In this document: one piece after another, positions 1 through 32,000 of the stretch
Layout: every line of letters starts with the position of its first letter
Position numbering within the stretch: the stretch's first letter is position 1
NCBI RefSeq assembly: GCF_003945235.1
Contig: NZ_RSDW01000001.1
Span: 1,950,001-1,982,000 of the forward strand
Direction of reading: 5' to 3'
Source: Edaphobacter aggregans
Lineage (GTDB): Bacteria > Acidobacteriota > Terriglobia > Terriglobales > Acidobacteriaceae
DNA: 32,000 bases
Notes under the pieces: model-generated
The model's input: the letters and a program-made list of their open reading frames with translations, nothing else
Databases searched by the model: none
What the model was told of the DNA's origin: nothing
Translations under genes and position numbers: made by a program

Positions 1-608
1 TGATGATGCTCGCGCGCAATCGGAGCCATCGCCTGCTGCAACACACCGTCAATGCGGTACTTCACCAGCAACGAATCATCAAACGTCTCCAGGTGAATAT
101 CCGAAGCCCGCCGTTCCAACGCCGTAAAGATCGTCGTGTCCACCAGCCGGATGATCGGCGAAATATCATCCTCGCTCGTCAGCCGTTCAATCGAGATATT
201 CTCGTCGCCATTCTCCTCGCTCGAAAGCACATCGAACGCCAGCCCTTCGCTCGCCTCATCGAGCACCCGCTGGCTCTGCTCCGTCTTCTTCAGCAGCTCA
301 GTAATCTGCGTCAGTGTCGCCACCCGCGTCACCAACCGCGTTCCCAGCAACCCCGAAATCTCATCCAGCACCATCAGCTTCGAGGGATCGCTCACAGCAA
401 TCGCCAGCCGCCCATCCAACTGCTCCAGCGGAACGAAGTTATACCGGAACATCATGTCCACAGGAACCCGCTTGAACAACTCATGCTGAATCTTGAAGTT
501 CTTCAAATCAACAAACTCGGCATGATACCGCCGCGCCAGCATCTGGGCGCGTTCCGCCTCATCCATGCCTAACTCGTTGATTGGTATAGCCAGAGGAATA
601 TTTCCCAT
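1..608 (-). CDS. Type II secretion / type IV pilus assembly ATPase (GspE/PilB family), N-terminal part; the gene runs off the left edge
   Basis: This minus-strand frame is absent from the ORF track because it has no stop in the window. My translation from ATG (608-606) reads MGNIPLAIPINELGMDEAERAQMLARRYHAEFVDLKNFKIQHELFKRVPVDMMFRYNFVPLEQLDGRLAIAVSDPSKLMVLDEISGLLGTRLV...ISPIIRLVDTTIFTALERRASDIHLETFDDSLLVKYRIDGVLQQAMAPIAREHH. That is a T2SSE_N-type N-domain followed by the start of the ATPase core (ASDIHLE, RIDG). An AGGAG lies about 10 nt upstream. Plus-strand ORFs 3..572 and 136..489 are its antisense shadows. Confidence 0.85.
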   Translation of the reverse strand, partial: MGNIPLAIPINELGMDEAERAQMLARRYHAEFVDLKNFKIQHELFKRVPVDMMFRYNFVPLEQLDGRLAIAVSDPSKLMVLDEISGLLGTRLVTRVATLTQITELLKKTEQSQRVLDEASEGLAFDVLSSEENGDENISIERLTSEDDISPIIRLVDTTIFTALERRASDIHLETFDDSLLVKYRIDGVLQQAMAPIAREHH

Positions 609-667
609 ACCCGTAAGACTCCTATTTTCTGCAACCGTTACCGCCGGCCATTCGCCACTACCATCAT

Positions 668-868
668 CTGCTGTTGCTTCTGTTTCCTGCTGTCGTTGTT
701 GTCATCCCCGAAGGGGATCTGCTTTGCCTTGTCCTTGTCTCTATTGCCCTTGCTTCCCTTTTTGCTTCTGTTCTTGCCGTTGCTTCTAGGTACGCCAAGG
801 CTTTAGCCTTGGCCCTCTCAATCCCAATCAGAGAAATGGGGGGCTTTAGCCCCTAGGGTATGACTTCC
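668..868 (+). repeat. Composite intergenic repeat, copy E1: (kTTGCy)n tract, GTCATCC..GGATCTGC palindrome, (kTTGCy)n tract, two-hairpin 3' module
   Basis: The core GTCATCCCCGAAGGGGATCTGC (701-722) contains the palindrome ATCCCC/GGGGAT. It is flanked by T/G/C hexamer-like tracts at 668-700 and 723-786. Next comes TAGGTACGCCAAGGCTTTAGCCTTGG...GGGGGCTTTAGCCCCTAGGGTATGACTTCC (787-868), with hairpins CCAAGGC/GCCTTGG and GGGGC/GCCCC. It is collinear with the copies at 3019-3158 and 28895-29013. Confidence 0.85.
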
Positions 869-1079
869 TTCCCCGATGCTCATTTTCACAGAAGCCAAGC
901 CTAATCGGACAACTCCAGACAACCCAAGCTCCCGTATCTGCAACAAAACACTCAAAACCAGCAACATCCACGCCGCGAATGTCCCTCAAGATCATCCCAC
1001 GATTCGCGGCAATCCGTCTGTTACCATTCTCCCGCATCTCCGGGCCCCCCACATCTACATCTTTTGGAGGACTAACCTC

Positions 1080-1643
1080 ATGAGCAGCGCACCCACGCCC
1101 CTGCACGAAGTCACCGGAAAAGCCATCAACTGGTCCATCGCCCTCAGCGTCCTGCTCATTCTGGCTGGCCTCTTCGCCATCTTCATCCCGCACATCGCCG
1201 GAATCGGCATCACCCTCTTCCTTGGCTACGCGATGTTCCTCTTCGGTATCATCCACATCGTCTTCGCCTTCAAAACCCACACCAAGGGCAGCGTCCTATG
1301 GGAGATCCTCGTCGGCCTCGCCTACATCTTCGCCGGCGCCTACCTCTTCTGGCATCCTCTACTCGGCCTTCTGTCACTCACCCTGCTGCTGGCCGTCTAT
1401 CTCGTCATCGCAGGCATCGTCGAGCTCGTCCACGCCTTCAAAGTCCGCCCGCGCGAAGGCTCCACCTGGCTCGTGATCGACGGCCTCGTCACCCTCCTTC
1501 TGGCCTTCATGATCTGGCGCTCCTGGCCCTATAGCTCCGTCTGGGCCATCGGAACCCTCATCGGCGTCAGCATGCTCTTCAGCGGATTCTCCCGCCTCAT
1601 GCTAGCCCTGTCCGCCAAAAAACTAGTCAACCGCTTAGCCTGA
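1080..1643 (+). CDS. hdeD: HdeD-family (DUF308-repeat) acid-resistance-type membrane protein, 187 aa
   Basis: This is the in-frame part of track ORF 876..1643. ATG at 1080 is preceded by GGAGG (1066-1070). The product is MSSAPTPLHEVTGKAINWSIALSVLLILAGLFAIFIPHIAG... with six hydrophobic spans and the repeated W..L.G.......G motif typical of HdeD/DUF308. The upstream 68 codons look non-coding. Confidence 0.75.
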   Translation: MSSAPTPLHEVTGKAINWSIALSVLLILAGLFAIFIPHIAGIGITLFLGYAMFLFGIIHIVFAFKTHTKGSVLWEILVGLAYIFAGAYLFWHPLLGLLSLTLLLAVYLVIAGIVELVHAFKVRPREGSTWLVIDGLVTLLLAFMIWRSWPYSSVWAIGTLIGVSMLFSGFSRLMLALSAKKLVNRLA

Positions 1644-1678
1644 CAACAGGGCCGGCTACCCAGGCCGCGCAAAAAAAC

Positions 1679-1745
1679 GTTGCCATTTCGACCGAAGCAG
1701 CTCACAGCAACATCGTGAGCTGCGCAGCGGAGAAACCCATCGCTT
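1679..1745 (+). repeat. Intergenic repeat, copy E6 (long form carrying the variable-stem hairpin)
   Basis: The hairpin is GCAGCTCAC-AGCAACATC-GTGAGCTGC (1697-1723). Its flanks (..CGAAG | GCAGCGGAGAAACCC..) are alignable to E4 and E5, and a T/G-rich tail CTTGTCTTTGCTTGC follows. It lies between the convergent hdeD and gspF-like genes. Confidence 0.7.
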
Positions 1746-1797
1746 ACTCGGAGCCAACGCAGCTCTTGTCTTTGCTTGCTACTCCCTCTTCCCTGCC

Positions 1798-2994
1798 CTA
1801 CTGCATCGCCCCTGCGCCCAAACTAAAGATCGGCAGATAAAGCGCAATCAGAATCGTCACCACCACCACGCCCATCACGATCAAAATCATCGGCTCAATC
1901 AAACTCATCGCCGCAGTCAGATTCGTCTGCACATCCTCCTCAAAAAACTCCGCAACCGAATTCAGCATCTGCGGCAACGCACCCGTCGACTCACCCACCT
2001 CGATCATCTCAATCGCCAGCTCCGGAAACACCTTCGTCTGCTGCAAACTAATCGCGAGCCCCTTGCCCTCCCGCACCGTCTCCACCGACGCAAACACCGC
2101 ATTTCCAATCTGTCGCGAATCAATCGACCGCGCCGCCGTCTCCAGCGAAGGCACCAGCGGCAAACCACCCGTCAGCAGCGTCGACAGCGTCCGCGCAAAC
2201 AACCCCACCTGATACTTCAGCCACACAGTCCCAAACAGCGGCAGACTAATCCGAACCCGATCAACCGCATTCGCCCCCGCGTCCGTCTTGATCCACCGAT
2301 AAAACAGAAACCCGATCAGTGCCACAACCGCCCCGACATACAGCCCATAGTGCTGAGCGTTCCGCCCCAGATCCAACAGAAACACCGTCAGCCACGGCAG
2401 CTTCGTCCCCAGCTGGTCATACAGCTGAGCAAACCGAGGCACCACAAACGTAATCAAAAAGATGAACAGCGCAATCACCATCACAATCAACAGCGCCGGA
2501 TAGATCAAACTCGCCTTCAGCTTCTTCCGAAACGTCAGCGACACCCGCTGAAAGTCCAGATACCGCTGCAACACCTCTTCCAGATTTCCCGACCGCTCCC
2601 CCGCCAGCAGCGTCGTCGTATACACCAGCGGAAACCCGCCTTGAGCCTCAAACGCCCCCGAGATCGACTCCCCCGTTTTCACCCGCGCCGCTACGTCCTC
2701 CAGCTGCCCGCGAAAGTGCGCCAGTTTCTGCCGCCGCCCCAGCAACTCCAGCGACCCCAGAATCGGCAACCCCGCCCGAATCAGCGTCAAAAACTGCTGA
2801 TTGAAGATCAGAAACGTCTCGAGCTTCACCTTCTTCTTACCCGAACTCCCCAGCACCCCGCGCGCCTTCACCGAGTAGACGTAATACCCCGCCTGCGTAA
2901 ACCGCGCCCTCAGTTCCTCAGCAGTAGCCGCAGCATGAGTCTGCTCCTGCACCCGCCCCCGCTCATCCGCCAGCTTTACAACAAATTCATTCAT
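1798..2994 (-). CDS. Type II secretion system F-family platform protein (GspF/PilC), 398 aa
   Basis: Track ORF 1798..3114 trimmed to ATG at 2994 (MNEFVVKLADERGRVQ...). The 40 upstream codons (..ATAKATAKANAGVLRSAQNDR..) translate repeat E2. The body has GspF/PilC hallmarks: two repeated T2SSF domains (LTLIRAGLPILGSLELL, GESISGAFEA..FPLVYTTTLLAGERSGNLEEVLQRY, EMIEVGESTGALPQML) and 3 TM segments. Confidence 0.9.
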   Translation of the reverse strand: MNEFVVKLADERGRVQEQTHAAATAEELRARFTQAGYYVYSVKARGVLGSSGKKKVKLETFLIFNQQFLTLIRAGLPILGSLELLGRRQKLAHFRGQLEDVAARVKTGESISGAFEAQGGFPLVYTTTLLAGERSGNLEEVLQRYLDFQRVSLTFRKKLKASLIYPALLIVMVIALFIFLITFVVPRFAQLYDQLGTKLPWLTVFLLDLGRNAQHYGLYVGAVVALIGFLFYRWIKTDAGANAVDRVRISLPLFGTVWLKYQVGLFARTLSTLLTGGLPLVPSLETAARSIDSRQIGNAVFASVETVREGKGLAISLQQTKVFPELAIEMIEVGESTGALPQMLNSVAEFFEEDVQTNLTAAMSLIEPMILIVMGVVVVTILIALYLPIFSLGAGAMQ

Positions 2995-3018
2995 AGCCCG
3001 ATCCCAAAAACCTGCTCT

Positions 3019-3158
3019 GTCATTCTGAGCGGAGCGAAGAACCCCCGCATTTGCCTTTGCTGTTGCTTTTGCCGTTGCTTCTAGGTACCCCAAGGCTTCA
3101 GCCTTGGGTCTCAATCCAATCAGAGGAAAAGGGGCTTTAGCCCCTGGGGTAAGCCTTC
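3019..3158 (+). repeat. Composite intergenic repeat, copy E2 (intermediate form)
   Basis: GTCATTCTGAGCGGAGCGAAGAACCCCCGC (3019-3048) is followed by the hexamers ATTTGCC TTTGCT GTTGCT TTTGCC GTTGCT (3049-3081). Then TAGGTACCCCAAGGCTTCAGCCTTGGG..AGGGGCTTTAGCCCCTGGGGTAAGCCTTC (3082-3158). TACCCC (3086-3091) can pair with GGGGTA (3146-3151), enclosing two hairpins. Confidence 0.85.
3121..3145 (-). terminator. Candidate intrinsic terminator for the diguanylate cyclase gene, supplied by repeat E2
   Basis: On the minus strand the hairpin AGGGGC-TAAA-GCCCCT is followed directly by TTTCCTCT. It lies about 70 nt after the stop at 3216. Confidence 0.4.
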
Positions 3159-3215
3159 TTAAACATCCAGCACAAACAACAAGTCCATATTAGACGTTCC
3201 ACTCCCCCATCCGCC

Positions 3216-4805
3216 TCAAGCCACCACCACCCGATTCCGCCCCAGATCCTTGGCCCGATAAAGAGCCATATCGGCAATCGTCACCAACTCCATTGCCTGC
3301 TGCCCATCCTGAGGCACAAGCCCCGCCACGCCAACACTCACCGTCTGCACACCCGCAGGACTTCCCGGATGCGGCATCTGCATCCTCTCCACCGCCTCAC
3401 AAATCCGTTCCGCAACGCGCTGCGCCCCATCAATCCCCTCCCCCGGCAGAATAACGGCAAACTCCTCTCCACCAAATCGCGCCGCGGCCCCTATTCCATC
3501 CTCGATGGTCTCAGCAATCACTCCCGCAATGCAGCGCAGACACTCATCACCCCCAAGATGCCCATAAATGTCGTTATATCTCTTGAACAAATCCGCATCC
3601 AGCAGCAGCAGCGCAATCGACCTCCGAGCATCCGCAGCCCGCCGCCACTCCTCCTCCAGCCGCACATTGAAAGCCCGCCGATTATCCAGCCCCGTCAGAT
3701 CATCCGCATGCGCCAGCCTCCGATAACGCCCCTCACTCTCCGCCAGCGACAGCTGCAGCTCCGCCCGCTCTTCCAGCAGCGCCGCCACAGGAAACATCGT
3801 AAAGATCGCCACCGCAAGAAAGATCTGCACAACCACAATCCGATGCAGCATCATGTGCGCGCCCGGAATCAGCATCAGCGGCCCATGCCCCTTCACCGTC
3901 AGCGCAATCGACCCAAACGCCACCACAAAGATCGTAAGAATCGTCCCCGAAAACCCCAGCCGAAACACAACCAGCAGCAACGCCGGATACAAAAAGAAGA
4001 TCAGCGGATCTTTGTCATGCGTAAACACCAGCACCGTCACAATCGCCGGCACCAGCAGCACCGTTAGCGTATGCGCTAACTGACCACGTCGCAGCACCTC
4101 GAAGAACCCCGGCCGCTGCAGCATAAACACCAGCGGTGCCAGCAGAGCCATCCCCAGCATGTCGCCCAGATACCACGTGCGCCACATCTTCCACCACGGC
4201 CCTGCGTCATAAAACAACAGCGTCCACGAGGCGCCCAGCGCACTCGTCAACGCCGCCACCGCCACAACCGCGACCCCCAGAAACCCAATCAAAGGACGGC
4301 GCTTGGACAGATTCAGCGGCCAGCCAAACCACCACGTCAGCACCAGGCACGAAACAACCACCTCTATCGAGTTCGCCAGCGACACCCCGATCGCCACTTT
4401 GAACGGATCGCCATACAAAACATCGGCCAGCGTATCCGCCAGTAACCCCATAGCAAAGTAAGCCAGCCACCGCTGCCGAGGCTGTGTAATCACCAGCCCA
4501 AACAGAATCCCATTCGACAGCCAGATCGTCGCCACGCCCTCCGACTGGTGCGACAGCACAATCCCCAGCCATGAGCACGTAGCCAGCACCACAAACGAAA
4601 TTGCCAGCCGCACACACGCCCCGCGCGTCCAGGTCTCCCGCGACCACGCCCCCCGCCAGAGCGAAACCGCAAAATCCCGCACGGCTTCCCTCGGTTCGGA
4701 CAGCGAAGCCTCAACCGATGACAGCGCGACCCTGCCCCCCTCACCCTTGGCAAGGCAAGCAGTACCCACGGACGGCTCTCTTGAAAGCTCCTGCATTCGA
4801 GTCAC
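3216..4805 (-). CDS. Membrane diguanylate cyclase: N-terminal MASE1-like polytopic sensor domain plus C-terminal GGDEF domain (GGEEF active site)
   Basis: The C-terminus reads DDLTGLDNRRAFN...LLLLDADLFKRYNDIYGHLGGDECL...RFGGEEFAVILPG...RAKDLGRNRVV, a complete GGDEF domain. The N-terminal 300 aa contain about 8 hydrophobic helices with ATIWLSNGILFGLVI, which resembles MASE1. The track start at 4805 is GTG; ATG at 4796 (MQELS..) is an equally possible start. Confidence 0.85.
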   Translation of the reverse strand: MTRMQELSREPSVGTACLAKGEGGRVALSSVEASLSEPREAVRDFAVSLWRGAWSRETWTRGACVRLAISFVVLATCSWLGIVLSHQSEGVATIWLSNGILFGLVITQPRQRWLAYFAMGLLADTLADVLYGDPFKVAIGVSLANSIEVVVSCLVLTWWFGWPLNLSKRRPLIGFLGVAVVAVAALTSALGASWTLLFYDAGPWWKMWRTWYLGDMLGMALLAPLVFMLQRPGFFEVLRRGQLAHTLTVLLVPAIVTVLVFTHDKDPLIFFLYPALLLVVFRLGFSGTILTIFVVAFGSIALTVKGHGPLMLIPGAHMMLHRIVVVQIFLAVAIFTMFPVAALLEERAELQLSLAESEGRYRRLAHADDLTGLDNRRAFNVRLEEEWRRAADARRSIALLLLDADLFKRYNDIYGHLGGDECLRCIAGVIAETIEDGIGAAARFGGEEFAVILPGEGIDGAQRVAERICEAVERMQMPHPGSPAGVQTVSVGVAGLVPQDGQQAMELVTIADMALYRAKDLGRNRVVVA

Positions 4806-5003
4806 ACATCTTTGATTCGCTTAAGTCCTGTCAGTGTAGCCCCTCCCCCACTTTCGCGGAGCTATTAAATCCATTACCTATGTAGACAACCCGCTGGAGC
4901 AATTCTTAAAACACCGCTCCTTCAGTCCTGCTTTGGCCCCCTCAGTCCGTTGACGCCTGATGATCGACCATCGCACCTTCTCCGCCAGTGACAGCATCGA
5001 TTT

Positions 5004-5684
5004 CTAGAGCCCGTTATTCTCGGACCTTTCGACCGCGACGTCATCGTGAGACTGATAGATGTGGTAGTGAGGCGTTCTCCGATAGCAGCTCAACCAGGAC
5101 AACCCCTCAATCACGTCGGCGGAATCCGGCGTCGTAAGCACGAGAACCAGGTGGCGCGGATGTTCCTTGAGGGTCGCGCTCAGATTGTCCAGAACCTTCC
5201 TTAGCACCGCTCCTCCGAATGGATTGAAGAGGTAAATGACCAGGTTTCGCAAGGGAAAGTCATAGTCGACCGCATCGATGTTGATGGATCGAATGCGATC
5301 GCACTTCCATCTCACATGCCGGCACCGAGCAATGTTCTCCAAAGCTTTCGCATGAAGCTCCTCTGCGAATTCAACCCCTTCTATGCTGTGAAAAGGAAAT
5401 TCAGCGGCCAGGAACAGCATCCGGCCTTTGCCCGAGCCAAGGTCGACAAAAACATGGTCCAAATGATTCTTAACGGGTAGATCCCTCAACGCCTCCCTCG
5501 CGCGCGCAGGCCGGGTGGGTAGATAGGCGAAACCGGACTTCTCAGTCCCCATCAGCGTCAACGAGTCAGACGATGCGAAGCCGGATGTTCTTACCCCCCG
5601 TGTGAGATCAAACCAGCACCCCTGTGCGAAGGTCAGTTGCCTTCGCAGCTCGTAAATCACTCTATCGGCGAATCGCGCGATCAC
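5004..5684 (-). CDS. Class I SAM-dependent methyltransferase, about 226 aa
   Basis: Motif I is VFVDLGSGKGRMLFLAA, and a Rossmann-type continuation follows (IEGVEF, VIYLFNPFGG). The track start at 5720 is TTG and overlaps the upstream gene by 40 nt. I prefer GTG at 5684, which forms a GTGA start/stop overlap with the upstream stop (5681-5683). Confidence 0.7.
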   Translation of the reverse strand: MIARFADRVIYELRRQLTFAQGCWFDLTRGVRTSGFASSDSLTLMGTEKSGFAYLPTRPARAREALRDLPVKNHLDHVFVDLGSGKGRMLFLAAEFPFHSIEGVEFAEELHAKALENIARCRHVRWKCDRIRSINIDAVDYDFPLRNLVIYLFNPFGGAVLRKVLDNLSATLKEHPRHLVLVLTTPDSADVIEGLSWLSCYRRTPHYHIYQSHDDVAVERSENNGL

Positions 5685-6817
5685 GGGGCTTTCGGGGGCA
5701 GCGTTGTGGGTTGAACCCAATGAGCGAGGCTGCCGAGGCGCTCCGGCAGAAACTGGACCGACGCGCTAAAAGCTTTGCGAACCCCCCGCCACACGAACGT
5801 TGGGCGATCAAGATATACCGCTGTAGTAGGAAGATATTCGCAATGGCGCAGAAGTGGGCCGCCCACTCCAGCCCAGAACAAGACCTTCCTGATCCGCGAT
5901 TTGACGATCAAGGATTCGAACAGATACCCACGCAATACTGTGCATAGCGACCTCTCCGGATACTCCGTGTCATTGTTCATCTGACAGAAAATGATCGCTC
6001 GATCAGCTTCGTACCAGCCGCCCACAATTGCTTGCCAGTCTCCATTCGCATCGCGTAGACCAGCGAGCATCCGGCGATCGACGGCCTCAAACATCCTTAG
6101 AGCTCGGTCCAGTCCCTTTTGCTCGGCTCCAACAACACCTTTTTGTAGCAGTCTAAACGAGACGTTTCGGAAGTCCTCAAGGCTCATCTCCGAGACGTAT
6201 TCGCCTCCGTCAGCCTCAAAACGGCGGCGATACGATCGGAAATTCCGGCGAGTTTTCGCTCCAAGGCGCTCAAGAAACGTCTCGTAGCTCTCCGTAAGAT
6301 CGAGAACGCAATGATTTTGAATCTCCGAATGATGCTCGTCCATGCCGTTGCGGTATTGAACCTCCTGAATGGCAACGTCGAATCGGTGATCGTTCGGGAT
6401 CAACAACCGCAGTCCCTGTATCCTCGAATCCCGCAGCAGACGGACCATGGCGATTTTGAAGACTTCGGTTGCATCTCCCGCAGAAGACACCACCATCGAA
6501 TCAAGAGTCGCGTCCGCATAGATCAAACCGGTCGGCCAAAACCCAACTTTTCTTTCTTTCGCATACACGATACCGCGGATTGCGCTTCCCTGCTTGACAA
6601 CAATGATTCGAGGAATCCACGACGTCGATTCGATGGATGCTAAAAAGAAGGCCGGCCCAGACGTTGCTTCCCGAGTCTGGAGAAGATGCTCGGCGGTTGA
6701 CACTAGGCGAAGCACCTTTTTGCGGGACGACAAAACCACTGCCGAGCAAGCATCCTTCGCATCGGCTCGGTCAGCAACAGCAGTAGTTGTCTGACTAGCA
6801 GACCTACTTGTTTTCAT
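5681..6817 (-). CDS. GNAT-fold, CelD/BioF2-like (FemAB-type) acyltransferase-family protein, 378 aa
   Basis: The segment ..SYETFLERLGAKTRRNFRSYRRRFEADGGEYVSEMS.. and the following GGWYEADRAIIFCQMNND block match the pattern I recall for Acetyltransf_6 / CelD-like proteins. This assignment rests on recall only. Codon usage is visibly less GC3-biased than in neighbouring genes. Confidence 0.55.
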   Translation of the reverse strand: MKTSRSASQTTTAVADRADAKDACSAVVLSSRKKVLRLVSTAEHLLQTREATSGPAFFLASIESTSWIPRIIVVKQGSAIRGIVYAKERKVGFWPTGLIYADATLDSMVVSSAGDATEVFKIAMVRLLRDSRIQGLRLLIPNDHRFDVAIQEVQYRNGMDEHHSEIQNHCVLDLTESYETFLERLGAKTRRNFRSYRRRFEADGGEYVSEMSLEDFRNVSFRLLQKGVVGAEQKGLDRALRMFEAVDRRMLAGLRDANGDWQAIVGGWYEADRAIIFCQMNNDTEYPERSLCTVLRGYLFESLIVKSRIRKVLFWAGVGGPLLRHCEYLPTTAVYLDRPTFVWRGVRKAFSASVQFLPERLGSLAHWVQPTTLPPKAP

Positions 6818-7180
6818 CTCGTGAGATCCCCTCTCGGCAGGGCCCCAACTGCAAATTCAACTTCTGGCCGATACTGCTTACATGAGCAGTACCTGGCGAT
6901 CACATTTTCCTCATGTGACCTTCAGCGACACCGAGCTTAACATCACACAGCATCGCCTGTCCCATCAATGTGATCTCGAATCATCGAATTACGACATTCA
7001 CTTGGCGTATGGGTGCGGGCTAACCCTATGTAGAGTCTCAGTTGGCCACAAAGAGTCCGAGTCTCTCATCGAGCAGATAATCCTGCAGCGTTTCGGGGGC
7101 TTGTCGGCAATTTTTTGGAGTAATCCATTTGGGCACTGCAACTCCTACCTCATCGGCTCGATGTACCTTAAACTCTGACC

Positions 7181-8080
7181 ATGCAAATCCCATTCCTAAG
7201 AACCCTAGGCCTGATATTCCTTCTTGCAAACTTTGTGCCACGCATCGATGCACAAATCAGGCCGCAATGGACCACCCCGCTCTCGCCGTTTCAGCTCGCA
7301 GATAACCTCTACTACGTCGGCAGCAAAGATCTAGCGGCGTACCTGGTAACGACGCCCGCCGGAAACATCTTGATCAACGCCAACCTGCCCTCCTCCCCTT
7401 CACAGATCAGAGCCAGCGTAGAACAGCTCGGCTTCCGCTGGAAGGACACGAAAATCCTCCTCATCGGGCAGGCCCATTACGACCACGCAGGCGGCAGCGC
7501 CGAAGTCCTGCGCGAAACCCACGCTCAATTGATGGTCATGGAGTACGACGCAGACGTTGTTCAAACAGGAGGACTCACCGACTTCCTCCACGCCTCCGGT
7601 TCAGTACCAACCTATCCACCTGCGCACGTCGACCGCGTCCTGCATGACGGCGACACCGTAACCCTCGGCGGCACCACTCTCACCGCTCACCGCACCGCCG
7701 GTCATACCCGCGGCTGCACAACCTGGACGATGCACGTGCATCTCCCCAAAGAACCTGCCGGCACGCTTCGTAATGCAGTCATCGTAGGCGGCTACACCCT
7801 ATGGTCAGATTTCCAGCTCGTCGACACGCCAACTCACCCAGCCTCCTACCCAGGCATTGCCGACGACTTCCGCCACACCTTCGCCATCTATAAAGCACTC
7901 CCCGTTGACGTCTTTTTAGCCGATCACGGCGAGCATTTTGGCCTTCTGGAAAAGTTCGCACGCATGCCCCGCGAAGGCGATGCCGTCTGGGTCGACCCCC
8001 AAGGCTACCGTGACGTCATAGAAGAGGGGAAGCACGCGTTTGAAAAGCAATTGGCGGAACAACAGGCCAGCAAAGAATAG
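7181..8080 (+). CDS. Subclass B3 metallo-beta-lactamase-fold hydrolase with a Gln116 variant metal site (QxHxDH); Sec signal peptide
   Basis: The signal is MQIPFLRTLGLIFLLANFVPRIDAQ. B3-type blocks present are FQLADNLYYVGSKDLAAYLVTTPAGNILIN, LLIGQAHYDHAGG (Q97-A-H-Y-D-H, nt 7469-7486), TAGHTRGCTTW and FLADHGEHF. Confidence 0.85.
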   Translation: MQIPFLRTLGLIFLLANFVPRIDAQIRPQWTTPLSPFQLADNLYYVGSKDLAAYLVTTPAGNILINANLPSSPSQIRASVEQLGFRWKDTKILLIGQAHYDHAGGSAEVLRETHAQLMVMEYDADVVQTGGLTDFLHASGSVPTYPPAHVDRVLHDGDTVTLGGTTLTAHRTAGHTRGCTTWTMHVHLPKEPAGTLRNAVIVGGYTLWSDFQLVDTPTHPASYPGIADDFRHTFAIYKALPVDVFLADHGEHFGLLEKFARMPREGDAVWVDPQGYRDVIEEGKHAFEKQLAEQQASKE

Positions 8081-8137
8081 GCCGGACAATCAATCCCCAA
8101 ACCAGCGGTAATCTCATCGCGTCGCTCATCGGCACCC

Positions 8138-8779
8138 CTAGGCCTCCGTCCCACCGACTACCTGTGGCTCAACCACAGACACATCATCTGGCATTGTCCA
8201 CACCCGTATCACCTCGGGTAGCGTCAACACAACAAATACCACCCCCGAAATCGCCACCGCGCTAATCAGCAATCCCAATCGCACCGGCCCGATTGGGGCA
8301 CGGAAACACACCACCCAGTACACCGCGGCCAACACCGGCAATCCTCGCCTCAACATCCGAAACGCTCGCCCCTCGGCATCCCGCTGCATGGCCGCATCGC
8401 GTTCATCCACATGACTGCTCTGCTCCCTCAGCTCTCGTCCCCAACGCCACTTAACCCGGTCCTGCTGCATCTCGGTCAACTCGACGAAAGCCTTGCCGTA
8501 CTGCATTCGAGCCCGATCCTCAAGACTCACAGAATTGCGACGGACCAGACGCGGCAAAAACCTTCCCATCCCAATGGCCGCCAGGCAAAGGACGAGAGAC
8601 GCCGCTCCATAGAGCCCGCTGCCATGCTCGCGCCAAGGATAGAGATCGAAGATTGCCGTCAGGAAAAACATCCCTGGCGTGAAGAGGCAAGCTACCAAAT
8701 TCCAGCGCCGCGTCCGCCGCGTAAGAATCGCTTTCGTTCCCATCATCTGAAGTCGTCGTAATAAAGTGCCTACCCCCAT
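8138..8779 (-). CDS. Paralog P4 of a four-member membrane-protein array (213 aa, about 4 TM), function unknown
   Basis: ATG at 8779-8777 shares its A with the P3 stop (TGATG); the track start at 8782 is GTG. P4 shares with P1-P3 a basic patch before TM1 (LTRRTRRW), the loop motif SLEDRARMQYG..LTEMQQ...DERDAAMQRDAEGRAFRMLRR and the tail LPEVIRVWTMPDDV. Confidence 0.8.
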   Translation of the reverse strand: MGVGTLLRRLQMMGTKAILTRRTRRWNLVACLFTPGMFFLTAIFDLYPWREHGSGLYGAASLVLCLAAIGMGRFLPRLVRRNSVSLEDRARMQYGKAFVELTEMQQDRVKWRWGRELREQSSHVDERDAAMQRDAEGRAFRMLRRGLPVLAAVYWVVCFRAPIGPVRLGLLISAVAISGVVFVVLTLPEVIRVWTMPDDVSVVEPQVVGGTEA

Positions 8780-9528
8780 CACACCTCCCTCTCAATCACC
8801 CGCGGCTCCCCAACCTCATCCGGCAGCGTCCACATCCGCACCAACGTCGGCAACAAAAACAGCGCAGTCGTCATCCATAGAAGAACTAGAGGGCTGTCCA
8901 CCAACAGTCCTCGCCACCTCAGCCACCATCCAAGCGCAACCTTTGGCGCCATCAGATACACCGCCCAGCCCGCCACCGTCACGACCACTGCCGACCTTCG
9001 CAGCAAACGGAAGGCCGTACGTTCCGCGCGTTCGTGCTGTGCAGCTTGCCACTCATCAGGGTGAAACGGTTGCGAGAACAGTTCCGCTCGATACCGCAAC
9101 AGCATCTCCCTGCGTTCCTGTGGCGTCAGCTTGTCGTAAGAGGTCCCATATTCAAGCACCGAACGCTCTTCCACGCTCGAACCAGCCATCGCCATCATCC
9201 ACTTCGAGAAAAAGAGCATCATCCCCATGTTGAACATCCACGTCATAGCGGTCACGAAGATGGCCAGCCGATGGGGCAGCCTATGCACACTGAGAGGGTC
9301 ATCAGACTCAACGTATGCCCATCCCCAGAGCACAACCGCAAAGACCAGGACAGTCAATACCGCCAGGGCTCGCCGTACACTCTGCCTATCTGCCCAACGG
9401 TTATACCGCCCAAACTGTCGTTGGACAGCAGGGTCCGGGACAACGATCGGAAGATGGTCAGAAAGCCACTGGGCAAATGGGTGCAGTCCGTATCCGTGTT
9501 GGCCTCGATCCATTGCTGCGTCGTCCAT
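8779..9528 (-). CDS. Paralog P3 of the membrane-protein array (249 aa), function unknown
   Basis: Track ORF 8779..9702 trimmed to ATG 9528-9526, which shares its A with the P2 stop (plus strand CATCA = TGATG). Motifs are SVEERSVLEYGTSYDKLTPQERR...DEWQAAQHERAERTAFRLLRR and the tail LPTLVRMWTLPDEVGEPRVIEREV. Confidence 0.8.
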   Translation of the reverse strand: MDDAAMDRGQHGYGLHPFAQWLSDHLPIVVPDPAVQRQFGRYNRWADRQSVRRALAVLTVLVFAVVLWGWAYVESDDPLSVHRLPHRLAIFVTAMTWMFNMGMMLFFSKWMMAMAGSSVEERSVLEYGTSYDKLTPQERREMLLRYRAELFSQPFHPDEWQAAQHERAERTAFRLLRRSAVVVTVAGWAVYLMAPKVALGWWLRWRGLLVDSPLVLLWMTTALFLLPTLVRMWTLPDEVGEPRVIEREV

Positions 9529-10382
9529 CACGCCTCCCGCTCCACCAACCCCAACTCCCCACTCGCTGCCCCCGGATCCTCGACCGACCAAAGCACGATC
9601 GCCTGCCGCAGCGTGATCATCAGCGTTACAAGCGTCCACACCCCGCTCACAACCGTCGACCGGCGTATCGTCCATCCTTTCATCACTGCCGTCGACACCC
9701 AAATTGCCGTCAACACCAATACCCAGTTCATCACGCGCTGCACCTTAGCGCGAACTAAGTTCTCCTCCTGACGAATCCGTTCATCATCCAGCAAAACCCG
9801 TTCGCCCCCATGCATCCACTTTCCCCGTGGATTCGCCCGGCGCAATTCCTCCACCTCGGCGCGCTGCTCCTCGTTCAACCTCCTGAACCTAACCCCGAAC
9901 TCATACCAGGCAAAACCGTCCAGCCCAACCGCAAATCCCATCCGAGCCAAACGCCGCTGTTGTCTCCAGTTCAGTCCCTCACCCTTTTGGATCACCTGCG
10001 CCAACCATCCACTGTCCGTCAGTGCCGCCATCCCTACCCAACTCAGAACGCTCGCGAAAGCCATCAAAAACGTCGCATAGAGAGCAGTATTAACAGGACT
10101 AGCCTTCCCATGCGATTGCCACATTTGCGCTCCTATACTGAATGCCCACAGAGCTGTAAAAGCCACTTTCAGTCCCGTCTCAGCCTCTTTGATCGTGGAC
10201 CAGACACGCGAGACAAACCACACCAGCCACAACGACTCCAGCGCACCATAAGCCCACCGCGGATGGACCCACACAACCACCAGAAACGCTGTATAGGTCG
10301 CCACCACTGCAATCCGCCGTCTCCATCTAGGCCGCATATCAATTCCAAACCAGCGTAGCTTCTTCTCATCCAGCGACAGCAT
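9528..10382 (-). CDS. Paralog P2 of the membrane-protein array (284 aa, about 6 TM, the most divergent), function unknown
   Basis: ATG at 10382 lies 3 nt after the P1 stop (TGAGGGATG). It has the basic patch RPRWRRRIAVV, the loop LNEEQRAEVEELRR...DDERIRQEENLVRAKVQRVMNWV and the tail LRQAIVLWSVEDPGAASGELGLVEREA. Confidence 0.75.
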   Translation of the reverse strand: MLSLDEKKLRWFGIDMRPRWRRRIAVVATYTAFLVVVWVHPRWAYGALESLWLVWFVSRVWSTIKEAETGLKVAFTALWAFSIGAQMWQSHGKASPVNTALYATFLMAFASVLSWVGMAALTDSGWLAQVIQKGEGLNWRQQRRLARMGFAVGLDGFAWYEFGVRFRRLNEEQRAEVEELRRANPRGKWMHGGERVLLDDERIRQEENLVRAKVQRVMNWVLVLTAIWVSTAVMKGWTIRRSTVVSGVWTLVTLMITLRQAIVLWSVEDPGAASGELGLVEREA

Positions 10383-10385
10383 CCC

Positions 10386-11078
10386 TCACGCCTCCCGTTC
10401 CATCGTCACCGCCCGCGGCTCCCCAACCTCATCCGGCTCCGTCCACATCCGCACCATCTGCGGCAGCGCCAGCACACCCATCACCACCCACGAAACCACC
10501 ACGGCGCTCACCACAAGCTCACTTCGAGCACTCCCACACGGACGGCTGAAGCACACCCCCCAATACCCCAGCACGAAGAGCACCAGCGCAGGCCGCAGTA
10601 TGCGGAACGCCACCCACGCAGCCTTCTGCTGCAACGCCATCTCCCGCTCATCCCGCGCCGCACGACCGATCACCCGTTCCCGAAGTAAGCGCTGATAAAG
10701 CAGCCCTCTCTCAGGCTCGCTCAACTGCTCAAACTCAACTCCATGCTCGGCAACGGCCCGATCTTCAAGACTGGTCTCCGCCATCGAGCGCCGCGAGATG
10801 TAAAGCGCCCATGCTCCCAGCGCCATCATGATCAGTGTGAACGTAAAAGCAAGCTCACCGTCCGTACCCCCATCCCGCCACACGTGAGCGACATGCATAG
10901 CCAGCCAGAACCAGACGCCCAGTAGTCCCACCCACAACACAATTGCCAGCCGCCGCGATCTCCGTCTTCGCTCCCAGCGCATAAACCCCAGCATCGTGCG
11001 CCATTGCCATGCACTCAGCGGCGACGGCCGATACAATCTGCGCCTGCGTGCAACCCTGTCCTCTCGCGGAGCCATCAT
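10386..11078 (-). CDS. Paralog P1 of the membrane-protein array (230 aa, about 4 TM), function unknown
   Basis: ATG at 11078-11076 shares its A with the XRE gene stop (TGATG). Motifs are WERRRRSRRLAIVLW, SLEDRAVAEHGVEFEQLSEPERG...DEREMALQQKAAWVAFRILR and the tail LPQMVRMWTEPDEVGEPRAVTMEREA. Confidence 0.8.
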   Translation of the reverse strand: MMAPREDRVARRRRLYRPSPLSAWQWRTMLGFMRWERRRRSRRLAIVLWVGLLGVWFWLAMHVAHVWRDGGTDGELAFTFTLIMMALGAWALYISRRSMAETSLEDRAVAEHGVEFEQLSEPERGLLYQRLLRERVIGRAARDEREMALQQKAAWVAFRILRPALVLFVLGYWGVCFSRPCGSARSELVVSAVVVSWVVMGVLALPQMVRMWTEPDEVGEPRAVTMEREA

Positions 11079-11323
11079 CACGCCCCCCGCCGCTGCATCT
11101 CGTACACCTGCTCACTCAAAGGACGAAACGGCTCCGGCGAAAACACAGCCTCCACCGGCAGCTTGAAGAACCGGCTGATCTTGAAAGCCAGCTCCAGCGA
11201 AGGCGTATAGTCCCCCCGCTCCAGAAACCCAATCGTCTGAGGATTCACCCCCACCTCCCGAGCCAATTCCTGCCGGCTCAACGACCGTTCCGAGCGCAGC
11301 ACAGCAATGCGGTTATAGAGCAT
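11078..11323 (-). CDS. Small XRE-family (Cro/CI-type HTH) transcriptional regulator, 81 aa
   Basis: The product from ATG 11323 is MLYNRIAVLRSERSLSRQELAREVGVNPQTIGFLERGDYTPSLELAFKISRFFKLPVEAVF. This is the classic short HTH_3 pattern (xRLxxLRxExxxSQxxLA...QTIxxxExGxxxPSLxLAxKIAxxF). The 14 upstream track codons start at TTG and overlap the predicted promoter. Confidence 0.9.
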   Translation of the reverse strand: MLYNRIAVLRSERSLSRQELAREVGVNPQTIGFLERGDYTPSLELAFKISRFFKLPVEAVFSPEPFRPLSEQVYEMQRRGA

Positions 11324-11340
11324 ATCGATTCCCCACCGAA

Positions 11341-11420
11341 ACAATACATTGCGTATAAGCAACAAGCAAGCCTGAAAACGCCACCCAAAAATAAAACCTG
11401 AAAAAGTGCCGATTTTTCAG
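11341..11420 (-). promoter_or_regulatory. Candidate promoter and operator for the XRE-led operon
   Basis: Read on the minus strand: TTGCTT (11369-11364), a 17-nt spacer, then TATTGT (11346-11341), about 18 nt before the ATG. Directly upstream are a CTGAAAA half-site (11372-11378) and the perfect inverted repeat CTGAAAAA-N7-TTTTTCAG (11398-11420). Confidence 0.35.
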
Positions 11421-11540
11421 CACTCCCAAAACGACAGTCCACAAACCACGATTGCCACACTTCTTTCCGTGAGTGATCCACGAAAAACCACCCGCCAGCA
11501 GCCGGTCTTCCCAAAACCCCCTCAAAAACGCCCGCAAACG

Positions 11541-11568
11541 CAGAAAAGCCCCAGCCGAAGCCGGGGCT
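11541..11568 (-). terminator. Intrinsic terminator after erpA
   Basis: On the minus strand GCCCCGGC-TTCG-GCTGGGGC (8 bp including one G-U, UUCG loop; 11567-11548) is followed by TTTT. It lies 24 nt after the erpA stop. Confidence 0.6.
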
Positions 11569-11590
11569 CACCACACCAAAAAAATTTCGA

Positions 11591-11977
11591 CTATACGCTG
11601 AAAGAAGACCCACACCCGCAGGTGCTCTTCACAGCGGCGTTCTCGAACTTGAAGCCCGCAGCCTCAAGCGTCTCAACATAATCCACCGTGCAGTTCTGCA
11701 GATACATCGCCGAGGTGGCGTCCACAAACACCTTTAGATCTTCGAACTTGTAGACCTTATCCATCATGCCGCTCTGGTTCTCAAACGACATCGAGTACTG
11801 GAAACCCGAGCATCCGCCACCAACCACGCCAATCCGCAACCCAGCCGGAACCGGATCCTGAGTCGCCATAATCTCCTTGACCTTCGCAATCGCGTTAGGG
11901 GTCAGCGTCACAGGCTGCGTCGAAGCGGGAACTCCAGTGACGACTTCAGCGGTAGGGGTAACGGTGGCAGTGGACAT
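11591..11977 (-). CDS. erpA: A-type iron-sulfur cluster insertion/carrier protein (HesB/IscA/ErpA family), 128 aa
   Basis: Key blocks are LRIGVVGGGCSGFQYSMSF and a C-terminal KSTCGCGSSFSV, which carry the three conserved Cys. AAGGAG lies 9 nt upstream of the ATG. Confidence 0.9.
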   Translation of the reverse strand: MSTATVTPTAEVVTGVPASTQPVTLTPNAIAKVKEIMATQDPVPAGLRIGVVGGGCSGFQYSMSFENQSGMMDKVYKFEDLKVFVDATSAMYLQNCTVDYVETLEAAGFKFENAAVKSTCGCGSSFSV

Positions 11978-12121
11978 CAGACGAATCTCCTTATAAATCT
12001 ACTTATTCAGTGTAGTCCCCTACCGCCCGAGCGGCAAGGTCACATATATCTAGATGCGTACCAGCTACATCGGATGCACCCAAACCTGATACTATTCCCC
12101 CACTCGCCTCATCTAAAGCCC

Positions 12122-12295
12122 ATGAAACCGCTGCTCTTTCTCTCGAATGCCTTCATCAACACCTTTGGCATCACACAGCCATCTCCAAAGGCAGCCAATC
12201 GAGCCGCGTGGTTCATCGCCGTCCTTTTGCTTGCCGTCATCGTGACCGTCGTCACCGTCGGGGTCTTCGTCGTTCATTCCTTATACCGTCACTAA
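12122..12295 (+). CDS. Possible small single-pass membrane protein (57 aa)
   Basis: The internal ATG of track ORF 12074..12295 gives MKPLLFLSNAFINTFGITQPSPKAANRAAWFIAVLLLAVIVTVVTVGVFVVHSLYRH. Support is limited to the open frame, one TM segment and host-like codon usage. Confidence 0.35.
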   Translation: MKPLLFLSNAFINTFGITQPSPKAANRAAWFIAVLLLAVIVTVVTVGVFVVHSLYRH

Positions 12296-12469
12296 CTTAC
12301 GAAATCCCCGTCACTAACCCGCATCTCCCCCATGAAAAACATGGTTCATCGTCCATACCTAGGCGTATGATTCCCTCGGACGGCCCGCAAACCACGAGCC
12401 CGGTACCAGACTCGCAGGTTCGAAGACCGCCTATGAAGTTGACCCTGCTAGGGGCGGAGGAACTTTATT

Positions 12470-12745
12470 ATGATGAGCGCTCTACCCATGATGCTCATTG
12501 TCTGGGCGGTGGTGGCGGCCTGCTTTCTAGCGCTGCTTGCCTACCGCGGGCAACTGACACGCTATGAAGAAGATCAGCTCTTCCTCAGCGACTCGGAATC
12601 CAACGAGCAAAAAGAACAGAGTGAGATCGTCCGCAAAGTAAATAAAATTCAGCCCTTCATCCGCGTCCTGGGCGTCGCCGCAGCAGTTATGACCGCTGGT
12701 ATCGTTGGCATCTTCACCTATGACGCGTGGCAACACTTGAAATAA
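12470..12745 (+). CDS. Small two-TM membrane protein (91 aa), function unknown
   Basis: GGAGG (12456-12460) lies 9 nt before the ATG. The product has an N-terminal TM (LPMMLIVWAVVAACFLALLAY), an acidic linker and a C-terminal TM (VLGVAAAVMTAGIVGIF). A terminator-like hairpin follows. Confidence 0.55.
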   Translation: MMSALPMMLIVWAVVAACFLALLAYRGQLTRYEEDQLFLSDSESNEQKEQSEIVRKVNKIQPFIRVLGVAAAVMTAGIVGIFTYDAWQHLK

Positions 12746-12780
12746 ATTCATCTCAGACCTGCATCGACTTCTGCATCACA

Positions 12781-12813
12781 CGGCCGGCTCGCAGCGAGTC
12801 GGCTGTTTGATTT
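12781..12813 (+). terminator. Intrinsic terminator-like hairpin
   Basis: CCGGCTCG-CAGC-GAGTCGG (one G-U pair) is followed by CTGTTTGATTT. It lies about 40 nt after the stop at 12745. Confidence 0.45.
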
Positions 12814-13159
12814 AACGCACCCTTCGCGTCAGGACAACTCGTCCACACTCCCTCCCATCTGACCTTATAGACTGCACGCACGAGAGCATGTAGTTCGGTA
12901 CGTCGAACGCACAGACTCAGCAGCCCAATCGAGATTTCAGCAGGAAAGGGCCATCAATATGACCATCCACTACGTTTCGATCTGAGCGTCCCCGCCTGCG
13001 ATTTTCTTTACAGATTAATCGTAGGTCTTGCTACGAAACGCGCGGGGACAGCATGGTGACTAATCAGCTCACGGTTCGATCCGTAGCTGGTTCAACCAAA
13101 CGAAATACAACTTAGTTCCAACAATTGACTTGCCGCGTTAGCGGCGAAGGAGCCCTCCC

Positions 13160-13723
13160 ATGTCCAGCAAGAACACAGCCGTCTTCGGCATCTACCCCAC
13201 ATCCGCCGCCGCAGAGCGTGCCGTTGATCGCCTGCTCGCACTCGGATTCACGAACTCGTCTGTCTCAGTCCTGCTGCAGGATGACGCCAGCACCCGCGAC
13301 TTCGCTCACGAGAAAAACACCAAAGCGCCCGAAGGCACAGCCACTGGTGTAGCGACAGGTGGAGTCATCGGCGGAACGCTCGGCTTGCTTGCAGGCATCG
13401 GAGCACTAGCCATTCCCGGCATTGGTCCGCTCATCGCTGCCGGCCCCATCATGGCCACGCTCGCCGGGCTTGGAGTCGGCAGTACAGTAGGCGGTCTCGT
13501 CGGAGCTCTCGTCGGCATGGGCATCCCCGAGTATGAAGCCAAGCGCTACGAAGGCCGCGTCAAGAACGGAGGAACACTTCTCTCCGTGCACTGCGACACG
13601 CTCGGTCAGATCTCAACCGCCAAAGACGTCCTTAAAGCCACCGGCGCGGACGATGTTTCCTCAACCTCGGAGGCGCCTGCATCACAGGAAGTCCGCGAGA
13701 CCGCTGTCTACACCAGAGCTTGA
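13160..13723 (+). CDS. Glycine-zipper membrane protein of the general-stress-protein type (187 aa)
   Basis: GAAGGAG lies 7 nt upstream. The N-terminal domain is VFGIYPTSAAAERAVDRLLALGF. A central Gly-rich hydrophobic region follows (GVATGGVIGGTLGLLAGIGALAIPGIGPLIAAGPIMATLAGLGVGSTVGGLVGALVGMG), then IPEYEAKRYEGRVKNGGTLLSVH. From memory this matches widespread proteins annotated as general stress or DUF-type; the functional call is weak. Confidence 0.75.
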   Translation: MSSKNTAVFGIYPTSAAAERAVDRLLALGFTNSSVSVLLQDDASTRDFAHEKNTKAPEGTATGVATGGVIGGTLGLLAGIGALAIPGIGPLIAAGPIMATLAGLGVGSTVGGLVGALVGMGIPEYEAKRYEGRVKNGGTLLSVHCDTLGQISTAKDVLKATGADDVSSTSEAPASQEVRETAVYTRA

Positions 13724-13785
13724 TATAGCCCCGAAGGCTCTATCCTGAGCACCGAATAAGCATCGAGCCTTCGGTTCGCAAATGT

Positions 13786-13833
13786 CGAAAAAACACAAAA
13801 GGGACGAGCACGAAAGCTCGTCCCTTGTTTACA
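13786..13833. terminator. Bidirectional intrinsic terminator between the convergent stress-protein gene and gnd
   Basis: The stem GGGACGAGC-ACGAAA-GCTCGTCCC (13801-13824) is preceded by AAAAAACACAAAA, which reads TTTTGTGTTTTTT after the hairpin on the minus strand. On the plus strand it is followed by TTGTTT. Confidence 0.75.
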
Positions 13834-13847
13834 TTCGTTGCAAAAGA

Positions 13848-15308
13848 TCAAGCGTTATAAGTCGAAGACGAGACCCGTCCCCCACGCCCAGTCCAGTTCG
13901 TGTGGAAGAACTCACCCCGAGGCTTGTCCACGCGCTCGTAAGTATGCGCGCCGAAGAAGTCCCGCTGCGCCTGTAGCAGATTCGCCGGCAACCGCTCCGT
14001 CCTGTATCCATCATAGAAAGCCAGCGCAGTAGAAAACGCAGGCATAGGCACGCCAATCTCAATTGCATGAATGACAGCCTTGCGCCACGACCACCCATAC
14101 TTATTCAACGCACTCGAGAAGAAGTCATCCAACAGCAAATTCTGCAGCTTCGGATTCTTATCGAACGCCGCCTTGATATTCCCCAGGAACACGCTGCGAA
14201 TAATGCAGCCGCCACGCCACATCAGCGCGATGCCGCCCATATTCAACTCCCAGTTCTGCTCCTTCTCCACGGCGCGCAGCAACATGTATCCCTGCGCGTA
14301 GCTCACCATCTTCGAGCAATACAACGCCCGCCGAACGTCCTCGATAAACTCCCTCTTCTCCGAAATCGTCAGCGCCTTCTTCGGCCCCTCTAGCACCTTC
14401 GAAGCAGCAACGCGCTCATCCTTCAACGCCGACAGGCACCGCGCAAACACACTCTCGCCAATCAGCGTCACAGGCTGTCCCAGATCAAGCGCCGAAATCG
14501 CGGTCCACTTGCCCGTTCCCTTCTGTCCAGCCGTATCCAGAATCTTGTCGATCATCGGCTGACCATCGTCGTCCTTCTTGGCAAAGATCTCCGCCGTAAT
14601 CTCGATCAGATAGCTATCCAGTTCGCCCTTATTCCACTCCGCAAACATCTCGGCGAACTCGTCGGCGCTCAGCCCCAACCCATCCTTCAGCAACTGATAG
14701 GCCTCACAGATCAGCTGAATATCGCCATACTCAATACCATTGTGAACCATCTTCACGTAGTGGCCCGCACCATCCTCACCCACCCAGTCGCAGCAAGGCG
14801 TGCCATCTTCAACCTTCGCCGCGATCGCTTGAAAGATCTCCTTCACATGCGGCCACGCAGCAGGATTCCCACCCGGCATAATCGAAGGACCAAACCGCGC
14901 GCCCTCTTCGCCACCTGAAACACCCGTGCCAATAAACAGAATTCCCTTCTCCGCCAACTCCTTCGTCCGACGATTCGTATCGGTAAACAGCGAGTTCCCA
15001 CCATCAATCAGGATGTCGCCCTTCTCGAGATACGGCAGCACATGCTCAATCGTCTGATCGACCACATCGCCCGCCTTCACCATCAGCATCACGCGCCGCG
15101 GAGACTTCAGCAATCCGCAAAGCTCCTCAGCCGAGTGCGCGCCAACCACCTGCGTCCCTTTAGCCTCATTGTTGATAAACTCATCGACCTTCGCAACCGT
15201 CCGGTTGAACACCGCCACCTTGTATCCATGGTCGTTCATGTTCAAGACCAGGTTCTGCCCCATCACGGCCAATCCAATCAATCCAATATCGCAAGTTGCT
15301 TCAGCCAT
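13848..15308 (-). CDS. gnd: NADP-dependent decarboxylating 6-phosphogluconate dehydrogenase, 486 aa
   Basis: The product is MAEATCDIGLIGLAVMGQNLVLNMNDHGYKVAVFNRT..., with GNSLFTDT, GTGVSGGEEGARFGPSIMPGG, KMVHNGIEYGDIQLI and RDFFGAHTYERVD. The start is set to ATG 15308 (GGAGA 7 nt upstream), which removes 12 spurious track codons. Confidence 0.95.
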   Translation of the reverse strand: MAEATCDIGLIGLAVMGQNLVLNMNDHGYKVAVFNRTVAKVDEFINNEAKGTQVVGAHSAEELCGLLKSPRRVMLMVKAGDVVDQTIEHVLPYLEKGDILIDGGNSLFTDTNRRTKELAEKGILFIGTGVSGGEEGARFGPSIMPGGNPAAWPHVKEIFQAIAAKVEDGTPCCDWVGEDGAGHYVKMVHNGIEYGDIQLICEAYQLLKDGLGLSADEFAEMFAEWNKGELDSYLIEITAEIFAKKDDDGQPMIDKILDTAGQKGTGKWTAISALDLGQPVTLIGESVFARCLSALKDERVAASKVLEGPKKALTISEKREFIEDVRRALYCSKMVSYAQGYMLLRAVEKEQNWELNMGGIALMWRGGCIIRSVFLGNIKAAFDKNPKLQNLLLDDFFSSALNKYGWSWRKAVIHAIEIGVPMPAFSTALAFYDGYRTERLPANLLQAQRDFFGAHTYERVDKPRGEFFHTNWTGRGGRVSSSTYNA

Positions 15309-15461
15309 CTCAAATCTCCAGACGCGTCCTTCAAGAGCACGCAAAAATATGCATCGCTCGCAGCCGATTCATCACAGAAAAAAAGTGGTCAAACCACGAG
15401 AGATTTTTCTATCACACCAGAGGAACGTTAAGATAGGTAGTTACCCCGCCAACATCCCGTG

Positions 15462-15503
15462 AAAAAATAAACAGGCACCGCGCATACAGCCACGATGCCT
15501 GTT
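15462..15503 (-). terminator. Candidate terminator after the TonB-dependent receptor gene
   Basis: AACAGGCA (15470-15477) pairs with TGCCTGTT (15496-15503) across an 18-nt loop. On the minus strand it is followed by TATTTTTTC. The long loop lowers confidence. Confidence 0.45.
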
Positions 15504-15522
15504 TTCCTTCCTTAACAATCAG

Positions 15523-18500
15523 CTAGAAGGTAAGTCGTCCACCCAACTGGACCAACCGTGGGAAGCCCAGCGTACCGGTGATCTTTCCGGCAGTCGAGCT
15601 ATCCGCGGCTAGATTTGGACCATTGAACTGCGGCGTGTTGAAGGCATTCAAAGCCTCCGCGCGGAACTCAGCATTGACCCGCTCGGTGACATGGAAGCTC
15701 TTGTTGAGCGACAGGTCGAAGTTCGCATACCCCGGCCCATAGCAATTCAAAGTACGTGGTGAATTGCCGTAGCTTCCCGCCGGCGTCGTACTAAAGGCTG
15801 CCGGATTGAAGTAAGCATTCAAACGGTCTTGCGGGCGTCCCGAATAGCAGGGGTTAACTCCGGGCACCAGCGAAGGACGCGTACCCAGGTTGCCGAATGC
15901 AGAGTTGGAGTTAGTCGTTTGCGAGATCGGCAAAGGAGCGCCATCCTGAATGATCATGATGTTGTTGAATGTCCATCCTCCAACGGCAAGATCCATCCAA
16001 CGATTGGCTCCACTCAGGAACTGTTTACCGTGACCGAAGGGCAGTTCATACGTCAGCGCCAACGTTGTCCGCTTCGGAATATTGTTGATCGAACGCGCGT
16101 ATTCCGCGTGAATGTTGTTTACGTCCTGAGCGCCATTGTTATTTGAAATCAGCGGATTCAAGGTACTGCTCGCGCCCCACAGATTGTCCCAATTCGAAGC
16201 CCAGGTAAAGGCTCCGAGAACCGTAAGACCATTGGAGAAGAGTTTCTGGACCTTGACGTTCAGCGCGTTGAAGTTTGTGATGCCATCGCTCACCGAATCG
16301 GTGATCGTAGTGAATTGCGGGAAGGGACGCAGCGATTGATTGTACGGCTGATTCGCGCTGCTCCATGCACCCGTGCCGGCAAACTTGAACGGCACTTTGT
16401 TCGTGAGCGCTGCATTCCCTAGCGAGAAATAATTATCCGACAGTTGATTGATGTTCAAGCTGTTCGGCTGATTCCGTCCATGCCCGCCCACATAACCAAT
16501 CTTCAACGCAAAGCCATGAGGCAGCTCTTGTTGAATATCGGCCGAGTAGGACTGATAGAAAGGCGCCTTGCGCGCCTGATCGATCAGCGATAGCGAACTG
16601 CCAATGCTTGTGCTGAGCCCCAGCGTGTTGCCAGTAGGAGTCGTGCTCAAAGTTGGGAAAGGATTCGACAGGTTGATCGCCGGCACCCCGCTCTGCGACG
16701 GAATAACATTGGTCAATACATAGCCTGGCGCAAGTGATGCTGATCCACTGTAAACAAGCGGTTGGTAAAAGAGACCGTAGCCGCCGCGAACCACAGTCTG
16801 CGGCGTAATGGCATACGCGAATCCTGCACGTGGCGAAATCTTGTTTACAGTCTGTCCGGTCGCTGTCGGATAGCTGCCCTGGCCGGCAAACTCGATACCG
16901 CCTACAGCTTGGACAGTCGATCCAGCCACGGTGAAGGGCGTCGTACGGTCGAAGCCGACAGAGTAGCGATTGTGACGCTCATTCACACCGGGCTCGTGCT
17001 CATACCTGAGACCCAGATTCAGCGTCAGCTTCGGCGTCACACGCACATCATCCTGCCCATAGATCGCGTTGTATTGGGATGTAATCGCCAGCTGCGTGGG
17101 CACAACCAACGATCCTGATGTCGGGTACCCGAGCAACATATCGGCCGCCGTAGCCCCTGAGCTTCCCGACGTGCTCGAAACCCCCGAGTTCGTCAGCGTA
17201 CTGTCAAAGGCAAAGGTGCCGCTCGTGTTGCTCAAGCTGGTATACGTCAAGCTGATCGCACGAAAGACATATCCCGCCTTCAGACTATGTCTGCCCATGC
17301 TCTTTGCTATACCGGTAACAAAGTTCCGCGAAAAATAGACCGCGGGTCCGGAGTTGGATGTGCCCTGACTGGCCAGACCTGCATCGCCCGTGATCGCGGG
17401 AAAACCTGTCTTCGAAAGTGCTGCGAGATAGTTCGCCGGAAAACCAAGCGCTGCCTGGTTGAAACCTACGCTGATGTCCTTTGTGTCGTTCGGAAAACGA
17501 TTGAAACCAAAGCCGGCCGTCAAAATGGTTGTCGGATTCAGCGTAATCGTATTTTGTATACCGATAGCATCTACTTTCCGGTACAGCAGATACGACGAAG
17601 AGCTACCAGCAAAATTCTGCAAAGCGTTTCCGCCCGGTTCCTTCGAGCCATAGTGCATGTAGTAGAAATCTGCCAGCCAGCGTTCACCAAAAGAGTGAGT
17701 TACTTTTCCGACGAACTCGTCTGCGCGATCACCCAGCGTATCGCCGCCGTTGAAGTTGAAGCCGCCATAGGAGGTCACATTGGTATTTGGCTGTGGATAC
17801 ACCGCAAGAATCGCATATCCAACCGGGTTGATTCTGTTCGAAGGAATTTTGTTGAAGGGGAACGCCTGGCGTGTCGGGCTAAGCGGATCGTAAATGCACC
17901 GTCCGCTGATGCAGTTTCCGTTCGCGTCCGCTTGTCCAATCTCAGAGAAATCGCCCGCGTTCGCAATCGAAGTGCCGCGCTGCAGCAGCGTTGGCACAAC
18001 AAACGAATTCGCTGCCGTCAAAGGCGACCGCTGGCGATATCCCTCTCCCGTTATCCAGAAGAATGTTTTGTCCTTGCCGCCCAGAATCTTCGGCAGCGGT
18101 ATTGGGCCGCCGATCGATCCCGCGTAGGTATAGAACTCTGCCGCCCCGCGCGGTGTCGTCGGCTGAGTAACTCCGTTCGATGTATATGGCGTCCGATTGT
18201 TGAAGAATAGATTGGCACCCCAGTTTGTCTGCCGCGTCTGCCCCTGCAGCACCCCATGCAACGCGCTGGACCCCGAACGCAACGTCGTGTTGAACATGCC
18301 GCCGCTCGTGCGCCCAATCTCCGCGTCATAGGTATTTGCCTGCACCTTGACCTCTTGCACCGATTCGATCGACGGAATGATCACCGCTCGATTGCTGAAG
18401 TCCGTAATCGGAATGCCATCCACCGCATAGTTATTCGAGCTCAGTGGTGCGCCCGCAATCGAAATCGTTGATGATCCGCTCTGATCCTGGAAACGAACGA

Positions 18501-19023
18501 AACGCGGATCACCCACCGCTGTCACATTGTTATCCAGCTTCGAAAACAGAAATGGATTACGTCCTGGATTCGGCAGATTCTGCAGCTTCTGCGAGTCAAT
18601 CAATTGTCCATTGAAGGAAGTCCCGTTATTCACAATCGGCTCGGCCGCTGTTACTTCCACACTCTGGCTCATCGAACCGAGCTCTAGCCTGACATCCAAG
18701 GGGATCGTATTTCCCGCATCCACCCGGATGCCCTTGGACTCTGATTTCTTAAACCCATCGGTCGTCACCGTGACCGTGTAAACCCCCGGCGCAACTGCGC
18801 TGAACACATACTCGCCTGCGCCATTGCTCGTCGTAGTGCGGATGATCTTCGTATCTTCCGCTGTCAGCGAGATCGTCGCATTGGTTACGCTCGCACCCTG
18901 AACATCGGTGACCATGCCGCGCAAGGCTCCATAGTTCGATTGCGCTAATGCACTCGTAGCTGCCGTCACCACCATTGCAACCAGTACGAGAACGCCATAC
19001 AACTTCTTATTCAAGAAATGCAT
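15523..19023 (-). CDS. TonB-dependent outer-membrane receptor with an N-terminal carboxypeptidase-regulatory-like domain, 1166 aa
   Basis: The start is ATG 19023 (GGAGG 7 nt upstream), giving the signal peptide MHFLNKKLYGVLVLVAMVVTAATSALAQ. The CarboxypepD_reg-like block is GMVTDVQGASVTNATISLTAEDT..GEYVFSAVAPGVYTVTVTTDGFKK. Plug-like and long beta-barrel regions follow, and the C-terminus ..RLVQLGGRLTF ends in the usual terminal Phe. The 36 upstream track codons were dropped. Confidence 0.9.
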   Translation of the reverse strand: MHFLNKKLYGVLVLVAMVVTAATSALAQSNYGALRGMVTDVQGASVTNATISLTAEDTKIIRTTTSNGAGEYVFSAVAPGVYTVTVTTDGFKKSESKGIRVDAGNTIPLDVRLELGSMSQSVEVTAAEPIVNNGTSFNGQLIDSQKLQNLPNPGRNPFLFSKLDNNVTAVGDPRFVRFQDQSGSSTISIAGAPLSSNNYAVDGIPITDFSNRAVIIPSIESVQEVKVQANTYDAEIGRTSGGMFNTTLRSGSSALHGVLQGQTRQTNWGANLFFNNRTPYTSNGVTQPTTPRGAAEFYTYAGSIGGPIPLPKILGGKDKTFFWITGEGYRQRSPLTAANSFVVPTLLQRGTSIANAGDFSEIGQADANGNCISGRCIYDPLSPTRQAFPFNKIPSNRINPVGYAILAVYPQPNTNVTSYGGFNFNGGDTLGDRADEFVGKVTHSFGERWLADFYYMHYGSKEPGGNALQNFAGSSSSYLLYRKVDAIGIQNTITLNPTTILTAGFGFNRFPNDTKDISVGFNQAALGFPANYLAALSKTGFPAITGDAGLASQGTSNSGPAVYFSRNFVTGIAKSMGRHSLKAGYVFRAISLTYTSLSNTSGTFAFDSTLTNSGVSSTSGSSGATAADMLLGYPTSGSLVVPTQLAITSQYNAIYGQDDVRVTPKLTLNLGLRYEHEPGVNERHNRYSVGFDRTTPFTVAGSTVQAVGGIEFAGQGSYPTATGQTVNKISPRAGFAYAITPQTVVRGGYGLFYQPLVYSGSASLAPGYVLTNVIPSQSGVPAINLSNPFPTLSTTPTGNTLGLSTSIGSSLSLIDQARKAPFYQSYSADIQQELPHGFALKIGYVGGHGRNQPNSLNINQLSDNYFSLGNAALTNKVPFKFAGTGAWSSANQPYNQSLRPFPQFTTITDSVSDGITNFNALNVKVQKLFSNGLTVLGAFTWASNWDNLWGASSTLNPLISNNNGAQDVNNIHAEYARSINNIPKRTTLALTYELPFGHGKQFLSGANRWMDLAVGGWTFNNIMIIQDGAPLPISQTTNSNSAFGNLGTRPSLVPGVNPCYSGRPQDRLNAYFNPAAFSTTPAGSYGNSPRTLNCYGPGYANFDLSLNKSFHVTERVNAEFRAEALNAFNTPQFNGPNLAADSSTAGKITGTLGFPRLVQLGGRLTF

Positions 19024-19773
19024 AATGCAGCCTCCAACGGTATGTAGTAGGTGCTTCCTACTCAAGAGACACCTATAGGTAGCAGCCTGGGTCACAGGCT
19101 CGCGGGTGTAAGTAAAATTGCCTAAATACAAGACAGAATGCGACTAAGTCGTAGATACACTTCAGCTAGGTCGCTGAAAGTAACGTCCTTACCGATCGGC
19201 AGATACACCTCACCGTCGGCCTTTTCAGACTCATTCAATTTCTTTCAAACTAACAAAGACATTTGGTCTACAGCTGCTGAATCTCTGCGATCTGCTCTCC
19301 GGCAAAACCAGCCGAAGTCAACGGTCAGGGCGACAAGCAAATTGAACTTACGAGATACCGTGAATACAGATCCGGCGAGTGCCTTCTCTGTCCACCTGCT
19401 TCTGAAACCCGCCAACGGAGGGAGCTAAATACACTTTCGGTTAAGAGGCCCGATAATTCTCTTCAGCCTCACTGACGTGAGAAATAGCTTTTTTGATGAT
19501 GGATCCGAGCCTAGCCGAGTGTAAAGATCGTGTCAATAGAAATCTGCAAGATTATTTCGCTCAATCGCTTAATAACCGCGCCAATACAAGACTTTCTCTT
19601 AGTCATGATTCAATTTTCTAATCAGTAAATCTCTAAATTTACCCGCCCCTCAACTAGAAATTGAGTTACAGTATCTTCAAGTTCCCCCACAAATATCTTG
19701 TTAACAAAAACTTTAGGCCCACAGCTTTAGTCATAACTCAATCTATCCGCCTCTTACTCGAAGGAGCTCCTCC

Positions 19774-20994
19774 ATGCATTTGCCGAAGACATCATCGTCC
19801 GTCTCTCGCCGTTCCTTCATGCGACTGGCAGGCGTCGCCGCATCCATGCCGATCCTCACGGAAGCCCACTTCGCCTGGGCCGCGCAGCAGGCCCCCGGAG
19901 CAGCAGCCGCAGCGCCTGCTCGCCGCGTGCGACAAGCCATGCCCGCAGACGCCGTACTCATCAACGCCAACGAGAATCCCCTCGGCCCATGTAAAGCGGC
20001 CTGCGAAGCCATCGCATCCATCGCACCCAAAGGCGGCCGCTACGACATTGACGGCGAGACCGACAAACTAATCAAGACCTTCGCCTCACAAAACGGCCTC
20101 AAAGAAAACTACATCGCCGTATACGCCGGTTCTTCCGAACCACTTCACTACTCAGTCCTCGCCTTCACCTCTCCCACCAAAGGCTTCGTCACTGCCGATC
20201 CCTCTTACGAAGCAGGCATGCGCGCCGCACAGGTCGCCAAAGCAAAAATCTCCAAGGTCCCTCTCAAGCCCGACTACTCGCACGACGTCAAGGCCATGAT
20301 CGCCGCTGATCCCAACGCCGGCGTCTTCTACATCTGCAACCCCAACAATCCCACCGGCACCATCACCTCCAAAGCCGACATCCTCTGGGCGCTCGAGAAC
20401 AAGCCCAAGGGCTCCATCCTCCTCGTCGACGAGGCCTACATCCATCTCTCCGACGCCGAAAACGTAGTCGACCAGGTAGCAGCCGACAAGGACATCATCA
20501 TCCTTCGCACCTTCTCGAAGATCTACGGCATGGCCGGCATTCGTTGCGGCTTCGCGCTCGGCCGCCCCGATCTTCTCGCCAAGCTCCAGCCCTTCGGCCA
20601 GAACGCGATGCCGATCACCGGCTCTGCCGCCGCCAACGTCAGCCTCCTCGATACCGATCTCGTGCCCACGCGCAAAAAAATCATCGCCGACACGCGCAAC
20701 GACACCTTCGCCTTCCTCAAGGCAAACAACTACAAGTTCATCCCATCGCAATCCAACTGCTTCATGATCGACACCGGTCGCAACGGCCAGCAGGTCATCG
20801 CAGCCATGCGCGCCAAGAACGTCTACATCGGTCGCACCTGGCCCATCTGGCCTAACACCGTCCGCGTCAGCGTCGGCACACCCGCCGAGATGGCGAAGTT
20901 CAAAGTAGCCTTCAAAGAGGTCATGGACTCTGCTCCCACGGCAGCCTCGTTGCACGACCCCTTCGCCGACATCACCTTCCCTCAACTCTCCTAG
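19774..20994 (+). CDS. Class I/II PLP-dependent aminotransferase of the histidinol-phosphate aminotransferase (HisC-like) family with an N-terminal twin-arginine (Tat) signal, 406 aa
   Basis: AAGGAG lies 7 nt upstream. The signal is MHLPKTSSSVSRRSFMRLAGVAASMPILTEAHFAWA|AQ (SRRxFxRL, hydrophobic core, AxA). The mature part has INANENPLGP, YAGSSEPL, NPNNPTG, LLVDEAYIHL and RTFSKIYGMAGIRCGF (the Lys of SK is the PLP lysine). Confidence 0.85.
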   Translation: MHLPKTSSSVSRRSFMRLAGVAASMPILTEAHFAWAAQQAPGAAAAAPARRVRQAMPADAVLINANENPLGPCKAACEAIASIAPKGGRYDIDGETDKLIKTFASQNGLKENYIAVYAGSSEPLHYSVLAFTSPTKGFVTADPSYEAGMRAAQVAKAKISKVPLKPDYSHDVKAMIAADPNAGVFYICNPNNPTGTITSKADILWALENKPKGSILLVDEAYIHLSDAENVVDQVAADKDIIILRTFSKIYGMAGIRCGFALGRPDLLAKLQPFGQNAMPITGSAAANVSLLDTDLVPTRKKIIADTRNDTFAFLKANNYKFIPSQSNCFMIDTGRNGQQVIAAMRAKNVYIGRTWPIWPNTVRVSVGTPAEMAKFKVAFKEVMDSAPTAASLHDPFADITFPQLS

Positions 20995-21015
20995 GTAAGC
21001 AACCCATAAAACAAC

Positions 21016-21050
21016 AGACCCCGGACAAGTACCGGGGTCTTTCTCTTTCC
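21016..21050 (+). terminator. Intrinsic terminator after the aminotransferase gene
   Basis: AGACCCCGG-ACAAGTA-CCGGGGTCT (a perfect 9-bp stem) is followed by TTCTCTTTCC. Confidence 0.7.
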
Positions 21051-21104
21051 TATACCTTTATCCTGGTAGCCAGTCCTGCACTCTCAACACAGAAAGGCCT
21101 CTGC

Positions 21105-22361
21105 TTGCCCATCTCTCATCGCACCTTCGCACTTGCCGCCATTGCCTCACTCGCTCTTCCCCTCGCGTCCCAGCAGCCTCACAAAGTCACGCAGGAAGAG
21201 GTTGACCGCATCACCCGCGACGCCATCCTCATCGACACCCACAACGACGTCACCTCCCGCACCGTCGCCGGCTACGACATCGCCACTCCCAACAAATCCG
21301 GCGAGACCGATCTCCCGCGCATGAAAGGCTACCTCGGCGCCGAGTTCTTCGCCGTCTACGTCGGAGCTGAATACGTCAAGGACAATCACTCCGCCAACCG
21401 CACTCTCCAGATGATCGACACCGTCCGCACCGATATCATCGCCGCTCACCCCAACGACTTCGTCTTCGCCACCACCGCCGACGACATCGTCCGCGCCCAC
21501 AACGAACACAAGATCGCCGCCCTCATGGGCATCGAAGGCGGCCACGCCATCGAAGATTCCCTCCGCCTCCTCCGCGACTACTACGCCCTCGGCGTCCGCT
21601 ACATGACTCTCACCCACTTCAACACCAACAACTGGGCCGACTCGCAAGGCGACATCGACAACCCGAAGATCGCCCACCACAACGGCCTCACGCCATTCGG
21701 CAAAGACGTCGTCCGCGAGATGAACCGACTCGGCATGATGGTCGACATCTCCCACACCGCCGACCCAACCTTCTACGCCGCGCTCGAGACCAGCACCGCA
21801 CCCATCATTGCCTCGCACTCCGGCTGCCGCGCCGTCTCCAGCTACACCCGCAACATGACCGACGATATGATCAAAGCCCTCGCCGCAAAAGGCGGAGTAG
21901 TCCAGATCAACTTCGGTTGCGACTTCCTCTCCCAGCGCTACTTCGACGACGCCAAGCCCCTTGAAGCCTCCATGCGCGAACAATACATGGCCGCAATGAA
22001 GATCGAAGACCCCGCTGCAAAGAATGCCGCCATTGAAAAGCTCCGTGCGGACTTCACCGCCAAGCTCCCGCCCGCGACTCTCGCCGACGTAGTAGCCCAG
22101 ATCGACCACGCTGTAAAAGTAGGTGGCATCGACCACGTAGGTATCGGCACCGACTTTGACGGAGTAGGCTGCGTCCCACCCGACCTCAACTCCTACAACA
22201 AATTCCCCGCCCTAATCCGCGCACTACTCGAAAAAGGCTACACCGCCGAAGACATCAAAAAAATCTACGGAGGCAATCTTCTCCGCGTCATGCGAGCCGT
22301 AGAACAACGCGCCCGCGAACTCCAATCAACTCCAGCACTCCACACCGAAATAACAAAGTAA
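21105..22361 (+). CDS. Membrane-dipeptidase family (peptidase M19) zinc dipeptidase with a Sec-type signal peptide, 418 aa
   Basis: The signal is MPISHRTFALAAIASLALPLASQQ. Its start codon is TTG at 21105 and there is no in-frame ATG in the signal region, so the exact start is uncertain. M19 blocks are LIDTHNDVTSR, DLPRMKGYLGAEFFAVYV, GIEGGHAIEDSLRLLRDYYALGVRYMTLTH, MMVDISHTAD, IASHSG, VVQINF and HVGIGTDFDG. Confidence 0.85.
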   Translation: MPISHRTFALAAIASLALPLASQQPHKVTQEEVDRITRDAILIDTHNDVTSRTVAGYDIATPNKSGETDLPRMKGYLGAEFFAVYVGAEYVKDNHSANRTLQMIDTVRTDIIAAHPNDFVFATTADDIVRAHNEHKIAALMGIEGGHAIEDSLRLLRDYYALGVRYMTLTHFNTNNWADSQGDIDNPKIAHHNGLTPFGKDVVREMNRLGMMVDISHTADPTFYAALETSTAPIIASHSGCRAVSSYTRNMTDDMIKALAAKGGVVQINFGCDFLSQRYFDDAKPLEASMREQYMAAMKIEDPAAKNAAIEKLRADFTAKLPPATLADVVAQIDHAVKVGGIDHVGIGTDFDGVGCVPPDLNSYNKFPALIRALLEKGYTAEDIKKIYGGNLLRVMRAVEQRARELQSTPALHTEITK

Positions 22362-22373
22362 GAACGGCAAAAA

Positions 22374-22401
22374 CTAAGGGGACCGATTAAGGTCCCCTTA
22401 G
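22374..22401. terminator. Hairpin terminator between the convergent dipeptidase and RidA genes
   Basis: The perfect 11-bp stem is CTAAGGGGACC-GATTAA-GGTCCCCTTAG. AAAAA on its left gives a T-tract for the minus-strand (RidA) transcript. The plus-side tail is weak. Confidence 0.65.
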
Positions 22402-22422
22402 TCAAATCTGAACTACCCCAAC

Positions 22423-22908
22423 TTACTTACTCTTCACCGCAATCACTTCAACTTCAAGCAGCGCCCATGGAGCAGCAAGCGCAGCAACCTGAAACGCCGA
22501 GCGCGCAGGCTTATTCGGCTGATCCTTCGTTCCGAAGAACTTCACATACTCCGACTGCATCCCCGCAAAGTCCAGCTTGCCTGTCTTCGGATCAGGCCCC
22601 AGGAACACGGTCATCTTCACCACATTGTTCATATCCAGACCCTGCTCCTTCAGCGCAGCCTGAATCTTCGCGAACACACTCGCAGCCTGAGCCTTCGTGT
22701 CACCATAATCCGCCTGTGTTCCCTTCGCTGGGTCAGCCGGAGTAACTGGCGAAGCCAATTGTCCGCTCAGGTAAAACGTATCGCCCGCCCAAACACCCTT
22801 TGCAATCGGGCTCTTGTCATCCTGAATATGCTTCACCACAACCTGAGCCTGAACCGCACATGCAGAGGCAACCATCACCGCCGCCATCAAGACATTCTTT
22901 AGCTTCAT
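22423..22908 (-). CDS. RidA/YjgF/TdcF-family reactive-intermediate (imine) deaminase with a Sec signal peptide, 161 aa
   Basis: I prefer ATG 22908 (GGAG 6 nt upstream) over 22926. The signal is MKLKNVLMAAVMVASACAVQA|Q. The RidA-type core has DTFYLSGQLA, KAQAASVFAKIQAALKEQGLDMNNVVKMTVFL, PARSAFQVAAL and LLEVEVIAV. Confidence 0.85.
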   Translation of the reverse strand: MKLKNVLMAAVMVASACAVQAQVVVKHIQDDKSPIAKGVWAGDTFYLSGQLASPVTPADPAKGTQADYGDTKAQAASVFAKIQAALKEQGLDMNNVVKMTVFLGPDPKTGKLDFAGMQSEYVKFFGTKDQPNKPARSAFQVAALAAPWALLEVEVIAVKSK

Positions 22909-22943
22909 CACACGCTCCAGTTTCATAGTTAGATAAAAAGGAA

Positions 22944-24527
22944 CTAGCCCCGCACCGTGCCACTCACTCCGCCAGCCAGCTTAGCAGCCTTCACCTTATC
23001 GCAGATCATCTGCACTGCACGCTTTCCACTCAGTGCAGCGCCCTCCTGCCAGCCGACAACATGGCTCGCCGTATCGCCCGCAAAGTAGATCGGCCCATCG
23101 GCCTGAATGATCGTGTTGTATCCCTCTGGTCCGCCGCCATAGGCGCGAATCCACGATCCCTCATTCCACTTCACCCGCCGCCATCCGCAGAACACAGGAT
23201 TCTTCAGCTCCTTCCCATGCCCGGGGTGCAGCTTCTCAATCGACCCACGCGACGCAGCAAACTTCTCTTCCAGCGACATCTTCCAGAACGGCGTGTTCTG
23301 TTCCTCCGTATACCCGGCCACAACAATCCCAGTCGGATGCATCAACCGGCTCGACGGATACCACACCGGACTCGGCCCCTGCTGCACAAACGACAGGCCG
23401 CCATAGATGTTGTAATCCTGCTCCCAGAATCGCCGGCTCTCCCACGCAACCTTGTAGCTACCCGCAGGAGTACTCTCATTCACCACCTTGGCGAACTCGG
23501 GCGAAAGATCGTTTGGCACCTTCTTCAGCATCTCGAACGGCATCGCAATCACGCAATAGTTCGCCTCAAGCTGTTTCTCGACGCCCTTCTGCGTGTAGCT
23601 CACCTTCACGCCATTGGCGGTCTTGCGAATCGCTGTCACCGGTGAGCTGAACTGCACCACCGGCCCCAGAGCCTTGGCAAACGCATAAGGAATACGATCC
23701 ATGCCCCCAACCGGCTGCATCATCGTCGCCTGCCAGTCCCAGGTTTCTTCGTACAACATGCCGCCCCAGAAAGCCTCATCGAGCAGCGTGTGCATATCCA
23801 TCGGCACTTCGACCTCAGACACCTGAGTCCCCGCGCCCGGCGGAGTCTTGAACCCAGCCCGATCCGACCCAACATACTTGCCCGTCTTATCCAGCGGCCC
23901 ATAAATCCGCAGGAACGTCTTCATCCGCTCTCTGTCTTCCGCCGAAATATCCTGATCCAGCGCACCCTGCGCGATGCACTTCGACAGCAACTCCGACACA
24001 TGCCCCCGCGTGTCGTTGATCGCCTTGCGCTGCGGCACAGCCGCTCCGCCATTGGCATTATCATTCTGCAACAGCGTCGATCGCGACGTATTGATCTCCA
24101 CTTCCAGCGGAACACCAAGCTCCCGACAATAATTAAGCATCGTCCAGTGAGTGCTCGGCAAACGCGCCGGCCCGAGGTTCTGGTAGTTGCCTTCTTCCCA
24201 ATTAATCGTCTGGGTCGTTCCATCGGTGAACTCAACCTTCGTCCCATTCCGACCCGACCAGTTACGCCCACCCGGGCGCTCTCTCGCCTCGAGCAGCGTT
24301 ACATCGTACCCCAGCTTCTTCAGCTCATAGGCCGTAGTGAGTCCGCCGATTCCACCGCCCAGCACCGCGACCTTCACGCCCTTGCCCGAGCCTGCCGCCG
24401 CCTCAATCGCCTTCACGGCCTGGCCCTGCATTGGCATCAGCCCCAGCGACTGCATGGTTGCAAACGCAGCGCTGTATCCACCAGCCTGCCCGACACGCAT
24501 TAGAAAGTCACGTCTGGAAATCCCCAT
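22944..24527 (-). CDS. Flavin-dependent amine / L-amino-acid oxidase family protein with a Tat signal, 527 aa
   Basis: The track start (24560) is TTG. ATG 24527 (AAGGAG upstream) gives MGISRRDFLMRVGQAGGYSAAFATMQSL..., with a twin-Arg motif. The FAD fold is KVAVLGGGIGGLTTAYELKKLGYDVTLLEARERPGGR, and the C-terminal FAD block is IYFAGDTASHVVGWQEGAALSG. Confidence 0.85.
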   Translation of the reverse strand: MGISRRDFLMRVGQAGGYSAAFATMQSLGLMPMQGQAVKAIEAAAGSGKGVKVAVLGGGIGGLTTAYELKKLGYDVTLLEARERPGGRNWSGRNGTKVEFTDGTTQTINWEEGNYQNLGPARLPSTHWTMLNYCRELGVPLEVEINTSRSTLLQNDNANGGAAVPQRKAINDTRGHVSELLSKCIAQGALDQDISAEDRERMKTFLRIYGPLDKTGKYVGSDRAGFKTPPGAGTQVSEVEVPMDMHTLLDEAFWGGMLYEETWDWQATMMQPVGGMDRIPYAFAKALGPVVQFSSPVTAIRKTANGVKVSYTQKGVEKQLEANYCVIAMPFEMLKKVPNDLSPEFAKVVNESTPAGSYKVAWESRRFWEQDYNIYGGLSFVQQGPSPVWYPSSRLMHPTGIVVAGYTEEQNTPFWKMSLEEKFAASRGSIEKLHPGHGKELKNPVFCGWRRVKWNEGSWIRAYGGGPEGYNTIIQADGPIYFAGDTASHVVGWQEGAALSGKRAVQMICDKVKAAKLAGGVSGTVRG

Positions 24528-24572
24528 ACGAACAAACACTCCTTCTGAAGATGAATTCAACGCTCATTGCCA

Positions 24573-24635
24573 CTACGGAATACACCGAAGACCCGAACTA
24601 AGAGAAGTACTGCCTACGAATACACGAAGACCGCG
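24573..24635. repeat. Direct repeat pair upstream of the oxidase gene
   Basis: CTACGGAATACACCGAAGACC (24573-24593) and CTACGAATACACGAAGACC (24614-24632) start 41 bp apart. They lie 46-108 nt upstream of the oxidase ATG. Confidence 0.6.
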
Positions 24636-24921
24636 TATCCACTGGAGTGCTGAAAGGAGTTACAAGTTTTCTAAGAAGATGTAGCTACTCTATCGCAAAA
24701 TTCAGTTGTGCGCTCCGGAAATTCCGGCAAGTTCACTTAGAAGCGGGCGATAGCTGTAAGACGATTAGAATGAAAAAAAGTTCACGCCAGCACCAGCGCT
24801 AACCATCTATATCTGCAAGATAGCAATGGGAAATAATTGTTCTAATAACGCTGATTGAAAAACTCTATCGCAGAAAAATTCCACTCAGTTCGCCACTCGT
24901 CACAAAACCTGCACTGAATCG

Positions 24922-26121
24922 CTAAGCCCCGATCGTCACCAACTCCGGTTCGCTCACCGTCCGCTTCAACTGCCCACAAGCAGCATAGATATCCCGCCCC
25001 CGAGGCCGCCGGATATAAGTCGGCATCCCACCGTCAATCAACATCTTCTGAAACACCGCCACACTCTCTGGATCAGGCTGCGTATAAGCAATCCCCGGCC
25101 CAGGATTCCACACAATCAGATTCACCTTCGCGTGCATGCCCTTCAACAGAGCCAGCACCTCGCGAGCATGCTCCGGCTGATCGTTCACCCCACCCAGCAG
25201 CACATACTCAAACGTCACCCAATCCCGCTTGCCCATCGGAATCGTCCTCACCGCATCCAGCAACTGAGCAATATTCCACTTTCGCGTAATCGGCATGATC
25301 TGCTCGCGCACAACATCGTTCGAAGCATTCAAACTCAACGCCAGCTTTGGCCTCAACGTCTCCTGCGCGAACCGCCGGATCGCCGGCTCAATCCCGCTCG
25401 TCGAAACCGTCATCCGCGACTCCGGAATCCCGATCCCCTCCACCAGCAACCGCACCGAAGCAATAAACGCCTCGTAATTCAAAAACGGCTCGCCCATCCC
25501 CATAAACACCAGGTTGATGCGATCCTTCCCAATCTTCACCCCATGCCGATTCAGCACCGCCGCCACCTGCCCGGCGATCTCGCCCGCCGTAAGGTTCCGC
25601 TTAATCCCCAGCTTCGCCGTCAGGCAAAACTGACAGTTCACCGCACACCCAACTTGGCTCGAAATACAAATCGTCGCCCGCCGATACCCCGCCGCAGCCA
25701 GCGCCCCCCAATTCCGCTTATCAACCTTATCGACCGGGCGAGACCCCTCATTCCCCTCACGCCCCTCCAACACTTCTTCCTCAAGAGCGGCCTCAGTCCC
25801 ATCCCCCCGCTCGCCGCCATCGCCATCCGGCATCCATACGGTCTCCACGGTCTCGCCATCGGCCATCCGCATCAGATAGCGCTCGGTGCCATCCACCGAC
25901 ACCGCCGCCTGCACAATCTCCGGCATCCCCACCACAGCACCCTCGTCCGTCAACCGAGCCCGCAACTCCGCCGGCAGCACCGTCATCTCCTCCACCGAAG
26001 ACACCCGCTGCTTATAAAGAGCCTCCCAAACCTGCCGCGCCCGATAAAGCTTCTGCCCCAGCGCACCCATGCGCTCCATCAACTCCGGCAGACTCATCCC
26101 AAACAACGCAGCACGTTCCAT
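24922..26121 (-). CDS. rlmN: Radical-SAM 23S rRNA/tRNA adenine-C2 methyltransferase RlmN, 400 aa
   Basis: The start is ATG 26121 (MERAALFGMSLPELMERMG..), 2 nt after the cupin stop. Key blocks are SSQVGCAVNCQFCLT (CxxxCxxC), FMGMGEPFLNY, VSTSGI, NLIVWNP and ACGQL. Confidence 0.95.
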   Translation of the reverse strand: MERAALFGMSLPELMERMGALGQKLYRARQVWEALYKQRVSSVEEMTVLPAELRARLTDEGAVVGMPEIVQAAVSVDGTERYLMRMADGETVETVWMPDGDGGERGDGTEAALEEEVLEGREGNEGSRPVDKVDKRNWGALAAAGYRRATICISSQVGCAVNCQFCLTAKLGIKRNLTAGEIAGQVAAVLNRHGVKIGKDRINLVFMGMGEPFLNYEAFIASVRLLVEGIGIPESRMTVSTSGIEPAIRRFAQETLRPKLALSLNASNDVVREQIMPITRKWNIAQLLDAVRTIPMGKRDWVTFEYVLLGGVNDQPEHAREVLALLKGMHAKVNLIVWNPGPGIAYTQPDPESVAVFQKMLIDGGMPTYIRRPRGRDIYAACGQLKRTVSEPELVTIGA

Positions 26122-26123
26122 AC

Positions 26124-26528
26124 TTAAAGAATAAATGCACGATACTGATCGTCCGTAACCTGTTCCATCCATTCAACAACTTTGCCGTCCAGCTTCTCCT
26201 GAATGGCAATATGCGTCATGGCGGTAGTTGGTGTAGCCCCATGCCAGTGCTTCTCCCCCGGCGAGAACCAAACCACATCTCCCGGCCGGATCTCTTCAAT
26301 CGATCCGCCATCCCGCTGTGCCCAGCCCAAGCCTCCCGTAACGATCAAAGTCTGCCCCAACGGATGCGTATGCCACGCCGTCCGAGCGCCAGGCTCAAAG
26401 GTAACGCTCGCACCCTGTACGAACGCCGGATCTGGCGCCTGAAAAAGTGGATCGATCCGTACCGTCCCCGTGAACCAGTCGGCGGAACCTTTGACAGAGG
26501 CTTGCGAACCGCAGCGTTTAATCTCCAT
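26124..26528 (-). CDS. Cupin-domain protein (cupin_2 type), 134 aa
   Basis: The metal-site-like pattern is [24 protein letters not shown]...[19 protein letters not shown] 26528 has GAGGA 6 nt upstream, whereas ATG 26534 abuts the GAGGA. The gene is tightly coupled to rlmN. Confidence 0.8.
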
Positions 26529-26671
26529 GGACATTCCTCGATGTTTGGATGCTACCCGATAAATGATCGGTCACAACGCGCGACGCGAACACCCAACGGA
26601 GATCCGAAGCCCTCCGACAGCCCCATGCATGCGCTACAATCTCCATAGCCCTGCATCACCATCACCACCAA

Positions 26672-26756
26672 GCGAAAGTGGCGAAATTGGCAGACGCACC
26701 AGACTTAGGATCTGGCGGAGCAATCCGTGGGGGTTCAAGTCCCCCCTTTCGCACCA
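26672..26756 (+). tRNA. tRNA-Leu (anticodon TAG), class II with a long variable arm, CCA encoded
   Basis: The sequence is GCGAAAGTGGCGAAATTGGCAGACGCACCAGACTTAGGATCTGGCGGAGCAATCCGTGGGGGTTCAAGTCCCCCCTTTCGCACCA. The acceptor stem is GCGAAAG/CTTTCGC. The anticodon stem is CCAGA/TCTGG with loop CTTAGGA. The T arm is GGGGG-TTCAAGT-CCCCC. A TACAAT box lies at 26635-26640. Confidence 0.95.
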
Positions 26757-26786
26757 AATTCTAAAAGTACCCAGGAAGCCGTTTCC

Positions 26787-27107
26787 ATGAGCCAGCCCAG
26801 CCAGCCGTCAGGTCAAGATCAACCCAAGCTCAACCTCACCACCACCGACGACTACCGCGACGGCTACGCCAACAGCGTTCAGGTCCGCATGAGCGTCTGG
26901 GACTTCTTCCTCGTCTTCGGCACCATGCAGCAAGATACCGCCGACGAACTCACCGTCAAAAACTTCCAGGGCATCTACCTCAGCCCCCAGCAGGCCAAGG
27001 CCCTCTGGAACATCCTCGGCCACAACCTCGCCCAGTACGAGCAGACCTTCGGCCCCATCGCCCTCGAGCAGCAACAGCTCCCCCAACCGAACGGCCCCGT
27101 CCACTAA
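26787..27107 (+). CDS. DUF3467-family small protein, 106 aa
   Basis: ATG 26787 lies downstream of the tRNA; the track ORF start at 26727 falls inside the tRNA. YANSVQVRMSVWDFFLVFG...IYLSPQQAKALWNILGHNLAQYEQTFGPI matches the DUF3467 pattern as I recall it. Confidence 0.75.
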   Translation: MSQPSQPSGQDQPKLNLTTTDDYRDGYANSVQVRMSVWDFFLVFGTMQQDTADELTVKNFQGIYLSPQQAKALWNILGHNLAQYEQTFGPIALEQQQLPQPNGPVH

Positions 27108-27177
27108 AACCGTATCGACATCTTAGAAACGTATCGATATCAGCGGCTCGTTAAACGTCTTACTTTATATAAGATGT

Positions 27178-27247
27178 GTCATCCTGAGCGGAGTCTCTCG
27201 CAGCCTCATCGCGAGAGGCGGAGTTGAAGGACCTGCAGTTCGTTTTT
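27178..27247 (+). repeat. Intergenic repeat, copy E4 (long form with variable-stem hairpin)
   Basis: GTCATCCTGAGCGGAG is followed by the hairpin GTCTCTCGC-AGCCTCATC-GCGAGAGGC (27193-27219). Then come GGAGTTGAAGGACCTGC and AGTTCGTTTTT. Confidence 0.85.
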
Positions 27248-27287
27248 AGCTACGATCCGTTTTCCTTTCCGCTAAATTCAGACCTCT

Positions 27288-28877
27288 ATGTCGATACTCT
27301 CTCGAAGCGGCACCAGCGGCGATCCGGCATCCAAAGACATCCCGCTCTGGATGCTCTTCCCCCTCTTCTTCGTCCTCGTCTATCTCTCTCACATCACCCT
27401 CCTCCGCCTCCCCTACTTCTGGGACGAAGGCGGCTACTACATCCCCGCGGCCTGGGACTTCTTCCGCACCGGAACCCTCATCCCCCAGACCACCATGACC
27501 AACGCCCACCCCCCGCTGCCTTCCATCCTTCTCGCAGCCTGGTGGCACATCTCCGGCTACGTCGTCAGCGGAACCCGCACCCTCGTCTGTATGGTCACCG
27601 CGACCGCCCTCCTCGCCGTCTTCAAACTGGCCCGCTCTCTCACTACGACCACCATCGCCGCCGTCACTACCGTCCTCACCGCGATATACCCCATCTGGTT
27701 CACCCAAAGCACCCTCGCCCACGCCGACATCTTCGCCGCAGCCTTCACCCTCTGGGGCCTCGCCCTCTACCTCGACCCCAACGCCGACAACCAAATCCTA
27801 GCCGCAGCCATGTTCTCCTTCGCCGCCCTCTCGAAGGAAACCGCCATTGTCACCCCGGCAGCCTTGGCCCTCTGGGAAGCCGCCCTCTTCCTCCGCGACA
27901 CCCCCCACCGCCGCACCCATGCAAAGTGGATCGCCGCCCTCCTCGCACCCATCCTCCCCCTCGTTGCCTGGTACGCCTACCACTTCCACAAAACCGGCTT
28001 CGTCTTCGGCAACCCCGAGTTCCTCCGCTACAACGCCACCGCAAACCTCGACGCCTACCGCATCCGCCTCTCCCTCTGGCACCGCCTCCTGCACCTCTTC
28101 ACTCACATGAACATGTGGGTCCCCGTAGCCTGCACCCTCGCAATCCTCTTCATCCCCACCCCTAAAGAAAAATCCCGCTGGCCCCTCCCAAAACCAGCCC
28201 TCAAAGCCATCGCTGTAATCCTCATAGCCAACTGGATAGCCTTCTCCGTCCTCGGCGGAGCCCTCCTCACCCGCTATCTCCTCCCGATGTTCCCCCTGAT
28301 CCTGCTCCTCTGCGTCGCCACATGGAGCAGCCGCCTCCCCCACTGGGGGGCCATTGCTGCCCTAAGCGCCGCAGCCTTCCTCGCCGGTATCTGGATCAAC
28401 CCGCCCTACGCCTTCGCCCCCGAAGACAACCTCACCTACCGCGACATGATCGTCCTCCACCAGCAAGCCATCCACCTCATCGAGCGCCGCTACCCCCAGG
28501 CCACTGTCCTCACCGCCTGGCCCGCCACATCAGAACTAGCCCGCCCCGAACTCGGCTACACCCGCACCCCCATCAAGGTCACACCCATCGAAAACTTCGC
28601 CATCGACCAGATCCAGAAAGCCGCCGCCGACCCTGGCTCCTACGACACGGCCTTAATCTTCTCCACCAAGTGGGAGCCCGCCGCCAACCAGCTCAACCTC
28701 GGCAAGCCCAACGAATCCACCGACACAAAATACTTCGACTTCCACCACGACCTATCCCCCACCGAAGCCGCCGCCCTCCTCCACGGCGAAGTCATCTGGC
28801 AAGAGCGCCGCAAAGGCGAATGGGCCGCCGTCCTACGTTTCCCCCGCAGCGAAGAGGCCACCCTCACCCACCCATAG
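27288..28877 (+). CDS. GT-C-fold polytopic glycosyltransferase (ArnT/PMT-like, GT39/GT83-type), 529 aa
   Basis: There are about 11 predicted TM helices. The first extracytoplasmic loop is LPYFWDEGGYYIPAAWDF (an Asp/Glu motif as in ArnT/PMT_2 enzymes). A soluble C-terminal domain of about 150 aa follows. The family call rests on architecture and motif, not on a search. Confidence 0.6.
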   Translation: MSILSRSGTSGDPASKDIPLWMLFPLFFVLVYLSHITLLRLPYFWDEGGYYIPAAWDFFRTGTLIPQTTMTNAHPPLPSILLAAWWHISGYVVSGTRTLVCMVTATALLAVFKLARSLTTTTIAAVTTVLTAIYPIWFTQSTLAHADIFAAAFTLWGLALYLDPNADNQILAAAMFSFAALSKETAIVTPAALALWEAALFLRDTPHRRTHAKWIAALLAPILPLVAWYAYHFHKTGFVFGNPEFLRYNATANLDAYRIRLSLWHRLLHLFTHMNMWVPVACTLAILFIPTPKEKSRWPLPKPALKAIAVILIANWIAFSVLGGALLTRYLLPMFPLILLLCVATWSSRLPHWGAIAALSAAAFLAGIWINPPYAFAPEDNLTYRDMIVLHQQAIHLIERRYPQATVLTAWPATSELARPELGYTRTPIKVTPIENFAIDQIQKAAADPGSYDTALIFSTKWEPAANQLNLGKPNESTDTKYFDFHHDLSPTEAAALLHGEVIWQERRKGEWAAVLRFPRSEEATLTHP

Positions 28878-28894
28878 CTTCCCCTGCCCAGCCA

Positions 28895-29013
28895 ATTGCA
28901 GTGGCTGTTGCAGTTCTTGTTTGTCATCCCGCGGGATCTGCTTTTGCCGTTGCATTTGTAGTTGCCGTTGCATCTAGGTACCCCCAAGGCCTCAGCCCCT
29001 GGGTATGCCTTCC
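28895..29013 (+). repeat. Composite intergenic repeat, copy E3 (short 3' module)
   Basis: It opens with the hexamers ATTGCA GTGGCT GTTGCA GTTCTT. The core is GTCATCCCGCGGGATCTGC (28923-28941), which contains the perfect palindrome ATCCCGCGGGAT. The hexamers TTTTGCC GTTGCA TTTGTA GTTGCC GTTGCA follow, then TAGGTACCCCCAAGGCCTCAGCCCCTGGGTATGCCTTCC. In this last part the two hairpins of E1/E2 are collapsed into one. Confidence 0.85.
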
Positions 29014-29124
29014 TGTCCCGCCCAAAACCTTGTCAAGCCCCCACCCACGTATCTAGCACATTCCAAAGCACATCATCGTGCCTAATCATTCCCCTCCACC
29101 CGCTAAAATAGAACTAGACACAAA

Positions 29125-29155
29125 AGAGCCCCTCAGGCGAAAGCCGGGGGCTCTT
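29125..29155. terminator. Orphan GC-rich hairpin with terminator-like flanks
   Basis: AGAGCCCC..GGCGAAAGCC..GGGGCTCT has a GAAA loop. On the minus strand it is followed by TTTTGTGT, and on the plus strand by TCGCATTT. No minus-strand gene ends here. Confidence 0.35.
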
Positions 29156-29245
29156 CGCATTTAACCCACAGACCAGAAGTCCAGACCTAAACCATTTCTT
29201 TCGAATACTTTGAGACCTTACGTCCACCAGGGGGGAGTACCCATC

Positions 29246-30163
29246 ATGACCGAACCAAAACGCTACCAATGCCGCCACATCTTCACCGACGGCCACCGCT
29301 GCGGTAGCCCATGCCTGCGCCACGAAGACTTCTGCTACTACCACCACACCACCCGCCGCCCAGTCCAGGACCCGCGCAACCGCCAAGCCCGCACCGCCCT
29401 CTTCGACCTCCCCATGCCCGAAGACCGCGCCGCCATCCAACTCTCCATCGGCGAAATCCTCCGCCGCATCGCCCGCAACGAGATCGACCCCCGCCGCGCC
29501 GGCCTCCTCCTCTACGGCCTGCAAATCGCCAGCACCAACCTACCCCGCGACCCCAAACCCACCCGCAACACCAAAGCCCCCTACGCACCCCAAGCCACCT
29601 CCATCGAAGACATCACCACCGACCCCGAGCAAGGCCTCCTCGCTCCTCAATCCGAGTACGACCAGGACACCGCCGCAGGCCGCCCCAAGAGCATCATGCG
29701 CCAACTCCTAGACCAGTTCGCCCAAGACCAACCCACCCAAGAACCCAAACCCGAAATCCTCCCCACCCTCCAAGCCACCGCAGAAAACCCACCAACATCG
29801 GTGTCATCCGCGCAAATCGGTGTTAAGCCTTTTCGCCTCCCATCCACGCGCATCCGAGTAAATCCGTGGTCGCCCCCGCACTCCGTTACAATCGCACCGT
29901 CGAGGTTTTCCAACCCATGTCGCTCCCAGCACTCATCGTCATCGCCATCATCATTCTCTACATCATCAACTCCATCAAAATCCTCAAAGAATACGAGCGG
30001 GGCGTCATCTTCCGCCTCGGCCGCATCTCGCCCGCCAAGGGCCCCGGCGTCATCCTCGTCTTCCGCCCGCTCGACCAGATCGTCCGCGTCTCGCTCCGTC
30101 AGGAAGCCATGGAGGTCCCGCCCCAGGACGTCATCACCAAGGACAACGTCACCCTCAAGGTGA
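29246..30163 (+). CDS. Cys/His-rich hypothetical protein (putative zinc-binding N-terminus); the 3' end is doubtful
   Basis: GGGGGAG lies 8 nt before the ATG. The product starts [39 protein letters not shown], then has helical [37 protein letters not shown] and a Pro/Thr/Gln-rich linker. The frame has no stop until 30163. The last ~120 codons therefore translate a degenerate repeat and then the SPFH gene out of frame (Ser/Pro/Arg junk). Confidence 0.55.
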
Positions 30164-30678
30164 ACGCCGTTATCACCCTGCGCGTCATCGACCCCACCAA
30201 AGCCGTCATCGAGGTCACAAACTACATCTACCAGACCTCCCAGTTCGCCCAGACGACACTCCGCTCGGTCCTCGGCGAGGTCAACCTTGATGAACTCCTC
30301 GCCCACCGCGAGACCCTCAACCAGCGCATCCAGACCATCATCGACGGCCACACCGCGCCCTTCGGCGTAAAAGTCGTCTCCGTCGAAGTCAAGCAGGTCG
30401 ACATGCCCGAATCCATGCTCCGCGCCATGGCCAAACAAGCCGAAGCCGAGCGCGAAGCCCGTGCCAAGATCATCCACGCCGAAGGCGAGTTCAACGCCGC
30501 CGCCAAGCTGGTCGACGCCGCCACTCTCATGGCCACCCAGCCCATGACCCTCCAACTCCGCTACCTCCAGACCCTCACCGAGATAGGTGTCGAGAAGAAT
30601 ACGACCATCGTCTTCCCTCTTCCAATGGAGCTCATGAACCTGTTGAATAAAACATTGACACCGGGCTCCGAGAAGTAA
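29917..30678 (+). CDS. SPFH/band-7 (stomatin/slipin-like, QmcA/YbbK-type) membrane protein, 253 aa
   Basis: The product begins [36 protein letters not shown]. It also has [80 protein letters not shown] and NTTIVFPLP. The start is re-set from the track's 29866. Confidence 0.92.
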
Positions 30679-30713
30679 AAGAAAGTAGCAAGAGAGAGAA
30701 GAAGGAACGATCC

Positions 30714-31346
30714 GTGAACAGCCGCTACAACGAGGAACCCGACCTCCAAGACTACCAGGAGAGCACCGGCGAGCGCGAGATCTCCCTCAACACCGCCACC
30801 ATTCTCGGCATCTTCTTCCTCCTTGCTCTCCTCTGCGCCATCTTCTTCGGCTTCGGCTACACAATGGGCCGCCGGACCACCTCGCCAGCCGCGGCACCCA
30901 TAGCCGACACATCCTCAACCCTCGCCACCAACGGCAGCGCCAAACCTGCCCCCGGAAGCGCCGCCCCACAACTCACCCGTAAAGCCGTCGACGACGACAC
31001 AACCCCCACTCCGCCCACGATCCAACAAGTAGCCCAACCCCTCGAGAAGCCCGCAGCCCCCACCCCCGAACCCCCAAAGGCCGCGCCCGTAGCCGCCGCC
31101 CCAGCTGTCGCAGCCACAACCCCAGACGGCCCTCCAGCAGTAGTCCAGGTAGCCGCCGTCTCGCATCAAGAAGACGCCGACACCCTCGTCAACGCTCTCA
31201 AGCGCCGAGGCTATAGCGTAGTCGTACGCCACGAGCCACAGGACAAGCTTCTGCACATCCAGATAGGCCCGCTAGCCAGCAAGAAGGATGCCGAGGCCAT
31301 GCGCCAGCGCCTCCTCTCCGACGGCTACAACGCCATCGTCAAATAA
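30714..31346 (+). CDS. SPOR-domain (septal peptidoglycan-binding) single-pass membrane protein, 210 aa
   Basis: The start is GTG with GAAGGA 7 nt upstream. The product has a TM segment (ILGIFFLLALLCAIFFGFGY) and a Pro/Ala-rich linker. Its C-terminal SPOR-like block is VVQVAAVSHQEDADTLVNALKRRGYSVVVR...LLHIQIGPLASKKDAEAMRQRLLSDGYNAIV. Confidence 0.8.
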   Translation: MNSRYNEEPDLQDYQESTGEREISLNTATILGIFFLLALLCAIFFGFGYTMGRRTTSPAAAPIADTSSTLATNGSAKPAPGSAAPQLTRKAVDDDTTPTPPTIQQVAQPLEKPAAPTPEPPKAAPVAAAPAVAATTPDGPPAVVQVAAVSHQEDADTLVNALKRRGYSVVVRHEPQDKLLHIQIGPLASKKDAEAMRQRLLSDGYNAIVK

Positions 31347-31366
31347 CAATTGTCATTTTCAAAAGT

Positions 31367-31436
31367 GTGATCCTGAGCGGAGCTATTCACAGCCTCATCG
31401 TGAATAGCGCAGTCGAAGATCTGTTGTTGTTTTCTT
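31367..31436 (+). repeat. Intergenic repeat, copy E5 (long form with variable-stem hairpin)
   Basis: GTGATCCTGAGCGGA is followed by the hairpin GCTATTCAC-AGCCTCATC-GTGAATAGC (31382-31408). Then come GCAGTCGAAGATCTG and TTGTTGTTGTTTTC. Confidence 0.85.
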
Positions 31437-31460
31437 CACCGAGAAACGTCCGCAGTCTAA

Positions 31461-32000
31461 CTAGGTAGTCGCAGAGTCCACCGGCTTCATCTGTTCCGGC
31501 AGAGCCTCCGCAATCGCCTGCCGAACCGCTCGCAGCAACTCCTCACGAGTCGCATAATCCGCAGGCTCAACCACAGGCAGCATCTGGACCCGCGCCACTC
31601 CAGGCGTAATCGCAACACTGCCCTTGTGCATCATCGTCTCGGTCCCCGAGATCGCAATCGGAACAATCGGAGCCTGCGTCTGCTGCGCCAGATAGAAAGG
31701 TCCCTTCTTGAAGGTCATCAGTCTCCCATCCCGCGACCGCGTCCCTTCAGGAAACACCAGAATATGCAGCCCCGACTTCAGCGCCTCGCCAGCCGCAATG
31801 ACACTCGCTTGAGCTGCGTCCCGGTTCCCTCCACGTTCCACGGGCACAAACCCGCCCATCCGCATCGCCCGCCCAAGGATAGGAATGTTCATCAGCTCCT
31901 TCTTCAGCAGCACCGAACTCCTCCCCGGCAACATCGGCAGCAACACCGGAGGATCCAGGTTCGACACATGGTTACACATGTAGATGGAAGGCCGATCCGT
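31461..32000 (-). CDS. plsC: 1-acyl-sn-glycerol-3-phosphate acyltransferase (PlsC/LPLAT family), C-terminal part; the gene continues past the right edge
   Basis: The frame stays open upstream of the track Met (..TDRPSIYMCNHVSNLDPP), so the true start lies beyond 32000. The acyltransferase motifs NHxSxLD (NHVSNLD), FPEGTRS and IVPIAISG are present. Confidence 0.85.
   Translation of the reverse strand, partial: TDRPSIYMCNHVSNLDPPVLLPMLPGRSSVLLKKELMNIPILGRAMRMGGFVPVERGGNRDAAQASVIAAGEALKSGLHILVFPEGTRSRDGRLMTFKKGPFYLAQQTQAPIVPIAISGTETMMHKGSVAITPGVARVQMLPVVEPADYATREELLRAVRQAIAEALPEQMKPVDSATT

What the first reader, a model, noticed from the sequence alone, without database searches (positions are those of the whole stretch)
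8138..11420. Candidate uncharacterised system: an XRE-led operon of four tandem, translationally coupled paralogous polytopic membrane proteins
**Gene order.** On the minus strand an 81-aa XRE/Cro-type HTH gene is followed without gaps by four related genes: P1 (230 aa), P2 (284 aa), P3 (249 aa) and P4 (213 aa).

**Shared features.** All four have (i) an Arg-rich patch just before the first TM (WERRRRSRRLAIV / RPRWRRRIAVV / DRQSVRRALAV / LTRRTRRWNLV). (ii) They have 2-4 N-terminal TM helices. (iii) They have a roughly 70-aa helical, charged loop with S(L/V)E(D/E)R...(Y/H)G...L(T/S)..(E/Q) and D(E/D)(R/W)....Q..A....F(R)(L/M/I)LR. (iv) They have two further TM helices. (v) Three have an acidic tail LP..(V/I)R(V/M)WT.PD(D/E)V; P2 has a degenerate LWSVEDPG.

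**Topology and function.** The positive-inside rule puts the loop and tail in the cytoplasm. I see no transporter, enzyme or known signalling motif. The logic recalls the small COG1476-type XRE plus adjacent DUF membrane-protein pairs common in Firmicutes, where I recall a similar DER...A...AF segment. That link is from memory and unverified. A four-fold diverged expansion with conserved junctions is not something I recognise as described. The products could be hetero-oligomeric envelope sensors, an exclusion or defence module, or membrane anti-repressors of the XRE protein.
Basis: partly seen in the sequence, partly recalled or inferred. Interest (0 to 1): 0.75.

Follow-up and report, generated by a model that had tools for sequence, protein, structure and literature searches.

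The report
XRE repressor with four membrane-partner paralogs
A small CylR2-like DNA-binding repressor is co-transcribed with four diverged copies of an unstudied four-helix membrane protein; this repressor/membrane-partner pair occurs in several bacterial phyla and probably passes a membrane signal to transcription without phosphorylation.

Summary
On the minus strand of this Edaphobacter aggregans window, an 81-aa XRE gene is followed by four translationally coupled membrane-protein genes (230, 284, 249 and 213 aa). P1, P3 and P4 are clear paralogs (BLASTP E 1e-17 to 1e-31). P2 is a diverged member, shown only by profiles (hhalign 98.8%, E 5e-17).

The membrane family has no curated home. Only P1 hits Pfam, below threshold, on DUF2178. 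There are no NCBIfam, PADLOC or PHROGs hits and no structural neighbour in PDB or BFVD, despite a confident AlphaFold model (pLDDT 86).

The XRE linkage holds in 10 of 11 independent Acidobacteriaceae loci, with arrays of one to four genes drawn from three old subtypes (A, B, C). It also holds in Mycobacteriales, Streptomyces and Sphingomonas.

The XRE aligns full-length with the enterococcal cytolysin repressor CylR2. It carries a C-terminal tail seen only where this membrane family is the neighbour. A near-palindrome lies between a conserved -35 and -10.

Best reading (about 0.5): a CylR1/CylR2- or SdpR/SdpI-like module in which an autorepressor is controlled by membrane partners. Homology to CylR1 was tested and not shown. 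I rate it a new variant of a known kind, of moderate-to-good interest.

The parts
11078..11323 (-). XRE/Cro-type HTH gene, 81 aa. CylR2-like core (residues 1-65) plus a conserved C-terminal tail, SPEPFRPLSEQVY.
   Evidence: Pfam HTH_3 scores 47.8 bits against a cut-off of 23. phmmer against PDB gives CylR2 (1utx/2xiu) at E 4.5e-10 over residues 1-65 and 9k3w (PbsX family) at E 3.9e-13. The tail is conserved in orthologues from four phyla.
10386..11078 (-). P1, type-A membrane paralog, 230 aa (EDE15_1640). Its ATG overlaps the XRE stop codon by one base (TGATG).
   Evidence: AlphaFold2 model has pLDDT 85.9 and pTM 0.73: two TM hairpins plus a helical cytoplasmic loop. Sub-threshold DUF2178 hit.
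9528..10382 (-). P2, type-C membrane paralog, 284 aa, with a longer N-terminal hydrophobic region. It starts 3 nt after the P1 stop codon.
   Evidence: Profile homology to the family: hhalign 98.8%, E 5e-17; hmmsearch E 1e-20 and 4e-22. BLASTP to a type-B member gives E 3.5e-18.
8779..9528 (-). P3, type-A membrane paralog, 249 aa, with an N-terminal cytoplasmic extension. Its ATG overlaps the P2 stop codon (TGATG).
   Evidence: Identical to representative P0020, 249 aa. BLASTP to P1 gives E 5e-21.
8138..8779 (-). P4, type-A membrane paralog, 213 aa. Its ATG overlaps the P3 stop codon (TGATG). It is the last gene of the operon and converges on an MBL-fold gene.
   Evidence: BLASTP to P1 gives E 9e-31. 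Operon end read.
11341..11369 (-). Sigma-70-like promoter: -35 TTGCTT (11364-11369), 17-nt spacer, -10 TATTGT (11341-11346).
   Evidence: Read from the sequence. TTGnnT-17-TATT(G/A)T is conserved at the same place in four independent loci. The consensus scan missed it because the -35 matches only 3 of 6 positions.
11349..11362 (.). Candidate operator: the 14-bp near-palindrome TTGCTTATACGCAA inside the promoter spacer.
   Evidence: One mismatch from the perfect palindrome TTGCGTATACGCAA, which occurs at the homologous place in L001 (5636-5649). A two-mismatch version occurs in L003. The spacer is unusually conserved.
11398..11420 (.). Upstream palindrome CTGAAAAA-N7-TTTTTCAG, roughly 30-55 bp upstream of the -35. 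Possibly a second operator or an UP-like element.
   Evidence: Exact 8+8 inverted repeat. The core AAA-N3-4-GCCA-N1-2-TTTT is conserved in L001, L003 and L006/L007.
11547..11568 (-). Stem-loop followed by a T-run after the upstream erpA-like gene. It marks the 5' boundary of the XRE operon.
   Evidence: Inverted repeat I2. The sequence continues as TTTTCTG. It is conserved in L001.

Best explanation
The locus is a phosphorylation-independent membrane-to-DNA signalling module of the CylR1/CylR2 and SdpR/SdpI kind.

**Proposed mechanism.**
- The 81-aa XRE protein binds as a dimer to the near-palindrome that sits between the -35 and -10 of its own promoter. It may also bind the upstream palindrome. 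This represses the five-gene operon, and possibly other targets elsewhere in the genome.
- The four co-translated membrane proteins expose almost nothing to the periplasm. Their most conserved residues are all cytoplasmic and next to the membrane: the Arg pair before TM1, the DER helix that runs into TM3, and the LPQ..R.WTEPD extension of TM4.
- I propose that they sense an intramembrane or envelope-borne cue and then bind the XRE protein, probably through its family-specific C-terminal tail (EPFxPLSxQVY). Binding would hold the repressor at the membrane and relieve repression.
- The several diverged paralogs (type A, type C, and elsewhere type B) are either subunits of one hetero-oligomeric receptor or parallel receptors for different cues.

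**Shown here.** Gene structure and coupling; paralogy; topology; conservation of the XRE-membrane linkage across phyla; CylR2-like nature of the XRE; conserved promoter and palindromes.

**Inferred.** DNA binding at these sites, autorepression, any XRE-membrane protein contact, the nature of the signal, and oligomerisation.
For: 1. The XRE aligns full-length with CylR2, E 4.5e-10. CylR2 is controlled through the small membrane protein CylR1 without a phosphorelay (PMC3709268; bioRxiv 10.1101/2024.08.13.607848).
2. The XRE gene sits immediately upstream of the family member or array in 10 of 11 distinct Acidobacteriaceae loci where the 5' end is visible.
3. The linkage also holds, with 4-nt or similar overlaps, in Streptomyces, Tsukamurella, Sphingomonas, Blastomonas, Mycolicibacterium and Rhodococcus. 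Homology of those partners to the family: hhalign 96%, E 1.6e-9 for Sphingomonas; 89%, E 2e-6 for Streptomyces; hmmsearch 40-42 bits for Tsukamurella and Sphingomonas. The Blastomonas partner is only a weak match.
4. The XRE tail EPFxPLSxxxY is present in the XREs I examined that have this partner family. It is absent from CylR2 and from the Priestia, Haloferax, B. anthracis and Erythrobacter XREs.
5. The invariant or near-invariant columns (R42, R43, G113, D143, P206, W212 of P1) are all cytoplasmic. Periplasmic loops are only 5-14 residues long. This argues for a cytoplasmic interaction surface rather than a channel or transporter.
6. The promoter spacer carries a palindrome conserved between loci.
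7. In Rhodococcus the pair lies directly upstream of a DrrA-like ABC-2 exporter, which is a plausible regulated output.
8. CylR1 and other XRE-adjacent small membrane proteins share the (K/D)DER-helix-then-TM motif.
9. The SdpR/SdpI precedent shows that an autorepressor can be sequestered by the membrane protein encoded in its own operon (PMC2910880).
Against: - No experiment or structure prediction here shows any contact between the XRE and P1-P4.
- Homology of P1-P4 to CylR1 is not demonstrable: hhalign E 0.18 and 0.09. The shared DER motif is short.
- Gene order is reversed relative to cylR1-cylR2.
- No separate target promoter is visible in the window, and there is no divergent gene. The only evident output is the membrane proteins themselves, which fits a plain 'regulated effector' reading equally well.
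- One family member (L016) has no XRE next to it.
- The upstream palindrome arms are A/T tracts of low complexity.
Confidence: 0.5

Rival explanations
1. The XRE is an ordinary autoregulated repressor and P1-P4 are its regulated effectors. They would be structural or protective inner-membrane proteins, for example envelope-stress, membrane-remodelling or bacteriocin-immunity proteins, that do not signal back to the regulator.
For: No other target is visible in the window. The operon is self-contained, with a terminator upstream and a convergent gene downstream. Related XRE + small membrane protein pairs lie next to lantibiotic or halocin genes in B. anthracis and Haloferax, where immunity is a plausible role. 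Copy number varies from one to four, as often seen for immunity genes.
Against: The conserved residues are cytoplasmic and next to the membrane, not within or outside the membrane. The XRE tail co-occurs with this partner family across phyla, and the genes are tightly translationally coupled; both suggest more than a regulator-target relation. No bacteriocin genes were noticed beside the Acidobacteriaceae loci that were fetched, although the window was not searched for them systematically.
Confidence: 0.27
2. The locus is a toxin-antitoxin-like, abortive-infection or exclusion module. The membrane proteins would be potentially lethal pore- or holin-like effectors, kept silent by the XRE protein acting as repressor or antitoxin.
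For: XRE-first operons with overlapping genes are typical of type II TA systems such as HipBA. The XRE gives weak hits to HipB, HigA, RmrA and CapH profiles through its HTH alone. Some homologous pairs are on plasmids, although only a plasmid collection was searched in that step.
Against: P1-P4 hit nothing in PADLOC or PHROGs. No holin or toxin domain is detected and there is no viral structural neighbour. The locus is chromosomal and syntenic beside erpA in different Acidobacteriaceae genera. It lies on multi-megabase contigs in Mycobacteriales. No mobile-element genes flank it in the window.
Confidence: 0.08
3. P1-P4 are accessory subunits or assembly factors of some other membrane machine, and the XRE gene is merely a neighbouring regulator.
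For: The proteins are small polytopic helical proteins with no domains. Weak Foldseek similarities are to small subunits of respiratory supercomplexes, at E above 1 and TM-score at most 0.33.
Against: The structural matches are not significant. There is no conserved neighbour other than the XRE across phyla.
Confidence: 0.05

Closest known systems
CylR1/CylR2 cytolysin quorum-sensing regulator of Enterococcus faecalis
   Same: The DNA-binding partner is homologous: the XRE aligns with CylR2 over residues 1-65, E 4.5e-10. In both systems a small single-domain XRE gene is directly adjacent to, and co-transcribed with, a gene for a small polytopic membrane protein with negligible extracellular loops. 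CylR1 has a KKDER motif followed by a TM helix, like the DER helix before TM3 here. There is no kinase or phosphorelay (PMC3709268).
   Different: No significant sequence similarity between CylR1 and P1-P4 or their family profiles: hhalign E 0.18 and 0.09. CylR1 is 94 aa with about three TM helices and is encoded upstream of cylR2. Here the partners are 213-284 aa with four or more TM helices, carry a 60-95-aa cytoplasmic loop and a WTEPD tail, lie downstream of the XRE gene, and number four. The XRE has an extra conserved C-terminal tail. No lanthipeptide genes were noticed nearby, and there is no divergent target promoter.
SdpR/SdpI of Bacillus subtilis (an autorepressor sequestered by the membrane protein of its own operon)
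   Same: The operon logic matches: repressor gene first, then a polytopic membrane protein. The output of the operon is the membrane protein itself. The proposed mechanism is membrane sequestration of the repressor through a cytoplasm-facing motif (PMC2910880).
   Different: SdpR belongs to a different regulator family, not XRE (my own knowledge). P1-P4 gave no SdpI-family hit in Pfam. The resemblance is purely one of logic.
BcrR and other transmembrane one-component regulators
   Same: An XRE-type HTH is coupled to a four-TM intramembrane-sensing module with tiny extracellular loops. BcrR controls an ABC exporter (PMC3968067; PMC10269533). A Rhodococcus homologue of the present pair lies directly upstream of an ABC-2 exporter.
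   Different: In BcrR the HTH and the TM domain are one polypeptide. Here they are separate genes in every locus seen. No fusion was found among the hits.
Pfam DUF2178 (PF09946) and DUF6442: small DER-motif membrane proteins next to COG1476-type XRE genes in Firmicutes and archaea
   Same: Same gene pairing and the same DER-then-TM motif. P1 and three close homologues give sub-threshold DUF2178 hits over the DER/TM3 region. A Priestia gene next to a related XRE scores 22.3 against a cut-off of 22.8 bits.
   Different: No window protein reaches the DUF2178 gathering score, and P2-P4 and 37 distant family members give no hit at all. The present family is 2-3 times larger, with a second TM hairpin, a long loop and the WTEPD tail. 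DUF2178 itself has no known function, and no paper in the library mentions it.

Membership tests
CylR2-like small XRE regulators (Pfam HTH_3, PF01381) | HTH_3 domain scoring above the Pfam gathering threshold | tested here: met
   47.8 bits against a cut-off of 23.
CylR2-like small XRE regulators (Pfam HTH_3, PF01381) | Single-domain protein alignable end to end with the CylR2 structure | tested here: met
   phmmer against PDB: 1utx/2xiu at E 4.5e-10, query residues 1-65 aligned to chain residues 1-65. There is an extra 16-aa tail beyond the CylR2 length.
CylR2-like small XRE regulators (Pfam HTH_3, PF01381) | Binds an inverted repeat overlapping the regulated promoter | not testable with these tools
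   Candidate sites only: a near-palindrome at 11349-11362 inside the -35/-10 spacer and a palindrome at 11398-11420.
CylR1 (membrane partner of CylR2) | Detectable sequence homology to CylR1 | tested here: not met
   hhalign of CylR1 against family profiles A4 and A3 gives E 0.18 and 0.09, with probability below 1%. CylR1 itself has no Pfam family.
CylR1 (membrane partner of CylR2) | Small polytopic membrane protein encoded adjacent to, and co-oriented with, the XRE gene | tested here: met
   Adjacent and translationally coupled. However, the order is reversed and the proteins are 2-3 times larger than CylR1.
CylR1 (membrane partner of CylR2) | Required for signal-dependent release of the repressor | not testable with these tools
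   Needs genetics or biochemistry.
Pfam DUF2178 (PF09946) | Score at or above the gathering threshold of 22.8 bits | tested here: not met
   P1 scores 16.5 bits (E 0.009). P2, P3 and P4 give no hit. 4 of 17 close relatives hit at E below 0.1, and 0 of 37 distant relatives hit.
Type II toxin-antitoxin or known anti-phage defence systems with an XRE component | A recognisable toxin or effector domain in the partner gene(s) | tested here: not met
   P1-P4 give no hit in PADLOC, PHROGs, Pfam or NCBIfam.
SdpI family immunity/signal-transduction proteins | Sequence match to the SdpI family | tested here: not met
   No such Pfam hit at E up to 1 for P1-P4.
Transmembrane one-component regulators (BcrR type) | HTH and TM domains in one polypeptide | tested here: not met
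   They are separate ORFs in different reading frames in the window and in all related loci.
The unnamed family defined here (Arg patch-TM1-TM2-DER helix-TM3-TM4-LP..W(T/S)xxD tail, paired with an XRE carrying an EPFxPLS tail) | All four window proteins match profiles of the family, and the XRE carries the tail | tested here: met
   hmmsearch E 7e-73 (P1), 2e-20 (P2), 3e-51 (P3) and 7e-62 (P4) against profile A4; P1, P3 and P4 are themselves rows of A4. Against A3, which contains no window sequence, E is 3e-17, 8e-22, 7e-13 and 1e-20. XRE tail shown.

The most novel reading that the evidence does not exclude
The A, B and C paralogs would assemble into an obligate hetero-oligomeric intramembrane receptor. 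This receptor would control a CylR2-type repressor by capturing its EPFxPLS tail at the membrane.

That would define a widespread class of signal transduction with no kinase and no protease, found in Acidobacteriota, Mycobacteriales, Streptomyces and Sphingomonadales. The enigmatic enterococcal CylR1/CylR2 system would then be a minimal and highly diverged example of it.
Probability: 0.25. Interest if true: 0.75.

Novelty: new variant of a known kind. Interest (0 to 1): 0.55.

Why it matters
**An open mechanism.** How CylR1 passes a signal to CylR2 has been unresolved since the system was described. A 2024 preprint states that the prevalence of this kind of system has not been explored (PMC3709268; bioRxiv 10.1101/2024.08.13.607848).

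**What this locus offers.** It shows that a CylR2-like repressor is paired with an uncharacterised membrane-protein family that has no Pfam family. The family shows strongly conserved cytoplasmic motifs, and the repressor carries a tail that co-occurs with the family. The pairing is seen in several phyla, including genetically tractable Mycolicibacterium, Rhodococcus and Streptomyces.

That gives concrete, testable interaction surfaces: the DER helix, the WTEPD tail and the XRE tail. It also gives natural variation in subunit number, from one to four genes. If the sequestration model holds, it adds a general membrane-to-DNA signalling route that works without a phosphorelay.

**If the model is wrong.** The result is still a large unannotated membrane-protein family with a defined regulator.

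Tried and rejected
- **Curated libraries.** Pfam and NCBIfam on P1-P4 gave only a sub-threshold DUF2178 hit and chance-level hits. PADLOC and PHROGs gave nothing for P1-P4. I rejected membership of a defence system or prophage.
- **Structure search.** Foldseek of the confident P1 model against PDB and BFVD gave best E values of 1.2 and 0.65, with TM-scores of at most 0.38. There is no structural relative.
- **Small XRE-adjacent proteins.** hhalign of CylR1, the Priestia DUF2178-like protein and the Haloferax XRE neighbour against the family profiles was not significant: E 0.09-0.18, 0.12 and 0.017. I do not claim homology to them.
- **Tool limits.** I repeated it with A1.
- **Literature.** Searches for DUF2178, 9K3W and COG1476 + membrane protein found nothing relevant.
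- **Consensus scans.** The promoter and terminator scan found no promoter, and terminator-like sites occurred at the chance rate. I identified the promoter by cross-locus conservation instead.
- **Extra operator-like site.** A second site at 25078-25091 (two mismatches) lies inside a coding region and is within chance expectation.
- **Not attempted.** I considered modelling an XRE-P1 complex by fusing the chains.

Full report
**1. What is in the sequence**

The window comes from Edaphobacter aggregans (Acidobacteriaceae): P1 is identical to NCBI protein EDE15_1640. Five ORFs run head to tail on the minus strand.

| Gene | Coordinates | Length |
|---|---|---|
| XRE | 11078-11323 | 81 aa |
| P1 | 10386-11078 | 230 aa |
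| P2 | 9528-10382 | 284 aa |
| P3 | 8779-9528 | 249 aa |
| P4 | 8138-8779 | 213 aa |

- Three junctions are TGATG one-base overlaps. The P1/P2 junction has a 3-nt gap.
- A GGGAGG-type ribosome-binding sequence is embedded in the last codons of each upstream gene. Part of the conserved C-terminal '...EREA' may therefore reflect constraint at the nucleotide level.
- Upstream lies an IscA/ErpA-like gene (11591-11977, Pfam Fe-S_biosyn), followed by a stem-loop and T-run (11547-11568).
- Downstream, a metallo-beta-lactamase-fold gene converges on P4. The operon is therefore a self-contained unit.
- The palindrome reported at 11398-11420 is exact.

**2. Are the four proteins related?**

- P1, P3 and P4 are related by plain BLASTP (E 9e-31, 5e-21 and 2e-17).
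- P2 is not significant pairwise (best E 0.12).
- P2 does match a profile of 37 distant family members that contains no window sequence: hhalign 98.8% probability, E 5e-17 over 117 columns, and hmmsearch E 4e-22.
- Comparison with related loci shows three old subtypes. Type A holds P1, P3 and P4. Type C holds P2. Type B is absent from this window.
- B and C are linked at BLASTP E 1e-14 to 1e-22, and A and B at E down to 6e-9. Homology across the three types is therefore transitive.

The four window proteins share these features:
- an Arg-rich patch before TM1;
- a first TM pair (P2 appears to have about four N-terminal hydrophobic segments; this is my reading of the sequence);
- a 58-95-aa charged loop, containing SLEDRA..YG..F..L.E.Q in type A;
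- a DER...A..A(F/Y)R.LR helix;
- a second TM pair;
- an LP...(I/V)(R)(M/L)W(T/S)..D acidic tail.

The positive-inside rule places the N-terminus, loop and tail in the cytoplasm. Periplasmic loops are only 5-14 residues long.

An AlphaFold2 model of P1, built with a 68-sequence alignment, is confident (pLDDT 85.9, pTM 0.73). It shows the DER helix continuous with TM3, and TM4 extending into the LPQ..RMWT segment.

**3. Is it a known family?**

It is not in any curated family.
- Pfam gives only a sub-threshold DUF2178 hit for P1 (16.5 bits against a cut-off of 22.8) and nothing for P2-P4. NCBIfam gives nothing.
- 4 of 17 close relatives and 0 of 37 distant relatives touch DUF2178.
- PADLOC and PHROGs give nothing.
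- Foldseek finds no structural neighbour in PDB or BFVD.
- All database homologues are labelled 'hypothetical protein' or carry no name, apart from a few rows with a generic label that looks spurious. None has a precomputed Pfam domain beyond a few PF09946 marks.
- No paper in the library mentions DUF2178.

**4. Distribution and linkage**

- A profile of type A finds 218 representatives at E up to 1e-3, and 44 at E up to 1e-30, among 1.84 billion proteins.
- In loci from Acidobacteriaceae genomes and soil metagenomes, the XRE gene sits directly upstream of the array in 10 of 11 distinct loci whose 5' end is on the contig. The one exception is an orphan type-B gene in L016.
- Array composition varies:

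| Locus | Array |
|---|---|
| L001, L006 | A-B-C |
| L021/L022 | A-A-C |
| L020, L025 | A-C-B |
| L003 | B-A-C-B |
| This window, and a 99%-identical metagenome contig | A-C-A-A |
| Terracidiphilus (L017) | single B |

The four-gene array is one state of a dynamic family rather than a unique expansion.
- L001 is syntenic with the window on the erpA side.

Beyond the phylum, the closest XRE orthologues (58-64% identity) are each followed by an overlapping gene for a 150-180-aa four-TM protein. This holds in Streptomyces, Tsukamurella, Sphingomonas and Blastomonas. That protein has the same Arg patch, LDE(R/W/Y)E..(E/Q)R..A helix and P..IL.W(T/S)..D tail.

Deinococcus differs. After a gap it has a short two-TM ORF with an LP..ILAWTEQD tail that matches the family profiles only weakly.

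Homology of the partners to the family:
- Sphingomonas: hhalign 96%, E 1.6e-9;
- Streptomyces: hhalign 89%, E 2e-6;
- Tsukamurella and Sphingomonas: 40-42 bits in hmmsearch.

A profile search then recovers many chromosomal homologues in Tsukamurella, Rhodococcus, Mycolicibacterium, Mycobacterium and Prescottella. An overlapping XRE gene again lies upstream in the two loci I checked. In Rhodococcus a DrrA-like ABC-2 exporter follows immediately.

**5. The regulator and its DNA sites**

- The XRE protein has an HTH_3 domain.
- It aligns over its whole core with the cytolysin repressor CylR2 (PDB 1utx/2xiu, E 4.5e-10) and with a PbsX-family structure, 9k3w (E 3.9e-13).
- It has an extra C-terminal tail, SPEPFRPLSEQVY. 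A recognisable form of this tail is present in the XREs I examined whose neighbour belongs to the membrane family: Acidobacteriaceae, Streptomyces, Deinococcus, Sphingomonas, Blastomonas, Tsukamurella, Mycolicibacterium and Rhodococcus.
- The tail is absent from CylR2 and from the Priestia, Haloferax, B. anthracis and Erythrobacter XREs.
- One Rhodococcus plasmid XRE has a partial tail and no such partner. It follows an ABC transporter.
- This co-occurrence is the main, indirect, argument for a physical XRE-partner contact.

Alignment of the upstream regions of four independent loci shows three conserved elements:
- a conserved -35 (TTGnnT), 17-nt spacer and -10 (TATT(G/A)T), at window 11369-11341;
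- an unusually conserved spacer holding the near-palindrome TTGCTTATACGCAA (11349-11362), which is a perfect palindrome TTGCGTATACGCAA in L001;
- a conserved core in the upstream palindrome.

An operator between the -35 and -10 is the classical arrangement for a repressor.

**6. Mechanism**

In the cytolysin system, CylR2 represses a promoter. CylR1, a 94-aa membrane protein encoded next to it, is needed for induction by the extracellular peptide CylLS''. No phosphorelay is involved and the mechanism is unknown (PMC3709268; bioRxiv 10.1101/2024.08.13.607848).

I retrieved CylR1 from an E. faecalis plasmid. It has a KKDER motif followed by a TM helix. The small membrane proteins next to related XREs in B. 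anthracis, Priestia and Haloferax have the same motif. However, profile comparison of CylR1 with the present family is not significant. I therefore claim 'works like' and not 'is a member of'.

SdpR/SdpI gives a second precedent. There, an autorepressor is sequestered by the membrane protein of its own operon through a cytoplasm-facing motif (PMC2910880). BcrR shows an XRE HTH fused to a four-TM intramembrane sensor that controls an ABC exporter (PMC3968067; PMC10269533).

In the present family, the invariant residues are all cytoplasmic and next to the membrane, and extracellular exposure is minimal.

The best-supported model has three steps:
- The XRE autorepresses the operon.
- The membrane proteins, on sensing an intramembrane or envelope cue, bind the XRE, probably through its tail, and relieve repression.
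- The diverged paralogs form a hetero-oligomer or act as parallel sensors.

I put this at about 0.5. Everything from DNA binding onward is inference.

**7. Rivals**

- **Plain regulated membrane effectors without feedback (about 0.27).** This fits the absence of a separate target in the window. It explains the cytoplasmic conservation and the XRE-tail co-occurrence less well.
- **A TA, Abi or exclusion module (about 0.08).** This is disfavoured by the lack of any hit in defence or phage libraries, and by chromosomal synteny.
- **Accessory subunits of another machine (about 0.05).** This has no support beyond non-significant fold matches.

**8. Novelty and verdict**

The system is best described as a new variant of a known kind: a CylR2-type repressor coupled to a membrane partner. 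Its features:
- the membrane partner belongs to a large, unannotated family with no structural relative;
- the repressor carries a family-specific tail;
- in Acidobacteriaceae the family forms tandem arrays of three ancient subtypes.

It is not categorically new, because the regulatory logic has precedents. It is not 'already known' either: neither the family nor its pairing is described in the searched literature or in curated libraries. Interest is 0.55.

Noticed in passing
L003:3250-4890: In this Acidobacteriaceae MAG the conserved promoter and palindrome block lies upstream of an extra 463-aa gene. That gene encodes a protein with CarboxypepD_reg / transthyretin-like repeats and precedes the XRE gene. 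A gene for a probably secreted protein therefore appears to have been inserted between the promoter and the XRE.
   Followed up: partly
L033:3579-5656 (Rhodococcus chromosome); L029:1-1731 (Rhodococcus plasmid pYLC1): In Rhodococcus, ABC transporter genes sit directly beside the XRE. A DrrA-like ATPase plus ABC-2 permease lies downstream of the XRE-membrane pair in L033. An ABC ATPase and permease lie upstream of a partner-less XRE in L029. These are possible regulated outputs of the module.
   Followed up: no
L013:2785-3183 (B. anthracis plasmid); L012:2724-3189 (Haloferax volcanii pHV4): More distant CylR2-like XRE + small DER-motif membrane gene pairs lie next to mersacidin-family lantibiotic genes (B. 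anthracis) and a halocin C8-like gene (Haloferax). This echoes the bacteriocin context of CylR1/CylR2.
   Followed up: no
window 25078-25091: CTGCGTATAAGCAA is two mismatches from the palindromic operator consensus TTGCGTATACGCAA. It lies inside the ORF at 24922-26172 (minus strand) and is within chance expectation for the window.
   Followed up: partly
window 1-32000: GC skew is strongly negative almost throughout (about -0.2 to -0.4 per kb), and AT skew is often positive. Cumulative skew falls monotonically across all 32 kb. It also produces long spurious ORFs on the plus strand opposite P1-P4, for example 9034-9771. Across the operon it fits G/T-rich codons on the minus strand, but it persists over plus-strand genes.
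   Followed up: no
window 12074-12295 and 12470-12745 (+); L001:4287-4989: Two small predicted membrane-protein genes (73 and 91 aa, no Pfam hit) lie beside the erpA-like gene. They are conserved in the same order in the syntenic MAG locus L001.
   Followed up: no
L003:7312-8092: The fourth gene of this array (type B) is split into two overlapping ORFs of 173 and 132 aa. This could be a frameshift, a pseudogene or an assembly error.
   Followed up: no
L009:2646-2987 (Deinococcus sp. QL22 plasmid): Downstream of the XRE orthologue, only a 51-aa hypothetical protein is annotated. The longer reading frame encodes a two-TM mini-version of the family ending in LPTAILAWTEQDI. The conserved core may therefore be just the TM3-TM4 hairpin with its flanking motifs.
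   Followed up: partly

Follow-up and report, generated by a model that had tools for sequence, protein, structure and literature searches.

An exported oxidase–Rid3 pair with facultative neighbours: a candidate periplasmic amino-acid deamination locus in Edaphobacter aggregans

Gene content, transcription units and export signals

The window analysed here, a 32,000-nucleotide stretch of the Edaphobacter aggregans genome (contig NZ_RSDW01000001.1, positions 1,950,001 to 1,982,000), contains a TonB-dependent-receptor-like gene divergent from the genes of a PLP aminotransferase (AT1) and an M19 dipeptidase, with genes for a Rid3 deaminase and an FAD-dependent oxidase convergent to these (Table 1). 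All five genes named in a preliminary description of this DNA were recovered where it had placed them, as was the A+T-rich divergent region, with a G+C content of 45% against approximately 57% for the window. Paralogs of all of these genes are scattered through the genome in unrelated contexts. The cluster contains no regulator, ammonium transporter or amino-acid transporter, and no peroxide-removing gene was found near the locus; production of H2O2 in the periplasm would be costly.

Table 1. Features of the locus, with positions numbered from the first nucleotide of the window.
Feature	Position	Strand	Remarks
TonB-dependent-receptor-like gene	15523-19023	-	1166 aa from ATG, starting MHFLNKK
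Divergent intergenic region	19024-19773		750 bp, A+T-rich
PLP aminotransferase AT1	19774-20994	+	406 aa; ribosome site GAAGGAG
Terminator-like hairpin 3' of aminotransferase gene	21016-21040	+	from scan
M19 zinc dipeptidase (predicted)	21105-22361	+	418 aa; TTG start
Hairpin between convergent M19 and Rid3 genes	22372-22403		probable bidirectional terminator
Rid3 imine/enamine deaminase (predicted)	22423-22908	-	161 aa
FAD L-amino-acid oxidase (predicted)	22944-24527	-	527 aa
Oxidase upstream region	24528-24921	-	alignment with five close relatives, and scan

At least four transcription units make up the cluster. Terminator-like hairpins lie 3' of the aminotransferase gene and between the M19 and Rid3 genes. 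Because the first of these (9-bp stem, 7 of its pairs G-C, and then TTCTCTTTCC) lies between the aminotransferase and M19 genes, the two are probably transcribed separately; the second, at -25.8 kcal/mol and z -4.1, has a 13-bp stem and a U run behind it. On the other strand, 35 nt separate the oxidase stop codon from the Rid3 start downstream of it, which makes co-transcription of these two genes probable. In the oxidase upstream region the alignment reveals a conserved block at approximately 24650-24705, and the scan a terminator-like hairpin belonging to the upstream rlmN gene at 24784-24799. Within the receptor/aminotransferase intergenic region, at 257-332 nt upstream of the receptor start, there are two conserved blocks (19274-19296 and 19335-19355), which persist in loci where the receptor is only 57-65% identical and are considered non-coding because reading frames shift between them. 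This region has no match in Rfam and no motif was found in common between it and the oxidase upstream region.

N-terminal export signals, retained in orthologs, are present on all five proteins, of the Tat type on the oxidase and aminotransferase and of the Sec type on the receptor, M19 and Rid3. An M-x-x-[ST]-R-R-x-F-L-like sequence opens the oxidase in 40 of 40 orthologs (MGISRRDFL here, with the twin-arginine motif S-R-R-D-F-L), while S-R-R-[STN]-F-[LMF]-R followed by a hydrophobic core and A-x-A is found in all 11 aminotransferase orthologs (SRRSFMR and A-W-A in the window protein). With the twin-arginine motif, a mildly hydrophobic region, the A-x-A site and a TatC encoded in the genome (236 bits), both are predicted Tat substrates. 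Hydrophobic N-termini of the Sec type, most ending in A-x-A or A-Q, were seen in 6/6 M19 and 34/34 Rid orthologs examined. Each protein also extends 22-45 residues beyond the N-termini of its cytoplasmic or mature solved relatives. The signal peptides proposed earlier for the four enzymes are thus supported, the predicted Tat or Sec N-termini being kept in every ortholog examined.

The enzymes and the receptor

The closest solved relative of the oxidase is the Rhodococcus opacus enzyme, roLAAO (2JAE, E 3.6e-87 over residues 52-512), and the protein matches PF01593 (Amino_oxidase) at 130 bits, with a DAO/NAD_binding_8 motif in an N-terminal FAD-binding Rossmann region at residues 63-109. The carboxylate-binding Arg84 of roLAAO and the pocket residues Y371, W426 and W467 separate amino-acid oxidases from amine oxidases (PMC10900486). 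Their equivalents here, R122, Y406, W459 and W493, together with D264 (D227 of roLAAO), are invariant or nearly so across 46 orthologs. On these sequence grounds the enzyme is a Rhodococcus-type FAD L-amino-acid oxidase with an intact substrate pocket, and the amino-acid/amine oxidase of the preliminary description can be narrowed to the L-amino-acid type. The R. opacus enzyme also carries an N-terminal twin-arginine signal (PMC5053998); it differs in its Gram-positive source and in A466 and Y226, which are Gly and Trp in the window oxidase, and no Rid partner for it is documented in the literature found. The window oxidase could conceivably act as a dehydrogenase, handing electrons to an acceptor other than O2, and not by an O2-dependent reaction that releases H2O2.

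The deaminase, described earlier as RidA, does belong to the Rid (YjgF/YER057c/UK114) family, but to the Rid3 subfamily and not to RidA proper. Its best solved relatives are PSPTO3006 (9BKA, E 1.8e-29) and PFL1385 (9BKC, E 2.3e-25), both listed as Rid3 (PMC5619798), with RidA/YabJ structures far behind at only about 1e-12; identity as an archetypal RidA was rejected, the TIGR00004 score being 67 bits where the cut-off is 106. The catalytic arginine, R136 in the sequence PARS, equivalent to Arg105 of RidA, is invariant in 46 orthologs. Rid3 proteins hydrolyse imines produced by oxidases (PMC5619798, PMC4433059).

The aminotransferase has the class I/II fold (PF00155, 132 bits) and the PLP lysine motif S-K-I-Y-G-M-A-G-I-R is seen in its translation. 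Its earlier label of HisC-like, though correct as to a PLP aminotransferase, gives way to membership of the PtaA/PRK09105 subfamily (NF006580, 552 bits against a cut-off of 444). The PtaA of fluorescent pseudomonads is a Tat-exported transaminase that acts in the periplasm, where the regeneration of its cofactor is unexplained, and PtaA homologs are known in species that do not produce pyoverdine (PMC6206403). The window protein shares the subfamily, the Tat signal and the PLP enzyme fold, and differs in having no pyoverdine context and in being tied to the oxidase–Rid3 pair, a possible source of 2-oxo-acid acceptors. The PtaA equivalog itself (NF051461, pyoverdine transaminase) was rejected at 416 bits against 500.

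M19 matches PF01244 at 347 bits and Sco3058 is its closest solved structure (3ID7, E 2.8e-72). Activity was judged by the binuclear zinc ligands of human renal dipeptidase (H20, D22, E125, H198 and H219) and its substrate residues R230 and D288, which correspond to H46, D48, E144, H217, H238, R249 and D350. With its catalytic residues intact, the protein is predicted to be an active dipeptidase of the renal dipeptidase/Sco3058 type; TTG or GTG starts are found in its orthologs too. PvdM and related periplasmic M19 homologs resemble it in the extracytoplasmic M19 fold and in having a receptor gene nearby, but that class is membrane-anchored and chaperone-like and has lost the zinc site, the bridging Glu being replaced by a hydrophobic residue (PMC9305348). 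A non-hydrolytic M19 of the PvdM type was therefore rejected, the bridging E144 and all other zinc ligands being present.

The hallmarks of a TonB-dependent receptor are a 22-strand barrel and an N-terminal plug. The window protein has strong barrel similarity (PF25183, OMP_b-brl_4, 627 bits; PF00593, 38 bits) and a PF13620 (CarboxypepD_reg) domain at 69 bits; the plug match is weak (18.8 bits against a cut-off of 23.9), yet at the expected position.

A PtaA-subfamily aminotransferase, an adjacent receptor gene and the described cases of a periplasmic M19 homolog encoded next to a TonB-dependent receptor (PMC9305348) recall the maturation of pyoverdine in the periplasm, with its PtaA, M19-like PvdM and TonB-dependent receptor. 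It seems very improbable, however, that the cluster tailors or recycles a secreted peptide-like metabolite such as a siderophore, or that it makes 2-oxo-acid iron chelators like those of Proteus. In addition to the zinc ligands retained by M19 and the missed PtaA cut-off, the window lacks genes for pyoverdine or a peptide synthetase, and there is no Fur-box-like site near the genes of the locus, the best having 6-7 mismatches in 19 positions; 32 sites with five or fewer are found in the genome.

Conservation of the neighbourhood in Acidobacteriaceae

In 80 species-level oxidase loci of Acidobacteriaceae, related genomes that are non-independent samples, Rid3 is beside the oxidase in 57, an orthologous receptor (42-95% identity) in 21, the aminotransferase in 14 and M19 in 11. 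Rid3 follows the oxidase in approximately 35 of the 40 loci of the order sample. The full gene set is seen in this genome and two relatives, and the aminotransferase is absent from the closest relative (98% oxidase identity). Elsewhere the aminotransferase occurs without the receptor, the receptor without the aminotransferase, or the aminotransferase upstream of the oxidase. The conserved hub is the oxidase–Rid3 pair; the receptor, the aminotransferase and M19 are facultative neighbours, the link of M19 to the oxidase being the weakest. The four-enzyme module proposed earlier does recur in relatives, but not as a fixed unit, since only the oxidase and Rid3 are conserved.

It could be argued that the oxidase–Rid3 operon is the sole functional unit, and that the other three genes are independent, chance occupants of a variable stretch between gnd and Rid3. 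This would fit with the separate, terminator-bounded transcription units, the opposite orientation of the aminotransferase and M19 genes, the failure to detect a shared regulatory motif, and the many oxidase–Rid3 loci, the majority, that have none of the three. Orthologs of M19 (76-78%) also occur elsewhere, without these neighbours, in three of five genomes that lack M19 at the locus, and receptor genes are abundant, with about 55-67 copies in this genome and one in 17% of random 21.6-kb windows drawn from it. Such an explanation is nevertheless doubtful. Both deep branches of the oxidase tree contain loci in which the aminotransferase adjoins the oxidase, in several arrangements, with a minimum of 11 state changes on that tree (8 for Rid3 and 5 each for M19 and the receptor). 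A receptor-like gene of any kind lies within 10 kb in 20 of the 55 loci with full flanks, an enrichment over the 17% of random windows in this genome. The oxidase-linked aminotransferases form lineages of their own, apart from two clades of unlinked paralogs (label clustering; none of 500 shuffles gave a value as low), and no AT1 ortholog was found elsewhere in four of five genomes without it at the locus. Depending on the genus, the hub is flanked by one or other of two receptor families, the second being encoded immediately upstream of the oxidase gene. The four enzymes, too, are all exported forms of families that are usually cytoplasmic.

Proposed function and relation to known systems

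Most likely the four exported enzymes strip ammonium from peptides and amino acids outside the cytoplasm. As a whole the locus would be an accessory periplasmic amino-acid deamination system of Acidobacteriaceae, an oxidase–Rid3 hub with three helpers and a net role in nitrogen scavenging, a reading to which a probability of roughly 0.55 is given. The reactions and substrates, receptor cargo, coupling of the enzymes and physiological purpose that we infer are as follows. The receptor probably carries peptides or material rich in amino acids through the outer membrane, and M19, exported by Sec, would cleave dipeptides to free amino acids. The oxidase, exported by Tat loaded with FAD, would convert L-amino acids to 2-imino acids and H2O2, and the Sec-exported Rid3 would hydrolyse the 2-imino acids, yielding ammonium and 2-oxo acids. 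The Tat-exported transaminase would pass amino groups back and forth between amino acids and the 2-oxo-acid products of the oxidase, so that poor oxidase substrates would also be deaminated and the transaminase cofactor regenerated outside the cytoplasm. The net output would be ammonium, together with 2-oxo acids, for uptake, as with LAO1/LAO2 of Chlamydomonas.

The core of such a system has precedents. A periplasmic oxidase of Chlamydomonas goes back to Vallon 1993 (as cited in PMC5053998), and in C. reinhardtii the gene of the extracytoplasmic FAD L-amino-acid oxidase, LAO1, adjoins that of a Rid-family partner, LAO2/RIDA, a pairing also seen at the window locus; the periplasmic system obtains nitrogen from amino acids and peptides, converting external amino acids and short peptides to ammonium, 2-oxo acids and H2O2 (PMC10805672). 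It is eukaryotic, its oxidase is not partnered by a transaminase, dipeptidase or outer-membrane receptor, and its Rid protein is of the RidA type and a subunit of a complex, whereas at the window locus the partner is a Rid3 protein. In Gluconacetobacter diazotrophicus a Tat-signal, Rhodococcus-like oxidase is co-transcribed with a Rid gene in lao-cccA-ridA, and lao and ridA co-occur in 19 genomes; an intervening cytochrome c gene, absent here, is present, the demonstrated role is auxin synthesis, and an aminotransferase, M19 or receptor is not reported (PMC5053998). Because this core has been described in both organisms, the locus is not new as a whole, and the earlier statement that it is not recognised as a described pathway applies only to the additions: no description of transaminase, receptor or dipeptidase add-ons to an oxidase–Rid core was found in the literature. 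The new part is the addition of a transaminase, an importer and a dipeptidase to a known oxidase–deaminase core.

These precedents also raise a role in signalling or antagonism in place of nutrition, through conversion of tryptophan to indole-3-pyruvate and auxin, with the transaminase as an additional source of the same oxo acids, or through H2O2 directed against competitors. The lao-cccA-ridA genes are required for auxin production in Gluconacetobacter (PMC5053998), Chlamydomonas LAO1 produces indole-3-pyruvate (PMC10805672), and lichen, moss and rhizosphere samples are the source of many of the relatives. Such a role is unlikely, since the recurrent links to receptors and peptidases (M19 here, an M14 carboxypeptidase-domain protein at another locus) are better suited to substrate supply, a periplasmic oxidase that is not secreted would be limited as a source of H2O2 as a weapon, and downstream auxin genes are absent from the window.

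Within the preferred reading, nitrogen scavenging by periplasmic deamination, a more specific arrangement may tentatively be proposed, a periplasmic transdeamination cycle run jointly by the oxidase and the PtaA-family transaminase, with peptides taken up through the receptor and hydrolysed by M19 as its feed. The 2-oxo acids from the oxidase and Rid3 would re-oxidise the pyridoxamine form of the transaminase outside the cytoplasm, and nitrogen from amino acids resistant to the oxidase would be passed to a carrier amino acid that can be oxidised. If true, this cycle would account for cofactor recycling by Tat-exported transaminases in the periplasm and would represent a route for harvesting peptide nitrogen in the abundant Acidobacteria of soil.

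Layout and predicted export of the locus

The stretch lies on a complete chromosome of 6.15 Mb, and the coordinates and order of the five genes at the oxidase locus are as first described, with the housekeeping genes gnd and rlmN on either side.

Features of the oxidase locus and its flanks
Feature	Position	Strand	Remarks
gnd	13848-15344		flanking, housekeeping
Receptor-like outer-membrane protein	15523-19023	-	1166 aa from the ATG giving MHFLNKK...
Receptor-aminotransferase intergenic region	19024-19773	.	750 bp, 45% G+C
Conserved blocks	19274-19296 and 19335-19355		non-coding, 257-332 nt upstream of receptor start
Aminotransferase	19774-20994	+	GAAGGAG ribosome site
M19 dipeptidase	21105-22361	+	TTG start
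Rid-family protein	22423-22908	-
FAD oxidase	22944-24527	-
rlmN	24922-26172		flanking, housekeeping
tRNA	26672-26753

The oxidase and Rid genes probably form one operon, because the gap of 35 nt between the oxidase stop and the Rid start contains no hairpin. The convergent Rid and M19 genes, on the other hand, are separated by a hairpin with a stem of 13 bp (-25.8 kcal/mol, z -4.1) and a U run behind it, and a 9-bp G+C-rich hairpin with a T-rich tail is positioned directly 3' of the aminotransferase stop, with M19 65 nt further on. The locus is therefore probably expressed as at least four transcripts: receptor, aminotransferase, M19 and oxidase-Rid.

Export was judged by the conservation of the N-termini across orthologs. 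All 40 oxidase orthologs start with a sequence resembling M-x-x-[ST]-R-R-x-F-L, and the 11 aminotransferase orthologs all carry S-R-R-[STN]-F-[LMF]-R followed by a hydrophobic stretch and A-x-A. Each of the M19 (6/6) and Rid (34/34) orthologs examined has a hydrophobic core behind a short, charged N-terminus, with A-x-A or A-Q at its end in most cases. In each protein the N-terminus is 22-45 residues longer than in cytoplasmic or mature solved relatives, and a TatC gene is present in the genome. As far as sequence can tell, the conserved signals confirm the claim of the preliminary description that all four enzymes are exported, and the motifs are consistent with the division that it proposed, with Tat predicted for the two cofactor-carrying enzymes and Sec for the rest.

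No motif common to the receptor-aminotransferase intergenic region and the region upstream of the oxidase was found. Direct repeats, a palindrome and the word TGCGATAGAGT, all upstream of the oxidase, were rejected as shared regulatory motifs because the intergenic region has none of them; the genome contains 78 copies of TGCGATAGAGT, roughly what was estimated for chance. A sigma-54-like site upstream of the oxidase was also discarded, the spacing being off by one and the GC element missing in the window in an alignment judged by eye. There is no Fur box near the genes of the locus, the tRNA gene is the only Rfam match in the whole window, and the cluster itself contains no regulator, transporter or peroxide-removing gene.

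The oxidase and the Rid3 protein

By far the best solved relative of the oxidase is the L-amino-acid oxidase of Rhodococcus opacus (2JAE, E 3.6e-87, residues 52-512). The residues of the substrate pocket of the Rhodococcus enzyme, in which R84 binds the substrate carboxylate (PMC10900486), align with R122 (R84), Y406 (Y371), W459 (W426), W493 (W467) and D264 (D227) of the window oxidase, and all five are invariant or nearly so among 46 orthologs; A466 of the Rhodococcus enzyme is replaced by glycine. The retained pocket marks the protein as an amino-acid oxidase and not an amine oxidase, the latter being an outcome that would have refuted the preliminary description. The same chromosome encodes an oxidase paralog of approximately 47-49% identity with a twin-arginine start (5916295-5917890; L155:6295-7890, - strand, in the fetched locus). 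In place of a Rid gene this is followed by a 133-aa ORF (L155:5857-6258) with a lipoprotein-like N-terminus and no Pfam match.

The Rid protein scores below the cut-off of the RidA model (67 bits against 106). Its best solved relatives are PSPTO3006 (E 1.8e-29) and PFL1385 (E 2.3e-25), both classed as Rid3 and both able to hydrolyse the imines made by venom L-amino-acid oxidase from Leu, Gln, Phe, Met and His (PMC5619798). The catalytic arginine is invariant. A complex prediction for oxidase residues 40-527 with Rid3 residues 22-161, using their own alignments, gave a score of 0.00, which is below the mark and counts neither for nor against binding.

A conserved pair and its facultative partners

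In an order-level sample of 151 genomes the oxidase was matched in 58, a tally that includes the unpublished genome G031, which entered this count alone and supplied no DNA. Within the genus 30 of 37 genomes have the oxidase, as do several further genera, and the high-scoring Rid3 matches lie almost all directly downstream of it. In a sister family, 5 of 28 genomes gave an oxidase match, and none to Rid3 was found with the query used. A contig scan beyond the family returned only Acidobacteriaceae-type loci, including two in records binned otherwise, as Rhodanobacteraceae (L119) and Candidatus Babeliales (L125).

The loci fetched comprised 40 of around 20 kb from the order sample and 80 at species level with 10-kb flanks from a genome collection, the two sets sharing some genomes; the named relatives, Edaphobacter, Granulicella, Tunturiibacter and Terriglobus, are all Acidobacteriaceae. 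Among the 80 loci, Rid3 directly follows the oxidase in 57, while an orthologous receptor (at least 42% identity) is near the oxidase in 21, the aminotransferase in 14 and M19 in 11. The full set of five genes is seen in the window and in loci L072 (96%) and L078 (88%), and in L119 only the receptor is missing. L100, the closest relative (98% oxidase identity), has oxidase, Rid3, M19, receptor and gnd but no aminotransferase. In Terriglobus loci the oxidase is followed by Rid3 and then the receptor, with all three genes in one direction; other genera have a second receptor family directly upstream of the oxidase, and several loci have the aminotransferase beside the Rid3-oxidase pair with the receptor absent. 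Mapped on the oxidase tree, the aminotransferase must have changed state at least 11 times, Rid3 at least 8 times, and M19 and the receptor at least 5 times each. These counts point to a conserved oxidase-Rid3 hub with three facultative but recurrent partners, and not to a fixed four-enzyme module. Within the genome, the paralogs of the aminotransferase (AT2, AT3), M19 and oxidase lie among unrelated genes and are not clustered.

Other genes were seen near the oxidase in particular lineages. In one related genus (L060:5313-8259; also L058, L068 and L069) an MbnB/TglH-type enzyme, a DUF2063 protein, DoxX and an ECF sigma factor, which we take to be bufferin-like peptide-metallophore genes, are just upstream of an aminotransferase-Rid3-oxidase-receptor block, with MacB/FtsX genes downstream. 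Upstream of the oxidase are also found a 990-aa protein with an M14 carboxypeptidase domain (L032:12890-15862) and, in the Tunturiibacter-type loci (L036:232-6701), a TetR regulator, two unknown proteins and another OMP_b-brl_4 barrel protein.

Of the three partners the aminotransferase has a strong link to the hub. It reaches the cut-off of the PRK09105 subfamily (552 bits against 444); the model for the pyoverdine transaminase PtaA is second best, below its cut-off (416 bits against 500), and HisC models score far lower. PtaA is a described Tat-exported periplasmic transaminase with homologs in species without pyoverdine (reviewed in PMC6206403). The genome has three PRK09105-type copies. 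In the tree the oxidase-adjacent aminotransferases form their own groups, with the unlinked AT2, AT3 and their orthologs in separate long-branched clades, and none of 500 shuffles of the oxidase-linkage label gave a value as low. No copy of the type at this locus was found elsewhere in four of the five genomes that lack the aminotransferase at the locus. Distant relatives (42-52% identity) have contexts without an oxidase or Rid gene, and seven look-ups of distant representatives gave either such contexts or short contigs, so that within the contexts examined the link looks specific to Acidobacteriaceae. In L174:8001-9650 (CP002865.1) a PtaA-family aminotransferase, 44% identical to that of the window, adjoins the gene of a 100-aa CM_2 chorismate mutase, which may represent a periplasmic route for aromatic amino acids that has nothing to do with the oxidase locus.

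Third-codon-position skew across 13848-26172 is very strong and tied to the strand, with GC3 skews of -0.57 for the aminotransferase and -0.71 for M19, both on the + strand, and of +0.4 to +0.7 for genes on the - strand, the receptor having just +0.09. A strand-tied bias like that of their neighbours fits long residence of the aminotransferase and M19 in their present orientation, as opposed to a very recent foreign insertion, and L100 has therefore probably lost the aminotransferase. Over the whole genome, GC skew in bins of 100 kb varies patchily between -0.27 and +0.30, and two clean replichores are not seen.

M19 has a counterpart for every zinc ligand and substrate residue of human renal dipeptidase, at H46, D48, E144, H217, H238, R249 and D350, and is nearest to the active Streptomyces dipeptidase Sco3058. 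The complete zinc site rules out the PvdM class, in which this site is lost (PMC9305348). Its link to the hub is the weakest: in three of the five genomes without M19 at the locus, orthologs of 76-78% identity are located at other sites without these neighbours.

The receptor has an acidobacterial architecture, a CarboxypepD_reg domain with an OMP_b-brl_4 barrel, and a weak plug match below the cut-off (18.8 bits). Its link is moderate to strong: the specific orthogroup, one of approximately 55-67 receptor-like genes in the genome, is next to the hub in a quarter of loci, and 20 of 55 loci with full flanks have a receptor-like gene of any kind within 10 kb, compared with 17% of random windows of this genome. 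The two conserved blocks upstream of the receptor are kept even where the receptors are only 57-65% identical. They were rejected as a shared small ORF, because the reading frames shift between them, and as an RNA structure (RNAalifold -5.9 kcal/mol, no covariation), and may serve the receptor gene as promoter or operator.

A candidate periplasmic route to ammonium

In the proposed route, peptides or amino acids would enter the periplasm, possibly through the receptor, and M19 would cleave dipeptides. The oxidase would convert L-amino acids to imino acids and H2O2, and Rid3 would hydrolyse the imino acids, releasing ammonium and 2-oxo acids. The transaminase would pass amino groups from poor oxidase substrates to these 2-oxo acids, its own PLP being regenerated, and finally ammonium and oxo acids would be taken up. 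The chemistry suggested for the oxidase and Rid3 follows published enzymology of both families (PMC4433059, PMC5619798, PMC10900486); for the other steps we infer a role from identity, location and neighbourhood.

An oxidase-Rid core has been described in Chlamydomonas, where amino acids and short peptides are scavenged for nitrogen by periplasmic LAO1 with LAO2/RIDA (PMC10805672), and in Gluconacetobacter, where the oxidase of lao-cccA-ridA has a Tat signal and lao and ridA are reported to co-occur in 19 genomes (PMC5053998). Rid genes have also been noted to cluster with those of FAD amine oxidases (PMC4433059), and periplasmic PtaA and periplasmic M19 homologs beside TonB-dependent receptors have been described separately in the context of pyoverdine (PMC6206403, PMC9305348). 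The core is thus not new, though loci that combine an oxidase-Rid3 hub with a receptor, a dedicated transaminase lineage of the PtaA family and an exported, catalytically intact M19 were not found in the literature searched. That description was largely right in kind and its observation is real; it was too strong on the module and on novelty.

The main interest, moderate overall, lies in the testable idea that the oxidase feeds a periplasmic transaminase. The cofactor of PtaA must 'somehow' be regenerated in the periplasm (PMC6206403), and a PtaA-family transaminase beside a periplasmic source of 2-oxo acids offers the Tat/PLP field a testable answer to where an extracytoplasmic amino acceptor comes from. 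Both the oxidase and Rid3 might in addition serve as biocatalysts, as 2-oxo acids are made with the Rhodococcus relative of the oxidase.

Acidobacteriaceae are among the most abundant bacteria of acidic, nitrogen-poor soils, peat, tundra and lichens, and to our knowledge little is known of how they acquire nitrogen. If the proposed route is correct, an exported oxidase-deaminase pair together with an importer, a dipeptidase and a transaminase would allow them to obtain ammonium from peptides without importing each amino acid, and would also release 2-oxo acids and H2O2 to the surroundings.

Follow-up and report, generated by a model that had tools for sequence, protein, structure and literature searches.

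A gene for a flavin-dependent amino-acid oxidase of the soil acidobacterium Edaphobacter aggregans is directly followed by a gene for a small protein of the Rid superfamily, and both products carry N-terminal segments resembling export signals. This raises the question whether the two proteins form a functional pair outside the cytoplasm, and which chemistry such a pair would carry out there. A preliminary description of the locus had proposed an exported oxidase releasing imines and an exported RidA removing them. In this study, we analyzed the pair within a 32-kb stretch of the genome, in the following called the window, and compared it with related loci from Acidobacteriaceae, more distant bacteria and metagenomes.

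Gene organization and operon structure

The oxidase gene is located on the minus strand (22944..24527; ATG at 24527, TAG stop at 22946-22944) and encodes 527 amino acids starting with MGISRRDFLMRVGQAGG. Its start codon is backed by a Shine-Dalgarno sequence read from the sequence 11 nt upstream (GAAGGAG, 24539..24545, minus strand) and by the N-termini of 79 of 79 orthologues. The Rid gene follows on the same strand (22423..22908; ATG at 22908, TAA stop at 22425-22423) and encodes 161 amino acids starting with MKLKNVLMAAVMVASACAVQA. Reading of the open reading frames also gave an alternative ATG at 22926, so that the gap to the oxidase gene is 35 nt or 17 nt, respectively; the positions, spacing and common orientation given in the preliminary description were thus reproduced. 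ATG 22908 appears to be the better start codon, since a GGAG motif read from the sequence lies 6 nt upstream of it within the 35-nt intercistronic gap (22915..22918, minus strand) and since an equivalent start (MK...) is present in 64 of 65 orthologues. The median gap of orthologous pairs is about 33 nt.

Downstream of the Rid gene, between the convergent genes, an intrinsic terminator is located (22369..22403, minus strand). It consists of a perfect 11-bp stem (CUAAGGGGACC/GGUCCCCUUAG) extendable to 13 pairs, a 6-nt loop (UUAAUC) and a run of five U. The 71-nt terminator region folds with −27.7 kcal/mol (z = −4.27 versus shuffles), and none of 200 shuffled sequences folded as well, which bears out the 11-bp-stem terminator described before. 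A simple terminator scan had missed this hairpin, which was confirmed by direct folding. It is the only hairpin of the pair; no hairpin or terminator was found between the two genes. The co-oriented pair therefore has the features of an operon, and the 35-nt gap, the Shine-Dalgarno sequence of the second gene, the absence of a hairpin in between and the strong terminator at the end make co-transcription probable.

Upstream of the oxidase gene, a short DNA motif is the only conserved feature of the leader. The motif TTTTGCGATAGAGT (24687..24700, minus strand) lies about 170 nt before the ATG and forms a direct repeat with a second copy at 24862-24875; these are its only two matches in the window. 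In 13 other loci with otherwise divergent leaders, the same island was found at −76 to −174, and 16 of the 27 matches to its exact 9-mer in 882 kb of loci are located about 350 nt or less upstream of the oxidase gene. The motif is a candidate promoter or operator. The promoter scan detected no sigma-70 promoter in 22200-25000, and inspection of the upstream region by eye revealed no sigma-54 −24/−12 element with correct spacing. A riboswitch or structured leader was also considered and rejected, as the 395-nt upstream region matched none of the Rfam families even with a threshold of E ≤ 1 and RNAalifold on 11 leaders yielded only −4.4 kcal/mol with essentially no covariation.

The oxidase and its predicted Tat signal

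The oxidase matched Amino_oxidase (PF01593) with 130.4 bits (cut-off 19.8; E = 1.5e-37) over residues 60-508. An FAD-binding motif (VAVLGGGIGG) starts at residue 53 and includes the GxGxxG-type sequence VLGGGIGG at 55-62, placing the protein in the flavin amine oxidase family. Its best solved relative is the L-amino-acid oxidase (LAAO) of Rhodococcus opacus (2jae; E = 3.6e-87, query residues 52-512). In this alignment, the LAAO residues R84, D227, Y371, W426 and W467 are kept, while A466 is replaced by G and Y226 by W; the roles of these residues, including binding of the substrate alpha-carboxylate by Arg84, are described in PMC10900486. Judged from its sequence, the oxidase is related to R. 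opacus LAAO over its full length and has kept the substrate-binding residues.

For both proteins of the pair, export signals were judged heuristically from motif and hydrophobicity and not with SignalP. The predicted Tat signal region of the oxidase (24393..24527, minus strand) covers about residues 1-45 (MGISRRDFLMRVGQAGGYSAAFATMQSLGL...) and contains SRRDFL at residues 4-9, with the twin-arginine codons at 24515-24510, followed by the mildly hydrophobic segment VGQAGGYSAAFATMQSLGL. This agrees with the Tat signal attributed to the oxidase previously, and a motif of the form [ST]RRx[FLI][LIVM] is present in all 79 non-truncated oxidase orthologues as well as in the oxidases of Pseudomonas, Nitrospirillum, Caulobacteraceae and the loci L085 and L086. 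The alignment of the R. opacus chain starts at about residue 40, past the predicted signal region; the position of Tat cleavage is itself a prediction.

The Rid protein and its predicted Sec signal

The second protein belongs to the Rid (YjgF/YER057c/UK114) superfamily, matching Ribonuc_L-PSP (PF01042) with 73.3 bits (cut-off 27.3; E = 2.2e-20) over residues 38-158. It had been presented as an exported RidA. The signal peptide held up, whereas the assignment to RidA did not: the scores against TIGR00004 (66.6 bits; cut-off 106.25) and NF008490 (43.5; cut-off 222) stay below their cut-offs, and Tyr17 of RidA (E. coli numbering) is replaced by Ile36. The best solved relatives are PSPTO_3006 (9bka, 1.8e-29) and PFL_1385 (9bkc, 2.3e-25), both assigned to Rid3 in Table 3 of PMC5619798, and the structures of YabJ, RidA and TdcF matched with about 2.5e-12 or weaker. 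Such sequence-level matches to solved structures were decisive. Arg136 (R105 of RidA) and Glu152/154 are invariant in the Rid alignment, so that the catalytic Arg/Glu are kept; Niehaus 2015 defined Rid3 by retention of RidA R105 and E120 and replacement of Tyr17 by Ile (PMC4433059), and R136, E152/E154 and Ile36 correspond to this definition. By these sequence features, the protein is a member of the Rid3 subfamily and not an archetypal RidA. Imine-deaminase activity of PFL_1385 and PSPTO_3006 was measured as lowered semicarbazone formation from LAAO-generated imines of Leu, Gln, Phe, Met and His, and both proteins also use iminoarginine (PMC5619798).

The predicted Sec-type signal peptide of Rid3 (22846..22908, minus strand; MKLKNVLMAAVMVASACAVQA) comprises the basic n-region MKLKN, a hydrophobic core of 14 residues (VLMAAVMVASACAV) and an AxA-like end (QA before Q), with predicted cleavage between VQA and QV. 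This architecture, divergent in sequence, was found in 64 of 65 Rid orthologues. A lipoprotein, as could be read from 'ASAC', is unlikely because the Cys varies among orthologues; the QAQ/AQA site is kept. By a crude heuristic, signal-peptide-like N-termini were also detected in 78 of 94 full-length Rid3-like representatives and in 64 of 78 metagenomic Rid3-like genes. Members of the Rid clade are also fused to c-type cytochromes, a PBP/beta-lactamase domain or the SecDF P1 head, and these fusions place the clade outside the cytoplasm. Rid3 proteins of the PSPTO_3006 type have no signal peptide, and the PSPTO_3006 start codon overlaps the stop codon of a Tat-motif oxidase gene.

Recurrence of the pair and its neighbors

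The preliminary description had made its reading depend on recurrence of the adjacency in other genomes, and recurrence was observed. The two genes are adjacent in 65 of 80 Acidobacteriaceae genomes with changing flanks and in five of five distant look-ups (Pseudomonas, Nitrospirillum, Caulobacteraceae, L085 and L086). Among metagenomic Rid3 loci flanked by 2.3 kb or more at each end, 23 of 29 have the pair. The adjacency is therefore more than chance. A neighboring Rid gene is missing for 15 of the 80 oxidase homologues, some of which are a genome's second copy, so that the oxidase has no strict need of a dedicated partner; no oxidase gene was found near six of the 29 Rid3-like genes with sufficient flanks. 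Several related loci originate from lichen-associated MAGs. Two apparent oxidase-Rid fusions were discarded as most likely assembly or indel artefacts, one with an out-of-frame stop (locus L020, ORF 4992-7100) and one with frameshift-like junk sequence (representative P0124).

Neighbors of the pair in the window are genes for RlmN, a cupin, a tRNA, a dipeptidase, an aminotransferase and a TonB receptor. The M19 membrane dipeptidase (21105..22361, plus strand; PF01244, 1.7e-103), convergent with the operon, is predicted to be exported from its signal-like N-terminus (MPISHRTFALAAIASLALPLASQ), and 17 of 80 Acidobacteriaceae loci have such a gene at a distance of at most 5 kb from the pair. About 1.4 kb from the pair, a PLP-dependent aminotransferase with a Tat motif (SRRSFMRLAG) is encoded (19774..20994, plus strand). 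It is of the PRK09105 type and PtaA-like, scoring 552 bits against NF006580 (cut-off 444) and 416 against the PtaA model NF051461, under the cut-off of 500; within 5 kb of the oxidase gene it was found in 13 of 80 loci. The TonB-dependent-receptor-like outer-membrane protein (15523..19131, minus strand) combines CarboxypepD_reg and an OMP beta-barrel (PF25183, 5.8e-188; PF13620). In most of the 11 other loci carrying a protein of its type, the respective gene immediately follows Rid3, and in Pseudomonas, Nitrospirillum and L086 the pair is likewise flanked by TonB receptor genes.

Proposed function and alternatives

Taken together, we consider it likely that the exported oxidase forms imino acids in the periplasm and that the exported Rid3 hydrolyses them to oxo acids and ammonium. 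The oxidase would fold and bind FAD in the cytoplasm and then leave the cell interior in folded form via Tat, as suggested by its conserved twin-arginine motif and by the well-known rule that periplasmic enzymes with a cofactor take this route. Rid3 would cross the membrane unfolded via Sec, lose its signal peptide at about the site given above and assemble in the periplasm. Some of the amino acids there would probably be freed by the exported M19 dipeptidase from dipeptides taken up through TonB-dependent receptors. Their oxidation would yield 2-imino acids, with FADH2 most likely being reoxidized by O2 to give H2O2, and Rid3 would hydrolyse the released imines to 2-oxo acids and ammonium, thereby pulling the reaction forward and sparing envelope proteins from reactive imines. 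Ammonium, possibly together with the keto acid, would then be taken up. Imine hydrolysis also proceeds spontaneously, so that Rid3 may bring a large or only a small benefit.

This functional reading of the oxidase-Rid3 pair is supported in silico. Localization, substrates, electron acceptor and physiological role in E. aggregans are what we infer from it, while the imine-deaminase activity of Rid3 is transferred from homologues in the literature and nitrogen scavenging, by analogy, from an algal system. The link to peptide nitrogen is only suggestive, as dipeptidase, aminotransferase and receptor neighbors are limited to about 15-20% of the acidobacterial loci and have a convergent orientation in the window.

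Instead of an oxidase, the flavoenzyme could be a dehydrogenase in vivo, passing electrons to a periplasmic c-type cytochrome and the respiratory chain and not to O2, with Rid3 still hydrolysing the imine. A cytochrome c gene occurs in 21 of 44 non-acidobacterial metagenomic oxidase loci, in many of them between oxidase and Rid, so that O2 may not serve as acceptor in all cases; cytochrome c also belongs to the gene row of Nitrospirillum and to the lao-cccA-ridA operon of Gluconacetobacter diazotrophicus (PMC5053998), and cytochrome c-Rid fusion proteins exist. For the pair studied here we nevertheless regard a dehydrogenase as unlikely. No cytochrome c gene was found beside the pair in the window or among the recurrent families of 80 acidobacterial loci, and R. 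opacus LAAO, the closest characterized enzyme, is a true H2O2-forming oxidase (PMC10900486).

Very unlikely is that H2O2 serves mainly as a weapon against competitors, with Rid3 as an accessory clearing a by-product. Bactericidal H2O2 is a commonly proposed role of secreted bacterial LAAOs, and the closest solved relative of the oxidase forms H2O2. Such a role of an L-amino-acid oxidase is also discussed as a possibility in PMC7412212. However, the Tat motif, the periplasmic partner and the nearby TonB receptors and dipeptidase point to import and processing of substrates, H2O2 in the own periplasm would be costly, and secretion-system genes are not adjacent to the pair.

Even less probable is the formation of particular 2-oxo acids as signals, for example indole-3-pyruvate, from which auxin for a plant, lichen or algal partner would arise. 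Production of indole-3-acetic acid (IAA) depends on the lao cluster in G. diazotrophicus (PMC5053998) and on LAO1 in Chlamydomonas, and lichen-associated MAGs are represented among the related loci. In both model systems, though, a broad-specificity oxidase acts on added tryptophan, so that auxin may be a side product, and the window holds no pointer to an auxin pathway such as ipdC or an aldehyde dehydrogenase gene.

Protection of PLP enzymes is the classical role of RidA (PMC4433059), and Rid3 could mirror this cytoplasmic function if it mainly prevented imines or enamines from damaging the neighboring Tat-exported aminotransferase. The proximity of that gene here and its recurrence in 13 of 80 loci would fit; yet most loci keeping the oxidase-Rid pair have no aminotransferase gene, among them those of Pseudomonas, Nitrospirillum, Caulobacteraceae, L085 and L086. 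With the oxidase as the constant partner of Rid3, we give this explanation still less weight. The least credible alternative is that the N-terminal segments are no export signals or uncleaved membrane anchors, so that the chemistry would be confined to the cytoplasm or the membrane face. The oxidase N-terminus is unusually conserved even between phyla, which is atypical of a cleaved signal peptide, Proteus L-amino-acid deaminases have uncleaved Tat anchors (PMC5651824) and PSPTO_3006-type Rid3 proteins have no signal peptide. However, all features of a cleaved Sec signal are present at the Rid N-terminus, whose sequence varies while these properties stay constant, the cytochrome c fusions of the Rid clade require the periplasm, and the R. 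opacus chain aligns only downstream of the predicted oxidase signal region.

Beyond the preferred reading of periplasmic imine formation and hydrolysis, a broader picture can be drawn, which as a whole we consider rather doubtful. Rid3 would be an extracytoplasmic subfamily usually partnering Tat-exported L-amino-acid oxidases or dehydrogenases, possibly in a complex like M-alpha/M-beta of Chlamydomonas, with signal-less PSPTO_3006-type proteins riding out together with the oxidase via Tat; in soil Acidobacteriaceae, the pair, the M19 dipeptidase, the Tat aminotransferase and TonB receptors would constitute an undescribed periplasmic route of peptide-nitrogen mineralization.

Acidobacteriaceae are abundant in acidic soils, in peat and in lichens. 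If the proposed function is true, these bacteria would obtain ammonium from amino acids and dipeptides already in the periplasm and would not import the intact compounds. This would bear on the mineralization of organic nitrogen in such soils, on the kinds of keto acids and on the amount of H2O2 released to neighbors. The apparent signal peptides of about 80% of Rid3-like proteins, most of them encoded beside a Tat-motif oxidase, also provide a testable physiological context for the Rid3 subfamily.

Comparison with known systems

In the cytoplasm or inner membrane of Pseudomonas, the pairs DadA-DadY, DauA with Rid2 and DbuA-DbuB act on D-amino acids. In each of them an imino-acid-releasing flavoenzyme, an amino-acid dehydrogenase or oxidase, is encoded beside a Rid protein hydrolysing the imino acid, and Rid proteins speed up the DauA reaction in vitro (PMC5619798, PMC9714295, PMC12724383). 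They differ from the window pair in that their Rid proteins belong to Rid2 with no export signals reported, whereas here a Rid3 protein with a predicted signal peptide is encoded. Papers on nicotine and chitin oxidation naming RidA and the periplasm were set aside; the Rid proteins there are cytoplasmic, or of the Rid6 or RidA type. R. opacus LAAO (PDB 2JAE) provides the closest solved structure to the oxidase, but is actinobacterial.

The concept of an exported oxidase with a Rid partner is not new, and the novelty implied by the preliminary description was overstated. Clustering of Rid with amine oxidase genes was reported by Niehaus 2015 (PMC4433059), and exported pairs have been published for Gluconacetobacter and Chlamydomonas. 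In G. diazotrophicus, Rodrigues 2016 described the lao-cccA-ridA cluster GDI2456-2454, whose oxidase has a Tat-type signal; lao and ridA are clustered and co-regulated, cooperation in the periplasm was proposed, co-occurrence was noted in 19 other genomes, and the phenotype was auxin formation from tryptophan (PMC5053998). Different from the window, a cytochrome c gene is located there between oxidase and ridA, so that the window pair is not of this type. The Nitrospirillum row (Rid, oxidase, cytochrome c, TonB receptor), with 32% identity to the window in the oxidase and 44% in Rid, is similar to that of G. diazotrophicus.

In Chlamydomonas reinhardtii, periplasmic LAO1 (catalytic M-alpha) and the adjacently encoded LAO2/RidA (M-beta; PMC10805672, PMC7412212, PMC5053998) supply ammonium to nitrogen-starved cells by deaminating amino acids and small peptides outside the cell (PMC10805672, PMC7412212). 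This system resembles the window pair in combining an extracytoplasmic L-amino-acid oxidase, which is a prediction for the window, with a neighboring gene of the RidA type. However, the algal pair is eukaryotic, is targeted by the secretory pathway and is reported as subunits of one complex.

What is modestly new is the spread of the pair in Acidobacteriaceae and the apparent export of about 80% of Rid3-like proteins, which finds no mention in the two Rid-family papers compared. Even PFL_1385 of Pseudomonas protegens Pf-5 (PDB 9BKC), a published Rid3 test protein, carries a signal peptide, and neither this nor its operon is mentioned in the paper on its heterologous expression and complementation (no matches for 'signal' or 'periplasm' in PMC5619798). 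As in the window, this signal-peptide Rid3 is encoded directly downstream of a Tat-motif Amino_oxidase, with a gap of 88 nt in P. protegens and of 35 nt in the window. The row in P. protegens reads exported M19 dipeptidase, Tat oxidase, signal-peptide Rid3 and TonB receptor, with all four genes co-oriented, whereas in the window the dipeptidase gene is convergent and the receptor gene lies further off; the identities to the window proteins are 42% for the oxidase, 38% for Rid and 34% for the dipeptidase.

Gene structure of the oxidase-Rid3 operon

Re-reading of the window sequence revealed two open reading frames arranged head-to-tail on the minus strand. The oxidase gene extends from an ATG at 24527 to a TAG stop at 22946-22944 (527 aa, N-terminus MGISRRDFLMRVGQAGGYSAAFATMQSLGL) with a GAAGGAG motif 11 nt 5′ of the start codon, and the Rid3 gene extends from an ATG at 22908 to a TAA stop at 22425-22423 (161 aa, N-terminus MKLKNVLMAAVMVASACAVQA followed by QVVVKH) with GGAG 6 nt 5′ of its start. 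The two genes are separated by 35 nt, which would shrink to 17 nt with the in-frame ATG at 22926 as start; the downstream choice, ATG 22908, agrees with the Shine-Dalgarno sequence and with the N-termini in 64 of 65 Rid orthologues. A hairpin is located 3′ of the Rid3 gene (22369-22403, minus strand). Its 11-bp stem is perfect and can be lengthened to 13 pairs, its loop has 6 nt, and a U-run completes it. RNA folding of the 71-nt hairpin region yielded −27.7 kcal/mol (z = −4.3), and none of 200 shuffled sequences folded as well. Open reading frames, gap and hairpin were thus located and described correctly in the preliminary description.

Identity of the two proteins

The larger protein matches the Pfam family Amino_oxidase (1.5e-37), and its best relative of solved structure is the L-amino-acid oxidase of Rhodococcus opacus (2jae; E = 3.6e-87, residues 52-512), followed by snake-venom and ancestral enzymes of this type; matches to monoamine and putrescine oxidases are much weaker. 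The substrate pocket of the R. opacus enzyme comprises R84, the carboxylate-binding residue, as well as D227, Y371, W426, A466, and W467 (PMC10900486). According to the alignment to 2jae, the window oxidase shares R84, D227, Y371, W426, and W467, but departs from the R. opacus enzyme by Gly at A466 and Trp at Y226. Because these pocket residues are kept, the alignment supports an α-amino-acid oxidase and disfavors an amine oxidase.

For the smaller protein, a match to Pfam Ribonuc_L-PSP was obtained (2.2e-20). Among proteins of solved structure, "Rid family protein PSPTO3006" (1.8e-29) and "PFL1385" (2.3e-25) gave the best matches, while proteins of the YabJ, RidA, and TdcF types reached only 1e-12 to 1e-7. 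PSPTO_3006 and PFL_1385 were assigned to subfamily Rid3 by Hodge-Hanson and Downs; both decrease the semicarbazone formed from the imines that L-amino-acid oxidase generates out of five amino acids, and iminoarginine is a substrate of both (PMC5619798). The catalytic Arg (R136, corresponding to RidA R105) and Glu are invariant in our alignment and Ile occupies the position of RidA Tyr17, a combination which is the Rid3 signature in Niehaus et al. (PMC4433059). Based on these closest relatives and this signature, the protein was assigned to Rid3. The initial designation as RidA therefore holds at the level of the Rid family but not for RidA in the strict sense, as the score of 66.6 bits is below the NCBIfam cut-off of 106.25 bits for archetypal RidA and Tyr17 is replaced by Ile.

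Predicted export signals

The oxidase N-terminus contains the twin-arginine motif SRRDFL and, after it, a Gly/Ala-rich stretch of mild hydrophobicity. In Rid3, a basic n-region precedes a hydrophobic core of 14 residues and a VQA-Q site. Orthologues were analyzed in 80 loci from distinct Acidobacteriaceae genomes with oxidases 60-98% identical. All 79 non-truncated oxidase copies possess the RR motif, and 64 of 65 Rid copies have a signal-peptide architecture; in the remaining copy, the start was probably chosen wrongly. We also considered that the N-terminal segments do not serve export or are uncleaved anchors. Among the 65 Rid copies the signal diverges in sequence with its properties kept and its Cys is not conserved, which fits a predicted cleaved Sec signal rather than a lipobox.

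For a wider view, Rid3 was used as query against 1.8 billion representative proteins and the best 150 were taken. By a crude hydrophobicity rule, 78 of the 94 full-length representatives (140-240 aa) among them have signal-peptide-like N-termini, so that a share of ~80% exported Rid3-like proteins is a heuristic estimate. Within this clade, Rid is also found fused to c-type cytochromes (five representatives: P0181, P0188, P0195, P0198, P0238), to a PBP/beta-lactamase domain and to a SecDF P1 head (P0250, P0235). Signal-like N-termini and fusions to periplasmic modules together provide independent support for an extracytoplasmic Rid3.

Some further observations concern these N-termini. Representatives of ~460 aa (P0130, P0131, P0137) carry three Rid domains each, and several of them start with a signal-peptide-like or lipobox-like segment. 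Within the Tat signal of the oxidase (window 24393-24527), the hydrophobic part (VGQAGGYSAAFATMQSLGL) is conserved in sequence in alphaproteobacterial homologues (L084, from 2287; L085, a metagenomic contig, from 2419) which are just ~30-45% identical overall; a cleaved signal would not usually be so conserved, which may point to an additional role, e.g., chaperone binding or anchoring. At a PSPTO_3006-type locus (L086, 2394-4435), Rid3 starts without a signal peptide, at an ATG that shares bases with the stop of a Tat-motif oxidase (ATGA); this Rid3 could be either cytoplasmic or co-exported by Tat hitchhiking while bound to the oxidase. The published Rid3 test protein PFL_1385 (P0272, 165 aa) has a clear signal peptide (MSLKNTVVGLGLLFAASSSWA). 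Export is not mentioned in the study in which it was expressed heterologously and examined for complementation of Salmonella in vivo (PMC5619798), and the signal peptide could alter the reading of these complementation results.

Recurrence of the gene pair

A Rid3 gene follows the oxidase gene on the same strand in 65 of the 80 Acidobacteriaceae loci, with gaps of mostly 17-67 nt, while the flanks vary widely (TetR/MFS, UMP kinase/acyltransferase, 6-phosphogluconate dehydrogenase, TonB receptors, and others). The other 15 oxidase loci are without Rid (L009, L031, L034, L037, L038, L041, L043, L044, L049, L051, L061, L072, L074, L079, L080) and include second copies in genomes also holding a paired copy, e.g., Granulicella sp. 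L60, G. rosea, and sp. dw_53. These oxidases are 60-82% identical, all with the RR motif, and are followed by different genes, for instance one for a TonB receptor, one for a GAF protein and one of unknown function.

Outside the phylum, an Amino_oxidase gene of ~520-536 aa adjoins each of the five Rid3 genes checked. In Pseudomonas protegens (PFL_1385) the order is M19 dipeptidase, Tat-motif oxidase, signal-peptide Rid3, TonB receptor, and in Nitrospirillum it is Rid, oxidase, cytochrome c, TonB receptor; the others are a Caulobacteraceae MAG, the metagenomic contig L085 and the PSPTO_3006-type locus. A metagenome scan with an alignment of diverse Rid3 proteins as query found an oxidase in 23 of 29 Rid3 loci with at least 2.3 kb on each side, and signal-peptide-like Rid N-termini in 64 of 78. 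A cytochrome c gene is present in 21 of 44 oxidase-containing metagenomic loci, in many of them between oxidase and Rid as in Gluconacetobacter; an oxidase operating in a cytochrome-c-linked dehydrogenase mode was considered as an alternative. The adjacency, for which the preliminary description proposed a survey of genomes, was thus observed in three separate samples (65/80, 5/5, 23/29), and oxidase-Rid3 is a conserved two-gene module. Two apparent oxidase-Rid fusion ORFs (L020, 4992-7100, with a shifted stop codon; P0124, with frameshift-like junk) are most likely assembly errors.

Neighborhood and upstream motif

Two plus-strand genes converge on the operon, one for an exported M19 dipeptidase (21105-22361) and one for a PLP aminotransferase (19774-20994) that has a Tat motif and is of the PRK09105/PtaA-like type. 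Beyond them, a TonB-dependent-receptor-like outer-membrane protein is encoded on the minus strand (15523-19131). Together with the operon pair, these three form a row of five envelope proteins. The 6-phosphogluconate dehydrogenase gene, which lies directly 3′ of Rid3 in many related genomes, is found beyond this three-gene block in the window (13848-15344, minus strand), and therefore the block looks like an insertion or lineage-specific addition. The dipeptidase is no more than 5 kb away from the pair in 17 acidobacterial loci and also in Pseudomonas. The aminotransferase is equally close to the oxidase in 13 acidobacterial loci, and the receptor type occurs in 11 loci, mostly directly downstream of Rid3. 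This recurrence, although a partial association, favors a nutrient-acquisition role for the pair; protection of the periplasmic PLP aminotransferase by Rid3 was also considered.

The motif TTTTGCGATAGAGTA is present at 24687-24700 (minus strand), ~170 nt 5′ of the oxidase start, with a second copy at 24862-24875, and as an island at approximately −76 to −174 from the oxidase ATG in related loci (L008, L014, L016, L019, L022, L024, L025, L028, L030, L033, L052) with otherwise divergent leaders. Exact GCGATAGAG has 27 matches in 882 kb of related loci, 16 of them within ~350 nt upstream of an oxidase. As neither a conserved RNA fold nor an Rfam match was found for the TTTTGCGATAGAGTA region, it is probably a promoter or operator. 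Elsewhere in the window, the GTG start (26727) assigned mechanically to a DUF3467 ORF (26727-27107) falls inside a tRNA gene (26672-26753, plus strand, 58.8 bits), so that the true start of this gene is probably further downstream.

Proposed function and comparison with known systems

In the proposed mechanism, the oxidase would be loaded with FAD in the cytoplasm and then exported via Tat, and Rid3 would be exported via Sec. Periplasmic amino acids, some of them freed from dipeptides, would be oxidized to 2-imino acids with O2 as probable acceptor, and Rid3 would turn the imines into 2-oxo acids, with release of ammonium for uptake. Use of H2O2 from the oxidase as a weapon and keto-acid or auxin signaling by the pair were considered besides this scavenging role. 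The present data cover the structure of the genes, the family assignments, the conservation of catalytic and export features and the recurrence of the pair; we infer localization, substrates, acceptor, and physiological role in E. aggregans. The deaminase step would follow literature on Rid3 (PMC5619798), and nitrogen scavenging is suggested by the analogous Chlamydomonas system (PMC7412212, PMC10805672). The original functional reading, an exported oxidase producing imines for an exported Rid protein, is supported in silico.

The searchable literature yielded no description of the acidobacterial operon, no statement that Rid3 is predominantly exported, no full-text hit for an exported or periplasmic Rid3 and no mention of a dipeptidase, receptor or aminotransferase associated with the pair; the terms "signal peptide" and "periplasm" are absent from the Rid-family papers PMC4433059 and PMC5619798. 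Pairing of an oxidase with Rid is not a new idea, clustering of Rid and amine-oxidase genes having been reported by Niehaus et al. (PMC4433059), and the novelty implied at first is modest since the Gluconacetobacter and Chlamydomonas pairs were already described. What is added is a widespread acidobacterial clade of this known pairing. Rodrigues et al. (2016) reported the lao-cccA-ridA operon of G. diazotrophicus, whose oxidase has a Tat signal and a likely periplasmic location, as well as lao-ridA co-occurrence in 19 genomes, and drew the parallel to Chlamydomonas (PMC5053998). In the latter, periplasmic LAO1 and LAO2/RidA are depicted as a working pair deaminating extracellular amino acids (PMC10805672). 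The same logic applies to the dehydrogenase-Rid2 pairs DadA-DadY, DauA, and DbuA-DbuB (PMC5619798, PMC9714295, PMC12724383). These pairs are cytoplasmic and operate inside the cell.
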